NCBI GenBank assembly: GCA_973895155.1
Contig: OZ316893.1
Location: forward strand, 3,058,430-3,122,429
DNA length: 64,000 nucleotides
Reading direction: 5' to 3'
DNA from: Marsupella aquatica
Taxonomy: Eukaryota > Plantae > Marchantiophyta
Shown here: piece by piece, positions 1 through 64,000 of the stretch
How the letters are laid out: every line of letters begins with the position of its first letter
How positions within the stretch are numbered: position 1 is the first letter of the stretch
Made by a program: the position numbers and the translations under genes
The notes under the pieces: model-generated
The model's database searches: none
What the model was told of the DNA's origin: nothing
Seen by the model: only the letters and a program-made list of their open reading frames with translations

Positions 1-445
1 TCAAAACAGTGCCATAACTAACAAAGGCCACCGTTTATGGCTAGGACATAAATCCTTACTGGCTACCTAATAGGGCGTGCTGTGAGAACTCCTAATAGGG
101 CGTGCTGTAACTCAGTCAAAGCTCAGGACATAAAGTGCTTTTATGGCCAAGTCAAAATCAATATGGGCAAACCAAAATACATACCTCGTAAGCATTTTAT
201 GTCCAAATTAACATTCATAGAGTAAGACTCTGCTTACGAGAGAACTTTGGCACGTTCGAATAACAAGCCCCATAAGAATCCTAAAGTTTTGGCTGAAAGG
301 TTTCGGCCCATAGGACTCTGCGCGCTGGTGGCGATTGTTTGACATGCCCTAATATATATGCACCTAAGGAGAAGACGGTAACTAGTTTATGAACTGGTGC
401 ACTTGTATGCTATAGAGCAGTCAAAGGCTGTATCTTTATCATACA

Positions 446-1273
446 CTAGCTCATTACCCTAGCTCATTACCCGTGCGTTGCACAAAAGATGGTGTGATAT
501 AAAAGATGTCAATGTACAAGATGCTATTGTGCAAAGATTTCATTGCATAAAAAAAGTTGTTGCAAAAAAGATATAGTTAATTTTATGGAGGAAAAGATGT
601 TGTTAAGTAACAAAAGTTGTGTGGTGAAAGACAAGATACTTGTGTAAAAGATGCCATTGCATACAAAAGATATCGTTCCACTAAAGCAATAGTTGTGTTT
701 AGGATTGTATAGCCTAAAAAATGTGACATAAAAGATCTCTTTGCACTAAGATGCCGGCTAAAATGTCATGATAGAAAAGACATTGTTAATTACCTGGCTA
801 AAAAAGATCAAAGGCATGCACTTGGGCATAAGCTAATTAAGTATAATTGCCCTTCAAGAAAAAAACAGGTGAGATTGGCCCACTTGACTCTCAAAATTGA
901 GTTGAGCTTATGTTTGTGGCAATGTCACAAATATTTGTCGTGGGGCTTTGCGTCACTGGTGCTACTTCAGTTTTAGTCAAATGTATCAAACAAAAATACT
1001 CAATATTGACCACTTTGGGGGCTTTGTGTAACTGGCGCAAAGTAGCCCTAGAGGTGGGAGGATCTAGAAGGAAAAATCCTCCTTGATACTCCCCTCCTCC
1101 TTCATACTCCCCCCTCCCTTTTCTCCCCTATCTCTTTTTCCTTTTTCCAGTTTTTTTTGTTTCTCCTTGCTTTGGTTCCTTAAAAAAACTGCAGAAAAGA
1201 CGACCACTGAAAAAATAGGTGGGACCTTGTACTATAGAAGTTAATATGCTCATCCATATATAATTATGATAGA
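446..1273 (-). mobile_element. Non-autonomous Helitron-like element
   Basis: Minus strand ends in TTTTGTGCAACGCACGGG-TAATGAG-CTAG|T (subterminal hairpin + CTAG; a 13-bp duplication gives two CTAGs, at 446 and 459). 5' end is TCTATCATAATTAT near 1273. Body has AAAAGAT-rich degenerate repeats; 1200-1250 matches 48405-48455 and the 3' end matches 58432-58462. Confidence 0.65.
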
Positions 1274-1750
1274 GTTTGTGGTATGTTTCTTTTAACTATG
1301 AGGTGCAGGTTCAAATGAAAAAATGCCCTCATCCGGCCTGTCATGATGGAGCAGCCACACAAAACTACTACTTGCTCAGAATATATGGAGTCCCCATGCC
1401 CGGGTATGCAACTCCCCTTTTTATAAGGCAAGTTTTTAATTCCTTATAATGGTCATATATCCAATTGACCATCTTAGATTTTATTTTAGTCTTCTAAAAT
1501 CCCCGCTAAAATCATGTACCTCTCAACATAAGGAATCCAAAAATGTAACTTAAAAAGAAAACCAAACATGTTTTGATGTACTAAAAGTTGATCAAAACCA
1601 AATTATATGGGTTTTTTTAATACAGGGGTAAAACTAGCCAGCTATTCAGGATTTTTATTAAAATTTTAAAAATCTTTTAATAAAAATTCCAGCATATGTA
1701 GGAATATTTTTTAATTTCATATGGAAAAGGAAGAAAACCAACCCTTTTAC

Positions 1751-3350
1751 ATGCCATGCCAATCTGGTTTTGTTTTGTGCTGGAGTTTGTGCACTTGGGG
1801 ACAATCATGGTCATTGCTGACCCTATCAGCGGGAGCAATGTGGCATCAATGCGCTGCCCATGTTTCAGGCCACACAGCTGCAAGGGCTGATTGGCTCATG
1901 GAGGAAACCTATAATTATATGGCAGTACCTAGAAAACCTTTTCTCTACCTCCATTTGCTGTGGAGGTCTTTGGTGCGCTACACACTTCATATGACCAATA
2001 TCTATGTTCTTGTGCAGTTATTGAGTGAAGGCCTTACCCCCTGATGACTGTTATCACGACTTTTGTTTAATGTAGATGGCGAGTGTGTTGCGCTTGAGTG
2101 GGCACATGCATTTACTATTCTTTGTAGGGTGAGGCGGTTTTTAGGGCCTCTGGTAGGATTCCCTTGCTTGACCCTAGTCGTGAAACTCAACTTCCTTAAC
2201 ACTTAGCTCCGGTGTCGCTGACTGCGATGCCAAGCTCCCCTATGGTCCAGGCCCGGAACGGCCATCCGGGGAGGACTAAGCATGGGGAGACTTGTGGGCA
2301 ATGAGGCGTGACACTGGCAAAGGCAAGGCGCTGAGCTGGTGACACACACTAAGGACTTAGACTAGCTGAGGGCAGGTCGGGTTGAAAAGCTCTCGAGGAG
2401 GACTACATCCTCCTGATCTAAGATAGTTTGGGGGATGTCGTTGGTGCTCAAGGTTTGCGGGTGCTATCTCATTCGCTTGCCAAATCCTGCCAAAATAGCA
2501 GCCAAGCTGCGTTCAGTCTCTCAAGGGAGCTTGCGTTGGGGAGGCAAGACCAAGTAGGCGTGGAGGTTGAGTTCCAATGGCACTTGTTCCCTAGACCATC
2601 GGTTGGACGAGAACCGGGTGTTGGTTGTTAGAGTCGGGGCCATTCTGGTCCCGTCATGTTGGGACAAGCTTGGGACAAGCTATGCTAATTGGGCCATGAG
2701 CATGTCCTGGGGGCAGGGCGGTCAATTGGTGATGGATAGGTAGGAGGGGGAACCCGGGTTGCGCCCAAGGAAGGAGCTATATATTTTGGACGAACAATGG
2801 GTGTCGGTTCTGGTTTCGGCTTATGGCATCGGGAGGACCTGTCGCTGACCTACTTACCAATGTCTATTGAGCTTGAGTAAGGATACTAGACTTGGGAAAG
2901 CTAGATCCTAAGGGGTTACTTACCGAGACGCTTGGTTGCTTGTGCAGACAGTGAGGACCGTTAAGTAGCGGTCGTGTTGGAGAGCAAGTGCGGCTTCGTA
3001 TGGGAGGGGCCACAAGCAATGCAAGGGGCACCAGGTTGGTTGCTTGAGGTATTCCGTGGACCATGGCGTTTGGGCACTAGGGGCACTTAGGCGTGGGTGC
3101 TGGGATTGGTGAGGGCGTTGGGTGGCTAGTTCCACCACTACCCCCCATGCAGTTCACAATGGAGCTCTACCAGGCTCTTCTTTGCCTACTAGGTGTGCTG
3201 ATAGTAGGCTTTGGGGCTTTTGGTTATTTTGTCGGATGTTGTAACTAGTAGTTGTTTTGTTTGTCATATGCTCTTACTAACTAGTAGTTGTTTTGTTTGG
3301 CCCTTTGGTTTTCCTCCCTTGCCCAAGGGATTATGTCGTATTATGTCTCA
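1751..3350 (+). mobile_element. Degenerate 3' part of a CRE-type (restriction-like endonuclease) non-LTR retrotransposon, interrupted by a TIR element
   Basis: Colinear with 27535-28110 (TGGAGGTCTTTGG/TGGAGATCTTTGG; GGATTCCCTTGCTTGACC; GAGCTCTACCAGGCTCTTC; TTGGCCCTTTGGTT). Remnant VEVFG endonuclease motif. Ends approximate. Confidence 0.6.
2175..3140. mobile_element. Non-autonomous TIR DNA transposon with TAGT...ACTA termini
   Basis: Left end TAGTCGTGAAACT; right end reverse complement TAGTGGTGGAACT; CCC on both flanks. The segment is absent from the paralogous CRE copy at ~27925-27940 (empty site). Confidence 0.65.
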
Positions 3351-3688
3351 CTTTTGTTAGCCCTTTGTGTTTTGGCAGTTTGAAACATAATTTTGGAAGT
3401 CAGAAGAATAGAGAAAATGTAAGGAATATGAATAAGAGGAATATGAGGGCTCTATGGGGAGTAATGAATGTATATTTTGGAAGATTTTGGAAATATGGCT
3501 TACATTTTTTTAAAAACATGTAGCACAATTTTTATTTTTTCTCAAGCCATGCCAAGATCACTTTTCAATCAAGATGGAAGAAGTTAAGTACAATGGCAAG
3601 AAAAATGGAGAAAATTACAAAGGGATTTTAATTATCCACAATAAAAAGTATAAAAGAGTATTTCTATGCTTTAAAATCAATAGACACT

Positions 3689-6600
3689 GCTTCCTATTTC
3701 GAACCTTACTACCATGTACTCAAGGGTTTGCAGCTACAGGAGATGGAAAATATGCCCTTCTCTCGATATCTGCTTCACTTGGAACGCAGGGCAAGCGTAC
3801 CATCATATTTGCACCAACGTCTCTTCGGAAGGGGAGGAAATGAAAAGGATCTGCTGGAATCCAAGATTCACGAATGCATTGATGCCATGGGGGTTAAAAT
3901 AGTAACCGATTTGATGCTTGATGGAATGGCAACCCGGGAGCAGAGGCGGAGTTTGTTCTTGATAGATCGACCGCACAGCAGGTCAATGGACACACTAATT
4001 GTACAATAATGGCTGACTGAGATCGATCCTCACTTGGCTCAGCACTTCGTAACAATTGATCGAGACGACTATTTGTCAGTGGACTGGTTTGAAACTGCAA
4101 CTAGATGGTCTGCTGAGAAGCCGTTGAGGGGTCGAATGAAGCTCCTGCCGAAATCCGAGGCTCACGAAGACAGGGAGTGGATGCAAGTACGGCGACAAGG
4201 ACATCCAGGTCCCTGGCAAGATGCCGGGCTTCAACACTATCCGGATGACATCTCTTCAACAATTGGAACTCATTGAGCCGGACGAGGATCCCGATGATGA
4301 TGGGAATGGTCGGAGGCTTGACATTCGTGAAGGGCAGCCAATCGATGGTGTAGACTTTGCAGATGGAGTTCCCATCGAAGATGCGGTTCGCTTGGCTCCG
4401 GATATATGGCAACTGACTCTCCCGCAACGAATGATGTTGCATGACTATTGGCTGGAGGAGAAAAGGAAGCTCCACGTACAGGAGTTGAGTATTCTGATCG
4501 AGAGACAAATACGAGGAGGCGTGCAAGGGCGTCAACGAAGTAGACAATGAGATCAAACTTTCCCTGTTGCGGAACGCGAAGGTCGTTGGGATGACCACAG
4601 CAGCAGCTGCCAAGAACCACGATGTGCTGAAGTCCTTGAAGCTTGAGATTGTCATTGTCGAGGAAGCAGCAGAAGTTCTTGAGGCCATATTTTGGCTTGC
4701 ATCAGCCCGTCTGTTAAGCACTTGATATTGATTGGCGACCATTTGCAGCTACAACCATCAGTGTAAGTCTACAAGCTAGGCACAAAGAACAAATTAGAGG
4801 TGTCTATGTTCGAACGTCTCGTCAGGAGTGGCAGAATGAGACCCAACATCTCGAAATTGGTGAGAAGTCTTTATCCTGGATCGCGAGATCACTAGTCAGT
4901 AGCTGAGTATGGAGACGTATCAGGAATGAAATCGAATGTCTTCTTCTTTGATCACAAGGCAGAGGAGGATGACAGTGGGACTGCTGGAAGCAAAGTCAAT
5001 TCTACAGAGGGTAAGCTTGTTGTGGAGCTCTGTTAATTTGTACCTCTTGAATCAAGGTTGCTATAAACCAGAGAACATTGCCATACTTTCCATGTACGCG
5101 GGTCAGTTGGAAGAAATTAAGGGGCTTCTTCAACCAAAGATTCTCAGCAGGTTTTGTGTCAATGCACTTGGAGCTGAGCAGCCGTGCCAAGATCCAGGAG
5201 CAGCAGAAATCAACCGTCTTCCTCGTGTCAGCAGCGTAGATGACTATCAAGGTGAAGAAAGCGATATCATAATCTTGTCACTGGTGCGAAGCAATTCCAC
5301 TGTCACCAAGGACGGAGTAGGGAAGATAGGATTTTTGAATGTTTCCAATAGGATATGTGTGGCCTTAAGGAGGGCCAGAGAAGGTTTGTTCATCGATCTC
5401 GGGGTTCATCTTCAGGAACGCTGATCTCCTAGCCGAAAAAAGCCAAATGTGGAATGACGTGACAACCAGCATGCAGAACAGTGGAGAGCTTGGTTCAGAG
5501 CTGGAATTGTATTGCCAGAACCACCCTGAGACCATAACGAGGATTTCAACAGCGGAGGATCTCAAGCACGTGGAAGATGGAGGTTGCAGTTTGACTTGCG
5601 ACTTTCAATTCGCTTGTGGGCATGCGTGTCCCAGGCGCTGCCATCCCGGATCCCACGATCTGATCTTATGTCCTAAGCCTTGCACGATGAGTGTAGTCAC
5701 TCATGCAGACTTCGATGCTATGGATCATCCGAAGATTGCCCTCCTTGCAAAGTAATTGTCACAAAGAAGATGCTACACTGAGCATGAGCAAGGAGTGGAA
5801 TACCTCACGGACGAAGTATGCCGCAGTTTCTGTGGAAAGAATCTCCAATGCGGCCACATGTGTGAAATGATGCGCGGAAGGCCATGCATGCACAGAATTA
5901 TGTAACGAGAAAGTACTGAAAGTTCTGCCATGTGGGCACGTACTCCATCAGGATGGCGTGTCACCAAGACCCAACGACCTTCTCCTGTGACAAGCCATGT
6001 GAAGCATTTCTCCCAGAATGCCAGCACCAATGTCAAGGGAGTTGCGGGAAGTGTAAACGAGGCGAAGTTCACATCCCATGCAAGCAAAAATGTGGCCGCA
6101 TCCTTCCATGTGGTCATCCTTGCGAATCTGGGTGCTCTCTAAGCTGTCCTCCATGTCGGAAAAAATGCCAGAAGAGGTGTTTCCACAGCCGGTGCTCGCA
6201 ACCATGTGGAAATTTATGTACACCTTGTCGGGAACCATGCTCATGGCAGTGCCAGCATCACAAGTGCGAGAAAATGTGTTACGAAATCTGCACCAGACTC
6301 CGGTGCAACCGTCCGTGTCCTAAATTTGTTCCCAAGTGTGGTCATCGCTGTATCGGACTGTGTGGGGAACGGTGTCCCAAGAAATGCCGAGTTTGTCATC
6401 CCAAGACTCTGGACATCATAACGAGAATGACTCTCGAAGAGTACCAAGCATCTGATAGGTTTGTCCAACTTCAAGACTGTGGTCATATTTTCGAGTTTAG
6501 CGGCCTTGACACTTGGATGGAGGCCAATGAATCGGCTCAGGTCGACGGCTCTGTGGCTATCAAATTGAAGGAATGGTACGTACATTTTGCTTTGCCTTGG

Positions 6601-7640
6601 GATCTATCGTGTATCACCTTCCCTGGAAAATGCTTCGTGAATTAATTGAATGTTGAACGTAAGAGTTCCTCGATTCTCTACGAGCAATTGGCAATTGACC
6701 TCCCTAGCCTGTGCAATCATATGCACACCGTATGCACATATTAAATGACGTCCCAAATTATTTTCCTTGGAATCGTCCCAAATTATTTTGCAGCCCCGAG
6801 TGCAGAACTTTAGTTTGGAGAACGCACAGGTACTCCAACGTGGTAAAACCTAATCATTGTCAAGTGGAGGCTGTGAAGGAGAAGATGCTTGGACACGACC
6901 TTGCGAGAAAGGGCGTATCACATGCATGGGAGCAATATATGCTTTCCACCAAGCATTGCAGCAGAACCCCGACTTGATGGAAGCTCTACTCGGAATTGGG
7001 AGTGCATTCTTCCCAGAAGGTGAATATGAGAGGGCAATCACTCACCTAAGTCTGCTAGTTGAGTGGAGCTCATTTGCATCTTCTCTAGTAAAGCACATCG
7101 AAAGTGCTCGTGCACTAGGCAATGCTTACAGCCTCCTTAAGAAGCACTACCGTAAGCCATCACGCAGAGCTGATGATTCGATTGCGATTCAAGCGGTGGT
7201 GCCATGGGCGTCAGCTCTTACGCTAAGGAAAGAATTTACCAGCGCGGTAGAACTCTGCGACGCACTACTGGGGGGAGATCCTCACAACGGGCTGGCAAAA
7301 GAGATCAGGGAGAGGTGCAGCTTGTGGTGCAAGCCATGGCAGCGGACGTAGGAGGGCGAGGACATTGGTATACTTGTCCCAATGGTCATTTATACACCAT
7401 TGGGGAGTGTGGAGGAGCCATGCAACTTTCAAAGTGCCCTGACTGCAAGCAGATGTGGGAGGGGAACAGCATCGACTCACAGCAGACAACAAGTACTCCA
7501 ACATTAACGGATCTGAGAGAGCTGCGTGGCCTGGCAATGGAACCTACTCGAAATTGGACGATCGACGTGTCACGTTTATGTTTGTGACAAGGTACACCTC
7601 GTGGACAAAATGCACATCAAGCATAATCGGACGCGCTTGA
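3689..7640 (+). pseudogene. ZNFX1: ZNFX1-like SF1 (UPF1-like) RNA helicase with NF-X1 zinc fingers, TPR segment and C-terminal RZ finger; 5'-truncated, multiple stops/frameshifts
   Basis: Motifs spread across frames: FEPYYHVLKGLQ, VVGMTTAAAA, IVIVEEAAEVLE, LIGDHLQLQP, SMFERL, RMRPNIS, VSSVDDYQGEESDIIILSLVRSN, NRICVALRRAREGLF; Cys-rich NF-X1 repeats 5580-6400; FVQLQDCGHIF; GT-AG intron ~6576-6793; GHWYTCPNGHLYTIGECGGAMQLSKCPDC (RZ finger). In-frame stops e.g. ~4764 and ~4892; Walker A not found. Confidence 0.9.
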
Positions 7641-8228
7641 TATACTTGATAGTACAGACGAATTAAGAGTTTTGCCATTGAAAACTGGTCGGTGAAGAGC
7701 GGCTTTTGACGTTCCTTTTGAGCAATCTTCAGTCGGACTATATGTACTGGAAAATGCTCGCTGTTCTTGTAGCTTAATATATATACTTAGCGAGAATAAC
7801 ACAATGAACAGTGAAGTGAGTAAAGTGATCCTAGTGAGGAAATGGCACAGCACCGGCATAAGAAGCTGCTAATCGGACCGTAAGTAAATCTAACGGTAAT
7901 CACAGATATATACACGCCTGCCCGGATAACACCGGGACAGGGGAGAGACTACCCAGTAACAAGCCAGTGGGCGATGGAAACGGATGAACGCAGAAAGGAA
8001 CTCAAGACATACTTCCTGAATCATGGCCATTATTGTAACAATCTCTCAGCAGCTTGAGAAAGGCAACTTAAAAGTTCAGAACACAGTAGTGTACTTCCAT
8101 CGTCGTGACGACTCTAAGGAACTGGAGAGTGTAATTCACAAGTTCCGAACAGAGTAGTGTCCAGAAAGGAAAACGCACGGTTGGACCCAACTGTATAGAT
8201 GTAACGGCAAGGATCGCGCGATGGTACC

Positions 8229-8433
8229 AGGAAAAACTCAATGGTCCTTCCCTGTTCCATCGGTAGAGAAGATCGTTTAACGGAAAATCTCAGTGAGCTT
8301 CAGCATTACGTAATCAAAGTCATTGGACACGAGGAAAAACTCTAATGGTCCTTCCCTGTTCCATCGGTAGAGAAGATCGTTTAACGGAAATTCTCAGTGA
8401 GCTTCAGCATTACGTAATCAAAGTCATTGGACA
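8229..8433. repeat. ~103-bp tandem duplication
   Basis: AGGAAAAACTC(T)AATGGTCCTTCCCTGTTCCATCGG...GTCATTGGACA occurs twice, near-identical. Confidence 0.9.
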
Positions 8434-9076
8434 GAATCCGTCACAACTTTTCACAAAGCAATTTCTTCACACCATCAAACTGAAGGTAAATTTAAATTAC
8501 GCATACATTTATGTACACAGAACCGTGGAACTTGCAGCGGAACTCACAGCCTTGGCCTAAGGAGTAACAACTTGCACCGGAACTCACAGCCTTCGCCAAA
8601 GGAGTAACATTTGAAGGCAAGATTTCTCCTCCGAACAAAACCGTATCCCGTTTCATTATTCAATGAAAAGAAACAAGAAACAGGCTCACAGAGGGCTGCC
8701 AAGTTTATTATGAATGCGCCAGTATTGATCGATCGCATCTATTTATTCTTCTGCAACCTATAACAATTTTGGATATTGCCCAAATATGCAACCTCAACTC
8801 GAGGCGCTAAATAGAAGAACTACGTTAATTGAGATACCTCAAGTGTCTGCCAACGTTTTGCCTCAAGTGTAGCACACATCTTGCCAGATCCAACCAATAA
8901 TATCATTATCTTTTTCGCCTAACACATCTTACTAGGTAGCTACGACCCCACCCCGTAACACATATCTGCTCATCAAACATGTATATATGGAAACTTGTTT
9001 CACAGCCGAAAACGTCCAACTCTGTGCGCATCTGGTGCACGAGGAGAACTGACCACCATCAATTCCGATCTGGCAC

Positions 9077-9475
9077 CTAAAAAGCCGAACCTATCCAGGT
9101 AACACAATCAGGTAAGCCATTGCAATTGCAATTGTACTGGCATTCGGTGGTCCCAAAACTGTTGCTGAAGCCTGGACGCGCGAAATTCACGGTTTCTGAT
9201 ATATAACCGTCTGCATCAGGCTCACCAAAATCAAGAGATACAGAATAACCGGACGACCCACAGTCCATCTGAAGTGTGCTACCTGCCCCACTCCACGCCA
9301 CGGCTGAAAGAGTGCACACACCTATCAGGGAATTGTCATCCACTTGCGCATCAAAGAGTGTAGGGAAGCTACTGTAAGCGGTAGAGTAGATACTCGCTGT
9401 GCAGTTGGCAGTCCCCACAAAATAGAGGAGGAGCACAGAGCCATAGGCCCAGAGGGCAAAACCCGAAACGGCCAT
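9077..9475 (-). CDS. Small secreted Cys-containing protein (132 aa), unknown family
   Basis: Intronless ORF with gccATGG context, hydrophobic signal-peptide-like N-terminus, 7 Cys, and a TATA-like TATATAA ~160 bp upstream. A decayed paralogue at 22330-22579 conserves its motifs. Confidence 0.75.
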   Translation of the reverse strand: MAVSGFALWAYGSVLLLYFVGTANCTASIYSTAYSSFPTLFDAQVDDNSLIGVCTLSAVAWSGAGSTLQMDCGSSGYSVSLDFGEPDADGYISETVNFARPGFSNSFGTTECQYNCNCNGLPDCVTWIGSAF

Positions 9476-10641
9476 GGCAGACTCAAGCGCTCGCTGTTGG
9501 AAAAGCGAAATGATGCAGACTAGTAAAAGCAGTGCATCGCGGTGGAGAAGCAGCAGCGAGCATCAAAATCTAGGGTACAATGGGAGTCAGGAATGATAAC
9601 TTACTATTCATGAACATACAGCTCCTTATAGTTATATATCGTCCGCCCTTGAATATGTGATCCACCTTGCCACCGACAAACCTATGCAGCGCCTCCGTTT
9701 GTCCCAAAGTGAGGCCGGGTTATCCACGGATATTCGCTACCACTGTAGAGGATATTCGTGCCCACCAAATGCCTTCACGAAAATCTTAACAGAGTTTTCG
9801 TCCTTCCCAAAAGGATACATGGATAACTGGTTCTCTGTAGTTATTGCACAAGTACTCCATCTTTGATCACAAGAAGGTCACGGAAACATAAGGTCCGCTG
9901 AATATGCGAACGGAGATGCCTTCCCACTGAGCCTCCCCATGAACTCAAAATCTAGACTACATCAATTCTTACAGGTTCCCAGACTACATGTTAAACTCTC
10001 AGTGGAATTTGTTGAATCAGACATATCTTCCGATGAATATTCTTCATGTGGTGGAAGATCTGAGCTTCGTAAACAACGTGGATGGAAGCGCTGAGGCGCA
10101 ACAATGATGTCACAAGTTCTTGACAGCTGTGTCAATTCTAAACACTTGACAACAGTTTGTCTTTGAGCAACTCGGGATTTTACGGTAAAACGACAACCAT
10201 AGGTTCGGCCATTATCTCTCGTACGATCGGAAAAGATCCCGAACGTACTCCAATGTACGTTAAACGAAAAAGCGACAAGTCATCGCTAAGATACCAAGTA
10301 TTACTTTGGCAGCAACAAAGCAGGAGACATGACTAAACCCTCGTTAGGCAACGAAAGAACAGAGGGAGAGAACACGGTCTCGTCGTTTGGGAAAGAAAGA
10401 ACACAGATAGAGAAGAGTACCGTCCCGTGTTTGAAAATCCTTTCAGTAAGACTTAAGAAGACTAGAAAAACTAAAAGAAATACAGAGTTCCATGACTGGA
10501 GACCGTTTGGTCACAAAGGAATGCAAATTTCCTCGTAACAAGTATGTATCAGGATGGCCGTTACTGTGTCGACCTATGTGTGCAATATATATCAGATGGA
10601 GTTGACTGGTGTTGGCAGCTGTGAAACTTAGCATATATACA

Positions 10642-10944
10642 TGTTGGAATTTGTCAGTCCTGTCCGTTGCTGACTCCCTTTGGCTCATTGTCGGGAGTTG
10701 TTACTCTACTGGCTGTCTCGGACTCGCTGCCGTAGTCGGTAGGCAGTCTTCCCTAGATCCGTTTCGGGATCAGTCTGACTGCGCCACACTTAGCACAGTC
10801 CTAACCATAATTAGTTAGTCTGATCCCGGGATTATCCCTGTCGGCTGCTTGCCGCTGGCGCCTACTTGCGCCCTCACTTAAGCTGTATATAATGAGCCTC
10901 AGCGCTCCCGATTAATTAAGTTTCACACATTGAAAACTTCCACA
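10642..10944 (+). repeat. 5' LTR of copia element
   Basis: TGTTGGAA...TTCCACA; TATA-like TGTATATAAT at ~10884. Confidence 0.97.
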
Positions 10945-10956
10945 TGGTATCAGAGC
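10945..10956 (+). promoter_or_regulatory. Primer binding site (tRNA-iMet)
   Basis: TGGTATCAGAGC immediately after the 5' LTR. Confidence 0.95.
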
Positions 10957-11007
10957 TTTGCTCCGGGAACCCTCATACTCATACTGATAGAGTAAGCGGT
11001 AATCACC

Positions 11008-14000
11008 ATGGCTTCAGGCGACGCAACCAAGCTCTCTTTCTCAGATAGCGACAAGTTAACTGGGGCACACAATTACATTGTGTGGTCCTTTTATGTTGAG
11101 CAAATTCTGAGAGAAAGAGACCTCTGGGAGATTGTCGACCCCACCACGAATACACCTACTCCAACAGCTGGAGGAAGTAACGCTGCCCAGCAGCATACTC
11201 CCTCACAAGCACAAAGCGCAGCATCAGCATCTTCTGAAGGAGGCGATGCTCAGCAGCGACCTGCAGCTACCAGTGGACCCGCAGCAGGTGCATCAAAGAG
11301 CCTGGCTGACGTCCAGAAGCAGAAGGACAGGGTAATCATTATACTTACCAAGACCGTCCATTCTTCTATTATTCCTATCGTTCGAAGGCTTAGTAAGGAT
11401 CCTGCCAAGCTGTGGGCTATCCTTAAGCAAAAGTTTGAGTCATCAGCACTCCAGCAAAAGTTGGATCTCAAGTCCGCTCTTGCTGAAGCTCGCATGAGTG
11501 AGGGGTCCTCAGTGGAGGCCTACCTCAAGAAGATCGAGTACCACGTAATGCAACTAGGCAGCATAGGAGAGGAAATAGACGACAAGGAACTCATTCATAT
11601 TGTGCTAAAAAAATTGCCTGCAAGTTGGTCTGCGTTCAAATCAGTCTATAGTGTCATGTATGCCAAGGATCCTCTAGCCACTTTTGCAGATCTGGAGGAG
11701 TATTTACAGGCTGAAGAATTCAGTCGTAAACCACACAACGAAGCTGATGAGCAATCTCTGCTTGCCCTCACTTACCCAAAACGTGGAGAGGGAAGTAGAG
11801 GTCATCGTGGACGCGGAAGGGGACGTCATGACCGAGGAAGACCTCATAGAGCATATGATGGTGGCCCAGATCGACGAAACTGCAACTTCTGTGGGAAGCG
11901 AGGCCACTGGGAAGCTGACTGCTTCATTAAAACGGCTGACACAGAGATCAAGACGATGTCTGTGTCTCAGTTGAAGGACCTGCACTCGAAAATCAAAGAC
12001 ATCAAAGCCACTCCTGCATCCAAGGCGTACTTTGCTGAGGGGGACATTGGAGACAACAACTCTGAGTTTGGTGAATCCAGTGATCCCAAATCTTCACTCA
12101 CTATTGAAGCAATGCTCAGTGAACTTGATGCCAACAGCACTGAAGACAAGACCTGGATTCTTGACAGTGGAGCCTCAGCTCACATTAGTCGAGACAATAG
12201 TGGTTTTGTGAATCTTACTGGAGGCGCCTCTACCTCCACTGTCCTGACGGCCAATGGCTCTAAAATGCCAGTCACAGGATCTGGATGTATTCCACTTTCA
12301 GGAAATAAATCTATTCGAGATGTTTTGTATGTACCGTCTATTGCTAGGAATTTACTCTCCGTTGGCAAGTTCACTGATCAAGGCCACTCCGTGCTGTTCA
12401 ATTCATCTAGCTGCTATATATTTGATCCAAATAGACCATCACAGCCCTACCTCAAGGGCTATAGAGATCCTCGTAGCAAGCTATACAAGGTGAAGTTGCC
12501 AGACCGTCCTCCCGGGAGAAATCTAGCTAAGACTACGCTGCTGCACCCCAAGCTATCTTCTCAATGTCACCTGGCCGAATCACGACTATCTCAAACAGAG
12601 CTCTGGCATCAACGTTTGGGACACTCTAGTCATCAACGTATAAGCTACATGATCCGGAAGGAGTTAATCACGGGAGCTCCATCTTCACTCCCTACCCCTG
12701 ACCAACTATGCGAGACTTGCATAAAAGGGAAGCAATCTCGTCATCGCATACCTAAGCTTGCAACATCTCGTGCAACTAAAACTCTGGAATTAATCCACTC
12801 TGACCTCTGTGGTCCCTTACCGGTTGCCTCTCTCTCTGGAGCAAGGTACATAATGACATTCACTGATGACTTCTCTCGACACTCATGGGTCTACTTTCTT
12901 AGAACCAAAGACGAAGCCTTAAACAAATTCAAAATCTTCAAGCAAGAAGTCGAGACCTCTCTCGGCGCAAAAATCATGTGTCTACGCAGCGACAGAGGGG
13001 GAGAGTATATGTCAGATTTATTCAGATCATTTTGTCAGCAGCAAGGCATACACAGGCAACTCACCGTAGCAGGAACCCCTCATCAGAATGGGGTAGCAGA
13101 ACGTAAAAACCGGACCCTTCTTAATATCGTACGTAGCTTGTCAATTGGCTCGAACTTTCCAGCCTACCTATGGGAAGAATTGGTCAACACAGCCAATTAC
13201 ATCAACAACAGATGTAGCACACGAGCCTTGAATCTCTCTACCCCCACTGAATGTCTCACGGGTATCAAACCAGACGTCAGTCACTTTCGTATTATAGGAA
13301 GTACAGCACATGTCCACATACCCAAAGAAATGCGCAACAAGCTCCAGCCAAAATCAATCCGAACTGTGCTTATAGGCTACGACAACAATAGCAAGGCATA
13401 TCGCTGCTTCGATCCAGAATCACGTAAAATCCTCATTTCTCGGGATGTGATCTTTGATGAGTCCACTCAAGGGGATTTCTCAACAACTCAAGTTCATCAA
13501 CAAGAAAGCATACTCGACTTGTTCCCGTTTGATGACAACTCTGATAGTGAGCCAGTCACTGCAAATCAGGTTCCAGTTGTTGACTCAACTACTCCTGAAA
13601 TGGACCCGCCAACCTCAGACTCCATCGACAATTTACCAATGGAGCAGGCAGCTGAGATTCCTGACTCTTCATCAAACTTCACCGATACTCCAACGGCTGT
13701 TCCTGAACCACGCCAAGTCCGAAGAGCACGTCAACGGGCATCACAACGAGCTCTCCAACGAACACGATCACCATCTGGTAGGATGACGTCGCACCCCTAT
13801 TGGCTTTCTGATTTTACAGCATACATCTCAGAAACCACCGAGCAGCTCTTCCTGGCCCTACTTGCTGAATCTATCGACAATATCTCAGTCAATGATGCTC
13901 TCTCCGACTCGCGCTGGGTCAGTGCTATGCAACTCGAAATGGATGCACATCGCAAAAATGGCACCTGGGAACTTGTCAATCTCCCTCCCGGAGAGAAAGT

Positions 14001-15489
14001 GCTTTCAGCCAGGTGGGTGCTTAGAGAAAAACTTGACCAAGAAGGAAATGTCAAGTTCAAGGCCCGGGTAGTCGCCAGGGGGAATGAGCAACGTGAGGGA
14101 TTGGACTACGAAGAAACCTTTGCTCCCGTAGTCAAGTGGTCTACAGTCAGGCTGATAGTAGCACTTGCAGCGTCTCTTGGTTGGCCCTTATCACACATGG
14201 ATGTAGTGACGGCATTTCTCAACGGCACTCTTAGAGAAACAATCTACATGATGCAACCCCCAGGGTTTCTGACCCCAGGCCAAGAAAAGCTGGTATGTAG
14301 ACTCAGAAAATCCATTTATGGGCTCAAGCAAAGCCCTCGAGCATGGTATGAAGAAGTGGACTCCTTCCTTCGCTCAATTGGGTGCAAACGTAGCTCCCTT
14401 GATCCCAATCTGTATACTATGCATAGGGATGGAAAAATTGCAATCATTCTGCTCTTTGTTGATGATCTTCTACTCACTGGTAGTGGAATAGATCTCATAA
14501 CTGAACTAAAGGAGCAGCTGAAAGCAAAGTACGAAATGAAAGATCTAGGAGCAGCAAAGAGATATTTGGGCATTGATTTTCTTGCTACAGAAACAGGGAT
14601 ACTACTGCATCAGAAGCACTACTCAGATCAACTCGTTCTTGACTATGGTATGGATAAATGTAAGCCTGTAGCCACCCCGTTACCAGAAGGCCTTGAGCTC
14701 TCTGCGGAGACCAACACTCAAGACATCGACTCCACGGATTACAGTCAACTTGTTGGGAAACTCATATATCTCACTAACACGCGTCCGGACATTTCATTTT
14801 CAGTTGGATTAGTGAGCAGATTTATGAGTCAACCACAACAAGCTCACCTTGATGCTGCCATGCACATTGTTCGCTATGTCAGTGGAACATCTGATCTGGG
14901 AGTATTCTACGCCAAGGATAGTCCACTTGACTTAGAAGGATTCACTGATTCTGATTGGGGAAATTCCTGTCCCGACACGAGAAGGTCAACTGGCGGATAC
15001 ATATTCAAGCTCTCCGAAGGTCCTGTCACCTGGAGTAGCAAAAGGCAACCAACGGTGTCCCGGTCCACCACAGAAGCAGAATACAAAGCACTCTCGGATG
15101 GTGCCCAAGAAGGAGTCTATCTTAAACGGCTACTCGAAGAACTGCAAAGTAATGACTCTCCTCCAAGCAAAGTCCATTGCAAGAACAGCGACGTCACAAC
15201 AGACCTGGTGAACGCAACCCCGACACTTCAAGACTTACACTTAAATTGTGATAACATGAGCGCTGTTAAGCTTGCAAAAAATCCAGTGTTCCATGCCCGA
15301 AAGAAACATTTGGAAATACATCACCACTTTGTAAGAGAACGAGTACTCGAAGGGGAACTTTCTATACATCACGTCAAATCTGAAGATCAAGTAGCTGACA
15401 TCTTGACAAAGTCACTGTCGAAGATAAAGTTCATTAGAAACCGAGATGTATTAGGAATGCGATCAGTAACCCAACTACAGTCAGGATGA
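11008..15489 (+). CDS. Copia gag-pol polyprotein (gag, CCHC, protease, integrase, RT, RNase H), 1493 aa
   Basis: CNFCGKRGHWEADC, WILDSGAS, LWHQRLGH, HSDLCGP, RSDRGGEY, QNGVAERKNR, MDVVTAFLNG, LFVDDLLL, FTDSDW, TEAEY, KHLEIHHHFVRE in copia order. Confidence 0.98.
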   Translation: MASGDATKLSFSDSDKLTGAHNYIVWSFYVEQILRERDLWEIVDPTTNTPTPTAGGSNAAQQHTPSQAQSAASASSEGGDAQQRPAATSGPAAGASKSLADVQKQKDRVIIILTKTVHSSIIPIVRRLSKDPAKLWAILKQKFESSALQQKLDLKSALAEARMSEGSSVEAYLKKIEYHVMQLGSIGEEIDDKELIHIVLKKLPASWSAFKSVYSVMYAKDPLATFADLEEYLQAEEFSRKPHNEADEQSLLALTYPKRGEGSRGHRGRGRGRHDRGRPHRAYDGGPDRRNCNFCGKRGHWEADCFIKTADTEIKTMSVSQLKDLHSKIKDIKATPASKAYFAEGDIGDNNSEFGESSDPKSSLTIEAMLSELDANSTEDKTWILDSGASAHISRDNSGFVNLTGGASTSTVLTANGSKMPVTGSGCIPLSGNKSIRDVLYVPSIARNLLSVGKFTDQGHSVLFNSSSCYIFDPNRPSQPYLKGYRDPRSKLYKVKLPDRPPGRNLAKTTLLHPKLSSQCHLAESRLSQTELWHQRLGHSSHQRISYMIRKELITGAPSSLPTPDQLCETCIKGKQSRHRIPKLATSRATKTLELIHSDLCGPLPVASLSGARYIMTFTDDFSRHSWVYFLRTKDEALNKFKIFKQEVETSLGAKIMCLRSDRGGEYMSDLFRSFCQQQGIHRQLTVAGTPHQNGVAERKNRTLLNIVRSLSIGSNFPAYLWEELVNTANYINNRCSTRALNLSTPTECLTGIKPDVSHFRIIGSTAHVHIPKEMRNKLQPKSIRTVLIGYDNNSKAYRCFDPESRKILISRDVIFDESTQGDFSTTQVHQQESILDLFPFDDNSDSEPVTANQVPVVDSTTPEMDPPTSDSIDNLPMEQAAEIPDSSSNFTDTPTAVPEPRQVRRARQRASQRALQRTRSPSGRMTSHPYWLSDFTAYISETTEQLFLALLAESIDNISVNDALSDSRWVSAMQLEMDAHRKNGTWELVNLPPGEKVLSARWVLREKLDQEGNVKFKARVVARGNEQREGLDYEETFAPVVKWSTVRLIVALAASLGWPLSHMDVVTAFLNGTLRETIYMMQPPGFLTPGQEKLVCRLRKSIYGLKQSPRAWYEEVDSFLRSIGCKRSSLDPNLYTMHRDGKIAIILLFVDDLLLTGSGIDLITELKEQLKAKYEMKDLGAAKRYLGIDFLATETGILLHQKHYSDQLVLDYGMDKCKPVATPLPEGLELSAETNTQDIDSTDYSQLVGKLIYLTNTRPDISFSVGLVSRFMSQPQQAHLDAAMHIVRYVSGTSDLGVFYAKDSPLDLEGFTDSDWGNSCPDTRRSTGGYIFKLSEGPVTWSSKRQPTVSRSTTEAEYKALSDGAQEGVYLKRLLEELQSNDSPPSKVHCKNSDVTTDLVNATPTLQDLHLNCDNMSAVKLAKNPVFHARKKHLEIHHHFVRERVLEGELSIHHVKSEDQVADILTKSLSKIKFIRNRDVLGMRSVTQLQSG

Positions 15490-16037
15490 TTGACACCCAT
15501 AGAGTAAATTCTCCTCATTAAGGCCACTGACATTGCTCTATTTAGCCTAGTCTCAATTTCTAGCGCTCTAGCTTGCTCCTTCGCTAGATACAATTCTGCC
15601 TCGCTATGAGTCTTGAACGACTTATACTTGTTGCCTCGGAAGCCGCTCACTAATGGCTCTGCCTCCTCCCAAGTAGTGTAGATCCCCGGGCGTCGACCTC
15701 GTGCCACAGCATAATATCTTCTGGTCAACTCCTTCGAGAAATCTTGAGCTCCGTCTTCTGTTGGCAGGCATTCAGGATCTCCCTTGCATACAGGAGCGCT
15801 TGGCTCTAATGAATGCATCATCTCTCCAGCTGCCTCAATCTCTATCGAAGTGCCAGCAAGTGACACCGATGTCTCTGGATCCCCAACAGGGGGAGTCGTC
15901 TCTTCTGCTCGGGGTGTGCTGCCATAACTACATACCAAATAGTCGTAAGCACTCCGGGAAAGCGCCGATATGAACTCCAACAGGGAAAGAACCAAATGCA
16001 TCACTGATTCCTTTAACGTTGCCTCCTCGTGTGCCAT
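15387..16037 (-). CDS. Antisense accessory ORF of the copia element with an RNase H1 N-terminal / caulimovirus P6 (viroplasmin) hybrid/dsRNA-binding domain, 216 aa
   Basis: RRYYAVARGRRPGIYTTWEEAEPLVSGFRGNKYKSFKTHSEAELYL fits the YAVxxGxxxGIYxxWxxxxxxVxGFxxxxYKxFxxxxEA consensus. gccATGG start; TATATA at 16071-16076. Confidence 0.8.
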   Translation of the reverse strand: MAHEEATLKESVMHLVLSLLEFISALSRSAYDYLVCSYGSTPRAEETTPPVGDPETSVSLAGTSIEIEAAGEMMHSLEPSAPVCKGDPECLPTEDGAQDFSKELTRRYYAVARGRRPGIYTTWEEAEPLVSGFRGNKYKSFKTHSEAELYLAKEQARALEIETRLNRAMSVALMRRIYSMGVNHPDCSWVTDRIPNTSRFLMNFIFDSDFVKMSAT

Positions 16038-16170
16038 GGCTGTCCGAACTCTGGGTGCACTTATGTCATGTATATACTTAGATCAAGTCGACTCATAAGG
16101 CTGCGTCACTTCTCTCTCTCTCTCACAGCTAAATTTATGTCGACCTTGGTGGTCACAGCGAGCCACGGTC

Positions 16171-16179
16171 GAGAGGGGG
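16171..16179 (+). promoter_or_regulatory. Polypurine tract
   Basis: GAGAGGGGG directly before the 3' LTR. Confidence 0.9.
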
Positions 16180-16482
16180 TGTTGGATTTTGTCAGTCCTG
16201 TCCGTTGCTGACTCCCTTTGGCTCATTGTCGGGAGTTGTTACTCTACTGGCTGTCTCGGACTCGCTGCCGTAGTTGGTAGGCAGTCTTCCCTAGATCCGT
16301 TTCGGGATCAGTCTGACTGCGCCACACTTAGCACAGTCCTAACCATAATTAGTTAGTCTGATCCCGGGATTATCCCTGTCGGCTGCTTGCCGCTGGCGCC
16401 TACTTGCGCCCTCACTTAAGCTGTATATAATGAGCCTCAGCGCTCCCGATTAATTAAGTTTCACACATTGAAAACTTCCACA
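16180..16482 (+). repeat. 3' LTR of copia element
   Basis: Near-identical to 10642-10944. Confidence 0.97.
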
Positions 16483-16487
16483 ATACA

Positions 16488-17190
16488 CATCTCGAACAAA
16501 TAAGATATCGTTGAAGGTCGCTACTTCAATATTTTAGAGACGAGAAAGCTTATCATATATGGGTTGGATCTAGATAGATGTACGTGTGGCTGCTACACTT
16601 GAGGCAGTAGTTGGTATGGGCATGAGATATCTTCAGGCTTTAAGTCATTTTTGGGCAGGACCCGGTAATGTGATAGATTGGAAGATTTGTCGACGTAGAT
16701 ATATGTGAGCCACGTACCTGCTGCTCAACCAGTTTCTTGTATCTTTTCACCGAACAACCGAGCTTTTTCATGGGAGAAAAATCTTGACTTCCTCTGTCAC
16801 TCGTATCGCCAAGACTCTGATCGAGTTCCATTCATGGTCCTAGAGTAAGTTCCTGCATTTGTATATAAATGCTCATTACATATATATATAAGATACAAGA
16901 GTACGTAATTCCGAGAGTAACTCAAATTGACCTACAGTTCGATGGTGTTGAAGAAATTGATTTCTCGAAAGCTGGGACGGATTCCTCCCAAAGAGGTCAA
17001 GTATGTAATGCTGCACTCAAAGCGCACAGTCCCAGTTTCTTCTGTCAACATTCCACACACGGGTCCACACACGTCCTCAGAGTTCTTGTACGTTAGTTGA
17101 AGAGACGAATATTGAGATCTGAGAACGGTCTCCTAGATCTGCCGATGGAACGGCACGGATCGTGCAGTCTCAAATCTAGACGGTCGCGTA
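16488..17190 (+). repeat. Local segmental duplication (3' flank of the secreted-protein gene family)
   Basis: Together with 10551-10641, colinear with 22595-23110 + 23680-24000; the first part also matches 8830-9060 in inverted orientation (GTGTGGCTGCTACACTT; CTACAGTTYGAYGGTGTTGAAGAAATTG). Confidence 0.8.
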
Positions 17191-18921
17191 TAGCACGAGG
17201 GAAACTCTACCGTTCACGATATCATACTGTATTCGCATGAGGGCCTTAAAGCATGAGTCCAAAGGGATTGTACATTGTTAGGTTGCTCAGCGATACCATT
17301 TCTGTCTTTTTGACCAGCCTATCCTTCCCCACTGTACCCGCTCTCCTGTATGTCTCCCTTCCTGGACACTCTGACCTCTATTCTGTACTCGTGGGTTGCC
17401 AATCTCCAGTTGCTGGTCCATAATTATATGTTATACACCTTAGTTAGAATCGTGAACCCAAGCCGCTCCTTCCCACCGAAAACACCAGCCTAGCTCCATT
17501 CGATCGTCCAAGCATTTGATTGCACTCCAGTGGCTAGCTTGGAACCCATGACCCCAGTATATATATGCAGAGACTGCTTCCACCAATATATTGCAATCTC
17601 CTTGATTCCAATTCAAACTGCTTCACAGACCAGAGCCAAGGTAACGAGGATATCTCGTCATGAGGAGTGAAGAACAAAGACAATTCTATAAAATCAAAGC
17701 ACGAACTCACAAGCAAGGTACACATTGCTGCTCTTTACTTGACTCACTGTTTGACACGGAAGCTGGAGACTGACGAGGAGGGAGAGATTAGTACTAAGGT
17801 ATCCCCACTAGCCCCCGCCACTAGCCAGATCTTCTTATGGATGATTTTCACTTATCTGATGTGGACTTCACAAACTAGTACGTATGTAAACGAACCATGC
17901 ATGCAATAATTATAGACTCTAAGATAAGAAAGGATCGAGATTATGGTATGGATCAAGTGCCAGATTTACAATCTCGTTTATCAGAATGACATAATAATCA
18001 CTTAAATACATTTGGAGCATTTTGAACACAAAGTGGCCCTTGTGCCTTTGTTACAAAGGTTGTACTTGGCATCTGCCCGTCTCTTTGCTTGGCTGCCCAC
18101 TTCACTTTTGGAACAGACGGTTGAGATTAGTTGTGCCAATTCACGAAAAGATTTGGTATTGTACTACACGCATATCACTATTGTACACTACTTTTAAGAC
18201 CCCCGATTCTCTCCGCCAGCAAAGGCCAGGACAGGTGCTTGCGAGCTTCCAGGGAGAACAGCCGTCGAGGGAAGGAGCGTTGCTATGATCTTGGCCTTTT
18301 TAAATCCTGTCAGTTACCCTTCAATTGGAGAGAGAAGGTTTCTGAATGTCAAATTTGGATTTGAATTGTATCGTCAATTCACCAATTTGAAACACTTTTG
18401 AGTAATTGGGCGGCACATCAGCTGCAGCAGAGCGGGTCACCCTTATGTGACTGGTTGGATAAAACCAAATGCCGGTTTTGGGTGCGACTAGTTTTTGAGC
18501 GGAGCAGACATTAAACGAGTAAATTTAAAAGTCTTCTCTCTCCAAGAACAGTTAATCCTGGACGTACAAAGAAACATTGGCTATATTTTGGTTCCCAGTC
18601 CACGTTGGCTTCCGAATTTCGTTCCCAGTCGTGTCACTTTATTTTCGCTTACAATCCTGTCGTTGTTTCTGCCGGATTTGGAGTCCACAGCATGGTCAAT
18701 TCCTTGCCCCTAGGCATATCGATTATGCCTCTTGCATGCAAAGCTGGATTGCTAAAGATACAGCCCTGGGTCCTGCAATTGACAATACTGGAAGAAAGGA
18801 GATTAAGTACACAATTTGACAATACTAGAAGATGAGGAGATTACTGTAATTTTCAACTTGAGGAAGTTGAAACGATGTGGGACCAACCTCGACCACAAAT
18901 TCGATTTGTTGTCATTTATCA

Positions 18922-19133
18922 ATTCTGACCCTCGTTGGCGCCTGGTGGAGGTATTTTGGCTCTGAGGGTACGTACCTGGATTTTATTCCTGCAGGTACAA
19001 AGACTTCAAGCCTTCGTTTGTTGTGACCGATTCTGACTCTCGTTGGCGCCTGGTCGCGTGAGATGCTCTTAAGAGTATCATATTATGGCCTTGAAGTTAC
19101 CTGGATTTTATTTTTGCAGGTACATAGACTTCA
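18922..19133. repeat. Diverged ~108-bp tandem duplication
   Basis: TTCTGACYCTCGTTGGCGCCTGGT ... TACCTGGATTTTATT..TGCAGGTACA.AGACTTCA twice. Confidence 0.75.
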
Positions 19134-22100
19134 CGCCGGGCTACCGAAAGCGGTGTTTGTAAGCCTGGTTTTGTAAGGTGTATCAATTTGCATCTTCACG
19201 GCAGATTATTAGAATTTTCTTTCTTAAGATGGAAATAATGAGTCTCTTCTTTCCAAGTGCCCCAGTTCGTTTACACTTAGATTCAACATAGTTACCGAAG
19301 CTAAACTTAAGTAGGTGCCTAATCTGTGCAAATTTACGTGTGGGTAGGGAAGGAGATACGAGAGGTAGTCCAGTATCACGCTACTGGATTAGATATATCG
19401 ATAGGATCTTATATTCATTTGGGTTAGGGAAGTTTTTGCATATAGCTGATCGTTGTGTATCACTTGGAATTTTGGTGAACGACGGAAGTCTCCGACATCA
19501 AACGCTGGTGCATTGAGGTAGAAATATCCCAATATAAAATGTCAGTCTCTTCGGCTTGCCTTCCGCTGTCTGCTCAGTGTATTTAACCATTACAGACGTT
19601 GGAAATTTACTTTGCTCCTCAATCGATCTATTTTTGAGGGGCGGGGTCCATGGACGTCAAATCTTATCATCCAGTAATTTGTGCTTCTTCCACTGGAAAC
19701 CATGGTGAAATCTTCAAACACTAACTCCACTCAGAGCTCAAGATTACAGACTCACTTTCTGGTGGTGTGAGATTGAAAGCCAATTACATTTCATATCATG
19801 TGAAATTTTTGTTTATGATCAGCCTGCAGAGATGATCCCCACTTCCGGGCCTTAGCTTCGCTGGAACTTCGCTCTCAGAAGACTGATGCCGTGTTTGTAA
19901 GAGGGCCTAGATGCACTTGGAAATCTGACAATGATAAATTATCCTCACAAGGTGAATTTCTTCTTATCACTCTTCCTTGCATTTAGAAGTCGATCTAGCT
20001 AGCCTTCATATGATATTGGGTAGGCGGGGATCCTGGACCGGCCTGGATTCTCAAAACTAAGGGTGATTCTAATGTATATATATAGGTGCGGGACTTTCTT
20101 CGCCATTTTGACTACTTTGTTTGAGCAGATCCAGGTGATGCTGCGCTGGCTGCTAGGGTACGCTCCACGCTGTTGAAGTTCGAAGCCGTATTTTTAGCAA
20201 CTTTCTCTTTGGATCATCTGGTGTCACAATTACTAGGCTGATGGCGATGGACCTAGCTCACTTGTTCTGTCCTTTCAGAGTATACGGGCGGGTATACGGG
20301 GCATGGCACCAGGGTAGTATATATAAGCTTCGGGGCCGTGTTATATATCACTCCCATCAGACTGGAGGTCTATATATACGGCACTTTCAGCTGGGCCACT
20401 CTAACCGTCCCGGCCAACATACCATCTTGGAAGACTGAAACTACTATTTGTGGCTCTGGTTATTTGTCATCATTTCAGCCTGCGGTTCCAGAAATTTTAC
20501 AAACTGCCAACTGCAAAACTGCGAAGCTTGGCACTGCTTTAGGAGTTCCTTCTGGGTCCAGTACTACTACGACTGCCACCTGGAAAGCTTGGGAGATGAA
20601 TTCTGTTACCTTGCGAATGTTTCCTCTTTAGAGAGTCCCACTGAAGTGCTGCTGCTAGTGGGTGCTCCAAGCGCAATTCTTGATATGGCTCTGACAGTTC
20701 CAATATTTTTTAACTCGGGACATAGATGCGACCGAAGTGGTCGAGATTGACGGTGCAAATGCTTAGCAATTGAGACTCTCAGCGATCGATTCTCTTGTGA
20801 AAAAACTGATTGCTTACTGAGTTGCTGCTCACGATATTTCACCCTTCTGTCTACATATATGGATTTCTTCCACTGATCTAAGGCATCCTAGTAAGACTAA
20901 TATGGTAGTGTTTATTGAGGCCAGCATTTAAGTTTCGGATATGCCCCCGAAATCCAAATTGTGGTCGAAAGTAATTTTCAGTTGGCATCTTGAAAGTGAA
21001 CGTGCCAAAGGCCCGGCCAAAGGTCCACACATCGTTTGTCCCGTTGTCGTGTGGACTGACGCTTTGTTTGCTTGTTGTTTCTTCCTTGATGCAATGCTTT
21101 TTGGTAGTCACGTGAATAGGGTCTCTGTGATCTTGTGGTCCTTCGCTGGGGGTACTGCCACTCCAACACAAATCAAGTAGCAAAAAAAAGCCAATCACAA
21201 AGATAATGGCTGTTCGCTCACCGGACTGAGGACGAAATGGAATCGGGCGTCTCTACTGTTTTTATTCAAAACGGATTCAAAACTACTCACCCACCGGATA
21301 TTGAGACCCGGACGGATATTGAGACCAGTCCAGACATATTACCAAATGAACTTCCGCTATTATTGATGTATGCTTTGCAGAAGATTTTCAGATGATTACT
21401 TCGAAGCTCCTTATGCGTTAAAAACTGTTACTTTTCCAATGATTACGGGGATTGCAGTCAGTGTTTCAAATTGCATTTTTTGATCCACTAGCCCCTACTA
21501 CAGTTCTTTGAACCTGAATAGGTGCAATTACCCCTTCAAAATATATATTTTATTTATATTCTTCTAAGGTTAATGAAATGATAAAAAATATTCATTTTAA
21601 TAATCATATATAATATACCATTTTCTTTTGTTATTTTTGCACATATGTTTGTAATGAAATAAATTATCACCCAAAAAACTTGCATGTATCAGTTTATATA
21701 CATCATAGTCATGAATATTTCCATGCACTTGATGACCATGGTGAAGTTAGTCTACAAATTCCACTCTAGGCCTAGGCTTCAGATGACTGAAATAACCCAA
21801 TCAAAGTCTCTGTGGTCAATACTCCACTTCCATGAGCAGGACGATGCAAATTCTAACACAACATACAGAAGATTGAACCTATTCATGCATGGACTCGAAA
21901 ACCTGGAGCCCTATCACGCAATGACCCATGAAACCTAGAGTAAGGAGCTACAAAGAGCAATTCGGTGGAGAGAATTAAGAATACTTCCTCGCAAACTGCT
22001 GGGATCCGAGCAAATCTTGCAGCCATGGGTGACTTGTCACAGTACCGGTCGACAAGGATCTACTGCTCTTGGAATCTTGTTGCTGGGATAAGATTTGAAT

Positions 22101-22329
22101 CGTGGAAAAAGATGATTGTCACCAGGGCCTCGCAACTGGCCAGGCATCGGCGCCCTCTTGTAGACTGAACATTTCATCCGTCACTGACTCCCACAAGCCT
22201 TGCGCGCCGTTCTGCCGCTTGGATTCAAACGTTCAAACCCGAATGTTGGTGCATTGGCCCTCCAGTGGCTCATTCCCACATCCCCACACACTTCACAAAA
22301 GCCTTGCAGTCATTCAAGAACTTAAGCCC

Positions 22330-22579
22330 ATAAGATCCTATACTCTTTCAGCAGTGCCGTGGCATGGGGGACGAACCACACTGTACGTGGATGGACTGTG
22401 GGTCTTCGTGGTATTCTGTGTCTCTTTATTTTCGTACGGCTGATGACTACGGTGCTATGGTAACAGAAGTGATTATTTCGCGCCCATGCTTCAGCCACGA
22501 TTTCAGTGTCGACGAATGCGTGAACAATTGAGCTTGAGGCTTACCCGGTTGCGTCACCTGGTCAGCTTCGGTTTGGTAG
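22330..22579 (+). pseudogene. Decayed paralogue of the 9077-9475 secreted protein (5'-truncated)
   Basis: YTLSAVPWHGGRTTL / MDCGSSWYSVSLYFRTADDYG..ISRPCFSHDFSVDECVNN*A*GLPGCVTWSASVW* aligns with CTLSAVAWSGAGSTLQMDCGSSGYSVSLDF...ARPGFSNSFGTTECQYNCNCNGLPDCVTWIGSAF; frameshift and stops. Confidence 0.85.
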
Positions 22580-23111
22580 GAGCATTCCACGTGAGGATGG
22601 TAGTCACTGTATTCTCTGTGTGCAAGAGATGCAGTCGGATCGACGGTGTGGGCAGCTGTGAAACTCAGGATATACAGATGCTCGAACAGAAGATATCGTA
22701 CGTTGAAGTGTGTCTGAGCTAGCTAGATAGATATGTTAGACCACAAGGCGATCATACTATGGGTTGGATATAGCTAGATGTGTGGCTGCTACACTTTAGG
22801 CAGAAACACTTGCGCATGAGATATCTAAACCTAGAACCGGACTTCAAGCGGGAATTCAAGTTTTCATGTTGGGCAGGACCCGAAAATGTTATAGATTGGA
22901 GAAGATTGTCGACGTAGACATGAGGACCCGGTGAGCGACTGATAATCAGTGTAGGGTGCTCAGCCAATTTTTTGTATCTTTTTACCGAATAACAAAACGG
23001 GATATAATTTTTTTCTCGGAGAACAATGTTGACGTCGTCTGTTGCTACTATCCACAATGCAGGACTCTGAGTTCCACGTTCTACACTACGATTCCATGCT
23101 ATCCATTACAC

Positions 23112-23675
23112 CAGGCCCGTGACCAAAGGGGGTTTGGTCACAAAAGCTCGTGACCAAAGGGGTTTGGTCACAAAATGACCAAAGGGGGTTTGTCACAAAA
23201 GCCTAGTTACTTTCTATATATGTTATGATCACATGTTCATAGTCACCAACTAGTGAGTATTATACACTTCCCTTTTATATCCATCCCCTTCATTTACCTT
23301 AAGTGTTTCCAAAAATAAAATATAAATTCTCAGTATGATTGTTTCGAAAGAAAAACATAAGTAGGTAACCTTTTTCCCAATGAAGAAACAAAAAGGATTC
23401 AATAACAATAAATATTCTCTAGAAAGAAACAAAACATTAAATGCTCTCTCATCTCCTTTTGTCTCATGCTGCTATAGTATATGTACACATGTACAATACT
23501 ATGGGGAAAATACTTTATTCTTCTCAATGATAAAGTCATCATGCCAAGAAATGAGGTCTAGTTACAAAAGACAAAGTATAGCAAACCAATGTATTGGAAC
23601 CAAAGTATTGGGAACAAAGTATTGGAACCAAACCAAATATTTTGGGGCCATTTTTGGGCCCCCATCACATCTCAG
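23112..23675. mobile_element. Inserted segment, probable hAT-like TE end fragment with repeated hairpins
   Basis: Absent from the paralogous region near 16878. Starts CAGGCCCG, then 3x GTGACCAAA-G4/5-TTTGGTCAC; 14-bp TATTGGAACCAAAG repeats at ~23592-23640. Second TIR/TSD not found. Confidence 0.45.
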
Positions 23676-24289
23676 CCAATAATAAGATGTAAGTCAGAGT
23701 AATTCAAAACTATCTACAGTTTGACGGTGTTGAAGAAATTGCTTTCTCAAAAAGTTGTAATGGTATCCTCGGAAACTTCGATTATGTAATGCTGTCAAAG
23801 CTAGTAGTTTCTTCTAAAACCATTCCAGACATATCCGTAGCACTGAGTGAGACTTCTTGCACGTTAGTCTAACTGAGACAAGGATTCAGATCTGGGAGGC
23901 TAGGATACTGAGATTTGGCAACGGTCTTCTAGTTCTGCCCATGGAACAGCAGGGATTGTGCATGGATTGTGCAGTCTTCAGATCTAGACGGTTGTGTAGA
24001 TCTAGACGGCCACCCCTTCCTTCCCCTTTGCCGGCCAGATACTGGCTCCCTCAAGTGTCATAAAAGGAGTGAGTCAGCCCGGGTTAGGGTAGAACCTGGG
24101 GTGGAACCAGCTGGGGTTTTCTGTGGCCAATAGCGCCTTGCCACATGGCAGGCAACCCAGGCAGAATGACCTTGGGTTCAGTATAGGTGGTAGAGTAACC
24201 GGGAGAGAAACCCATATTTGAAAAGGGACTCTACTTAGTAATTAAAATAGTTTGGGGGATACGTTGATAATTATGGTCAGTTTGCATGG

Positions 24290-27200
24290 GGAATAAGTTA
24301 ATAAAAAGATGTTACTTATGTGCAGGCAGGGTTTCAGGGATGAGATTTGAGCACCTTTGGATTGCTTCTCTCCCGGCCAATGATTCGGCATCTGGTTTTT
24401 CTGAGTTGTTTCAGTTTGTGCCCATGTTGCGGGGGGTCATATTCCTCTTGTGGTCGCTTAATTGGCTCTTGGGGGCCTGTCGTCTTCTGGCTATGGCCAA
24501 AGAGATTGGTGGTGTCAATTCAAGCCCTTGGCCATGGTTGCGGACCATACTCACATTGTTGCCCCGGTCTCCCTTGTTGGGGAGGCCTATACCCACTTTG
24601 GTGACCAACCTAATTAACCTCATTGGTCATTCAGTTCAGCCTAGGAAGTGTGGGTTTGGTCTTGTCTTTCCCTTCTCGACTCTTTCAGCCCCCCTTGATC
24701 TTGGTATACCCATTTGGCCCAAGGGGACCAGAGTCCTTGGGGTGCTGATTGGGGGGGCTATCTTTTGAGTGGATTTTCTTGAGGTTGTTGTGTCCCAGGA
24801 AATTTTGCATGTTGATCAGCTAGCTGGCGGCCTTGAATTGGGGGATATCCAGATCTCCTTCAATCTTGATTCTGGTCTTGTGTTTTATTCTTGGGGGTTT
24901 CACTTCCACAAAAATGTCATATCACGTGCAATGAAGAATAGGGTCATTTTAGTGGTTCTAAGGGAAAACTTAAGAATTTTTGTAGAAGAACAATAGGGTC
25001 TTTTACATTCAATTTTGAGACTTATAAGAACATTAAAGTCTTTTAAATCTAATTAATCCGTGGACCCCCATGTTCATCCAAGGAATGTTTGTGTGATTAA
25101 ATGAAATCAATTTTCATCAAGGCGGTAACCAACGGTTTTGAGTCTCCCGATGGTGTTGGTGTATGCTCGTACAAAAACAAATGCTCAAAAGATAGAGATC
25201 TATCAAATGGAAGGTTGAATGTGGAGGAATTGAGTTTTCTTATAGGTTTTGCTTACACATTGGAAAAATCATCTTTCAACCATTCTTGATTAATTGTTTG
25301 TGAGTTACATTGAGCATTACCGCCACAAGACAGACTAGAGTTGTAACTCAGCTGTTGGCAAAAGAGCGCTTGTCAATTTGGTGGGAAGAACACACAAAAC
25401 GAACAAGCCGTCACTTCAAACAGTTTCTTTGACAATTGTTTCTTTGACATAGAGGCTGCATTTGGCGTCAACTTGTGTTTAGAGTGAGCTTTAGTTGAAG
25501 ACTATCTAAGAAATGCGAACAATTCAAGCCGAGAAGCAAGCATTGTGGACAAGCGATGGTGACGTAATCAAAGAAATCAATTTGTAGTGGCTAAGTTTGT
25601 GACGGTGACGAGATTGTGATATCTTTTAATCGAGAAAGGGTTTCCAATGAGCCTCAAATTGACAAATTTTGTCAAGTTTCATATGAGTTTTTGAATATCT
25701 TTGCCTTTTCAATGAGTGTTACAATAGTATAATTCTTTTTGATTATGAGTTCATGAATTCTTTTAGCTTTCTAACATTGAGTCTGACATTTACAAATTTT
25801 ATGTCAGATTTTGTCACGGTACTCAAGAGATCAGGAGGTGTTCAATCTTTTTAACTTTCTAATGTGTGACATTGAGATTATTTGTCAAGAAATAGAGAGA
25901 TCATGAGTATCTAAATTTCTCTAGCTTTCCAATGAACCTAACATTGATAGATTTTGTCAAGTACTAAGGAGATGATGAGTTTTTAATTTTACTCTAGCTT
26001 TCCAATGAGTGCCATTGAGAAATTTTATCAAGACATTACTAAAGAGATCACGAGTTTCTAAATCTTGATCTTGAATTTTCCAATGAATCAAACATTGGCA
26101 AATTTTATCAAGTACTAAGGAGATTTATTATTTAGTTTTACAATGTGAAGCCAAATGGGTTTTAATTATGTACATTTCTATAATTGATTTTTTCAAACTT
26201 ACAAACAATTAAAAAATACAAGCATTTTGATATAAAACACTGATATATCTTTGACAAACATCAAAATGGTAACTTTGTTTTACTAAATGACATCTCTTCC
26301 TTTGTATTTTGGTTTTTTTTACGTTTAATATTTACGGCATGGCGCCCCAATGCCATAAATATTAAACGTTGTTTTTGCCACAAACAGGAATGTGCACGTT
26401 TGTTATTGTTAAAAGTAGGATCATTCCTATTTGTGGCTAGTTGTGATGATGTGGCGCAACCTCATGGCAGAGAATTTGCAAGAGACCCCTAATGGGGGTC
26501 CGTAATAATTTTATAGGGGTTAAAAATAAATATTTTTTCTTACATTTTAGGGGGTCCGAGGCCTAAAAATATCACAAGTGATGGGGAGGCCCCCATATAG
26601 TGAGACCCCCGAGGTTTTATTTGCCATCCTTCCTATCTTCTCTGAAGAGTCCCTCCTACTACAATGTTTATGTCCTTGCTCTCTTAATTCATTTGACACC
26701 ACTATGATCTGAGTCAAGTCTTTGGTCCTCATTGGTCTGAGAGCCTAGCCCTTGATAACGAGGATGGTTCTTTTGTGGCTAGGCCGGCTGCATGCGTTGC
26801 CTCCATGGGGAGGTGGTATGGGCATTTTTGGTGGTGGACACTGCTCCTTGCGCATTCCTTGGTAGTTGGGTGCAAGTTGCTCTTGCCTTGGCCTCACATT
26901 TCATTATGGACCTTTGGTCTATATATCCTCTTTGACTTGGTCATGGGAGTGGAGAATGGAGCTCTGCCATGTCAGGTTCGACTTTGTCATGCACAGTCCT
27001 TATTGTTGGGGGAAGTGCACAATGTGGTCCCTGCATTTGAAGGGGTTGTATTGAATGGACAGCCCGGATCAAGTCCCAACAGGTGATTTATGATTGCATG
27101 CACTCTAACATACCCTTTCTATCGACATGCTTCCTGAGTGAGTTTTTTAGGCACTCTTGGACTCAGTTTGAGCACATCTCTTATCCGGTTTGGGCGCTGG

Positions 27201-28121
27201 TTTGGGGGCCAGCCCGCTATGCATGGGTTCCCTTTTGTATGAGAATTTGTATCTTCACCACATCCACGCACCTTTGGCTGGGTTTACCTCACCCTTGCCT
27301 TTTGGGTCAGCCCACATGCGTCTGTGGTGCGCCGGAGATGGACAGGGCGTTCATATTCTCAGGTTGGTCATAGTAGTGAGAGGACGTGGACTCAACCCAT
27401 GCATGATGACATCCAAGAAGTGGTGGCGGCCATTGCTGGTGACTTTGGGTACCATGTCATGATGGAGCAGATATATGTCGAAATATATGTGCAACCTCCA
27501 TGAGTTGAGGTTCGGGGATGGGGTTTCTGATTGTCATCGGGCAGATTTGGTCTTCTCTTGTGAGGGAGTTTGAATGTGCCCTTGGGGATGTTGTTGTTGT
27601 TGATCCTACCAGTGGGGCGCTACAAGGGTAGCTTGATTTAAGGAGGAAGCCTAAGTTGTGCGATACCCTGGGGACATCTTCTATCCATAATTTGATGTGG
27701 AGATCTTTGGGCGCTACACCCATCCCTTGACCATTTCCTACGTTCTTGCACAGTTCAGTACGTCGAGTTATCCCTCGGTGTCTATCATCACGGCATTTTG
27801 TAGACAGACGTTGTATGTTGCAGGGTATGTTGCATTGCCCTTCAACAACCACAATCACGCATTCACTATTCTTCGTAAGGGTGAGGCTGTTGGTCTTAGG
27901 TTCACTAACCGTAGGATTCCTTTGCTTGACCATCCTATGTAGTTCACACTAGAGCTCTACCAGGCTCTTCAGTTTGCTGACCAGTACGGTAGGCATTGGG
28001 CCCCTGGTTCTAATTTTGGTTGTGCAATAGTTTTTTGTTTCTTTGCTTCCTAGCGTTTCTTGGCCCTTTGGTTGTCCTCCCTTGCTTGGGTCTTTTGCCT
28101 GTGAGGGATCATGTCTCTCGG
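24290..28121 (+). mobile_element. Degenerate CRE-type non-LTR retrotransposon (RT remnant, Zn knuckle, restriction-like endonuclease), split by a TIR element
   Basis: ACRLLAMAKEIGGV; GTRVLGVLIG; CFICHPSYLL across the insertion junction; LGLPHP..CVCG; HRADLVF...GDVVVVDPT; DVEIFG; AFTILRK. Many lesions; 5' end approximate. Confidence 0.65.
24890..26613. mobile_element. Non-autonomous TIR DNA transposon with 8-bp TSD
   Basis: TIRs CTTGGGGGTTTCACT / AGTGAGACCCCCGAG; TSD GTTTTATT at 24882-24889 and 26614-26621. Internal degenerate CTTTCCAATGA repeats (25640-26120) and a 20-bp-stem hairpin (~26321-26369). Confidence 0.85.
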
Positions 28122-30243
28122 TGTGACACGGCCCCAAACCCGGTAGTAACTTAGTGATGACTTATAATTGCGTATATAAGTAGAAAGACAAGTAGGTGTA
28201 GTAAAAGTGTTTGGATTTTCAAATTTTTTATTTTTGTTAGTTCTAATAAATGGATGCGACAACCGGAGGCCGGAGTTGAGAGGGGTGTCGGGCGGTGATG
28301 TATGACAAGGGAACCATTGAGGGGGTACAAGGAGGCCACAAGGCAGCCCAAGGACTTGGAGCCAAGGTGTGGGCATCTTGGAGGGGTGGAGGCTGGTCGG
28401 AGGCTCCACATAAGGCGCAAAACGGGAAGAATGACCAAAATATAGAAAACGTTGAAATTTAAAACAGACGTTTCTGCGCTAGTACTATTCCAAACATGGT
28501 CATGTTTGGATTCATTTTGAAGCCCTCAATGAGCCCCATGCGAAACTGAGGTTCTCTAGTTGATTTTAGGTCTATATCAAACAGTGACATCTCGAGGGAC
28601 CTCAACGCCCGTAAAACAACAAACTAGACAATCTTGGAGTAGTGATGGTCGGAGGGCCCTTAGAAGGAAAGGGTTCCCACACTTGTGTTCCCCTTCACCC
28701 TTTGTGTGGTCCTCACATGTTTTTTTGCTCTCTTTCCCTTCCCCACCGTAGAAGGGCCACCGTAGAAGGGGCCCTCACACTTTCTTCCTTCCCTTTTTCT
28801 CTATTCTCACTTGTGGGGTTTCCATCCATACTTAAACCCTAAACCCTTTCCCTCTTGTGCTTGTTTTCAACGTGTGTATGGACCCTGGTTGTACAAACAT
28901 CAGATTTTTGACCATCTCAAAATCAGGAGTCTATGGGCTTGTTGGAAAGAGCTCGCCGAGCTGAATCTAACGATGTGTCACACGGCCGAAATGCAGCTAA
29001 GACGGGGGAGATGCGACAAATCGCGTTTTTTGAAAATACAAGGGTTTTGAGGCCGTATGGACGTCCGTACGGAAGGAGGTCCTGGCTTTGCAAGGGAAGG
29101 AGGAGGTAGTAGCACATACGGGGAAACCATGATCCGTGTTTTGCAAAGTCGGGGGAAACGTGTTGTACGGACGAAACGAAGGAAGATGGTGCCCCGTAAA
29201 AACTTAAACAATCATATCTTGGCCGTTTGACCTCCGTTTTGTGCACCGTTTATGGAGCCGTGATCAGGAAGAGGATGGCTCCTCAGATATGTTTTCAGAA
29301 GTGAATTCTGAGAAAATTTTAGTTTCGACAATTATAGGGGCCCCCTCCTTTTACAACGAACCGGTGGTGGCGAACAGGAGGATCTGGGCTCAAGCCAAGG
29401 CACCGTGAGTGAGGAGGAGGAGGACTGATGAGGAGACCAACTCACGGGGCTCAAGTCAGGGCACCGTGAGTGAGGAGGAGGACTGATGAGGAGACCAACT
29501 CACGGGGCTCAAGCCATGGCACCATGAGTGAGTGAGTAGGAGGACTAGGGTGACCGTACGGACTTGGTCGTACGACCTCTTGACTTTGAATTTTTTTTGG
29601 AAGTGGGCACTCACGGGCTTGTTGGAAAGAGCTCGCGAAGCTGATTCCAACAAGAGGCAACGCTCCTCAAATGGAGTCAGGATGAGGAAGATAGGGTCCG
29701 ACAAAGTTGGTAAGTGATACTGAAACGACCATAACTTGGTCGTTTGACGTCCGTTTTGGGAGCGGTTTGGTGATTCGTGATCAGGAGGAGCAGAGCTCTC
29801 CAGGGCTCTCCTCAGGGGAGTAGTTGGACACATTTGAGGTTTCGACCATGAGTGGTCCCCTCACTTCCCCGAGACTACGGATGATTACGGTTGGTACCGG
29901 CAAAGGCACCGTTGGTACCATAGTGGGCTAGGGTTTTTCACAGCGTGTGTGTGCCGCACGCTTTAGGTTAGTTTATCTCTTAGATATTTTTGGCGGCGCC
30001 GCTAGGGTTGCCGCCGTTGTTGCCACTCCGTGAGGGGTGCTTTGGTGTGTTGTTTTGAGTATTTAGGGGGAGAGCCCCGGAGTAGTGGGGGGGAACTCAA
30101 TCTAGTGTTTGCTTAGGGAAGTTAGCTCATAGCCAAAAGAGGGAATCAAGCCAGAGTAGTGAGGTAGAGGTGTAGCACTTGCCCCAGTGAGGCAGTAGTT
30201 GGGCAGACGACAGGAGGCCGGGTTGTCCTTGCAATGTGTTACA
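28122..30243. mobile_element. Probable long Ty3/gypsy-type LTR (solo or truncated)
   Basis: TGTGACAC...GTGTTACA inverted termini; duplicated internal blocks (GGGCTTGTTGGAAAGAGCTCGC at ~28934 and ~29615) and a ~60-bp tandem at 29387-29545; abruptly cuts the CRE 3' UTR. No TSD, PBS or PPT confirmed. Confidence 0.5.
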
Positions 30244-31192
30244 ACATTTTGCCAAAAGATATGGATTTGGTTTGATTCTTCAAGTTTTGGTGTGGCATTT
30301 TTTTTCCTGGTTCAAGATTGTGTTCTTTCCCCAAGAAGTGTCTAAGGAATCCTTGCACAGTTTGGTCAACCCTGTGAGTAGGAGGGGTGGTGACAGCACT
30401 CCACCAATGACCAGTAGGAGTGTGTGTGTGGCGTAGTCCATGGGACTTGATCAAAAGCAGAGCGGCTAGTCGGTAGACTTGATCAAAAATTACATTTCAG
30501 GAAGCGGAAATAAACATACTCATCCTACATGCAATAGAATCCTAATACACTACAACACTACCGACCCCTTTTGCGAACCCCGTCCCATCGCAACTAACAA
30601 AGGACCAAATTATGAAATTCCGGCGTTTGCGAAACGCTACGCATCGCAACCCTTTCACATTCTTTGAAACCCACAGCTTCGCAATCGGACTTTCGCAACC
30701 CCTTCGCAACACCTTCGCACACTGCAAAACTTATTTTATCGCACATAAATCACATTTATGCGATCTCGACAGACTCTTTATCGGTTTGCGACGCGCTCTG
30801 AACTATAACTTATTTGCGAAGCTGTTGTCTTGACAATTCCGTTGCCATTCATATGGTATCGCATAACTGCGTCAGTCAGGGTGTCGCTCAATTGCGGAAC
30901 CAAAAGTATCGCAATGTTCCAATACTCAATGTATGGCAAGTTTGCGATAGTATGGCGTTCGCATGTGTTTCGCAAGGATAGTTTGAGGGCTGGGTTTTGT
31001 ATATTTGGGTTCATAATTGGGTTGGGGTCTTATTGCTCCACATGAAGATACCAAAGCAAAACTTTATATATGCCAAAAATCCCTGAATGTACAAAAATTA
31101 GGGTTTTCTAAAACCCTATGGGGTATCAAATACCAAGACACTGTCCTTTGACTAATCCATATGCCATATGGAGTGAACTACATCTGCATCCT

Positions 31193-33245
31193 CTAGAATG
31201 GAGCCCGCCTACTCCTCTTTGCTGGCCTCTTCCCCTTGTCCTTCTTGCTTTGGGCGGGACGAGCTGGATGGGAGGGGGGTGGTGGTGGCGGTGGCGGTGG
31301 TGGTGGTGCCTGCTGCTCCTCCCCATCTGGCTCATCCTCATCATCCTCATCATCATCCTCCTGGTCTCCTGGTGTGCTAGGTGTGGTAGCACTCCCTGCC
31401 CCTCTGGACCCACTCGTGGTGGCCCCGGTAGTGTCCCCATCATCAGCGCCGCTATCCTCCTCACTGCTATCCTCACTCCCCTCCTGCTCCTCCTTATCCT
31501 GCTTCCATGTCACAAGGTTAATTCGGGTTTAGGGGTAATAGGAAAAATGTATAAACCTTATAAATGGAATGGGTGCGGGTTTAGAAAGGGTACTACAAAT
31601 CACTTACACTAGCCAACTCTGCATCAACCAACTCAAAGAGATGTCTGGCCCCATGCTCTGCCCCTATCTCCATCTCCTTTGTTGTTATCTTGCGGCGGTA
31701 CCTCTTATACTACCACAAAAAAATGAAACACCAAAACATGAGGGGCCCGGGTTAGTAACTAAGGGTACTTAAGCAAAAAAGGAATCCTAAAAAGGGTAAA
31801 AAGGGTACCCTAACCAGAAAAAAACCCCATTACCCTAACAAACATTTGTCACTCGACACTAAACGTTTTTCAAAATGAAACAAGCTTTACGAAACTCCCA
31901 CCTTCGCAAATTCAAATATATTTAAGTTTGCGAAATAGACTGCGAATCGGATTGCTTCGCAATGGCTTTGCAAACCTTACGGGAAAAAGGTTATAATAGA
32001 GTTTGCGAAACAATTGCGAGGCAACCCGCTTCGCAATTGTTTCGCAAACTGTGCTTTTAAAAAAATCCGAGAAATGGCTAAGGCACGCAATGTGTCAGGG
32101 TGACCTAAAACGAAAGGGGAGGCCATAAGGGGTAAAGCAGAGGTCTGCGAGGGGCATTGTAGGCAAGCAAACAACAATTGAAGGCGAAGGAAAAGAAGCA
32201 GGGGAGGAGGGGAGAGGACTCACGAAGGTTGCTTTCAGGCCGGGAAGTCCACCTTGCCCCATCTTGTGTGTGGTCTTGGGGCGTTTGCTGACTCGGTCTG
32301 CTGCAAGGATGAACTTCTGGGGTGGTGTCCCACTTCATCTACGATGTGCTGCAGCTGAGAGACCTTCTCAGCCAATGCCTTGAGGTCTTGGTCTGACTTC
32401 CCGGCCTGAAGTGCCTTGGCCTCCTTCTCCTTCCAGAATTGGAGGTCCTTGGCTGCTTTCAGCTGCATCTCGACCTTATAGAACGCGTTCCACACATCCT
32501 TTGTGAATTGCACTGGCCTCCTCACATTCTTGTACTCCTGCAAGCTTGCCAGGTAGGCCCTCACCTTCCTCCTATCATGGTATCGTGCTTGAGACATTGA
32601 ATTCAAAATTCTATCTGCAAGCCACTGGTCACCAATCTCTGCTCCATTTCTGAATGAATCTTTGACCTGAGTCATTACTTTCCTCTGCTCTGCTCTGCTT
32701 AGTTTCCCCCACTCAACACCTCGTGCAAAGCTAGTCCTCACAGCAAGCCTGATAGTGCTCTTTGCCCCAGTGTAGGCCAACTCAGTAGGAATGCCCTCAA
32801 CCAAGGCAATCAATGGCAGCTTCTAAGTCCTCTCTTCCTCCTTTTTCAGCTGCGCCTCACGTTGTGCTCGAATCTCATCTCGTTCCTCCCTTCTCCTCTT
32901 CTTTTCGAGGGCTGCAGGAGAGAGTACTCCTGCCTTAGCCCTCTCCTCCTTCTTTCGTTTCTTCTCTCTGGCCTTCTCCTCAGCTGCAGCCTTTGCCTCT
33001 TTCTCCCTCTGAGCCTGCCCTGCTGCAACCCCGGTTTGCAAAGCTTGCCCTAGAATTGCACTCAAAGAAGCAATCCCAGCTGGTGTACTCAAATCCAAAT
33101 GGCTCAGCTGTGTGGCATTGAGATGCTCGGCCATCAAATTCATCCATTGATTACTCTCCTCATTCCTGTTCCCTCCATTGCCATTGCCACTCCCACTCCC
33201 ACTTGCCCCTGCCCCATCCCCTCCACGCCCTCCACTAGAATCCAT
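31193..33245 (-). pseudogene. CACTA second gene (TnpA-like), spliced, divergent from the transposase; one nonsense and one frameshift
   Basis: ORFs 32823-33245 and 32235-32813 are in frame across a single TAG. A frameshift near 32330 restores PKTTHKMGQGGLPG; GT donors at ~32223 and ~31607; small exon YKRYRRKITTKE...; acidic/Pro-rich last exon with a basic NLS-like tail. Confidence 0.6.
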
Positions 33246-34608
33246 AGCTATCCAACACCAAGCGCGCGCAAGCTCTCCTCCTGCCCTCCCTCACTTCAAA
33301 AAACGAATGGGCCTCGTAACCCGGCGGGAAGGTCCAAATGCCCAAACAAAACACATTTGCGACGCAGTCCGCATCGCAATTTGCGAATCAGCCCGCTTCG
33401 CAACTAGTATCTCAACTTTCCAAAACCAATGCGAAACCACATGCTTCGCAAAGCCTTCGCAAAGCTGCAGAGACGCGAAAAAACGCTCTCGGGCTCTGTT
33501 TTTCCGAAGCTGTTGCAAAACATTTTGCTTCGCAAATAATGTGACCAAATTTTGAAGCAGGTTGCGAAGTAGGTCGGTTCTCAATATCGTGGCAATTCCT
33601 GGCGAATTTTTTTTTCACATTCTTTCCCTCCTCCTTTTGTTTAGACCATGTAAGTTATACTATGCCCTTTTGTGTAATTAAGAAATTCCGCCGTTTCAAA
33701 TCCCGGCGTTTGTTAGGGTTGGGTCTTGGATGAAGCTGGTTTTTTTAGGGGTTAAAAGCGAGATTACCAGTCAAACCTTCCGTTTTTTAAGCTATACATG
33801 GTGTGGGTGTAGGCTAATTTTGATAAGAGTTGGGTTTTGGTTTAAAATTAATAAGTGAGGAAAGGGTTTAGGATTAAAGTTGGGTTTGGGTTTAGGGTTT
33901 AAGTCTTTAATTTTGGGTTTAAGCAGGGTTTGCATTTATGGTTGTAGGCTTTTAGGGTTCAAGCAAGGGTTTAGGGTTTAAAACAAAAGAGAGGAAGGGG
34001 ATTGGGAGTGAGGGTCTAGGTTTTTGTAATAGGTCAGAGGTTTGGGGGTGAGGGTTTGGAAAAGGCAAAGCAAGGTTAGATGAGATTAATGTTTTAGTTG
34101 TTTTACCATGGGTTTTATGGGTTTTAATGGGTTTTATGGATCTTTTGGGTTTTAATGGTTTTTCCATGGGTTTTATGCTAACAAAGGAGGAGGAGCTATG
34201 ACAACTTGTAGGGTGCGGCACTTTTGCATGAATTGATACTAGCTAATGCGTATGCATCGTGAGAGCCCGGGCATTTGGAGGTACGGACTAAAATAGATGG
34301 GTCTAGTTAGGCTTATTCATGTAATTAAAATTTTTGGTTCCCACTATCTATAAAGAGGACATGTATGTAAGGTGTTCGCTTTGTGTACTTGCAGCTTTTC
34401 TCATACTTCTAGATTCGGTTCATTATTTTAGAGCCACAAGACCTATTGGCACCGCTGAGCCTGGGTCTCAGAAAGCTATTTTTTAGTGTTCCTTTTGTGT
34501 TTGGTTTCATGTCATCATTACTTGAGAAGTTACATTTGTCCAGCTTGATATTGTGATGTTATTTGGTAATAACCCCTAACTTGCAAATTATACATCTTTG
34601 TAGGGGCA

Positions 34609-35759
34609 ATGTCTTCATCTTCTGAGATCTCCACCACAGATTCTTCCTCCTCCGATGAAGATATACCACCTCCTCCTCAACCTCACACGACTGCACCTCC
34701 TCCTCGTGGTCCACCCCGTCAGCTTTGCCAATGTGCCAAATGCGTGGGTCAGGTTTCCCAAAAGTCCTATATATGCACCCAGCATATTGAGAGATATGGA
34801 CGTTACGGACGTCATACAACAGGGGCTTCCTCATCCCATGTGGTAAGTGTTTACGCCTTAGTTTCTACCCTATTTCCACATCGCAATGGTGAAGGTTTTT
34901 AATTTCACACCTCTTGTTGTTTGTTTTGGTTTGGGTGGAATAGGTATCTAGTAGGCCTAGACCTGCGGCATCAGCACCTTATGTCCCATCACAAGGTGTT
35001 CTAGATGCTATAGGCAATGCATTCTCACAAGCCTTGGGTCTAGCAATAGCCCCCTCCAGTCCTAGGGCAGTTGGGGGTGAGCCTGTTGTCCCAAGAGGGA
35101 GAAAGCGTTCCAAGAGACGGCCCCGAGGGGATACTGATTTGTACAAGGCAGTGGTTACCGGTAGGTGGGGTGATTGTGAGTTTACTGGCAGATGTGTTCC
35201 TGTCATCAAGGACTGGGATCCCCAGACTCTTGGTTTGCCACAAGAGCTTTCCTATGGTGAGGAGGTAGAGGTTTGGGGAAGACGTTGGGTTATCAAACCT
35301 TCCACACTTGGGGATAGACATGGCTATGGAGTTTTTGCTTGTGAAGACATCATTGTGGATACCGAGAGTGGTAGTGGTGGACGCGGTCGAGAATGACCTA
35401 CGTTGTTTCCTTATGGTGGACCCATCTACAAGAGAAGACATTGGAACATGATCCTTGCACAACATCCTGAGGGGAAGACTTATGCCTTGGAGTTAGATAC
35501 TTTTGATGGAAACACTAGGAGGTATAGTGAGCAGCGGGTGATAGATGGGGACCCCATACGAACTGGGAATATAGCTGGTTTCATAAACAGTACTGTGGGG
35601 ACTCGCCCCAAGCGTAGGCAAAATTGTGAGTGGGTTTTCATTGAGGGTCCTCCACCAGCCCCTTATGGCCAGACATATCATCATGACCATTGTCTGGTTG
35701 TAGCTACTAGGACCATTCACTCAGGTGATGAGTTGTTTACTCACTATGTGTGGGATTAG
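34609..35759 (+). pseudogene. SET-domain (lysine methyltransferase-like) gene inside CACTA; exons 34609-34842 and 34944-35759; single premature TGA at 35394-35396
   Basis: Phase-0 GT-AG intron keeps the frame. SET motifs: IKPSTLGDRHGYGVFA, FPYGG, IDG...GNIAGFINS...QNC, VVATRTIHSGDELFTHY. Exon 1 encodes CQCAKC-x9-CTQH. Confidence 0.85.
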
Positions 35760-35902
35760 AAAATGACCATACACATGGCGTTTGGCCACATTTTGTATTT
35801 ACACCAGTACCGATATTATTTCATGTTTGCACACCCCCATATATTCTTCTACATGTTGTAACTATTTTCTTTGTAACTTTCAATTGTTTGCATTGTTTTT
35901 AG

Positions 35903-38900
35903 AATGTGCGACCCTCTCAAAATATGTTACCGCGGAGATTAGAGCAGCATATCGGGAAATGGGTATGCCGGAAGAAGGACAAGGCTCTGAGTCACATTCC
36001 TCATCAAGTGACAGTGGAAGCAACAACCCTGATCGCAATGTACCAAGAACATATGAACAGGTTATTGATGACCAAGATAGAGCCATGGATGATTTTATGG
36101 TTGATTGGTTTGGTGTTGACGTCCCTGGTGATGATGCTGAGGTGTCTGCTGATCAAGGAGGTCATGTGCCCCCCAATGATCCACGACCAAGACACACCCC
36201 CGAGGGACAGCGCCAATGGGAGGAAGCAGAGGAACATGCCCGAACTCCTATCTATGAGGGTGCTCGTTTGAGTCATCTTTCTGCTATCTTGGGGTTGATG
36301 AATCTATAGGCCAAACACAAGGCAAGCAATGCCTTGTTATCTGATATGTTTGCACTTTGCCATGACCTTATGTTACCTTCTGGCAATGTGTTGCCAGGAA
36401 CTTGGAAGGAGGCCAAGCGTGTTCTCTCATCAATTGGCATGGAATATCATATCATTCATGCATGTGTGAATGATTGCATGTTATTTCATGGGGCCGATGA
36501 GAAGAAGACACAGTGTACTGAATGTCATGAGCCACGGTATGACCCCAACATGATTACAAAGAAGGTGCCAAGAAAAGCTGTTCGTTGGTTTCCCATCATT
36601 CCTCGGTTGTTGCACATGTACAGGTGTTCTGATTTGGCAGAGTTGATGGTATGGCATAAGACTCATCGATCAGGGCCTGGTGTTATGCGGTTGCCAATTG
36701 ACTCTCCTGCAGTCAAACTATTGAGGAAACATGGCCAGACTTTGCACATGATCCTCGTCATGTGAGGTTGGGATTGGCATCTGATGGGGTTAGTCCTCAT
36801 GCCCTTGGAGGCAAGGGAAGACCTACATCAGTTTGGCCTGTGGTTGTGATGAATTACAACCTTCCACCATGGCTATCCATGAAGAAGGGGTTCCTCTTGC
36901 TGTCTTTGATTATTCTAGGTCCAAAAAAGGTGAAGAACTTTGACACTTATTTGGCACTATTGATTGGAGAACTCCAAAAACTGTGGGGTGGAGTGTGGGC
37001 ATATGATGGCAGGAAAAATACAGGAGGCATTCCACGTGTATTTAAATTGAGAGGGGTAGTTTGTTGGACAATGCATGACTATCCTGGTAAGATGACTTTT
37101 TGACCATATGCCACCCTTCTTTGATATGCTCTTTAATATACTTGTTTGTCATGTGACAACCCTAACATTTAGTCTGGTTTTATTTTTGGTGTAACCAGGG
37201 TTTGGCTTTGTCTCTGGATTGCAAACTCAAGGGTACAAAGCTTGCTCCACCTGTGGTCCACAATTGCAAGATATGGCAATTTGGTCCCCATGGCTTAGGA
37301 AGATTGTTTACATTGGGCATACAAAGTTTCTTCCGATGGGGCATGAGATGAGGTCTGACCCACTTTTATTTTCCTCCTTTGACATGCCCCTTGGTGATAT
37401 GCGGGAAATTCCGGAACCAACAACTTTTGGGCATTGGAAGTCACTAGCTGATAGGGTGGCAGACCCTGATGATCCCCTCACCTTTGATGGTATTGGGTTG
37501 ACGAGGTGGAGTATACTAGCCAGTTTGCCCTATTGGTCAGAGTTGAAGATCCGCCATCTTTTAGACCCCATGCACATAGAGGGAAATGTGGGGAAGGCGT
37601 TGATAGCTCATTTTTATGGGGAGAAGGACACTAACTTCAGGGAGGCATGTGAAGAGTTGGAAATGCATCCAGATGTATGGGTACAAGTTGATCCTGCCAC
37701 AGGTTTGGAACATCGTCTTTCTGCTCCTTGGGTGCTTAGTGTTGGCCAAAGACGTGAATTCCGGAATCGTATAGGGGAGATGCGGTTTCCTACAGGCTAT
37801 GGTGCCAATTTGAGGAAAGCTTTTGGGATGGAGGACAATCACAAATGGTCACGGTATCTCAAGACACATGACTATCACCGCTTATTGCAGCATATATTGC
37901 CAGTGGCAATTATAGGGTTGGGGACCAAAGAAGTGCAAGATGCCATTTGGTCATTGGGTCGTTTGTTGAGATGGATATGCTCAAATGAGATATATGTGGA
38001 AGAGATTCCTGGAATGGAGGTATTGGCTGCTGAGGTGGTTTTCAAGTTGGAGAAGGCCCTCCCTCCTTCCTTCTTTGATTGTCAGGTTCATTTGCTTGTG
38101 CATCTTGTGAGGGAGGTTGCCATTGCTGGTCCAGTTCATTGTCGATGGATGTACTGGCTTGAGCGTTACATGTCAGTCTTGAAGGCTTATGTACGTAACC
38201 GTGCACGAGTGGAGGGAAGCATAGCTACAGGATACTTGGCTGCAGAGAGCATGTTTTATTGTAGTAACATCTTGGCCACCATTGATCAGACTTTACCACG
38301 TACTTGGATGGAGGAGAGGCAAGAGGAGGAGGACCGTTTAACAGGAGCAACAAAAACACGCATGCTTACATCAACAGAGTGGACACAGTTGAATACATTC
38401 ATGTTGAGTAATAGTAATGTCATGGATGAATGGAGGGAGTTTTATGACAATGCCAAAAGAATGAGTCAAAGGGCAAGGATTTTTCCTAAGTTGCATGAGT
38501 TTATGAAGGAAAAGTTGGTTGAGTTGGATGGCATTTTGGCACAAGGAGGAGATGTCTCACAGTTTCCTACTATGACAAATGACATTCGGACCATTGTTCA
38601 TGGCCCTTTGAGAGTGGTAACATCCAAGACGGCCATGTGGACCCAAGGGAGACACTTCAGGTTTCACTAGTTCCTAACCTTGTTTTCCATATTCATGTAC
38701 TACTACTTAAGATATAGTAATCATTTTACTTAAGATAAGTGTGTTTTTCTCTTTTGGTATGAAAGGTTCCTCATAACATGATTAGTGTTTTTTGTGTAGT
38801 AGTAACAATATATGGGTCTTGTTAATTTCAGGATTTCTTCCCTTGATGAGAAGAGGGCTCGTACTTTTGATTGTGGAGTTCAAGGGCAGTTTTGTCAGGA

Positions 38901-39318
38901 CTCCCGGAGTAGCCGACATGACAGGAACATTGTTCGTGATGTTGTGCCACACTATGGGAAGATAGAGGAGATTTTGGTGGTCTCATATGACAACCAATCT
39001 AAGTTTGAGGAGTATGTCTTCAAGTGCAAGTGGTTCAAAGTGAACCTTGTTGGTAATAATCACATTGTACTCCACGATGAGAGTGGGTTTACACGGTTGA
39101 GGACAAGTGCCACTAGTTTTCAAGCATCTCATTGGCAAACGTCAGAGCCATTTACTTTCCCATCTCACTTGGAGCAATGTTTCTACATTCCATACCCCTT
39201 AAACCCAGAGTGGTCACTTGTCATCACATATGTGCCACGGTCTCGTTCCATTGTTTCAGACAAGCCAGACACTATTTTTGTGTCAGATGTAGAGGACATT
39301 GAAGGTGACCAAGTGTGA
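35903..39318 (+). pseudogene. CACTA TnpD-type transposase (Transposase_21 / DUF4218 / DUF4216-like); exons ~35903-37086, 37199-38660, 38832-39318
   Basis: IHACVNDCMLF, RLGLASDG, YNLPPWL, HDYPG, LDPMHIEGNV, KTHDYH, FFDCQVHLLVHL, GPVHCRWMYWLER, HYGKIEEI, FKCKWF. Nonsense TAG at 36307-36309 and a frameshift at ~36718. Confidence 0.93.
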
Positions 39319-40604
39319 GAGACACTTATGGATATTTAAACCAAAAATCTATATCATGGATTGTTCATGTTGTTTCTTAATTAATATTTCATACACCATT
39401 AGTGTGGTAGGTATTTTCATTTTGGACTCCTACTTTCAAAAGAGGTCATGCATATAAGTGACATGGGTACTCCCTCCCTTATCCCTCCTCCCTCTTTGAA
39501 CCCAAACTCTCCTTCCTCTTCCAAAAACTCCATAGCTTTTTCTCCTCCCTCCCTCTTCGCTAAAGTCTCTCCTATTTTTAGTAAACCCTCTTTGGACTCC
39601 CTTCTTCCTCCGTCCCTCATCCACCTTCCAACTCCCTTCCTCCCTCTTTCACCTTTCACCTCCCTCCCTCCTCCTCCCCCATTCAAACTCTAGCCTAGAT
39701 GCACACACAAGTCTAACATAAACGTTTGCGAACTGTTTGCGAAACTAAACAAATCCCAACCAAATCGCAATTTTGCCATTTAAACCGTTTCTCAATTATT
39801 CCATACTATACGCTTCACTATTTTGCGATATCCAGACCATCCCACCTTTACCATCCACATCGTTTCGCACATTTGCCATACAAACCCATCGCAAATTGTT
39901 TGAAGCTAACCTTTTCGCAAACATCCTCCAATACTAATTGTTTCGCAACATTAATGTTACCGTGGTTTCGGACTTTCGGAGCGGTCGCGGAGCCTTCGTA
40001 ATGTGTTTTGTAATCTCTGTAGTTTCGCAAAATATTGTGATACAATAAAGTTCGCAAAATGTTTGCGATGCAAATCGCATGGAAGACCAAAGTTGCGATA
40101 CCACAAGTATCGCAAATTGCGATGCGTATTGAGTCATCAACGGTTTGAAGCATCTGGAATCGCAAACGTGTGTCCGGACGCAAATGAGCTTCGCAAAAGG
40201 GCAAAATATGTTGTAGTGATAGCGTCCCTCCACGTTCCCGTCATACGATAACAAACGATTTTAGCAGGAGTAAATACGTATTTGCCATGTAAATTGTTTG
40301 ATAAGCAGGTGACACTTGGTTGGGTGCCTTTTGTTTTGGCTGTTTGAAACATAGTCTTTCTTGATATATCTAGACACAAAGAAGGTTTTGTCTAATTAAT
40401 AACAAGTCAAAAATAGATTTGAGTAGCAAGTGTCATGTGTTGTTGGTCTTGACAATACTGTCATATGAAGTCAGTGCAAAGCGGTCCTCTATGTAGGAAG
40501 CACAAGTTTCACTTGACATATTTGTATACTCTTCTGTACGCGCGTATACTCTTAAATTTAACTAATAATACAGATTTCTATGTAAAAAATCTTTATTAAA
40601 TTTC

Positions 40605-40729
40605 TTACATAGATTAAATTAAACTGTATCTACAAGAGGGATATTATAATATAGAACAAATTCATTTCTATAGTTAAATTTAATCTATGTAATAAATATG
40701 TATTTGTTCTATGAAATATCCCTCTTGTT
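40605..40729. repeat. AT-rich interleaved inverted repeats (MITE-like remnant)
   Basis: TTACATAGATTAAATT pairs with AATTTAATCTATGTAA; ACAAGAGGGATATT..TAGAACAAAT pairs with ATTTGTTCTA..AATATCCCTCTTGT. Confidence 0.5.
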
Positions 40730-42263
40730 ATTAATGGTCTTCGTCAAGAATACAATGATACTAGATCTGAGAGATAGATGGGAGACATACCTCAAAGATA
40801 TCAGGAAAGATATTGGCCCCCATATTGGCATCATGAGTGCCACAAGGGCCTTTGTGCTAAACTGATAGAGCAGTTCTAAACTAACAAATAAACTGTGAAA
40901 TGAAATCGGAATTAAACTTTATTGTCACTCTGCAAGTCCCTATGTTCCACAATTTGGAGAAGGAAAATGTTATCAATGTTAAATCACATTCAACATTGAA
41001 CCAGGTCATGAAACTAAGGGCAACTAGGTCCTTGTCAAACAATTTTGATGGAATTTCTGAAGATTGATGTTAGTTTTGTCAAAAGAACCAGTGGCTCATT
41101 TAACTTAGTGAGTGAAATAACTGGTAATCCATACAAATGACCATGCAGACAAGCAAAAACCCAAGTTTGGGTTGTGTCTATCCAGGTTCACTGTGTTTGT
41201 CCATCCGGGTGTTTTTGCAAAGGTCTGTGTCCATTGGGGCTTTATGTTCCTCCTGGTCTGATACATGTCTGTTACCATTATGCCGGTTGAATAGAAATCA
41301 TTGTTGCCTCATATATATATAATGGGCTCGTAGGGGATGTGCTAGTGAGACAGTTGATTTTGTAGGAGAAGTCAACTTACTGAGGAAATTCAAAGACTGA
41401 CTAGCTTAGAAAAAAATCTAAATCAATTGTTCTCATGACTGTGGAAAAACTTTATTAAAGTCAAATTACATTTTTTAAATGCAAGTCTACAACCAAACCA
41501 GCCAACTATATATTCAGTATATTCACTCGTATATTCATTGACCTGGGCAAGTCAGAGTTTACTAGACTAAATGAAGCTTGACTTTGTCGATTGGATATAA
41601 ATAAAGTCATTGTAAGGAAATTAAAAAATTGACATAATTATACCAAGGTGAGTTGCATACTCAGGGCTCTAAGTCCATGCCATCTTAGTTAAAAGATATG
41701 TTTCAGTATCGCTTTCAAGCTTAATTAATAGGCTGGGACTGCCATCAAAACCTTTGAAATGAAACCCTAAGGAGGTTTTGGCTTCATACAGACCAGGTCA
41801 AATAATCACAATTGAAAGACAAATAGGTTAGCCAGGGAAAACTTGAAGCTTTTTGTCAAACAGGTGGTCAATTAAACATAATTAACAACCCACTAACCTG
41901 AATGATAATCTTCCTCCTTCTCCCCCCCCCCCCCCCCCCACCACATTCCACAGCAGCAGCAGCGTTAACACACATCCTCCCTCAAAAATGGAGTTCACAT
42001 GCAACTAGTGGCACTCAGAACTTTTTTTCATTCCAGCAAAAAGGGAACCGGCTGTAGGAGTTTCTGGTCAATGTTCAGTAGGCTACAGGACAGCACATGA
42101 CTCCTAGAAGTGATCATGATTAGTGGTTCCTTGAAGGTAAAAAGCCCGGTAAAAAGATGAAGACAAAATAAAATCTTTACAAAGGTTATTAATGTTATTT
42201 CCAAATATATCTTGGGGCCACATCCCCCGCCACATCCCTGTCCGCCGTCATTTTCAATATATA

Positions 42264-42545
42264 TCCTTATTGAGAGTGGTTTAGACGGGGTCTAGAGTCT
42301 TATAACCTTCTAACATAGTTTTGGGGTGTTTTGTCCTGATTGAGTGGTAGAGAGTCTTATGACCCTCTAAAATAGTTTGAGTGTTTTGTTTTGTCCTTAT
42401 TGAGAGTGGTCTAGAATCTTATAACCCTCTACAATAGTTTGGGTGTTTTGTCCTTATTAGAGTGGTCTAGAATCTTATAATCCTCTAAAATAGTTTGCCT
42501 GGGTGTTATGTCCTTACTGACAGTGGTCTGGAGTCTTATAACACG
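42264..42545. repeat. ~55-65-bp degenerate tandem repeat (~5 copies)
   Basis: TCCTTATTGAGAGTGGTCTAGA(G)TCTTATAACCCTCTAAAATAGTTT..GTGTTTTG units. Confidence 0.85.
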
Positions 42546-43814
42546 TCACTCGAAAATAGCTTTTGCGTAGCGTAGATTCAGATTGATTGAATACAGGCAG
42601 AGAAGCCAGAGGACACCTGAAATTTGACGCATACCTCAAATGGGTCCAAATTCACCCTTTCAACTTTTTGAAAATATGAATTCATCCCAATCTTCGAGGA
42701 ATGTTGTGACGGCCCGGAAAATCCATGCAGAAAATGCTGTCTGAGAGAACGAGGACGCGTTATTATATACACTTGCAGTACCATTAATGAGTGCTCTTTG
42801 TCGTGGCTAACACTTAGGACGAAGCCACCGAAATATCAATCTAGGAACCCTCGCCATTGCACTCCCCGCCATGTAGCAATGCTGGAAGCCTTTGTAGTTA
42901 TCTGATATGCGTCACTCAAGACAATCATCCGCTTTCAGGTGCGACAAAAAATATCAGCTGGAAAGCTTTCAAACTAAGATTCACTCACTTACAACTTCTA
43001 ATTATTTATTTATTTTGGAGTCAATGAGCAACTTCTAATGCTGGAGAACAAGAGGAAGACCTTCTACTGATATACGCAAAGCATACACAAAACACAGTAG
43101 CTGAATTTGAGAACCATGAAAGGTCTGGCCAGGGAAAATACTTTTATAAAAATTTCTACTTAAATAACGTAACTGGGATGCTCTCTACTGTAGTTCTAAA
43201 AACTAGGCAGCGTTTTCTGTACCTATGGCCTTTCGTTCTGCAATGCAACGATTCATGCGCTCTTTTGACTGCATCAAAATAGAAACGATGACAAATCCTT
43301 GCATGGTAACATTATTCGTCTGTTCAATCAAGAATTTTGAATCCTTGCAAATTGAAACGTACCCTGACCCTTCCCTTCCTCTGCTATATATACTTGACCC
43401 AGTGCCTAATTAATCTATGCTAGCGCGAGCACTGCGGGACGTATGTCTAAAGAGTGCAGACATCTAGCCACATGCTAGAAATCTTGTGGGGTAATTCCTC
43501 GTACGTCCCCAGCTGTATCAAACATGTTTCCTTGACAAAAATGTTCTCGTTGAGAGTCAACTTGCACTGGCCTGTGATCGATGACATCTGGCTACCTCGA
43601 TCTATTTGAGACAGATTTCGACAAATCTGGTTAACCCTTCCAGTAGAAAAGTATACGTCACTCTACCAACATGTTATCCGGCCATTGTATGTTCGTCCTT
43701 GCTACAGGAAAACGCGTTCTTCGATGATTCAATATTTCAGTTTCTCACCGCTAATTGATGCAAAATTGACCGCGTGTGGCTATCTTTAATCCATCACCTA
43801 ACTAAATTTAGAAT

Positions 43815-44100
43815 AAATTCCAAGAATTCTGGGAAAGATTCATGTCAATAGGATTCCCTAAGACTTCTAAATTACAACCTCCGACACTATATATAGATAC
43901 AAGATCCTAATTCCATCACTTGACTGAATCTAACAAAATCTGGAGTAAACTCCAAGAATTCTGGGAAAGATTCACTCAATAGGAATCCCAATAATTCTAG
44001 ATTACAACCGTCGACGCTAGCTGGAGATACAAGATCCTAATTCCATCACTTAACTGAATCTAGCTGGACTGAAGTCCAAGAATTTTGGAAAGATTCAAGT
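43815..44100. repeat. ~130-bp degenerate tandem repeat (~2.3 copies)
   Basis: TCCAAGAATTCTGGGAAAGATTCA ... GATACAAGATCCTAATTCCATCACTT.ACTGAATCTA repeated. Confidence 0.8.
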
Positions 44101-45826
44101 GACTATAAACCCCAATAATGATAAGGTACAATTTTTGCCAATATATTCGAAGTACCTGCTTTTACAGGGGGATTCGTGGATGGTAGCTCGATCAAAGTGA
44201 TCATATTTCCTGATCTCCAAAACATGGCTGTGACAAAGTACGTGCTCATAGAAAAGTACAGCTCTATCCTGAGTGCGATTTAGGTACTGAAGAACGTGCC
44301 TCTCGCCTTTCTGCGGCTGTCATGCTACTGGAAATCCATTTGCACTAGCTGATCATCGAGCCCTAATCAAATATGTTTATGGCTGGCCAGCATTTGTTCT
44401 ATCATTTCCGAATATGCGGACGAGTTTTTCGAAAGCTAGATTCCCGAGAGTCCACCTCACCTGACAAGAATTCAGAGATTGAATGTCTTCGTTGAAAGTA
44501 TTTAAGCATTGAATTTGTGTCGAAAACTTATTTGCCAGCAATTTGAACCTATATACGCAGTGTTCAACTGATTCACAACCATTGTTCCGATAGGGATCCC
44601 GACAGGGTTCAGGACATTAGTTGAATTTTTCACGTCATTCAGGCCAACTACTAGCCAATTCTTTCATATCCATGAAATTTTAGGCCGCGCGTCCCCTGTT
44701 GAAATAAAATTATCGATTAATCAAGCTTTCCACGATTTTTTCTCACTTTGGTGGACGTCGACGGTGTTCACTTTGTGTCCAACTGGTTCGAGAAGCTGGT
44801 CTGAGGTCTGAACTGTCCGTTTCGTCGCCGGTTCGTCGCTTGACTCTATTGCCTCTTTTTCGAATTTTGTACGTAGTAAGGTTTCTGAGTTTATTGCCGA
44901 AACGAACTCCAGGAATCCATAGGACGACACCCTGCATGGGTGATCTCAGCCATTTGGGACAATGGAAGTGTAGCTAGCAGAAGAAATCTCAAGCACTGTT
45001 TGTCACGGACAAACACAGATGATGTACCGGTGATGGGGATGACACTGACAGTATCATGCCAAGTCTCACGAAGTCATCGATTCTAAGAGATGGATCACTT
45101 GACATGACAACGAACGAGGTATCATCTTGACGTGATTCACTGGTGTGGCCGAACTCATGATCCAGCTGAATATTGTCCTAGCTACGAAGAGTTAGTTAGC
45201 CTTGCTCGATCATAGATGCGAAGGTCCGCGATTGCCACAAAACTCTCGTGCCAGATATTCCCAATTTAATTGATGAGAATAGAAACGCCAATTGAGTTTC
45301 TTTAATGTATTCCGCACGGAAATCTCAAATGTGTGATCACCGAAAATATACATCAGAGCGCTCAAGGTGCTCAAATCAAGAGCTCGAGATCTGTCCAGTG
45401 CAACGTGGACTGTAAGAGAGCTTGAATACTCTTGATATAAAATCTTAACGAGATTGCAAATATATAAGCTATTTGCAAGAATATAACTTATTGTACATGG
45501 GTTGGATATATACTTATCCTCAGATATGGGACAAACCACCAGCGAATTGCGCAAGAGGCGACACTTCTTGTGGCAGCAAAATGCGGTATTTCTACCGCTA
45601 ACTTATAATGGGCTACAAAGTTGTACGGTAAAAAGACAATTTCGAGCTAAGTCAGATTTCGCTTCACTAGTAAACATCCTGCGGCGTCGACGGGAAACTA
45701 ATCAATACTGACATCCACACACCTACACTGTCGAACTATCCAAGATCCTTCTACTTTTTGGGGCGACAGTCCTCATATATGATTTTCTACAATCACAGTT
45801 CGTCTGCAATCACTCATTGATGGCGT

Positions 45827-47358
45827 CTACAAACTTTTCAAACCCGTCTCTTCACCTTTATCACGTTTCATCAGGCCCTTCTTTGGGTCGATAAGAGTAC
45901 CATAGACCCAATCCATGAATATGGTAAGATGGCCGTAGTTGTACTTGTAATGAGTGTGGTGGAAGTTATGATAGCCGGCTCCCAAAATTCCATAAACACC
46001 TCCTTCAATTGTGTCGTGGATGTTGGCGGTCCAGATCTCCTCCAGGAAGAACAAGATGTAGTACGTTTGAAAGTGCATCGGCACCAAAAACAGCGCGAAG
46101 ACAAGTGGACTGGCTTGCAATATTCCATCGAATGGGTTGAATGCTAGACCTGCGACGAAAAATATTGCAGTGAGTCTCTCAGATGATTTGGAAACTGTAG
46201 ACCAAAGACTCTTAAAGGGTGTTCAATGATGGAATATACTCAAGTAAAGAGGCATCGAGAGTCTTTTCCGGTCCAAGAAGTTACATGCAGACAACAAGAC
46301 ATTTATCAAATAATCTGCTTCCACTGTGCGTGTAATTTCCAAAGCTAGTAGCTTTAATTAGTGCTTGGAATGGAGTCCTTTGAGAAATTGAACAAACCTG
46401 CGAATGGAGATACAGTATTCAGCTTCGAGTAAAAGTGGTGGCTGTGGTGCATGTACTTGTAGAGAAGTGGTGTGTGCAACCACCTGTGAAACCAATAAAC
46501 CCAGAACTCACAGAAGGCCAGGTAAGCACCGATCTGCACGGTGTAGGCTACTAATCCAACCTCTTCCACCTCTGCGTAACAGAGCGTCCATCCTTTCTCG
46601 ACAATATACTCCGCAAAAGTCGGAAGAGCAGTAATAACCGGAAGTCCCACGAAGCTCATGACCATCTGCTCCATCACCGGTTTCATTGCAAGGTTACTGC
46701 CTGCGAAGATTGGAAGCCAAGTAAGTAGGACCTCAGATAACGTGTCCCTCAAAATGAGGTCTGCTCTCGAGATCTGGTCTCAAAACCAAAGAACAAATTA
46801 ATCGAATAAGAATGAGGGACGCAGGAATTCCTTTTAAACAATTTGATGTTCAGAATTGGCACCGCCAATTTATCCAACAGCCTCGTCTGAGCACATACAA
46901 AAACTCTGCCGTATACGCAGATCATGTATTATGTATACCTTACGTTGACTTGACGTCACCGAGTAGGAAACGGATTGAAGCTTACCTCGATAGGTCGGCT
47001 CTTTCTGCCACCAGTAACCATGGAAATAGATAGCTCCTGCAGACAGGAAGTAGATAACCGTGCCAGCCCACCAGTTCCGAAGCCATGTTATGCTCCAATG
47101 GGGAAGTTGACCTCTAATAGGAGCTCGATTAACCGGTCCTAAGATCATGGAGTTTATATCATCTGTCTGTTTCACGAAAAGGTAGTTGTACTCGGCAGAG
47201 TACTTGACAGGCTTTCCCCCCACCACGTCGTCGAACTGAGAATTTGTCGAATACAGCGCGGTACCATTAGCTTCTTGGGCCGTGGTGACGGAGACGACAG
47301 AAGCACCGATGATGGTAGCCGCAGCAAGGGCCATCATCGGCAGCCACATTCGCACCAT
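45827..47358 (-). CDS. DWF7: Delta(7)-sterol C5(6)-desaturase-like; exons 47358-46986, 46700-46398, 46149-45827 (332 aa)
   Basis: Two phase-1 GT-AG introns give one open frame. His boxes HRWLH, HHSHH, HNFHH; WLRNW, SPFAG|[40 protein letters not shown]-like TATAAAA at ~47760-47766. Confidence 0.93.
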
Positions 47359-48461
47359 GATGCGATCCTCGAGTAGCCTACCTTCTTGCGTGCTCACCCA
47401 AAGTGCTCCCAGTTAGCTACACAAATTAAACTGCACTTGAAAATTCCATCAAAAGTCCATCATTCGGTACATTGCTAAAAAGTAGCTCATCTACAATCAG
47501 CTTCCCACATTTGGCAGTCTAGGGGCAAAAGCATTAGTAGTGCAAACGTTTGCACCCAGCGGCAATTCTGAATCCAAGCATACCTGCAGATCAGATAGAT
47601 TTCAAGTCGACGTAGAGATGTATCGAGTCTCCAAGCGACAGTCGCAAGACTTTTCCGGAGCTCAGAGGTCAGACTGAAAGGGAGCATCCGTCGCTGCGAG
47701 GCCTGAGCAAAGTAACTGGGATCCGCTGTTGGGTATGATTGTCTGCATGGTGCGCGAGGTTTTATAGAGAGGTCGAGAGAAGCTCAAACGTACAGGAGAA
47801 GACGTGGGCGGCAAAAGTATTATCTAATTGCTAACGTGTCACCATTAGGGTATTATCTAATTGCTCCTGTTTTTTACCCCATTTTCGTTCCTTCTTGGCG
47901 TGTGTGTCAGAGTGTGGTCCTTTGCCCTATGGCTACCTCGTGCACACCATATTCGTTTTTATCTTGGGGTGTGTGTTTAGGGTCTTTGATCTATTGCTAC
48001 ATCCGAGATACAATGACACACACGCCAATAGTATACCATTTTGTGTCTATTGTGTTCAAGCACATCATCATTATTGTTTTGGTTAGGAGTCATGATGGAT
48101 AGAGTCTTGGTTTATGTTCCCAAAACATAAACCCAAAGTCCAATTACACAAAATTGATCAGGCCCGAAAGGGTGACAAAATGGGAGAATATTGGTTTATG
48201 TTTTGGCGAACTCAGACTGGAACGAACAGCAACATCGGGGACTAAGAGGGCAGTGTACAGGGCCCCAGGAAAGTGGGGAAGCATTAATAAATTCAATGTA
48301 GATTTAATGCGGGGTATTTATGTTTTATTTGGGTCCTCGATCCCCTGCTACATGATGTCAATGGATTAAATTTGTCAATTGGCCACTTTAAACCACCACA
48401 CCATATATTAACTTCTATAATAAATAGTTGCACCTTTTATAGCGTGGTCGTCATTTGAACT

Positions 48462-48768
48462 GAAGGGCACAAAAAAATTAAAGAATCTGACCAAGAGAAG
48501 GAATAAACCAAAATTATATTATATTTAGTGTGAAATAAAGAGTGACATGTTTTCCAAACAATAAATAAAGAGGAATGTCAGGGAATGATAATACACAATA
48601 ATGAAGTATTTTATGGACCATCTACATATAATATTTTATGTACCATTTAAGTATAGTACTATACCCATGATAATCTATGTCATAAGAAGGGCACAAAAAT
48701 TAAAGAATCTGACCAAGAGAAGCAATAAACCAAAATTATATTATATTTAGTAAGTGTGAAATAAAGAG
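48462..48768. repeat. ~225-bp tandem duplication; the second copy is split by the L1 and resumes at 56853-57016
   Basis: AAGGGCACAAAAA..TTAAAGAATCTGACCAAGAG... repeated; 48527-48688 matches 56854-57016. Confidence 0.85.
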
Positions 48769-49820
48769 GGGTGTGGGCGATGAAAGACGAGTGCGAGTGC
48801 TGAAGTTGGGACGACTTGCTTACGGGCGCTGACTTGTGCTCTCTCTCAAGAGCTTGGAATCATCCACACCTGGATCGGGTGTGGGCGTTGCTTCCCGAGG
48901 GGGAAGGTTTTGATACGCAGGAGACACCGCATGCGAATGAACCCACTCTTGCTCACTCTCGACATCTCCACGCTCTGGACGGCTCGGGAGATTTTAGAAG
49001 GTTTTAGGGCGGTTTAGGGTGTAGGAGAAGGGCGACGCACTGTGTGTACACAGACACGGGCATGGTGGGTACGGGGGCAGTTTGCTCGATGGAGAATGTT
49101 TCCTCAGATACAAGCGATGGCGAAGGAGAGTCTTAACTGTTACACATTGGTGGATAAATCGGTGAGTGTTGGGTGGATCCGATTCTGTGCTCGGCTATAA
49201 CCGAGAGTGGCGGAAAAGTGATGAGTGAAAGGGCCAGGATGGGCTTTGAGGAGACCGGAGCGTAAGCGGACTGATGGTAGATGGGATTGGGAGGATCAAT
49301 TTTCCGTATGTGGCTGTGCTGGCTGGTTGATGTGACCAAGAATGGTCTCTTCCAGAGGGGAGGAGCTGCGGGGACTTGATGGGAGGTAATCGCTTACGGA
49401 GGTGTGAGGGAAGGCCTTTTAGCTGAAGAGGATCGAAGGAGCACAGGACAGTGGGACGTCCTCGACAATCGTGGCTTATTCATTGACGGCGTGGAGACTT
49501 TTTGATGCCACTCTCCGTTTCTCATAACCTGGGATGGAGCGGTGAGACGATTCTGTATGAAGGTTTGGCAGCGAGAGGAGAGAGAATAGGGACGAGCTGA
49601 GAGCTGTTTCAACGTCGTAACCTGCGAATAGAAGGATGGGCGGGCATACACAGCGGTGAGATGAAGGACTGACCTTGGTGCGCCTTGGAGACGAGGAGGT
49701 GTGGAGTGGCAGCGGGACTTCGAGCCATCGTCGAATCTTCTGGTGAGTACAAGAAGACCTTGACTATTTTATTCCTAATTGGATGCAAAGGCTGTAGAGT
49801 CAAGGAAGGCCACTTGTATC

Positions 49821-52617
49821 ATGGAGGAACAGGGGATAGACTATTATGGACCCTCGAGCCGCAGGAGCACGAGGGGGGGACGCTTAGCTGGTGGACGAGT
49901 AGATCGGAGGACACAAGGGGAGCCTGCTGCAAGGCTTGAGGTGGGGGGGATACCCGGTGAAGCTGTGGGGCGATCACCTGCGCGGGGTGTTATGGTCAGT
50001 GGACCTGCTATTGGATTCTCTGCGCAAGATGCGCGCTCTGGGAGGAACGACCCAAATTTGGGGGAGACAACTGCGGCCAGATCTCAGTTGTATTACTTGA
50101 ATGGGAATGAGCATCCGGTGAATGGACCTGGACCTAAGGTGCAGTCGGTGAGTGGAATGGAATTGCCTCAGAACCTGCAGGAGGGGGATGGAGCAGGGGA
50201 GAAGGAAGGCGAAGCTCTGCACTGGGGGCATGGAACAATTGGAAGAGGGGCGAATGAGGTTAACCAGGATGCAATGGTGGGGAGTGAGGCCCTGGGCCCC
50301 CAGCATTATTAATAATGGGTTGGACGTGCGAACGGATGAAGGGTGCAAAAAATCTGATTTGAGATTAATTTTTATAATTGGCTTAGAAATATCAAGGGAT
50401 GGTTTTATTCAAAGAACCCTTTCTAACTAATATAGGCTTATATAAATGTTGCCCAAGTTAATATGCTTCAAGAGGTGATGTAATATGGATGTGACACGCG
50501 TCACAATAGGATTGGTCCTTGTGGCCACCCTTTATTGGAACATGTGTATATGACATATAATTATGCTTGCAATATCTATGATTCAGAGTAGTTTAGGACT
50601 TTGGAGCTTTTGAACCCTGACTACCCTGCCGTGTGGTTCAAAAATGCCCCAAAGTTGAAGTTTGGGGTTAAAGGGTCACGAACACAAAAATGTATGTACC
50701 CAAAACCCTTCCAAAACACTCCCGTCAGTTTTAGAACCGTGTGCAAATGATGAATTTATAACTTTTCAAGGCTTTCATAAATGGTGTAAAATGTGAAATT
50801 ATAATATCTCAAAGGGGCAGATTTATTCTCCAAAATTAAGTTTTTAAGAATAACAAGAGAAATTTTTATAGGCTTCCAAAAATAATAAGGGGTACTAAGG
50901 AGGGGGGTGTACGCACGTATACCTCTTTAGTTTACAAAGGCTGGGGGCCCAGGGGAGTGAGGTGCCACAAGAAAATGTGGAGATGCAGGACGCGCCCGTG
51001 GAGGATGACGAATCTGAAGAGTGTATCAAGATCCTGCGCGAGATTGCGATCAGGTCCAAAGGTGATCTTGACAAGAGACTCTTTGCAGAAGTGGAATGGA
51101 ACCTACCGGAAGCAGCTCGTAATGTGAGACAACTATATAATTGCGCTCTCATATGCTACTTCACGGGAAGAACGCCGCTCCTCAATGATTTTAGAGCATG
51201 GGTAGATGAAGTGATGACAAACCAGGAGGGATGGCCGGTACTTCAGGTTAAATTCGTAGGGAAGAACTTTTACATGATAGTGTTTGAGGATCCTAATCAC
51301 AGGGATCTGGCACTCAACTACGCACCATGGTTTATGGAGAGACGATTTATATACACGTTCCCATGGGATCCATCCTTTGATGTTAAATGTGAGAACTTCA
51401 CGAAGCTCCCAGTGTGGATTGAGATACCGTTTAGGGACCTTGCACTAGAGGGCTGCAGAAGAAAGATTGCGTGCTCTCTAGGGACTCTGCTGTACTACAT
51501 TCAGGGGAACGAATTCAGTTCGTATCCCCACGATCGGGCTTGCATCCTTTGGGACACGGACAGGGAAGTCCCTGCCAGTGTGAAGATTCGAATTCGTGAT
51601 GACATTATTATCTGGCAACCGGTGACATTTAAAAATATCCCCTATCATTGCTTTCAATGCAACCAAAGAGGTCACCTGGCCCGTGAATGTAAAGTAATCT
51701 TGGAGACTGCCGGTGCTCTACGGACGGGAGCGGACCCGCCGGACGAGAAAGATGACGAGAGACACTCTGAGGCTGATCAGGAGGAGGTGTTGAGGGCTAA
51801 AGAAAATGCTGAAGCACGTGCTATTTTTCGGGGAGCCATGGTGCCTCCTGTGCTGGAGGTACCCTTTTCAGTGGAGGAGGATATCGCTCAAGTGGAGTTG
51901 CTAATTGTTAGTCCGGTTCCTGGGGAGATGGCAGGGCGGGACTCGGGGCCGCTGCTACGGGAGAACCCGGATTTGCGGGTGGCGGCTTTCTCTTCGGGAA
52001 CCAGGGAGAGAAGTGCTGATTTTCTCCTGACGCCTGGGCGGGCTGGTTGCATGGAGGACTCACAAGACACAGAGGCTGCCAGGATTCCACTACTGGCTGT
52101 CGTTGTCACGTCAATTGGGCGATGGACTACTCAGAGAAATTCAGTGGAACAAGGAATTGAAGCCCTTACTACTCCCAATTCGCGTGATGGAAATGATGAG
52201 ACCTTCTCCTTTCACGAAGAATCTGATGCGGAGATGTCTGAATATGAAGCTTATATTTCACACAGCAAATTCAAAGCTAGAGCCCGCAAGCAAGAACTTC
52301 GCACACCGCCCTCTGAAAGGACTGAGAAGGCCAAAGGTGAGGCTAAGAAGCAAAGATCAATTAGATTCTCACGTGGTGCCATGTCTGATGCAGGAAGTGC
52401 GGACGGGATTACAATGCACAAGCGACTGCTGCTCACCATTCCTAGAGGGAGCGATTGTGATGTGAGGGTCCAGGGGAATGCTCCTTTTGGCGGTGGAGTG
52501 GCGCATATAGCATCCCCCATGCGTGTCTCTCCTGCTGGCTCTATTAATGGATATTTGAGTGGACCTATGGGTCGAGATGTGACGGGGATGTCTCCCGGGG
52601 GACGGAATAGACTATGA
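49821..52617 (+). pseudogene. L1 ORF1 (DUF4283-like + zinc knuckle), interrupted by a TIR element; ~707 aa when restored
   Basis: Removing 50290-50954 plus one TSD joins ..MVGSE|VPQENVEM.. in frame. Motifs PVWIEIP and CFQCNQRGHLAREC. Confidence 0.85.
50290..50954. mobile_element. 665-bp MITE with perfect 15-bp TIRs and 8-bp TSD
   Basis: CCCTGGGCCCCCAGC / GCTGGGGGCCCAGGG; TSD GAGTGAGG at 50282-50289 and 50955-50962; AT-rich interior. Confidence 0.93.
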
Positions 52618-52671
52618 GACGCAAGGATGGGGGGTGGCTGTGCCAGGATATAATTTTGGCATAGTAGGAGG

Positions 52672-55600
52672 ATGGATGGAAGGCTCAGGGTGGCATCCTG
52701 GAACGTTTGTGGACTTTGTGAGCCTAACCGTAAGCATATTGTTAAGAATTGGGTAAGATCGCTGAAGGTACCGCTGGGGATTCTGGCCCTTCAAGAAGTG
52801 AAAGTTGATCAATTTAGACTTGATATGGCTCTGCGGGCTATTCTCCCATCATATCAGCACTTTTCTTCTAAGCCGGAGGAGGGAAAGGGAGGAACGGCAC
52901 TACTGGTACACCCTGAGCTGAGGGTGGTGGGCTCGGGAACACTGGATATGGGAAGGGCGGTATGGGCTGTGATCGAGAAGGGAGCGGTGACCTTCGGAGT
53001 TGCGTGTATATATGCTCCCAATTCAGCTAGACTAAGAGCTCTGCTATGGAATGATCTAAAGGTGATGCTACCACACAATGACTGGGTGCTGTGTGGTGAC
53101 TTCAATATGACGGAACGCAGAACGGACTCGACTGGTACATCACCGCTGATCCGCGGTAGAGAGGCTGAGTTTTGGAGATTCTTGAAGATGAGATTTAATT
53201 TGACAGACACGTGGGACATTAGGGGAGGAGCTGCTGGCCCGCGCTTCACGTGGAGAAGGAATCGGAATGGAGAGATGTCACAGTCTCGACTTGACAGGAT
53301 TTATGTTAGTGAAAGGGGAGAATGGCTTTGTGAGGTGGAACTCCTGCATGACGGGGGCTCAGCCCTTTCGGATCATGATCCTGTTATGTTGAATGTGCAG
53401 CTCTCTGGACTGATAGAGACGGTGGAGAGAGGCAAAGTGAGTCTCTTCATGGCCAACCCGGCGTTTCTGCGGAGAAGGGAGGACATTCTGCGGCTGGAGG
53501 CTGCTTGGAGGGTGGGACGAGGAGATTTTGTGGACCCGCGGCTGCGCTTTGCTAAGGGCAGCTGGAAAATGCGTCAAACATTGAAGGAAATTCAAGCCCA
53601 ACCAAGGACAACTGAGATGGAGATGGCAGCTCAGCAAGCTCAGTTGCGAGTTCTTAAGATGGCCATTATAGAACACCATTCAGAGGGAGACATTGCAGAG
53701 TTCATGGACGCGGAAGACACTCTACATGCTTCAGAGTTGGAGGAAGCACACAGAGGACGACGGCTAGCCAGAATTAAGTGGTTAAGTGAAGGAGACGAGT
53801 CAACAAAGTTTTTCTTTGCTACAGTGAGGGCTAAGCGATCTCGTGAGTCCATGCCTTCCCTGAATAGGGAGGACGGGAGTACAGTAGCTGACCCTGGAGA
53901 AATCCTGAAGGAGGTAGAAAGGTTCTGCCAAACATTATACTCGCCTGAGCCGCGATTGGAAGCGGAGTTGGAAGAGGTTCGTGTGGCCAGAGACAGACTG
54001 CTTGGCAACACGAGGTTTGCACTCTCTGGAGCGGAGAATTTGAGGATGGAGAGACTCCCGTCATACCAGGAGGTGAAGGAGGTGCTGTGGCTCCTGCCTT
54101 GTGACAAAACGCCGGGACCGGATGGCATGACAGCTGAGGTCTACAGAGCATGCTGGGAGTTTCTCGGGCAAGATCTGGTGGATATGATACAGGAGTTCTG
54201 GCTTACGGGGGCTTTGGACGTTGGAATCTGTGAAGGAATTGTGAAGTTCATACCCAAGAAACCTGATAAACGGTTTTTAAGGGACTGGCGCCCTTTGACA
54301 ATGTTAAATACTATATACAAGCTCATTGCCAAGATCCTCGCTATACGACTCAAACCGATTCTACACATGATTATTAGCCCGCAACAGACTGGATTTATAC
54401 CTGGAAGACACATTCTTGAAAATATTTCCTTAGCCTGGCTTACATGTGACTGGGTGCACAACAAGAGGAGAGAGGCATTGTTCCTAAAACTGGATTTCGA
54501 GAAGGCCTTTGACCGTGTTTCACATGACTACTTATGGGAATGCATGCACCTACTGGGCATCAGCGGACGCTTCACTATGCTGGTCAGGGCCCTGCTAGCA
54601 CAGGCATCTTCCAGGGCCTTGGTGAACGGATTACTATCAAACACATTTGAGCTTAAACGAGGGGTAAGACAGGGCTGTCCACTGTCACCATTGTTGTTTG
54701 TCATCTCCACGCAACCTCTTATGGACTTTCTCGATACTGAGATGGCGGAGGGCCAACTTTGTGGGCTGCAGATCACCCCTGGATTCACTATCTGCTATAG
54801 ACTGTTTGCGGATGATGTTGGGATGTTTATCCCGGCCACAGAGCGTGCCTTTGAGGAAGCAACCACTGCTCTAGAATGCTATGAGATGGCTAGTGGGGCG
54901 CGACTGAATCTGAAGAAATCCGTTGTGATCCCATTGGCATTGGAAAGGATCCCAGAGTGGCTGAACAACACAGGCTGCCTTATCAGCCGAAGAGGCGAGA
55001 TACAGAAATACCTGGGGGCACCTTTTGGGGAGAGTTTGAGCACGGAACAACTGCACAAATTCTGTTTGGATAAGATTTGTGCCAGACTTTCTGTTTGGTC
55101 CAACAAACTTCTTTCTTTTACTGGCTGTTCACTACTGGTCAAACAGGTACTACTTGCTATCCCGATCTACCATGTAATGTATTGCAAGGCATCTGTAGGC
55201 CTGGCGAAGAAGATGATTGCTCTGAGCAGGGAATTTTTATGGGGATATAATGCCACTGGAGGACGGAAGGTCCCCCTGGTGGCCTGGGATCGGATGGCTT
55301 TGCCACGTGTGGAAGGGGGGCTGGGATTCCGGGACTTCCGCAGTCACTCTGATGCATTACTCTCTCAATGGTTCACTAAGGCACTTAACGCGCCTGAGAC
55401 GGAATGGTCTAGGATGTTGGCAGCCAACCTGAAATTGATGGGGTGGACGAACTACAAAATTATTAGGCAAAATGGATACTCCTTCCAGGACCGGCTGCTA
55501 CTGTGCACACCTCGTTCATTTAGTGGGCTCCCCTACACGACAGGTCTCTGGAGAAGCTGGGAGCTAGTGAGAGCCCACTTATTCTTCGATCCTGGACGAA

Positions 55601-56592
55601 CGGGGCCGCCTTCCCGGTGGAGCATCATGGATACCCTCAGGTGTATGGTGGGCTTCAATTCCCTTCCGAATAAAGCCCTCATAGAGATTGCTGCGATTTG
55701 TGGCAGGCTGGGATTGAGGTCTATTGGTGATAGATGGTCGACGGAGGATGGATGTTGGAAGGACCTACCGCTACGATGGCACAATATGCGTGGCTTTTCT
55801 GATGAGCATCGAACGATGGCTCGTTCGTTCTTGGAGTGCCTTTGGCGGGCAGACAATTGCCGATCTGAATACTACTTGTATGCCAAGCAGTGGAGATGGA
55901 CAGACAGACCGGAGCCGCTGAAGGACTTCAGAATCGAGAATTGTAGAGTGTATGATTTCTTAAGGCCTAAGACTGCATCCCATGACCGCCTCAATCGGAT
56001 CTGGTCACTGTTCTGGCCTGAGATGCGCTGGAATATGTGTTGGGCTAAGCTTTGGGGGTCTGATCTTCCGATTAGAGGCAAGACCTTTGTGTGGAGGATT
56101 ATTGTAGGGGGCCTTTTCACTGGGGCACGTGCGCTCAGAATGGAGGTGAGTAATGGAGATTGCAAGCTTTGCAAAGGATGGCTGGAGACGATCCCCCACG
56201 TGTTCTTCCACTGTACACATGCGGTCCGTTGCTGGCTACTCTATCAGGATTCGTTGCAGATTCTGAGCTTGCCAATGGGACGAGGTCTGATGGCTCTTTT
56301 AGAGGCGGCCTGCGGGAAGGAGCCTGTGCAAGTGGCCCGGATCTTCGTCTTGCACCATATTCTGTGGCGACTCTGGACGGGAAGGAACACTCACATGTTT
56401 CAGGTGGGGGGGAGACGGGTGTTTGACTTGGGACTTGTCCTGAATGAGGCAGCGGAGAACGCTTTTGCTGTTAGTCGGCGCTGCCCCCCGGGCAGGAAGT
56501 GCACCCGCCTGATTCGGGCAAAGGCATGGATGGATGACCTGCGTAGGGTTTGGGTAGGCAGTGGCAGCATTGCTGTCAATTCTTTTGCTTGA
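52672..56592 (+). CDS. L1 ORF2: AP endonuclease, reverse transcriptase, C-terminal zf-RVT (1306 aa, open)
   Basis: SWNVCGL, GDFN, SRLDRIY, SDHDP, PGPDG, WRPLTMLN, LDFEKAFD, GVRQGCPLSPLLF, FADD, YLGAP, CKLC..ETIPHVFFHC. Confidence 0.97.
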   Translation: MDGRLRVASWNVCGLCEPNRKHIVKNWVRSLKVPLGILALQEVKVDQFRLDMALRAILPSYQHFSSKPEEGKGGTALLVHPELRVVGSGTLDMGRAVWAVIEKGAVTFGVACIYAPNSARLRALLWNDLKVMLPHNDWVLCGDFNMTERRTDSTGTSPLIRGREAEFWRFLKMRFNLTDTWDIRGGAAGPRFTWRRNRNGEMSQSRLDRIYVSERGEWLCEVELLHDGGSALSDHDPVMLNVQLSGLIETVERGKVSLFMANPAFLRRREDILRLEAAWRVGRGDFVDPRLRFAKGSWKMRQTLKEIQAQPRTTEMEMAAQQAQLRVLKMAIIEHHSEGDIAEFMDAEDTLHASELEEAHRGRRLARIKWLSEGDESTKFFFATVRAKRSRESMPSLNREDGSTVADPGEILKEVERFCQTLYSPEPRLEAELEEVRVARDRLLGNTRFALSGAENLRMERLPSYQEVKEVLWLLPCDKTPGPDGMTAEVYRACWEFLGQDLVDMIQEFWLTGALDVGICEGIVKFIPKKPDKRFLRDWRPLTMLNTIYKLIAKILAIRLKPILHMIISPQQTGFIPGRHILENISLAWLTCDWVHNKRREALFLKLDFEKAFDRVSHDYLWECMHLLGISGRFTMLVRALLAQASSRALVNGLLSNTFELKRGVRQGCPLSPLLFVISTQPLMDFLDTEMAEGQLCGLQITPGFTICYRLFADDVGMFIPATERAFEEATTALECYEMASGARLNLKKSVVIPLALERIPEWLNNTGCLISRRGEIQKYLGAPFGESLSTEQLHKFCLDKICARLSVWSNKLLSFTGCSLLVKQVLLAIPIYHVMYCKASVGLAKKMIALSREFLWGYNATGGRKVPLVAWDRMALPRVEGGLGFRDFRSHSDALLSQWFTKALNAPETEWSRMLAANLKLMGWTNYKIIRQNGYSFQDRLLLCTPRSFSGLPYTTGLWRSWELVRAHLFFDPGRTGPPSRWSIMDTLRCMVGFNSLPNKALIEIAAICGRLGLRSIGDRWSTEDGCWKDLPLRWHNMRGFSDEHRTMARSFLECLWRADNCRSEYYLYAKQWRWTDRPEPLKDFRIENCRVYDFLRPKTASHDRLNRIWSLFWPEMRWNMCWAKLWGSDLPIRGKTFVWRIIVGGLFTGARALRMEVSNGDCKLCKGWLETIPHVFFHCTHAVRCWLLYQDSLQILSLPMGRGLMALLEAACGKEPVQVARIFVLHHILWRLWTGRNTHMFQVGGRRVFDLGLVLNEAAENAFAVSRRCPPGRKCTRLIRAKAWMDDLRRVWVGSGSIAVNSFA

Positions 56593-57499
56593 GGGGGACC
56601 GTGGCTTCCTGGATGATCTGACTGTTGGATGCCCTCTTATGTTGGGCTTGGGCTTGTGTTGGTGATTGATTTTCCCTTTTCCACTGTTTGGTGGTCGGGG
56701 GGCTGTGGGATATGCGCTGGTGATGTGTGCCTGTGCGCTGTGTGTTTGGCTTTGTTTTATGTCGCTTGGTCTGGCCTTCTGGTCTGTCTGTTTGCCCTCC
56801 CCGTGGGGCTTTTCGCGGGGGAACCAAAAATTATAAAAATGTTCCCATTCCGAAGTGTGAAATAAAGAGTGACACGTTTTCCAAACAATAAATAAAGGGG
56901 AATGTTAGGGAATGATAATACACAATAATCAAGTATTTTATAGATCATCTATATATAATATTTTATGTACCATCTAAGTATAGTACTATACCCCATGATA
57001 ATCTATGTCATAAGAAGAGTTTAATTGATTACAAATATTACATAGTGTAATAGAAAACATCAAACCATAAAATAGTACAAAAGCGGTAAAAGAGGGGGGG
57101 TGGAGTCCGGGAGGTTTACAAGGAATAAAAAAAGAAAGAAAAATACAAAGACAAAAATAATTCTTAGCCGGTGATACTTTGTGGTTGTTCTCACTCATTT
57201 TTTGCCCCATGACATCTTTTAGTAGATAACATTTTTTGGACAATGAGATCTTTTTAACCCAAAAATCTTTTACTCAATTATATATTTTGGGTCATGATAT
57301 GTTTCTTACTAACATCTTTAGTATAATGGCATTCATTATGCTTTGACATCTTTTGCCAATTTTATATATATATTGACCCAAAATATATATCTTATAACTT
57401 AGACATCTTTTGGGCAATGATATTTTTTACTTAATGACATCTTTTGAGCAAGAGCATATAATTTATTGACATTTTTTGTACATCTTTTCCTTAACGATA

Positions 57500-58435
57500 T
57501 TTAATGCTACTACATGTTTTACTTCACAACATCTATGACTAATGACATTTTTTTACTTGACCGACAGATTTGGAGTCATGGCATAGTTTTACTTGACGAC
57601 ATCTTTGACATTATAACAACATCTTTTTACTTGACCAGACCAATCTTGGACATAACCACATTATTGGCATCACTACCTCGATCACAACAACTTTTTACTT
57701 GACAACATCTTTAACTTGATGACATATGTTTTACTTCACAACAACTTTGGCAACACAATTTCTTTTTACTTGACAATATATTTGACATAACAACATCTTT
57801 GGCGCCCCGACATCTATTTACTTGGCAATATCTTTCACGTGACGACATCATTTTACTTGACGGTATCTTTTTACTCCATGACATCGTTGGAGACATGACT
57901 TCTTTTTTTCTGAACAACATCTTTTTACTCCACTGCTTTTTTTTAACGCCATTTTTTACTTTGCGTCATCTTTGGGGGACACAAAATCTTTTTACTTCAC
58001 AACATCTTTGGCAACTCAACTTTGTTTTACGATATCTTTTTACTTCATGACCTCTTTTACATAACAACGTCTTTGGCGACACAATTTCTTTTTTCTTAAC
58101 GACATCTTTTGTGCAACGCACGGGTTTTCTTCACAACATCTTGGGCAACACTACATTTTTTCTTAAGAACACCTTGGGCGACACAATATCTTTTTTCTCA
58201 ATGATGTCTTGGGCAGCATGATATCTTTTTTTCATCGACATCTTGGCCAACACAACATCTTTTTCCTCAAGGACATCTTGGCCGACACAACATCATTTTT
58301 CTTAACACCCTCTTGGCCAACACAACATCTTTTTCTCAACGACCTCTTGGCCGACACAACATCTTTTTTCTCAATGACCTCTTGGCCGACACGACATCTT
58401 TTTTCTCAACCAAATTTTGGCCGACACGGCATCTT
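57500..58435 (+). repeat. Helitron-internal ~35-bp minisatellite (degenerate 5', more regular 3')
   Basis: TTGGCCGACACAACATCTTTTTTCTCAATGACCTC-like units. Confidence 0.85.
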
Positions 58436-58789
58436 TTGTGCAACGCACGGGTATTGAGCTAGTACTGTATATAACAAATTGTGGAGAGAAACTAGAGTGG
58501 GGTGTAGGTTAATTTCTAGATTGAAGCCCGGGTTGAAGCCTTTAGGGGGTGACTCTAGGGTTCCACAAAATTTTATGTGAAGGATAAGATAAATGTATTT
58601 AAAATTGATTATCTGCATGGTGATTTTAACTTCATTCTATTAATTAACATTCAAAGAATTATGGGCATTCATGCTCCTAATATATATGGGGGGTGCATGT
58701 CCAAGACCTCCCTTTTCCACATTCCACTCACTTTTCTCCTCTATATACCAAGCCAATTTGTTTCACAACTGCAGGCAAATCCTAAACTA

Positions 58790-60797
58790 TCATACACAAT
58801 TGCGCCACTTTTTAGAGTGGTTGTCATTCAAATTTGCACCTAAGTTGCACCATTGTCCAAGACAAGCCAGAATAATCACACAAGACACCAACAAAAAATG
58901 AAAGACTTTAACACAATGCACGAGGATCAAGGAGGATACTCCCTCCACCCGTCCCTCCATGATCCATGCAAGTAAATATTGTACATACTCACATGCAAGT
59001 AAGTATTGTACATGTTCAATATTGTGTGCATAATTTTGTATAATACTGGTAAGAGGACTTTAAATAATTGTTGATAATATTTTAGTCACTAGATCAATAG
59101 AAAATTGTTCTCCCCATATTTGTGGTGACTTTTACAGTCAATTGCAGTGTCATTTTCAATGTCAAAATACAAAAGTAATAAGGCCCAAAGACATAGTGAA
59201 GTGCATGGCACGGGCGTTGATGGCAAGGTGTCGGGCGAGGGGCACACTTGCAATGTAGGGCAGCCCCTCAAAGGGCTCTAGTCTCGCATGGGTGGGGACA
59301 GTGGGGGGGAGCGAGTGGAGTGAAGGTGAATGAGAAAAAGAGAAGACCAAAAATAGGAAAAGGGGGAAAAGGGGGAGGGGAGGTTAAGGTTTAAAAGGAA
59401 CATAAGAGAAAAAGGGAGAAATAGGAAAAAACCACCTCTCATTTTGTTATACTTTTGTGGTTGTCATAGCCAGTCTTTTGTACAATGACATCTGTTATTC
59501 AATATTTTTTTGTGCAAGGAGAAAAAATTAAAAAAGGGAACGTTTGTGGCTGCGGTAGTCAGTATTTTGCACAATGATATCTTTCACTCAACAAAAGTTT
59601 TTATGCAATAATGTATTTTAACAATTATTATTTTTATTCAACGATATCTTTTGCAGCACGATCTATTTCTCAACCACATCTTTAACCAAACAACATCTTT
59701 TGTGCAACGCACGGGGATTGAAAGGATACCTACAGAATGGTCATCTTTGCTAAACCCTAAACCCTAAAACACTAAATAAATCATGAATCCGATAATATAA
59801 CGTTGCACCAATTTATAGAGTGGTCGCCATTCAAATGCAGGGGCATTTTGGGTAAAAAAACAAAACAAAGAAAAAGACTCGCTCGGACTTCTTTCCTTGA
59901 TTTTTTACTTCATAACATCTTTCACATAACGACAGCTTGGGTGAAACGACACCAATGATTTTTCTTATAACATCTTTTACTTCACAATATCTTTGGCAAA
60001 ATGACACCTATTTCTTAACAACATCTTTCACATAATGGCATCTTTGGCAAAATGACTCCCTTTTTCTTCTAGACATCTTTTTACTTTGTGACATCTTTCA
60101 CATGTAACAACATCTTGGGCGACACGACATCTTTTTTCTTAACAACATCTTTTGTGCAAAGCACGGGTATCCTGAACAATGTCTTTGCCAACACAACATC
60201 TTTTTTTTAACAACATCTTGGCTGACAGGACAATTTTTTTCTTAATGACATCTTTTTTCTCAACAATTTCTTGGCCGACACGACATCTTTTTTTCTCAAC
60301 GACTTCTTTTCTCTCAATGACCTTTTGGGCGACACGACATCTTTTCTCTCCATGACCTCTTGGCCGACACGACATCTTTTCTTTCAACAACCTCTTGGCC
60401 GACACGACATCTTTTTTTCTCAATGACATCTTGGCCAACACAACTTCTTTACTCTCAATGACCTCTTGGGCGACACGACATCTTTTCTCTCCACATCCTC
60501 TTGGCCGACACAACATCTTTTCTTTCAACAACCTCTTGGCCGACACGACATCTTTTTTTCTCAATGACATCTTGGCCAACACAACTTCTTTACTCTCAAT
60601 GACCTCTTGGGCGACACGACATCTTTTCTCTCCACATCCTCTTGGCCGACACAACATCTTTTCTCTCCACAACCTCTTGGTTGACACAACATCTTTTCTC
60701 TCCACAACCTCTTGGGCAACACGACATCTTTTCTCTCCACAACCTCTTGGCTGACACGACATCATTTTTTCTCAATGACATCTTGGGCGACAGGACT
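58790..60797 (+). mobile_element. Further tandem/nested copies of the same Helitron family
   Basis: 5'-subterminal motif (TTGCACC..TTTA(T)AGAGTGGTCG.CATT) at ~58800 and ~59802; 3' hairpin motif GTGCAA(C/A)GCACGGG at ~59702 and ~60154 without terminal CTAG. Confidence 0.5.
60110..60792 (+). repeat. 35-bp minisatellite with a 141-bp (4-mer) higher-order repeat
   Basis: 60395-60535 is repeated almost exactly at 60536-60676. Confidence 0.9.
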
Positions 60798-60937
60798 CCC
60801 TAGGCCCTTAGTCTTACTAATACAGGGCGGACGTGCGAACGATGCAAGGGTATTTTTAATACATTGCAAAGTAATTTTTATAATAATTTTTAAAGTAGGC
60901 AACATCCCCATATATCCTATTGGAACATGTGTTCCTT
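60798..60937. mobile_element. Left end of a MITE related to 50290-50954
   Basis: CCCTAGGCCCTTAGTCTTACTAATACAGGGCGGACGTGCGAACGATGCAAGGGT vs CCCTGGGCCCCCAGCATTATTAATAATGGGTTGGACGTGCGAACGGATGAAGGGT. Confidence 0.65.
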
Positions 60938-61319
60938 GGAATGGGAACATTTTTATAAATTTTGGTTCCCCCGCAAAAAGCCCCACAGGGAGGGCAAACA
61001 AACAGACCACCAGGCCAGACCAGGCAGCATAAAATAGAGCCAAACACTCAACGCACAGACACTCAGCCAACGCAAATCTAACATCCCCCCAGTCCCCAAA
61101 ATAGTGAGAAAGGGAAGATCAATCACCAACAAGAGCCAATGCTCCAACATAAGAGGGCAACACTCAATCAGAGCAGCCCGGAATCAGTGGTCTTAGGGGT
61201 ACAAAGCACCATCCACATCAAACAATATCAAGCAAAAGAAGTGATAGCAATGCTACCACTGCCTAGCCATCCCCTACGCAGGTCATCAATCCATGATTTG
61301 GCCCAAATCAGGCGGGTGT
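60938..61319 (-). mobile_element. 3' end of a second L1 of the same family (inverted)
   Basis: Reverse complement matches 56502-56851, including the end of ORF2 and GGGGAACCAAAA.TTATAAAAATGTTCCCATTCC. Confidence 0.92.
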
Positions 61320-64000
61320 TGTGATGCCGCCGGTACGGTGGGTAATGAGTGATTTGGTCTAACCGCGCTTAGCACGTGCGTAAGGGGTATCTTAGGTCGT
61401 TATTATTAGCATAACGACAATATTTAGGTAGCCATTATGAGTAGGAAATCATTAGTCAATAAGGGGAATTCATGTTTGGGCTGGCGGCGGGTCGTCATTC
61501 GCACGCCCGGGTTGCAAGCGTGTAATGGGCCCTCTTTCCCCCTCCCTCGGGTCGGTATAACAAACTCCGGGAGGTGGCCACTGACACGAGCTGACCCGGA
61601 TCGGCAAAGTGGCCGGTACACTGCGAGCGTGAAAGGCTCGGCCTATAAGCAACAAGGAGGCGTCGGGCGATCGACGAGCTCTCAGGGTATAAAAGGGGGC
61701 CGATCCTTTGCAGTGCACCAGTTCTTCAGTCCACGCACCAGCTTTGACCCTAGCTCTCTTGCTTATCCTTAGTCACCTGCTATCTCCTCTAAATGTCGCA
61801 CACGATCCTTTCCAGTTCGGCCATACAATTTTGGACACAGTTCCTATCTATCGGAGGGCACTTGGCCGACTCATTGAAACACGCCAACCCGCGCCAATAC
61901 GAGATCGAACGCAAATACGAGAGAGCCATCCGCCTAGCAGGCCGCCACCACTATCTCCTTAACTTTGAGTACCCATCCCAGAGCAAGTTTTACCGACCCG
62001 AAGAGGTATCAGGGTACTTCTTTGATGGGGGAAAATACATCGGCTTCTGGGAGACATTACTTTGGCTTCCGAACGAGGTCTTCAATATCCCGGGCACAAT
62101 CGACTTGCAGCGGCACCACTTCGACCACATCCCCGCTTGGGTCCGGGCTATCATCAACAGCGAGTTCAACACTACCCGGTCGACAGGGCCGTCTACACTT
62201 GCTTCGGAAAACCTCCACTGACACCTGCAAAACTTCATGGCAACTCTACCATCAACAACCAATGCCGGCCAACCCGTGCCCGTACCCGCATCTACACCTC
62301 CTCAGCCTCAGCCGAACCGGTCCCCGCCACCGGTCCCACCACCTCTCCGAGTACTATCCATGGTGAATGCGGTGAATATTAGCTCCAAAGACGAGGAGGC
62401 TCACCCTCCTCTGAATCGACGGCCGCGGGGTATGACTCAACAAGCGCTGAACAACCCAGCATCACTCCAGCAAGCCCAAGGGGATAACACGGTAACTCTA
62501 GCGGCCCCGGCACCAATACTCACTGCAGTCGCGCTACCACCACCTGACCAAGAGGAAGGAGAGATGTCCCCTTCTTCTAGTCACCCCGGGAATCAGTCTT
62601 GGGGTAGGAAGAGGGAGGAACCCACAGCCGTATCCGGGTTGTCATTGGCCACGGTTGCGGTAGCCAAATTGACCATGCATCGCATGGGGGACAATGTTCA
62701 CAAGAACATCCTCCACCCCAAGCATGTATGCTATCTGAAGACCCAAGGGTTTGAGCACCTGAGCACCTCTCTCCCTTGGAACGGAAGCAGGTACTATGGG
62801 CAGGATATGACGGAGTTCATTCAGAACTTCGACGAGGCCCGTCAACAAACCTGAGCGCACGGGAGAGTGATGTGTCTCAATGAGGCACGTCTGAAGATGA
62901 TTTTCAGCTTACCGAGGGGATAAACCGAGTAGAGTCGTGGGCTCCTGAGGGCAAGGGAGCTAAATACCAGTCCTCTAGCTTCCCGGCCGAGGGGGTAGTG
63001 GACAATGGGTTCTTAATGAGGACGTGCCTCATCCCGGAGGTAGCAGAACGCCTGGAGTTCCAGCAGTATGCCCTCCACATGATGGAACCCAGAGGTGAAA
63101 TATCGGCCGCCCAGGTCATCCAGGTGGAGAACTATCGGCCCAGGAAGTGGGCATCCTTCTTCGTCAAGAAGTGGACCCGCAACCCCTTGTTGCCACCCCG
63201 CCAAGCATACCCATAGACATTATCGCAACCTTAGACGCGATCAATCGGGACAATGCAATCAAAGCTGGGCTGGATGAAGCCATACCCGAAGCAGATGCCA
63301 TGGTGGCCAAGGAGATTTCGCCACCCCCCGCGGTTGTGCAGGAGAACCGCTCACCTCCAATGGAACCAGCCCCTTCGACCGACTTACCTCAAGGGCTGGA
63401 TATGTCCACTCCTACTCCTGCACGGGTTGGAGTCTGCCCGTGCTCGAATCCAGATGGCCACAGTCTAGACCATCCGGAACTCTTTGCGCCGGGCACATTT
63501 CTGAATGGGTTGTTGGGAGATTTCTCTCAACAAATCTCTTGAGACACCGGGGAATACATGGCCTAGAGGGTGGCCTACTTCTTCAACCAGGAGTTGGTTG
63601 CGGCTGTAAGGGCAGGACATGCGCAGGCAGGGACAGCGCAGACAATAGAGCAATATCGGGTTGAGTCTGCCTACCTGAAGGACAAAGTGGCAACCCTGGA
63701 GGCTGAACTCCAGCAACTACGGCCTCAGGTAATGGCCACGGAGGACCAGGTTGCCGAGGCTAGGGCCCGAGCAGCTTTAGAAGAACAGGCCGGGCTCGGA
63801 AAGGATGCCAAGATCGCACGGCTTCGAACCAAGATTGACGGTTTGAAGGGACAAGCCGTCAGTTGGCAAAAGGATCTGGAGGAAGCTGACTCTAGGTCTC
63901 AGCAAGACACAGCCAAGATTGACACCCTGAAGGTAGAGGTGGCGCGGCTTCAAGGAGAAGCCACGAAACAGGCCCAGTTGGTGGATAAGCTAACGAGTGA
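61320..64000. mobile_element. Probable LTR-retrotransposon end with degraded accessory ORFs (coiled-coil), running off the window
   Basis: L1 homology stops abruptly at TGTGATG; GC-rich body; TATAAAAG at ~61688; broken plus-strand ORFs 61793-64000 including a heptad-rich segment at 63590-64000. No gag/pol or second terminus visible. Confidence 0.4.

Follow-up and report, generated by a model that had tools for sequence, protein, structure and literature searches.

The liverwort Marsupella aquatica harbours a Ty1/copia retrotransposon that carries, between pol and the 3' LTR and on the strand opposite to gag-pol, an antisense gene for a small protein ending in the hybrid-binding domain of RNase H1. 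The gene is real, conserved and apparently undescribed, and sequence comparisons leave us with little doubt that it is under selection. Its product is predicted, with reasonable confidence, to bind RNA:DNA hybrids; whether the hybrids on which it acts are the element's own we consider close to an even question. The window, that is the whole 64,000-nt stretch of contig OZ316893.1 that was analysed, contains a complete copy of the element.

This copy is intact and 5841 nt long. Its LTRs, delimited by comparison with each other, are 303 nt each (10642–10944 and 16180–16482, plus strand), have TG...CA ends and are flanked by identical target-site duplications, ATACA (10637–10641 and 16483–16487). 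Adjoining the 5' LTR is a primer-binding site (10945–10956, plus strand), which we take to be of the initiator tRNA-Met type, and adjoining the 3' LTR is a polypurine tract (16171–16179, plus strand). According to domain matches, a single intact ORF of 1493 aa (11008–15489, plus strand) encodes gag, protease, integrase, reverse transcriptase (RVT_2) and RNase H in the copia order, and its catalytic motifs were located in place. The LTRs with their TG...CA ends, the target duplication, the primer-binding site, the polypurine tract and the domain order together assign the element to Ty1/copia. The two LTRs differ at 2 of 303 positions, which, along with the duplication and the two priming sites, bears out the suggestion of an initial, sequence-only reading that the copy is young. 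Contigs from two of the four public runs (both organism B) contain the element-free junction of both flanks; the insertion is therefore polymorphic and recent. Nesting of a second element inside the copy was considered and rejected, internal repeats and duplications being absent. A small ORF is found ~1.2 kb downstream of the insertion in the window.

The spacer between pol and the 3' LTR measures 690 nt. In the window copy the antisense ORF is open from ATG to stop over 216 codons (15387–16037, minus strand) and begins in the context GCCATGG. A candidate TATA box, TATATA (16071–16076, minus strand), has its initial T 39 nt ahead of the ATG. Thus, the good start context and the upstream TATA noticed earlier are indeed in the sequence, the latter being weak evidence alone, as TATATA occurs ~0.06 times per 60 nt in the window. 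Further upstream, a (GA)7 run followed by TGACG (16104–16124, minus strand) presumably represents candidate upstream promoter elements of the antisense gene, and the RNA fold of the region upstream of the ORF is not unusual (z 0.60). A chance ORF can be rejected on the basis of the Pfam domain match described below and of spacer shuffles, only 8 of 2000 of which yielded an ATG-initiated ORF of at least 155 codons. A shadow ORF of pol was likewise rejected, since the overlap with pol is merely 103 bp and the domain lies outside it. The env-like ORFs of SIRE and Athila follow pol in the sense orientation, whereas the present ORF is antisense.

The 216-aa length and the 103-bp overlap with the 3' end of pol (15387–15489), both noted from the sequence alone, are present in the window copy but do not characterize the family. 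Nine of the 11 core proteins terminate 52–60 residues past the domain start, the exceptions being the window protein (109) and P0014 (127). Among the contigs covering position 15562, seven of eight are two letters longer than the window (1/2 in X1 and 2/2 each in X2, X3 and X4), and a stop at ~15562 is present in another minus-strand frame of the window sequence, so that the product of those longer copies would end about ten residues past the domain. We infer a usual product of ~140–165 aa; judged by these sequence comparisons, the 216-aa form with its pol overlap is a read-through peculiar to the window copy. The read-through tail (residues ~160–216; 15387–15560, minus strand), the last 103 bp of which are antisense to the pol end, is unconserved when contigs and family lengths are compared. 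Past the inferred usual end each of the five changes listed outside pol is nonsynonymous in the antisense frame, the contigs differ in length by 20–22 nt at 15527–15529, within the tail, and changes within the overlap mostly leave pol unaltered. The contig differences and the ends of the family proteins therefore led us to reject the overlap as a conserved feature, and there is no evidence in them for a designed convergent arrangement. An antisense mRNA, if made, would nevertheless be complementary to the full-length RNA of the element.

The presence of an RNase H1-N/P6 domain at ~15585–15725 without a catalytic RNase H, as initially proposed, was confirmed by a Pfam scan. The match to Cauli_VI (PF01693, the RNase H1 N-terminal domain) spans residues 107–150 (15588–15719, minus strand; E 3.1e-19, 69.4 bits versus a cut-off of 21), agrees with the structure model and is the sole Pfam family found in the protein at E<=0.1, no catalytic RNase H being among the matches. 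By sequence, the domain also matches its N-terminal counterparts in yeast and human RNase H1. Modelling of residues 1–155 with AlphaFold2 gave a helix (residues 3–38), a disordered linker (42–102) and the domain (108–154), in this order; the modelled domain has the three-strand, two-helix fold and an rmsd of 0.5–0.8 Å to human 3BSU over 45–47 residues. The N-terminal hydrophobic helix (15924–16031, minus strand) is conserved in the family and is delineated by the model (pLDDT 97 at residues 11–30), a leave-one-out profile and hydropathy, the maximum 19-residue hydropathy being 1.36 in the window protein and 0.71–2.08 across 11 proteins (at least 1.6 in five of the 11). The linker (residues ~42–102; 15732–15914, minus strand) is acidic, proline-rich, little conserved in the alignment and predicted to be disordered (pLDDT <50). 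No evident basic nuclear signal was found outside the domain. The protein thus shares domain and fold with cellular RNase H1, but has no nuclease and carries the domain C-terminally, after a hydrophobic helix and linker, which is the reverse layout.

Residues W123, Y138, K139 and S140 of the window protein align with human W43, F58, K59 and K60. In the human domain, W43A is reported to abolish hybrid binding and K59A/K60A to weaken it about tenfold (PMC6846478). The W43 equivalent is retained in 13 of 14 candidate proteins. At the K59 position the candidates have K (7), E (4), Q (2) or R (1), where 226 of 264 other domains have K, while the K60 position is occupied by S, A or M and never by K (0/14), S being also the commonest residue elsewhere (101/264 other domains). 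Given a tryptophan in 13/14, K or R at the K59 position in 8/14 and no lysine at the K60 position, hybrid binding by the family is likely, possibly weak in some members. By analogy with P6, there may be members in which nucleic acid is bound poorly and the fold serves for contacts with proteins. The isolated human domain is described as having nanomolar affinity for hybrids, which it prefers, and as binding dsRNA weakly (PMC7888926).

Searches for homologues covered proteins of near lengths; the full 216-aa query returned six proteins and the query without the tail returned the family. Full-length homologues are 141–165 aa long, 34–43% identical where the whole query was aligned, and have the helix-linker-domain layout in common. 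Whole-protein homologues are P0003, P0011, P0012 (Calypogeia fissa CAM6101554.1), P0013, P0014, P0016 and P0203, the last one added by a representative search that returned mostly multi-domain repeats. Three of the 11 core members (P0004, P0021 and P0025) are without the N-terminal helix and may be truncated gene calls, and P0028, P0130/P0033 and P0063 are family-like only. Core members carry PF01693 alone and, having no catalytic domain in the chain, are not RNase H1 enzymes. Homology of the N-terminal helix does not depend on the domain: in the leave-one-out analysis eight of nine rows scored 27–46 bits, above 500 of 500 shuffles. P0028 did not exceed all of its shuffles (7/500), and the helix profile gave zero non-family matches among 301 proteins.

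At 18 of 34 positions, the C-terminal 34 residues of P0014 agree with the opposite strand of a copia RNase H end, and do so at the same place of pol as the tail of the window ORF; the best of 2000 shuffles reached 15 and the best of 298 other proteins 13. Therefore, a member 34% identical to the window protein is also antisense to, and located behind, a copia pol. This position is established for three sequences, namely the window, a distant contig type (see below) and P0014, the last being the only one of the ten database homologues of the core family, the Calypogeia protein among these ten, for which genomic context is known. A scan of metagenomes recovered no copia pol match at any of the 80 kept loci (210 confirmed), and four loci that were translated encode cellular or viral-type RNase H proteins. 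A FastTree phylogeny of the domain (48 columns, 104 tips) grouped 11 of the 14 candidates with a support of 0.97; in the IQ-TREE analysis of 41 rows a single clade was not recovered (2 changes; 20% of bootstrap trees). The two trees do not agree on a single clade, and they identify no donor of the domain.

Selection on the ORF is apparent from related contigs. The distant copia contig type, found in three of the four runs, has a pol ~79% identical to that of the window (187 differences in 877 nt) and a spacer that is unalignable except for 15608–15718, in the domain, where the orientation is the same and 17 of 111 nt differ. Of the 17 differences, eight were listed and, through the agreement of depth values, attributed to contigs; when read in the antisense frame seven of these eight are synonymous, versus 23–29% under neutrality (P about 0.0002–0.0009). 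Pooling of three contig types gave 16 listed changes in codons 105–154, 11 of them synonymous. In another contig type, a difference in length of 1 nt at 15816 and amino-acid changes in the linker (4/5) indicate that some copies have decayed. The proposal that the ORF is kept under coding constraint is thus upheld by the synonymous excess and by the homologues of 34–43% identity, one decayed contig type notwithstanding. Decay of that type and the read-through allele might instead suit a neutral passenger, a captured and functionless RNase H1 fragment, or self-restraint, in which the protein or the antisense RNA limits copy number; antisense RNAs can restrict elements (PMC7264820). We consider this pair of explanations very unlikely: the synonymous bias over the domain, together with a helix and stop position conserved at 34–43% identity, rules against neutrality, although it leaves self-restraint untouched.

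Antisense ORFs behind pol (aORF-3R) have been described in maize Grande (gene23), rice RIRE2, Silene Retand, PvRetro13 and Botrytis Boty, with their function given as unassigned in these accounts (PMC7264820; PMC11963269; PMC4408406). The same examples are consistent with the earlier remark that antisense extra ORFs are best known from Ty3/gypsy elements of the Tat type (PMC7264820; PMC6317226). The liverwort gene resembles aORF-3R in position, orientation, conservation across copies and species, and a candidate promoter of its own near the 3' LTR. However, aORF-3R reside in multi-kb regions of Ty3/gypsy elements (Tat: Retand, Ogre), whereas here the element is copia and the spacer 690 nt, and where aORF-3R products match Transposase_28, plant mobile domain or SMC-like proteins, the present one is small and contains a nucleic-acid-binding domain whose structure is understood. 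A plant-wide survey counted ORFs of at least 250 codons only; it makes no mention of liverworts, and its table of 12 domains lacks Cauli_VI (PMC6317226). Surveys with such a floor and no liverworts would have missed a conserved class. Literature searches outside subscription journals yielded no report of a retrotransposon accessory gene that encodes an RNase H1 hybrid-binding domain. Antisense extra genes of LTR retrotransposons have gone for decades without an assigned function, mainly since their proteins resemble nothing tractable. The present gene belongs to a compact, intact copia element, and the domain that it encodes is one whose structure has been solved and whose ligand and knock-out residues are known, so that its activity is directly assayable.

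As to the role of the protein, it is established that copia elements themselves produce RNA:DNA hybrids during reverse transcription. The element's own RNase H is intact and without a hybrid-binding domain, and we therefore favour, at slightly less than even likelihood, an accessory protein that serves as a tethered, non-catalytic hybrid-binding helper in the element's own cycle. The antisense gene would be transcribed from its own promoter beside the purine tract; the N-terminal hydrophobic helix might anchor the product to a membrane, a particle or a partner, and the flexible linker would tether the domain to this anchor in an adaptor layout lacking a nuclease. The domain could then hold the hybrids of reverse transcription, or hybrids at the element's own locus, either protecting them against host RNase H or handing them to the RNase H of the element. 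Counting against a helper are the replication of most copia elements in the absence of a gene of this kind and the tolerance of the young window copy for a 57-residue read-through tail.

The sequence-only reading had offered a silencing suppressor or a reverse-transcription cofactor. An accessory gene that is under purifying selection and encodes a hybrid-binding domain is supported, and the cofactor is the likelier of the two roles, while the route to suppression by way of caulimovirus P6 fails. A suppressor would coat dsRNA of the element, or hybrids of RNA-directed DNA methylation, and so keep small-RNA silencing away from the family. In P6, the domain is reported to bind hybrids and dsRNA in vitro (PMC5902531), the antisense mRNA would, by its geometry, base-pair with genomic RNA from the element (PMC7264820), and expression as a separate protein that stands alone fits a function outside the particle. 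Yet a review describes the domain as dispensable for RNAi suppression by CaMV P6 (PMC5902531), and deletions are reported to map this suppression to domain D-I (PMC3836500), the motif of which is absent from 15 of 15 proteins; the argument from CaMV P6 therefore does not hold. GW/WG Argonaute hooks are also absent in 14 of the 15 proteins, and the weak dsRNA binding reported for the isolated human domain (PMC7888926) tells against dsRNA coating. We thus regard suppression as unlikely.

Comparison with P6/TAV is instructive in other respects. Both place a nuclease-free domain on a separate gene of a plant reverse-transcribing element, and the N-terminal part of P6 has the same helix-linker-domain order. 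On the other hand, the liverwort protein is one third as long (141–165 aa in the family against ~420–540 aa for P6/TAV), antisense and devoid of further P6 domains, and the trees support no common origin. The D-I motif is missing as well (0/15 proteins); soymovirus P6 is also without it. One could suppose that the protein works like the N-terminal third of P6, self-associating or recruiting ribosomes or TOR to build cytoplasmic translation or packaging sites, with the domain serving partly as a protein-binding module. The best viral fold matches are caulimovirid transactivator/viroplasmin proteins, with several alignments covering 150–200 columns, but these long alignments have an rmsd of 17–36 Å, so that only the order of parts is shared, and the short ones comprise the domain alone. 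Self-association of the P6 N-terminal region (PMC5670102) and binding of TOR, eL13 and eL18 by its dsR domain (PMC5902531), both as reported, would fit such a protein, as would the variation of basic residues within the family. Against it, P6 proteins are mostly 420–540 aa long with further domains, the single gag-pol ORF of the element makes reinitiation unnecessary, and the domain trees identify no donor; we judge a viroplasmin-like scaffold distinctly unlikely. A related but bolder idea, which we put forward as speculative, is that a liverwort copia lineage independently evolved a mini-viroplasmin, in which a detached RNase H1 hybrid-binding domain, encoded antisense and anchored to a membrane or an oligomer, would shield reverse-transcription hybrids or R-loops from the host. 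If true, RNA:DNA hybrids would for the first time be the target of an LTR-retrotransposon accessory protein, and caulimovirus P6 would have a convergent counterpart.

The ligand could also be sought at the chromosome. A protein that links the integration complex with R-loops of the host, in the way that chromodomains provide a link to chromatin marks, would be in line with the description of the isolated domain as a sequence-independent R-loop sensor (PMC7888926), with the adaptor-like architecture of the predicted structure and with the location of the window copy ~1.2 kb upstream of the small ORF. However, the last point rests on one insertion site, no basic nuclear signal is evident outside the domain, and the hydrophobic helix better suits a membrane or oligomer role, which makes integration targeting quite improbable. 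The helper that holds the element's own hybrids is the reading we prefer, and the gene suggests that RNA:DNA hybrids are a point of conflict between retrotransposons and their hosts.

Comparable modules are carried by other mobile elements. The additional RNase H (aRH) of Tat elements is, like the present domain, an RNase H-related module acquired by an LTR retrotransposon, but it is described as catalytic, sense and inside pol (PMC4408406), whereas here a binding module only is encoded by a separate antisense gene. The capE gene of a Pleurotus Helitron is likewise transposon-borne and has a Cauli_VI domain; unlike the liverwort gene, it is reported as cargo of a fungal DNA transposon, present in one large copy, rather than part of an LTR element (PMC4289320), and a relation between the two is unsupported. 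A search of the ESM Atlas with the antisense ORF gave basidiomycete Cauli_VI proteins as best matches (0.90), which, with recognition below threshold, serve as a lead only. Other captured ORFs are carried by LTR elements of rotifers, according to PMC5408684.

Further database proteins retrieved in homologue searches with the antisense accessory ORF of the copia element (P0028, P0033/P0130 and P0063) are family-like, with a helix at the N-terminus and a single domain of the hybrid-binding type, but do not belong to the core group. They may represent a second or older lineage. The hybrid-binding domain was also found in a metagenome protein (L001:3489–3641), where it is combined in a single chain with an RNase H and a region labelled helicase-like on motifs judged by eye. 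Within the RNase H of the element's own pol, a stretch between two catalytic motifs (15144–15226, plus strand) is presumably longer than usual and does not align with the distant copia family.

Approximately 1.2 kb away from the 5' LTR of the copia element lies a minus-strand ORF (9077–9475) for a small cysteine-rich protein of 132 aa, which is predicted to be secreted and gave no match in a Pfam scan. A degenerate, stop-containing paralogue of this ORF is located on the plus strand (22391–22576), and the region 22594–23962 is similar to the flanks of the copia insertion.

Exon-like pieces matching AAA_12 (helicase) and TPR in the domain search (4930–5424 and 6854–7351, plus strand) are probably part of a host gene. 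Domain matches also identified an apparently intact plant LINE (50899–56592, plus strand), with DUF4283 and a zinc knuckle in ORF1 and endonuclease, RT and zf-RVT in ORF2. Matches to Transposase_21, DUF4218 and DUF4216 mark plus-strand remnants of a CACTA-type transposase (37195–39318). Repeat analysis of the window further uncovered two arrays of a ∼35-nt tandem unit (57425–58457 and 59666–60832), which lie together between long inverted repeats (56502–56851 and 60938–61318); the region 56502–61318 thus bounded looks like a non-autonomous foldback-type element.

Follow-up and report, generated by a model that had tools for sequence, protein, structure and literature searches.

The window, by which we mean the whole 64-kb stretch of DNA that was analysed, contains a CACTA element of 9,671 bp (30548-40218) with 10-bp terminal inverted repeats (TIRs) and an ATA target-site duplication. 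Within it lie a two-exon SET gene, a TnpD-type transposase gene downstream of it and a third gene upstream on the minus strand, together with clusters of a short repeat:

30545..30547, no strand: left target-site duplication, ATA
30548..30557, plus strand: left TIR, CACTACAACA; the same 10 bases open 5 metagenome loci, with 4 different flanks
30571..30975, no strand: left subterminal repeat cluster (core TTGCGA/TCGCAA)
31193..33245, minus strand: third gene, predicted exons 33245-32224, 31709-31608 and 31498-31193, with one stop and one frameshift here
31904..32047, no strand: internal repeat cluster within predicted intron 1 of the third gene; L006, L009 and L031 have a cluster at the equal place
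33357..33567, no strand: internal repeat cluster between the divergent genes, at the equal place in L006, L009 and L031
34609..34842, plus strand: exon 1 of the SET gene, a Ser/Pro-rich start followed by a CxCxxC-x13-H-x4-G motif; donor GTAAGT at 34843; dN/dS 0.09-0.16 in 18 loci
34944..35759, plus strand: exon 2 of the SET gene, comprising a linker, a conserved pre-SET part and the SET domain, with a TGA at 35394-35396
35903..39318, plus strand: TnpD-type transposase, predicted exons 35903-37086, 37199-38660 and 38832-39318, with Transposase_21, DUF4218 and DUF4216
39726..40196, no strand: right subterminal repeat cluster
40209..40218, minus strand: right TIR, CACTACAACA inverted; the final 30 bases match the right end of L022 at 27 of 30
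40219..40221, no strand: right target-site duplication, ATA

The element has the features of the CACTA (En/Spm) group, namely TIRs starting CACTA, a 3-bp duplication, a TnpD-type transposase (broken here) and clustered subterminal repeats. The TTGCGA/TCGCAA motif occurs 44 times inside the 9.7-kb element versus 16 times in the remaining 54.3 kb of the window. These motifs form four clusters, two at the element ends and two flanking the main exon of the minus-strand third gene; the cluster at 33357..33567, from its place between the divergent genes, is likely to be a promoter region. CpG observed/expected is depleted in the coding interior of the element (0.31-0.32) and not depleted at its ends (1.4-1.5), a pattern compatible with methylation of the interior and with protection of, or selection on, the ends, although the repeats themselves contain CG. 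A second pair of CACTACAACA/ATA ends was not found anywhere in the 64-kb window.

This copy of the element is dead, because the transposase (frameshifts near 35940 and 36720, stop at 36307-36309) and the third gene are broken as well as the SET gene. Locus L022 (1-2449) is a deletion derivative, in which the transposase is truncated and the right TIR lies no more than ~60 bases further on. Elsewhere, the window holds a Copia retrotransposon whose single open frame has 1,497 codons (10996-15489, plus strand), a LINE with two open frames of 572 and 1,312 codons (50899-56592, plus strand) and two host-like gene pieces, one with an AAA_12 helicase and TPR (4930-7351, plus strand) and one with a fatty-acid hydroxylase (45827-46779, minus strand).

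Exons 1 and 2 of the SET gene join in frame to give 349 codons interrupted by the single TGA, and the exon split is identical in the 8 metagenome loci inspected and in the Calypogeia and Sphagnum gene models. The ends, the in-frame join and the layout bear out the preliminary description of this DNA, which placed a two-exon SET gene inside the TIRs and target-site duplications of a CACTA element, just ahead of its transposase. All the motifs it had named are present in the protein (GYGVFA, YGG, GNIAGFINS..QNC and GDELFTHY), and the post-SET cysteines are absent as it said, the protein stopping 3 residues past its final Tyr. A CGA>TGA origin had been proposed for the stop; the aligned codon is instead GGT (Gly), not Arg, in 28 of 29 matched loci. 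The TGA had also been called the only lesion, and it is indeed the sole stop in the SET reading frame, but it may not be the only damage, because a Trp of close relatives reads Gly in the window copy.

A first search of 2,421 candidates yielded 42 related proteins, the named ones coming from Calypogeia fissa, which is 74% identical to the window protein along the full exon, from five Sphagnum species and from Riccia sorocarpa (42%). With HMMER we obtained 96 clusters (clustering at 50% identity), including one repetitive artefact; every species-named cluster (8 of 30 looked up) was Riccia or Calypogeia, the closest named atlas clusters were Streptophyta, and genomic context is known for a minority of these 96 distant members. 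Pattern scans, which reach close relatives only, returned none from viral contigs or prokaryote genomes. Alignment A2 took 77 sequences from the 42 and 96 overlapping hits, leaving out the repetitive P0070 and short fragments, and the tree used the 66 of 78 rows with at least 140 residues and no host SET sequences. In this tree, the window protein groups with the Calypogeia protein (support 99/94), and the named relatives make a bryophyte the likely host of the window.

Gene order is constant in 44 metagenome loci: minus-strand gene, exon 1, SET exon, transposase. Where at least 450 bases were available downstream, the transposase was present in 22 of 26 loci, the 4 misses having a SET cut at its 3' end, and the third gene lay upstream in 11 of the 16 loci with 2 kb there. 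Because the peat-metagenome copies are only ~70% identical to the window element in DNA (dS ~0.7-1.8 depending on gene), we assign the window element to a family separate from theirs. Three Riccia gene models (P0086, P0116 and P0130) run from SET-family sequence into Transposase_21; their close kin form two well-supported clades apart from that of the window, at 30-45% identity, so that three separate branches in all have SET ahead of transposase.

When the window was compared with 24 loci, dN/dS in the SET core was 0.19-0.31, with an upper bootstrap limit of 0.36-0.46 in the 3 cases bootstrapped; L002 compared with 17 other loci gave 0.34. Five comparisons of the transposase gave 0.14-0.19, and ten of the third gene 0.16-0.26. 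These contrasts are non-independent and amount to effectively about two, because most loci belong to one family. Among young copies the ratio was ~0.8 (131 pairs), as expected of decaying insertions and no proof of function. In the comparison of dN/dS among copies, which the preliminary description had put forward as a check, the between-family values indicate constraint. It had also asked whether SET is open in some copies: 6 of the 15 loci with a near-whole exon 2 are free of stops. In aggregate, synteny, purifying selection, the three SET-transposase branches and the fact that no hit looks like a near host parent uphold the earlier view that this is a stable element gene and not a captured host fragment, which we now regard as almost certain.

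Pfam SET was matched above its cut-off, with E 2.5e-6 when the stop was read through as X and 9.6e-6 when only the part following it was used, and 59 of 78 family members matched at E 0.01. An AlphaFold model made with the 78-sequence alignment (pLDDT 91, pTM 0.87) was likewise predicted to be a SET fold, with SET domains heading the list throughout in Foldseek and VIA-align; profile and predicted structure thus support the domain assignment. Searched among solved sequences, the narrow alignment A1 did not find SET, and the wide alignment did. Set1, EZH2, SET8, SET7/9, ASH1L and LegAS4 are level at Z 11.5-12.5, none exceeding 26% identity (yeast Set1: Z 12.5, rmsd 2.5, 123 residues), H3K4, H3K27, H4K20 and H3K36 enzymes match the predicted fold equally well, and viral SET structures, at 16-23% identity among the highest-ranked matches, have no advantage over cellular ones. 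Because many SET families tie at such identities, the predicted fold points to no particular substrate, and the window protein belongs to an orphan SET family. The replacement of NH by NS had been read as PR/PRDM-like: the Asn-Ser is there, family-wide, but the comparison does not support that reading, since PR domains reach Z 7.5-10.9, no higher than ordinary SET domains and in part lower, and none of the 78 members matched the PR family of Pfam.

Catalytic roles in SET domains are assigned to GxG, YxG, the motif-III Asn and ELxxxY. In the alignment of 78 members, the GxG glycines are kept in 67/71 and 69/71, the YxG position is Tyr in 56/73 and Phe in 17/73, and the motif-III Asn (70/78), the Glu (67/69) and the final Tyr (64/68) are retained. 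Three departures are family-wide: the Arg of RFxNH is Gly in 72/78, its His is Ser in 74/78, and the tail past the final Tyr has a median of 5 residues (63 members; 3 in the window protein). The family thus has the GxG, YxG, Asn and ELxxxY with final Tyr of an active SET domain, but neither the Arg and His of RFxNH nor a pocket-closing post-SET part. The residue two before the final Tyr, which we take from SET alignments to be the Phe/Tyr-switch position, is small (Thr 21, Ala 15, Val 10, Cys 8 of 68). A small residue at this position permits multiple methylation, which suggests that the product would be di- or trimethylated.

The best sequence match among solved structures is LegAS4 (E 4.7e-6, 26% identity), which reads INFS, without the NH His, and which, unlike the window family, retains the RFxNH Arg. 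The excerpts of PMC10653858, which also describe the roles of GxG and Tyr in the SET domain, present LegAS4 as an active H3K14 trimethylase, so loss of the His alone need not abolish activity; in the same excerpts, LegAS4 requires a further domain for good SAM binding. The near-absent post-SET tail is the main reason to doubt activity in the window family. Weighing the predicted model with these motifs, we consider that the SET protein is probably an active SAM-dependent enzyme. Its core is not basic (pI 5.9-7.2), and no known DNA-binding or chromatin-reader domain was found in it.

A catalytically dead SET fold could instead act as a binder, reading or shielding a histone tail or serving as a decoy or scaffold against host silencing enzymes. 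The almost missing post-SET part, the Gly and Ser that replace Arg and His in motif III and the Phe in part of the YxG positions all lean that way, and inactive SET proteins that regulate chromatin, SET-24 for example, are described in excerpted literature. Retention of GxG, Asn, Glu and final Tyr among members only 25-45% identical nevertheless suits catalysis better than binding alone, and we judge a dead binder rather unlikely and keep to an active enzyme.

Exon 1 of the SET gene also bears on the transposase. Its donor is phase 0, as is the transposase acceptor at 35901-35902, and in 21 of 23 loci an acceptor dividing TAG from AAT keeps the transposase frame. A Met of its own, at codon 8 of the transposase exon, counts against sharing; the seven codons ahead of it are kept at the amino-acid level (NVRPSQNM in the window, NIRPSEDM in the loci), and the adjoining intron has diverged. 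In its spacing, the CxCxxC-x13-H-x4-G motif matches the N-terminal domain of TnpD from flowering plants (CPCxxC in 14 of 18 such proteins), a domain that the transposase exons lack and of which no better copy was found within the element. The likeness is statistically weak: hhalign gave exon 1 a probability of 33% against that domain, none of 100 fully shuffled sequences attained its score, but 12 of 100 did when CxCxxC was preserved, and exon 1 of one member gave a Pfam E of 0.031. A weak search for longer proteins, with exon 1 as the sole query, returned nothing. With the transposase as query, the full-length proteins found were all distant (~30% identity, the named ones from flowering plants), so that no bryophyte gene model joining exon 1 to the transposase was among its matches. 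We infer that exon 1 more probably than otherwise also serves as the first exon of the transposase, giving two proteins from one unit; by analogy with En/Spm, where TnpA and TnpD arise by splicing, SET would then hold the accessory position.

An in-frame SET-transposase fusion is disfavoured, since exon 2 contains no internal phase-0 donor of the patterns tested, and the GT before DELFTHY in the window, a conceivable fusion donor, is absent from the 10 loci inspected. The fusions in databases look like gene-model artefacts.

The third protein, encoded in three predicted exons under purifying selection, has a coiled coil, a helical domain and an acidic and basic tail. Neither Pfam, the atlas (best 0.82) nor a fold search (poor model) assigned it, and it did not match two proteins with Transposase_24 (TnpA-type). 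It is a candidate DNA-binding partner at the repeat clusters.

From these parts, we tentatively propose, with a confidence somewhat short of even, that the SET protein is a working lysine methyltransferase whose marks on the histones of element copies would keep these copies expressible. Working copies would make the transposase and a small predicted protein-lysine methyltransferase, likely by alternative splicing. The methyltransferase would methylate a histone lysine on element copies, which would then stay active, and targeting would run through the exon-1 zinc finger or through the third protein bound at the repeat clusters. TnpA is described as activating its own family by acting on clusters of family motifs (10.64898/2026.08.24.746577), which offers an analogy for targeting at the TTGCGA clusters. 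If the protein is active, a histone substrate with an anti-silencing effect is somewhat more probable than not, and mark-writing on element copies is plausible.

An active lysine methyltransferase might also act on proteins other than histones, for example the element's transposase or third protein or a silencing factor of the host, and so tune transposition after translation. Such a role would agree with the lack of a reader domain, the non-basic core, the presence of SET7/9 and SET8 among the tied structural matches and a likely co-expression with the transposase, but almost all the close structural matches are histone enzymes, and we hold it to be unlikely. Less probable still is a histone methyltransferase that writes a repressive mark of H3K9 or H3K27 type, by which the element would limit itself or silence rivals. 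EZH2 ties for the best Z, and many liverwort transposons are described as covered by H3K27me3 (10.1101/2022.10.24.513474); Set1, however, ties equally, and the tested regulators VANC and TnpA are described as activating their own elements (10.1101/2025.02.11.637652; 10.64898/2026.08.24.746577). Finally, a neutral host SET fragment carried along by a Pack-CACTA would suit the broken window copy and the ratio near 0.8 among young copies, but is very improbable: one layout extends across liverworts and mosses, dN/dS is ~0.25 between families, the scanned hits show no domain architecture known from a host SET family, solved SET domains are at most 26% identical to the protein, and across database relatives and metagenome loci synteny, dN/dS and tree all depart from what a recent, family-restricted, neutral fragment would give.

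Several DNA transposons are already known to carry SET genes. Closest in description is red-algal Plavaka PAG2, likewise a long-kept SET accessory gene in the CACTA superfamily with internal repeat arrays, for which self-regulation is proposed (10.1101/2025.02.11.637652). As excerpted there, PAG2 is a fusion of SET with an adenine DNA methylase and belongs to a cassette of three genes, in elements of 17-19 kb; the window element, compared by description only, has a stand-alone short SET behind a zinc-finger exon, a Transposase_21 enzyme and a land-plant host. SET genes aboard DNA transposons are also described for HarbingerS and oomycete MuDR (PMC12730594) and for a Phytophthora proto-Helentron (PMC4067079), which, as described, differ from the window element in superfamily and host and have separate genes. 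The functions given for transposon-borne SET genes in excerpts of these sources are proposals rather than test results.

En/Spm shares with the window element its CACTA ends, 3-bp duplication and clustered subterminal motifs, and it makes transposase and accessory protein from one spliced unit, as we suppose for the window (10.64898/2026.08.24.746577; PMC13547354). Its TnpA is described as a DNA-binding protein that recruits host DNA demethylases, whereas the window accessory has a predicted enzyme fold (10.64898/2026.08.24.746577). Excerpts of PMC13547354 report TnpA-like domains from flowering plants only, and no TnpA match was found in the window element. LegAS4/RomA of Legionella resembles the window protein as a minimal SET without the NH histidine and as a parasite's own histone writer, but has post-SET and ankyrin parts that the window family lacks (PMC10653858); at 26% identity, there is no sign of a direct relationship between the two.

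The preliminary description knew of no SET-carrying plant CACTA family. For land plants this stands, as we found no such element in the literature searched, outside which lay Repbase Reports, subscription journals and bioRxiv supplements, and the excerpts of PMC8616336 and PMC11982613 contain none; for the superfamily as a whole it does not, red-algal Plavaka already having SET cargo. What is known, then, is SET genes in HarbingerS, oomycete MuDR, Helentrons and Plavaka, and what is new is a bryophyte CACTA variant with SET. A fuller picture, possible though doubtful, is of an old and diverse moss and liverwort CACTA lineage whose accessory would be an orphan histone methyltransferase in place of TnpA, spliced to the zinc finger of the transposase, writing its own mark, perhaps on an unusual lysine, and moved between liverworts and peat mosses.

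VANC and TnpA, the plant anti-silencing factors tested so far, bind DNA and cause loss of DNA methylation, and neither writes histone marks. With the bryophyte family, the role of a transposon's own SET enzyme becomes directly testable, because the protein is small (~350 residues), intact natural members such as P0002 and P0005 exist and the host group has workable genetics. The family also adds a deeply diverged SET lineage without the usual post-SET part.

Two further observations concern the relatives. In a comparison of window 34944-35759 with P0002, P0005, P0043, P0046 and P0077, the member from the liverwort Calypogeia is nearer to those from the moss Sphagnum (62%, clade support 100/98) than to those from the liverwort Riccia (30-43%), which could reflect horizontal transfer among bryophytes or old paralogous lineages. 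Two very divergent Calypogeia fissa members, P0113 and P0115, have other N-terminal parts, Cys-rich in P0113, and possibly represent other elements or domesticated genes.

Follow-up and report, generated by a model that had tools for sequence, protein, structure and literature searches.

Among the closest described systems are CACTA transposons that obtain two proteins from one gene. According to the accessible parts of the reports (PMC13547354; bioRxiv 10.64898/2026.08.24.746577), En/Spm of maize and ATENSPM3 of Arabidopsis produce TnpA and TnpD via alternative splicing. The element investigated in this study, found in a window of 64,000 nucleotides from the liverwort Marsupella aquatica, belongs to the same CACTA superfamily, and alternative splicing of one transcription unit is likewise predicted to supply a transposase and an accessory protein. 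Unlike in En/Spm, the predicted accessory exon separates the first coding exon of the transposase from its body, with the N-terminal coding exon shared, and an additional divergent accessory gene is located on the opposite strand. The parallel with TnpA and TnpD that was drawn in a preliminary description of this DNA holds for the coding strategy only, because the second product here would be a SET-domain protein and not a helix-turn-helix regulator of the TnpA type.

DNA transposons with SET-domain genes have also been described, namely HarbingerS and MuDR elements of Phytophthora, Helitrons, and the red-algal Plavaka with PAG2 (accessible parts of PMC12730594 and bioRxiv 10.1101/2025.02.11.637652). 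The present element shares with all of them the combination of a DNA transposon and a SET-domain gene, and Plavaka is itself a member of the EnSpm/CACTA superfamily. In the accessible text, the SET genes of HarbingerS, MuDR, Helitrons and Plavaka are separate accessory genes, PAG2 combining SET with a DNA methylase domain, and neither nesting in a transposase gene nor a shared exon is mentioned for them. The hosts described in those parts are oomycetes and red algae, whereas the hosts here are land plants.

A transposase exon within a host chromatin gene is reported for CSB-PGBD3 in the accessible part of PMC2268245. There, as is predicted here, an intronic, in-frame alternative terminal exon has the upstream exons in common and results in a second protein; unlike in CSB-PGBD3 the roles are swapped, and an exon of chromatin-enzyme type sits here in the transposase gene of a mobile, high-copy element. 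SETMAR (Metnase) is reportedly one fused, domesticated protein of SET and mariner transposase. The likeness to SETMAR lies in the presence of a SET domain and a transposase within one gene; unlike in SETMAR, the SET frame here closes with a conserved stop of its own, and any one product is predicted to contain only one of the two domains. Transposons that carry SET are known, as is alternative splicing in Spm, and their combination was not found in the searched literature, which yielded neither a CACTA transposase with a SET exon nested inside it nor bryophyte CACTAs that carry SET (the contents of Repbase Reports, of subscription papers and of bioRxiv supplements, such as that of a 962-protein Spm survey, lay outside reach and may include it).

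Structure and distribution of the element

We observed that the window carries a full-length, decayed element whose start (CACTA) and end (TAGTG) match the signature of the superfamily, with a 3-bp target site duplication, ATA, beside both ends (Table 1). In four related loci (L006, L009, L034 and L036) the left 10-mer was noticed again, some 3.2-3.5 kb ahead of the Cys/His exon. The subterminal repeat TTCGCAA occurs 17 times on the + strand within the element, clustered close to both ends and around 31900-33560, and 0 times in the remaining 54 kb of the window. Sister copies of the 9,671-bp element, which are known from contigs only, were present in the contigs of all four runs, and the family is high-copy. 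It occurs in mosses and liverworts; no relatives were found in viral contigs. The divergent accessory gene gave no significant Pfam match, whether with two pieces from the window or with seven further pieces.

Table 1. Positions of the features of the CACTA element, counted from the first nucleotide of the window.
Feature	Position	Strand	Size, boundaries and basis
CACTA (En/Spm) element, full-length, decayed	30548-40218	.	9,671 bp; CACTACAACA at each end, ATA either side
Left terminal inverted repeat	30548-30557	+	10 bp, perfect; target duplication ATA 30545-30547
Divergent accessory gene, multi-exon, broken here	31196-33245 (3' end approximate)	-	tblastn/tblastx conservation in related loci
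Predicted non-coding leader exon	34212-34280	+	AG..GT bounds kept in L002, L003, L027, L034
Predicted non-coding leader exon	34395-34475	+	lengths 81/83/85; all frames with stops across lineages
First coding exon (Cys/His), predicted shared	34604-34842	+	ATG 34609; 78 codons (234 nt open); CxCxxC-x13-HI-xxx-G motif
Short intron form, donor to proximal acceptor	34843-34943	+	101 nt
SET exon with own stop TAG 35760-35762	34944-35762	+	Pfam SET; dN/dS ~0.20-0.23
Spacer, predicted to hold the 3' ends of both the SET message and the 1,060-nt long intron	35763-35902	+	140 nt; distal acceptor TAG 35900-35902
First transposase-body exon	35903-37086	+	Transposase_21; phase 0 in sister copies
Transposase exon	37199-38660	+	Transposase_21 C-terminal part, DUF4218; bounds from sequence
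Last transposase exon	38832-39318	+	DUF4216 (Pfam); stop 39316-39318
Right terminal inverted repeat	40209-40218	+	target duplication ATA 40219-40221

The window copy is defective for both products, the SET protein and the transposase. Its SET exon contains a premature TGA at 35394 that is found in this copy only; the sister copies have G at this position in all depth of the four runs and read through. The transposase lacks a base behind 35940, carries a TAG at 36307, and lacks another base behind 36718, causing a frameshift. The transposase is of the Tnp2 type, with Pfam scores of 118 bits for PF02992 (Transposase_21), 111 for DUF4218 and 32.7 for DUF4216, which all exceed the cut-off. A protein search for long transposases returned only three matches, all distant.

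Leader exons and the Cys/His exon

What had been called exon 1 is really the first coding exon, as an acceptor of its own lies at 34602-34603 and two conserved non-coding leader exons precede it. The upstream leader exon has lengths of 69/66/64 across relatives, with no common reading frame, and the donor of the downstream one (at 34476) is CT in the window copy and GT in sister copies. Both leader exons are in frame with the ATG in the window; a coding role was considered and rejected, since the relatives' lengths and stops rule it out.

Translated in six frames, the 64-kb window contains the pattern CxCxxC-x11..15-H-hydrophobic-xxx-G just once, in this exon. The motif had been given as CQCAKC-x9-CxxH; the spacing is 10 residues, and the fourth Cys is replaced by Ser in P0001. 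Its suggested likeness to the transposase-associated motif of CACTA transposases stands for the core spacing, which is identical (CxCxxC-x13-HI-xxx-G) in the angiosperm transposase P0050, at residues 40-64 and inside a match to PF13963 at 5-77. It does not extend to a clear profile likeness: the exon gave no match to Pfam Transpos_assoc (PF13963, cut-off 27.7 bits) even at E 10, the scan that had been recommended, and P0001, P0004 and P0036 gave none at E 1. Alignment of the exon with PF13963 by hhalign reached E 0.013 with a probability of 3.4%, and 33 of 2,000 shuffles scored equally well; an Atlas feature search with the exon returned no usable match. The exon thus appears to resemble the transposase-associated motif weakly. 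Its proposed role as a targeting domain was not borne out, given this weak likeness and given that the published Spm DNA-binding domain is, in the accessible parts of the sources, another one, a tandem helix-turn-helix found in TnpA-like proteins.

The exon has a dN/dS of about 0.09-0.11 (window against two lineages), and purifying selection acts on the Cys/His exon, SET and transposase alike, with dN/dS of 0.09-0.23. The alignment of this exon across loci omits L018, which has a stop in it.

SET exon

The SET domain (PF00856) scores 27.2 bits in the window and 21.7-24.9 bits in relatives, near the Pfam cut-off of 22.4. SET catalytic motifs follow the consensus GxG, YxG, NHS and ELxxxY; in this family GYG, YGG and ELFxHY are conserved, and the NHS position reads NST or NSS. 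The neighbours of the SET protein in the Atlas are SET clusters. A PDB sequence search with the protein found no relative, only two chance-level matches, and two structure predictions were poor (pLDDT 44.6 and 50.0) and unfit for a fold search. The first Met of the SET exon in the window appears only at residue 169, within the SET domain, and therefore an upstream exon is required.

Splice sites around the SET exon

The nesting of the SET exon between the Cys/His exon and the transposase body, first noted in the preliminary description, is real and conserved in related loci. The donor GTG/GTAAGT at 34843 closes the Cys/His exon in phase 0. The near acceptor, AATAG, ends at 34943, also in phase 0, and the join of the Cys/His exon to the SET exon at 34944 is in frame, as had been stated; in gene models from Calypogeia and Sphagnum the equivalent of this join (34842>34944) is used. 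The far acceptor, TTTTTAG, ends at 35902 and opens the transposase body at 35903, again in phase 0, and the earlier observation that joining to it falls one base off the transposase frame in the window copy was confirmed. The extra A proposed as repair in the CAAAAT run at about 35918 was absent from all four covering runs. The missing base is instead the G behind 35940, which sister copies carry in contigs of four of the four runs, and the 35902 acceptor is therefore in frame with the transposase in those copies. Copies able to join the Cys/His exon to the transposase frame, a test set in advance, were found among both the sister copies and peat-metagenome relatives. In the four runs, whose contigs are of unrecorded kind, neither the 34842>34944 nor the 34842>35903 joint turned up, which has no bearing on expression. 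The TAG of either acceptor is also a stop in frame, so that neither frame continues upstream; a phase match by itself has a chance of 1 in 3.

The donor GT is kept in 21 of 21 related loci, the SET acceptor AG in 26 of 29, and the transposase acceptor AG in 20 of 21 and also in L002, at a contig end. Because most of the 36 loci, all retrieved through SET, are near-identical copies of one family, these counts represent three or four lineages and not 21-29 events.

Conservation of the transposase-frame peptide begins exactly at the far acceptor, seven codons ahead of the first Met. On its 3' side the matches amount to 25 of 36 nt and 9 of 12 residues, and on its 5' side to 21 of 60 nt, with stops; the seven codons themselves show pN of 0.22 and pS of 0.68, at a size that puts significance out of reach. 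In a diverged sister subfamily, represented by record 10 of X2, we noticed 19 substitutions together with 5 indels over 35770-35902, with a single change in the final 29 nt of this elsewhere indel-rich spacer and 1 substitution in the 21 nt preceding the first transposase-frame Met. The alignment of this record to the window stops at 34848, where the donor ends.

Predicted splicing and rival explanations

Judging from these sites, one donor and two acceptors probably yield a Cys/His (Zn)-SET or a Zn-transposase product from one transcript in intact copies. Use of the near acceptor would give a Cys/His-SET protein of about 350 residues (343 in the intact Sphagnum type) with SET as terminal exon, the SET stop closing this frame before the second acceptor. 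Use of the far acceptor would remove SET within the 1,060-nt intron, and the transposase would begin with the Cys/His motif, in parallel with the transposase-associated domain at the start of angiosperm CACTA transposases. Alternative splicing of this kind was already suggested in the preliminary description; one donor with two in-frame acceptors speaks for it, and it was the repair base that was wrong. The arrangement may have originated when a captured SET exon was inserted into a phase-0 intron within the transposase gene and came to use the promoter, the leader exons and the start codon of that gene.

It is also conceivable, if improbable, that the two are tandem genes, the Cys/His exon serving SET only and the transposase starting at its own Met (35924 or 35959), with a promoter in or behind SET or a leader exon spliced directly to 35903. 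Leader exons with good donors are present, and according to the accessible part of PMC13547354 Spm families have changed between using alternative splicing and using separate tandem genes. Moreover, no gene model links the Cys/His exon to the transposase, a direct join being seen in 0 of the 14 proteins found with this exon. The window and 18 of 18 matched loci all have Met as codon 8, and therefore an internal transposase start is possible. Out of 48 profile matches, ten show the exon start: five have Met at codon 8 and two start at codon 9, but three relatives have another residue there. P0118 and P0138 extend further, with Gln exactly at the TAG position and Pro at codon 4, and this Gln may be read as a CAG acceptor. 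Against tandem genes stand the seven codons before the Met, which hold their frame and change conservatively across lineages while indels accumulate in the spacer upstream; the transposase would also lack the N-terminal Cys/His motif seen in P0050; the distance from the SET stop to the acceptor is just 140 nt.

A single fused Cys/His-SET-transposase protein, made through a donor within SET that would bypass the SET stop and somewhat resembling SETMAR, is very improbable. Part of SET is fused to the transposase in P0028, P0070, P0093 and the Riccia model P0125, and P0093 does so at the same far acceptor, but these models cut SET at differing points and lack the ELFxHY motif at its C-terminus. 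The window and 19 of 19 aligned loci retain the SET stop, and the best conserved phase-0 GT in SET scores 1.5, against 5.0 for the Cys/His donor, by a rough weight matrix of our own. The least probable reading is a nested independent gene, in which the Cys/His exon serves the transposase only and the intronic SET has its own promoter and start, as 260-263-residue models and a Met few codons into the SET exon of Sphagnum-type copies and L002 might suggest; the window family lacks such an early Met and has an in-frame TAG directly upstream, the near acceptor is kept as counted above, and the intron is merely 101 nt in the window.

Implications

Under the alternative splicing of one transcript preferred here, the SET protein would putatively methylate histone or other lysines, and this methylation might aid the element against silencing. 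The tested anti-silencing factors described for transposons in the accessible sources are only the non-enzymatic regulators VANC and TnpA. We consider it rather doubtful, though conceivable, that the splice switch governs jumping versus chromatin writing, that the shared Cys/His motif enables the SET isoform to pair with the transposase or to dock on the element and there methylate histones against silencing, and that the cassette spread between liverworts and peat mosses.

Chromatin enzymes carried by transposons are already known as separate accessory genes. If the predicted splicing is true, the splice design of this land-plant CACTA would couple the amounts of SET enzyme and transposase, would exemplify an accessory gene arising through exon capture in a transposase intron, and would offer a direct handle on the role of the N-terminal Cys/His motif of the transposase. 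For annotation, it serves as a warning that many 'SET domain-containing proteins' of bryophytes are parts of transposons; open-frame SET models were found in many Sphagnum genomes, in a cluster of 360 members.

Structure of the CACTA Element

The nesting of a SET exon inside the transposase gene of this element is real, conserved and under selection (Table). The sequence TTCGCAA occurs 17 times on the plus strand within the element and nowhere else in the window, and Transposase_21, DUF4218 and DUF4216 were detected by Pfam 3' of SET. The nearest named relatives are gene models of Calypogeia fissa (74% over the SET exon) and of Sphagnum spp. (55-73%), with a distant one in Riccia sorocarpa. 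In the window copy SET is interrupted by a TGA at 35394, and the transposase is disrupted at 36307 by a TAG and near 36718 by a frameshift; at these three places the sister contigs, which carry other copies, have G, C and an added A, respectively. The divergent multi-exon accessory gene, whose N-terminal half is charged and helical, is kept in related elements; it matched no Pfam family and is a candidate for the TnpA role. In five related loci (L011, L013, L015, L025 and L027) the transposase exon 37199-38660 is interrupted after residue 198-199 by a further intron of about 150 nt, which the window copy lacks.

Table. Positions of the features in the window
Feature	Position	Strand	Remarks
Complete CACTA element	30548-40218		10-bp perfect terminal inverted repeat; ATA target duplication
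Accessory gene	31196-33245	-	
Leader-exon motifs	34260-34275; 34440-34455		short, near-palindromic
Cys/His exon	34609-34842		
Donor	34843		GT, phase 0
Near acceptor	34943		opens SET exon
SET domain	34944-35759		Pfam
Far acceptor	35902		opens transposase body
Host gene exons	45827-47412	-	fatty-acid-hydroxylase family, PF04116
Direct repeat pair	10642-10941; 16180-16479		5.5 kb apart
Direct repeat pair	48527-48666; 56854-56993		8.3 kb apart
35-bp tandem repeat	56500-61320		related sequence at 459-790
Lone TTGTAGTG	25582-25589		

Conservation of the Splice Sites

The Cys/His exon, its donor and both acceptors lie where the preliminary description placed them, and we consider it likely that this one donor and two acceptors give either a Cys/His-SET or a Cys/His-transposase product from one pre-mRNA. 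Transcription from a promoter lying 5' of the leader exons would yield the single pre-mRNA; joining to the near acceptor would make SET the terminal exon, and joining to the far acceptor would remove it inside a 1,060-nt intron. The sequences show where the splice sites lie, their phases and how well they are kept; transcription, the use of each junction, the choice of poly(A) site and the function of the enzyme are what we infer here. The proposal of alternative splicing held on comparison with other copies once its repair base was corrected: the extra A expected near 35918 appears in none of the four sequencing runs, and a G after 35940, missing from the window copy, is found instead in contigs of all four and puts the far acceptor in frame with the transposase.

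The Cys/His exon had been called exon 1; it is instead the first coding exon, with its own acceptor five bases 5' of the ATG. Two leader exons precede it, and the splice sites of both are kept in relatives. With lengths among relatives of 69/66/64 and 81/83/85, and with their stops, the leader exons share no reading frame across lineages. Their near-palindromic motifs, kept across three lineages, are possible binding sites or RNA structure. Loci L004, L006, L009, L018, L023 and L029 lack the first leader exon; repeat-rich sequence from upstream takes its place or adjoins directly.

A single metagenome scan yielded 36 related loci, nearly all of one family with proteins matching Sphagnum models; L002, whose sequence stops six bases 3' of the far acceptor, is a further lineage. 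By anchored counts, the donor GT is kept in 21 of 21 covering loci, the near acceptor AG in 26 of 29 and the far acceptor AG in 20 of 21, representing three or four lineages rather than independent events. Both acceptors are an in-frame TAG in every lineage, so that the SET and transposase frames are closed just upstream.

Start of the Transposase Body

A Met stands at codon 8 after the far acceptor, making the transposase start the point at issue for the splice model, and this Met favors the rather unlikely alternative of tandem genes, with the transposase read from an internal start. Transposase-frame similarity begins at the far acceptor, with 9/12 residues and 25/36 bases matching just downstream and 21/60 bases just upstream. 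The seven pre-Met codons gave pN 0.22 and pS 0.68, a direction that fits the splice model on too few sites. In a diverged sister subfamily (X2 record 10), the spacer shows 19 substitutions and five indels, the 21 pre-Met bases a single substitution. A profile search over 1.84 billion representatives returned 48 matches, 10 of which include the start of the transposase-body exon; codon 8 is Met in five and His, Val or Gln in three, and two start at codon 9. The two matches that extend further upstream have Gln exactly at the window's TAG position and Pro at codon 4, the Gln suggesting, at the protein level, a CAG acceptor.

Weighing against alternative splicing, a direct join of the Cys/His exon to the transposase is seen in none of the 14 retrieved proteins that carry this exon. 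The gene models, which are predictions and not transcripts, use the near join or fuse SET parts to the transposase at varying points. Such fusions (P0028, P0070, P0093 and P0125, of which P0093 uses the far acceptor) recall a single fusion protein made through a donor within SET, which we regard as improbable; the SET stop is kept in 19/19 aligned loci. That SET is an independent nested gene is slightly less probable again, and the SET of the window's family, having its first Met only at residue 169, requires an upstream exon.

The SET Domain and the Cys/His Exon

The predicted SET protein is narrowly above the Pfam cut-off; it keeps GYG, YGG and ELFxHY, carries NST in the place of the usual catalytic motif NHS, and has no post-SET Cys cluster. 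A sequence search found no related solved structure. With TM values of about 0.5, its Atlas structural neighbours include several classes of SET protein, which names no substrate for this putative enzyme.

In the core of the Cys/His exon dN/dS is 0.09-0.11 between the window and two lineages; it is 0.20-0.23 in SET and 0.09-0.13 in the transposase, ratios indicating strong purifying selection on the Cys/His core and selection of the same kind on the other two. Between CQCAKC and CxxH lie 10 residues (x10) rather than the nine (x9) first described. The angiosperm transposase P0050 (1,395 residues) begins with a PF13963 domain whose CxCxxC-x13-HI-xxx-G spacing is identical to that of the Cys/His exon, and the best profile match of the exon in P0050 is that same region, though weakly (E 0.013, probability 3.4%; 33 of 2,000 shuffles equally good), making a divergent equivalent of this domain plausible. 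Membership by Pfam's bar is ruled out, as a scan of the exon for Transpos_assoc (PF13963) gave no match. The suggestion that SET shares a targeting domain with the transposase is unsupported; in TnpA-like proteins, the Spm DNA-binding domain is described as a tandem helix-turn-helix (bioRxiv 10.64898/2026.08.24.746577).

Known Systems and Age of the Layout

Maize En/Spm and ATENSPM3 are reported to make transposase and accessory protein by alternative splicing, and Spm families to have changed between such splicing and separate tandem genes (PMC13547354). SET genes have been reported in HarbingerS, MuDR, Helitron and red-algal Plavaka (PMC12730594; bioRxiv 10.1101/2025.02.11.637652), and CSB-PGBD3, as described, is a mirror image of the present layout (PMC2268245). 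Among 64 angiosperm CACTA transposases surveyed, none is reported to have a mobile element within an intron (PMC4158355). We found no nested SET exon in a CACTA transposase described in the literature; Repbase or closed supplements may contain one.

Distant models from Riccia sorocarpa (P0042, P0125) and Calypogeia fissa (P0127) retain parts of this order, with a Cys/His remnant, a SET-like portion and the transposase, which makes it likely that the layout predates the window's family. The SET cores of a liverwort element (P0001, Calypogeia fissa) and a peat-moss element (P0004, Sphagnum jensenii) are 77% identical (150/196), and comparison of the window with Sphagnum-type loci such as L015 shows unsaturated synonymous sites (pS 0.49-0.69), which together may point to horizontal transfer.

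Other Features in the Window

The host gene is probably a sterol desaturase, and both direct-repeat pairs are probably LTR retrotransposons. The degenerate tandem repeat (about 3.6 kb), lying within long inverted repeats with arms 88% complementary, is foldback- or MITE-like. The lone TTGTAGTG may mark one end of a further, older CACTA element.
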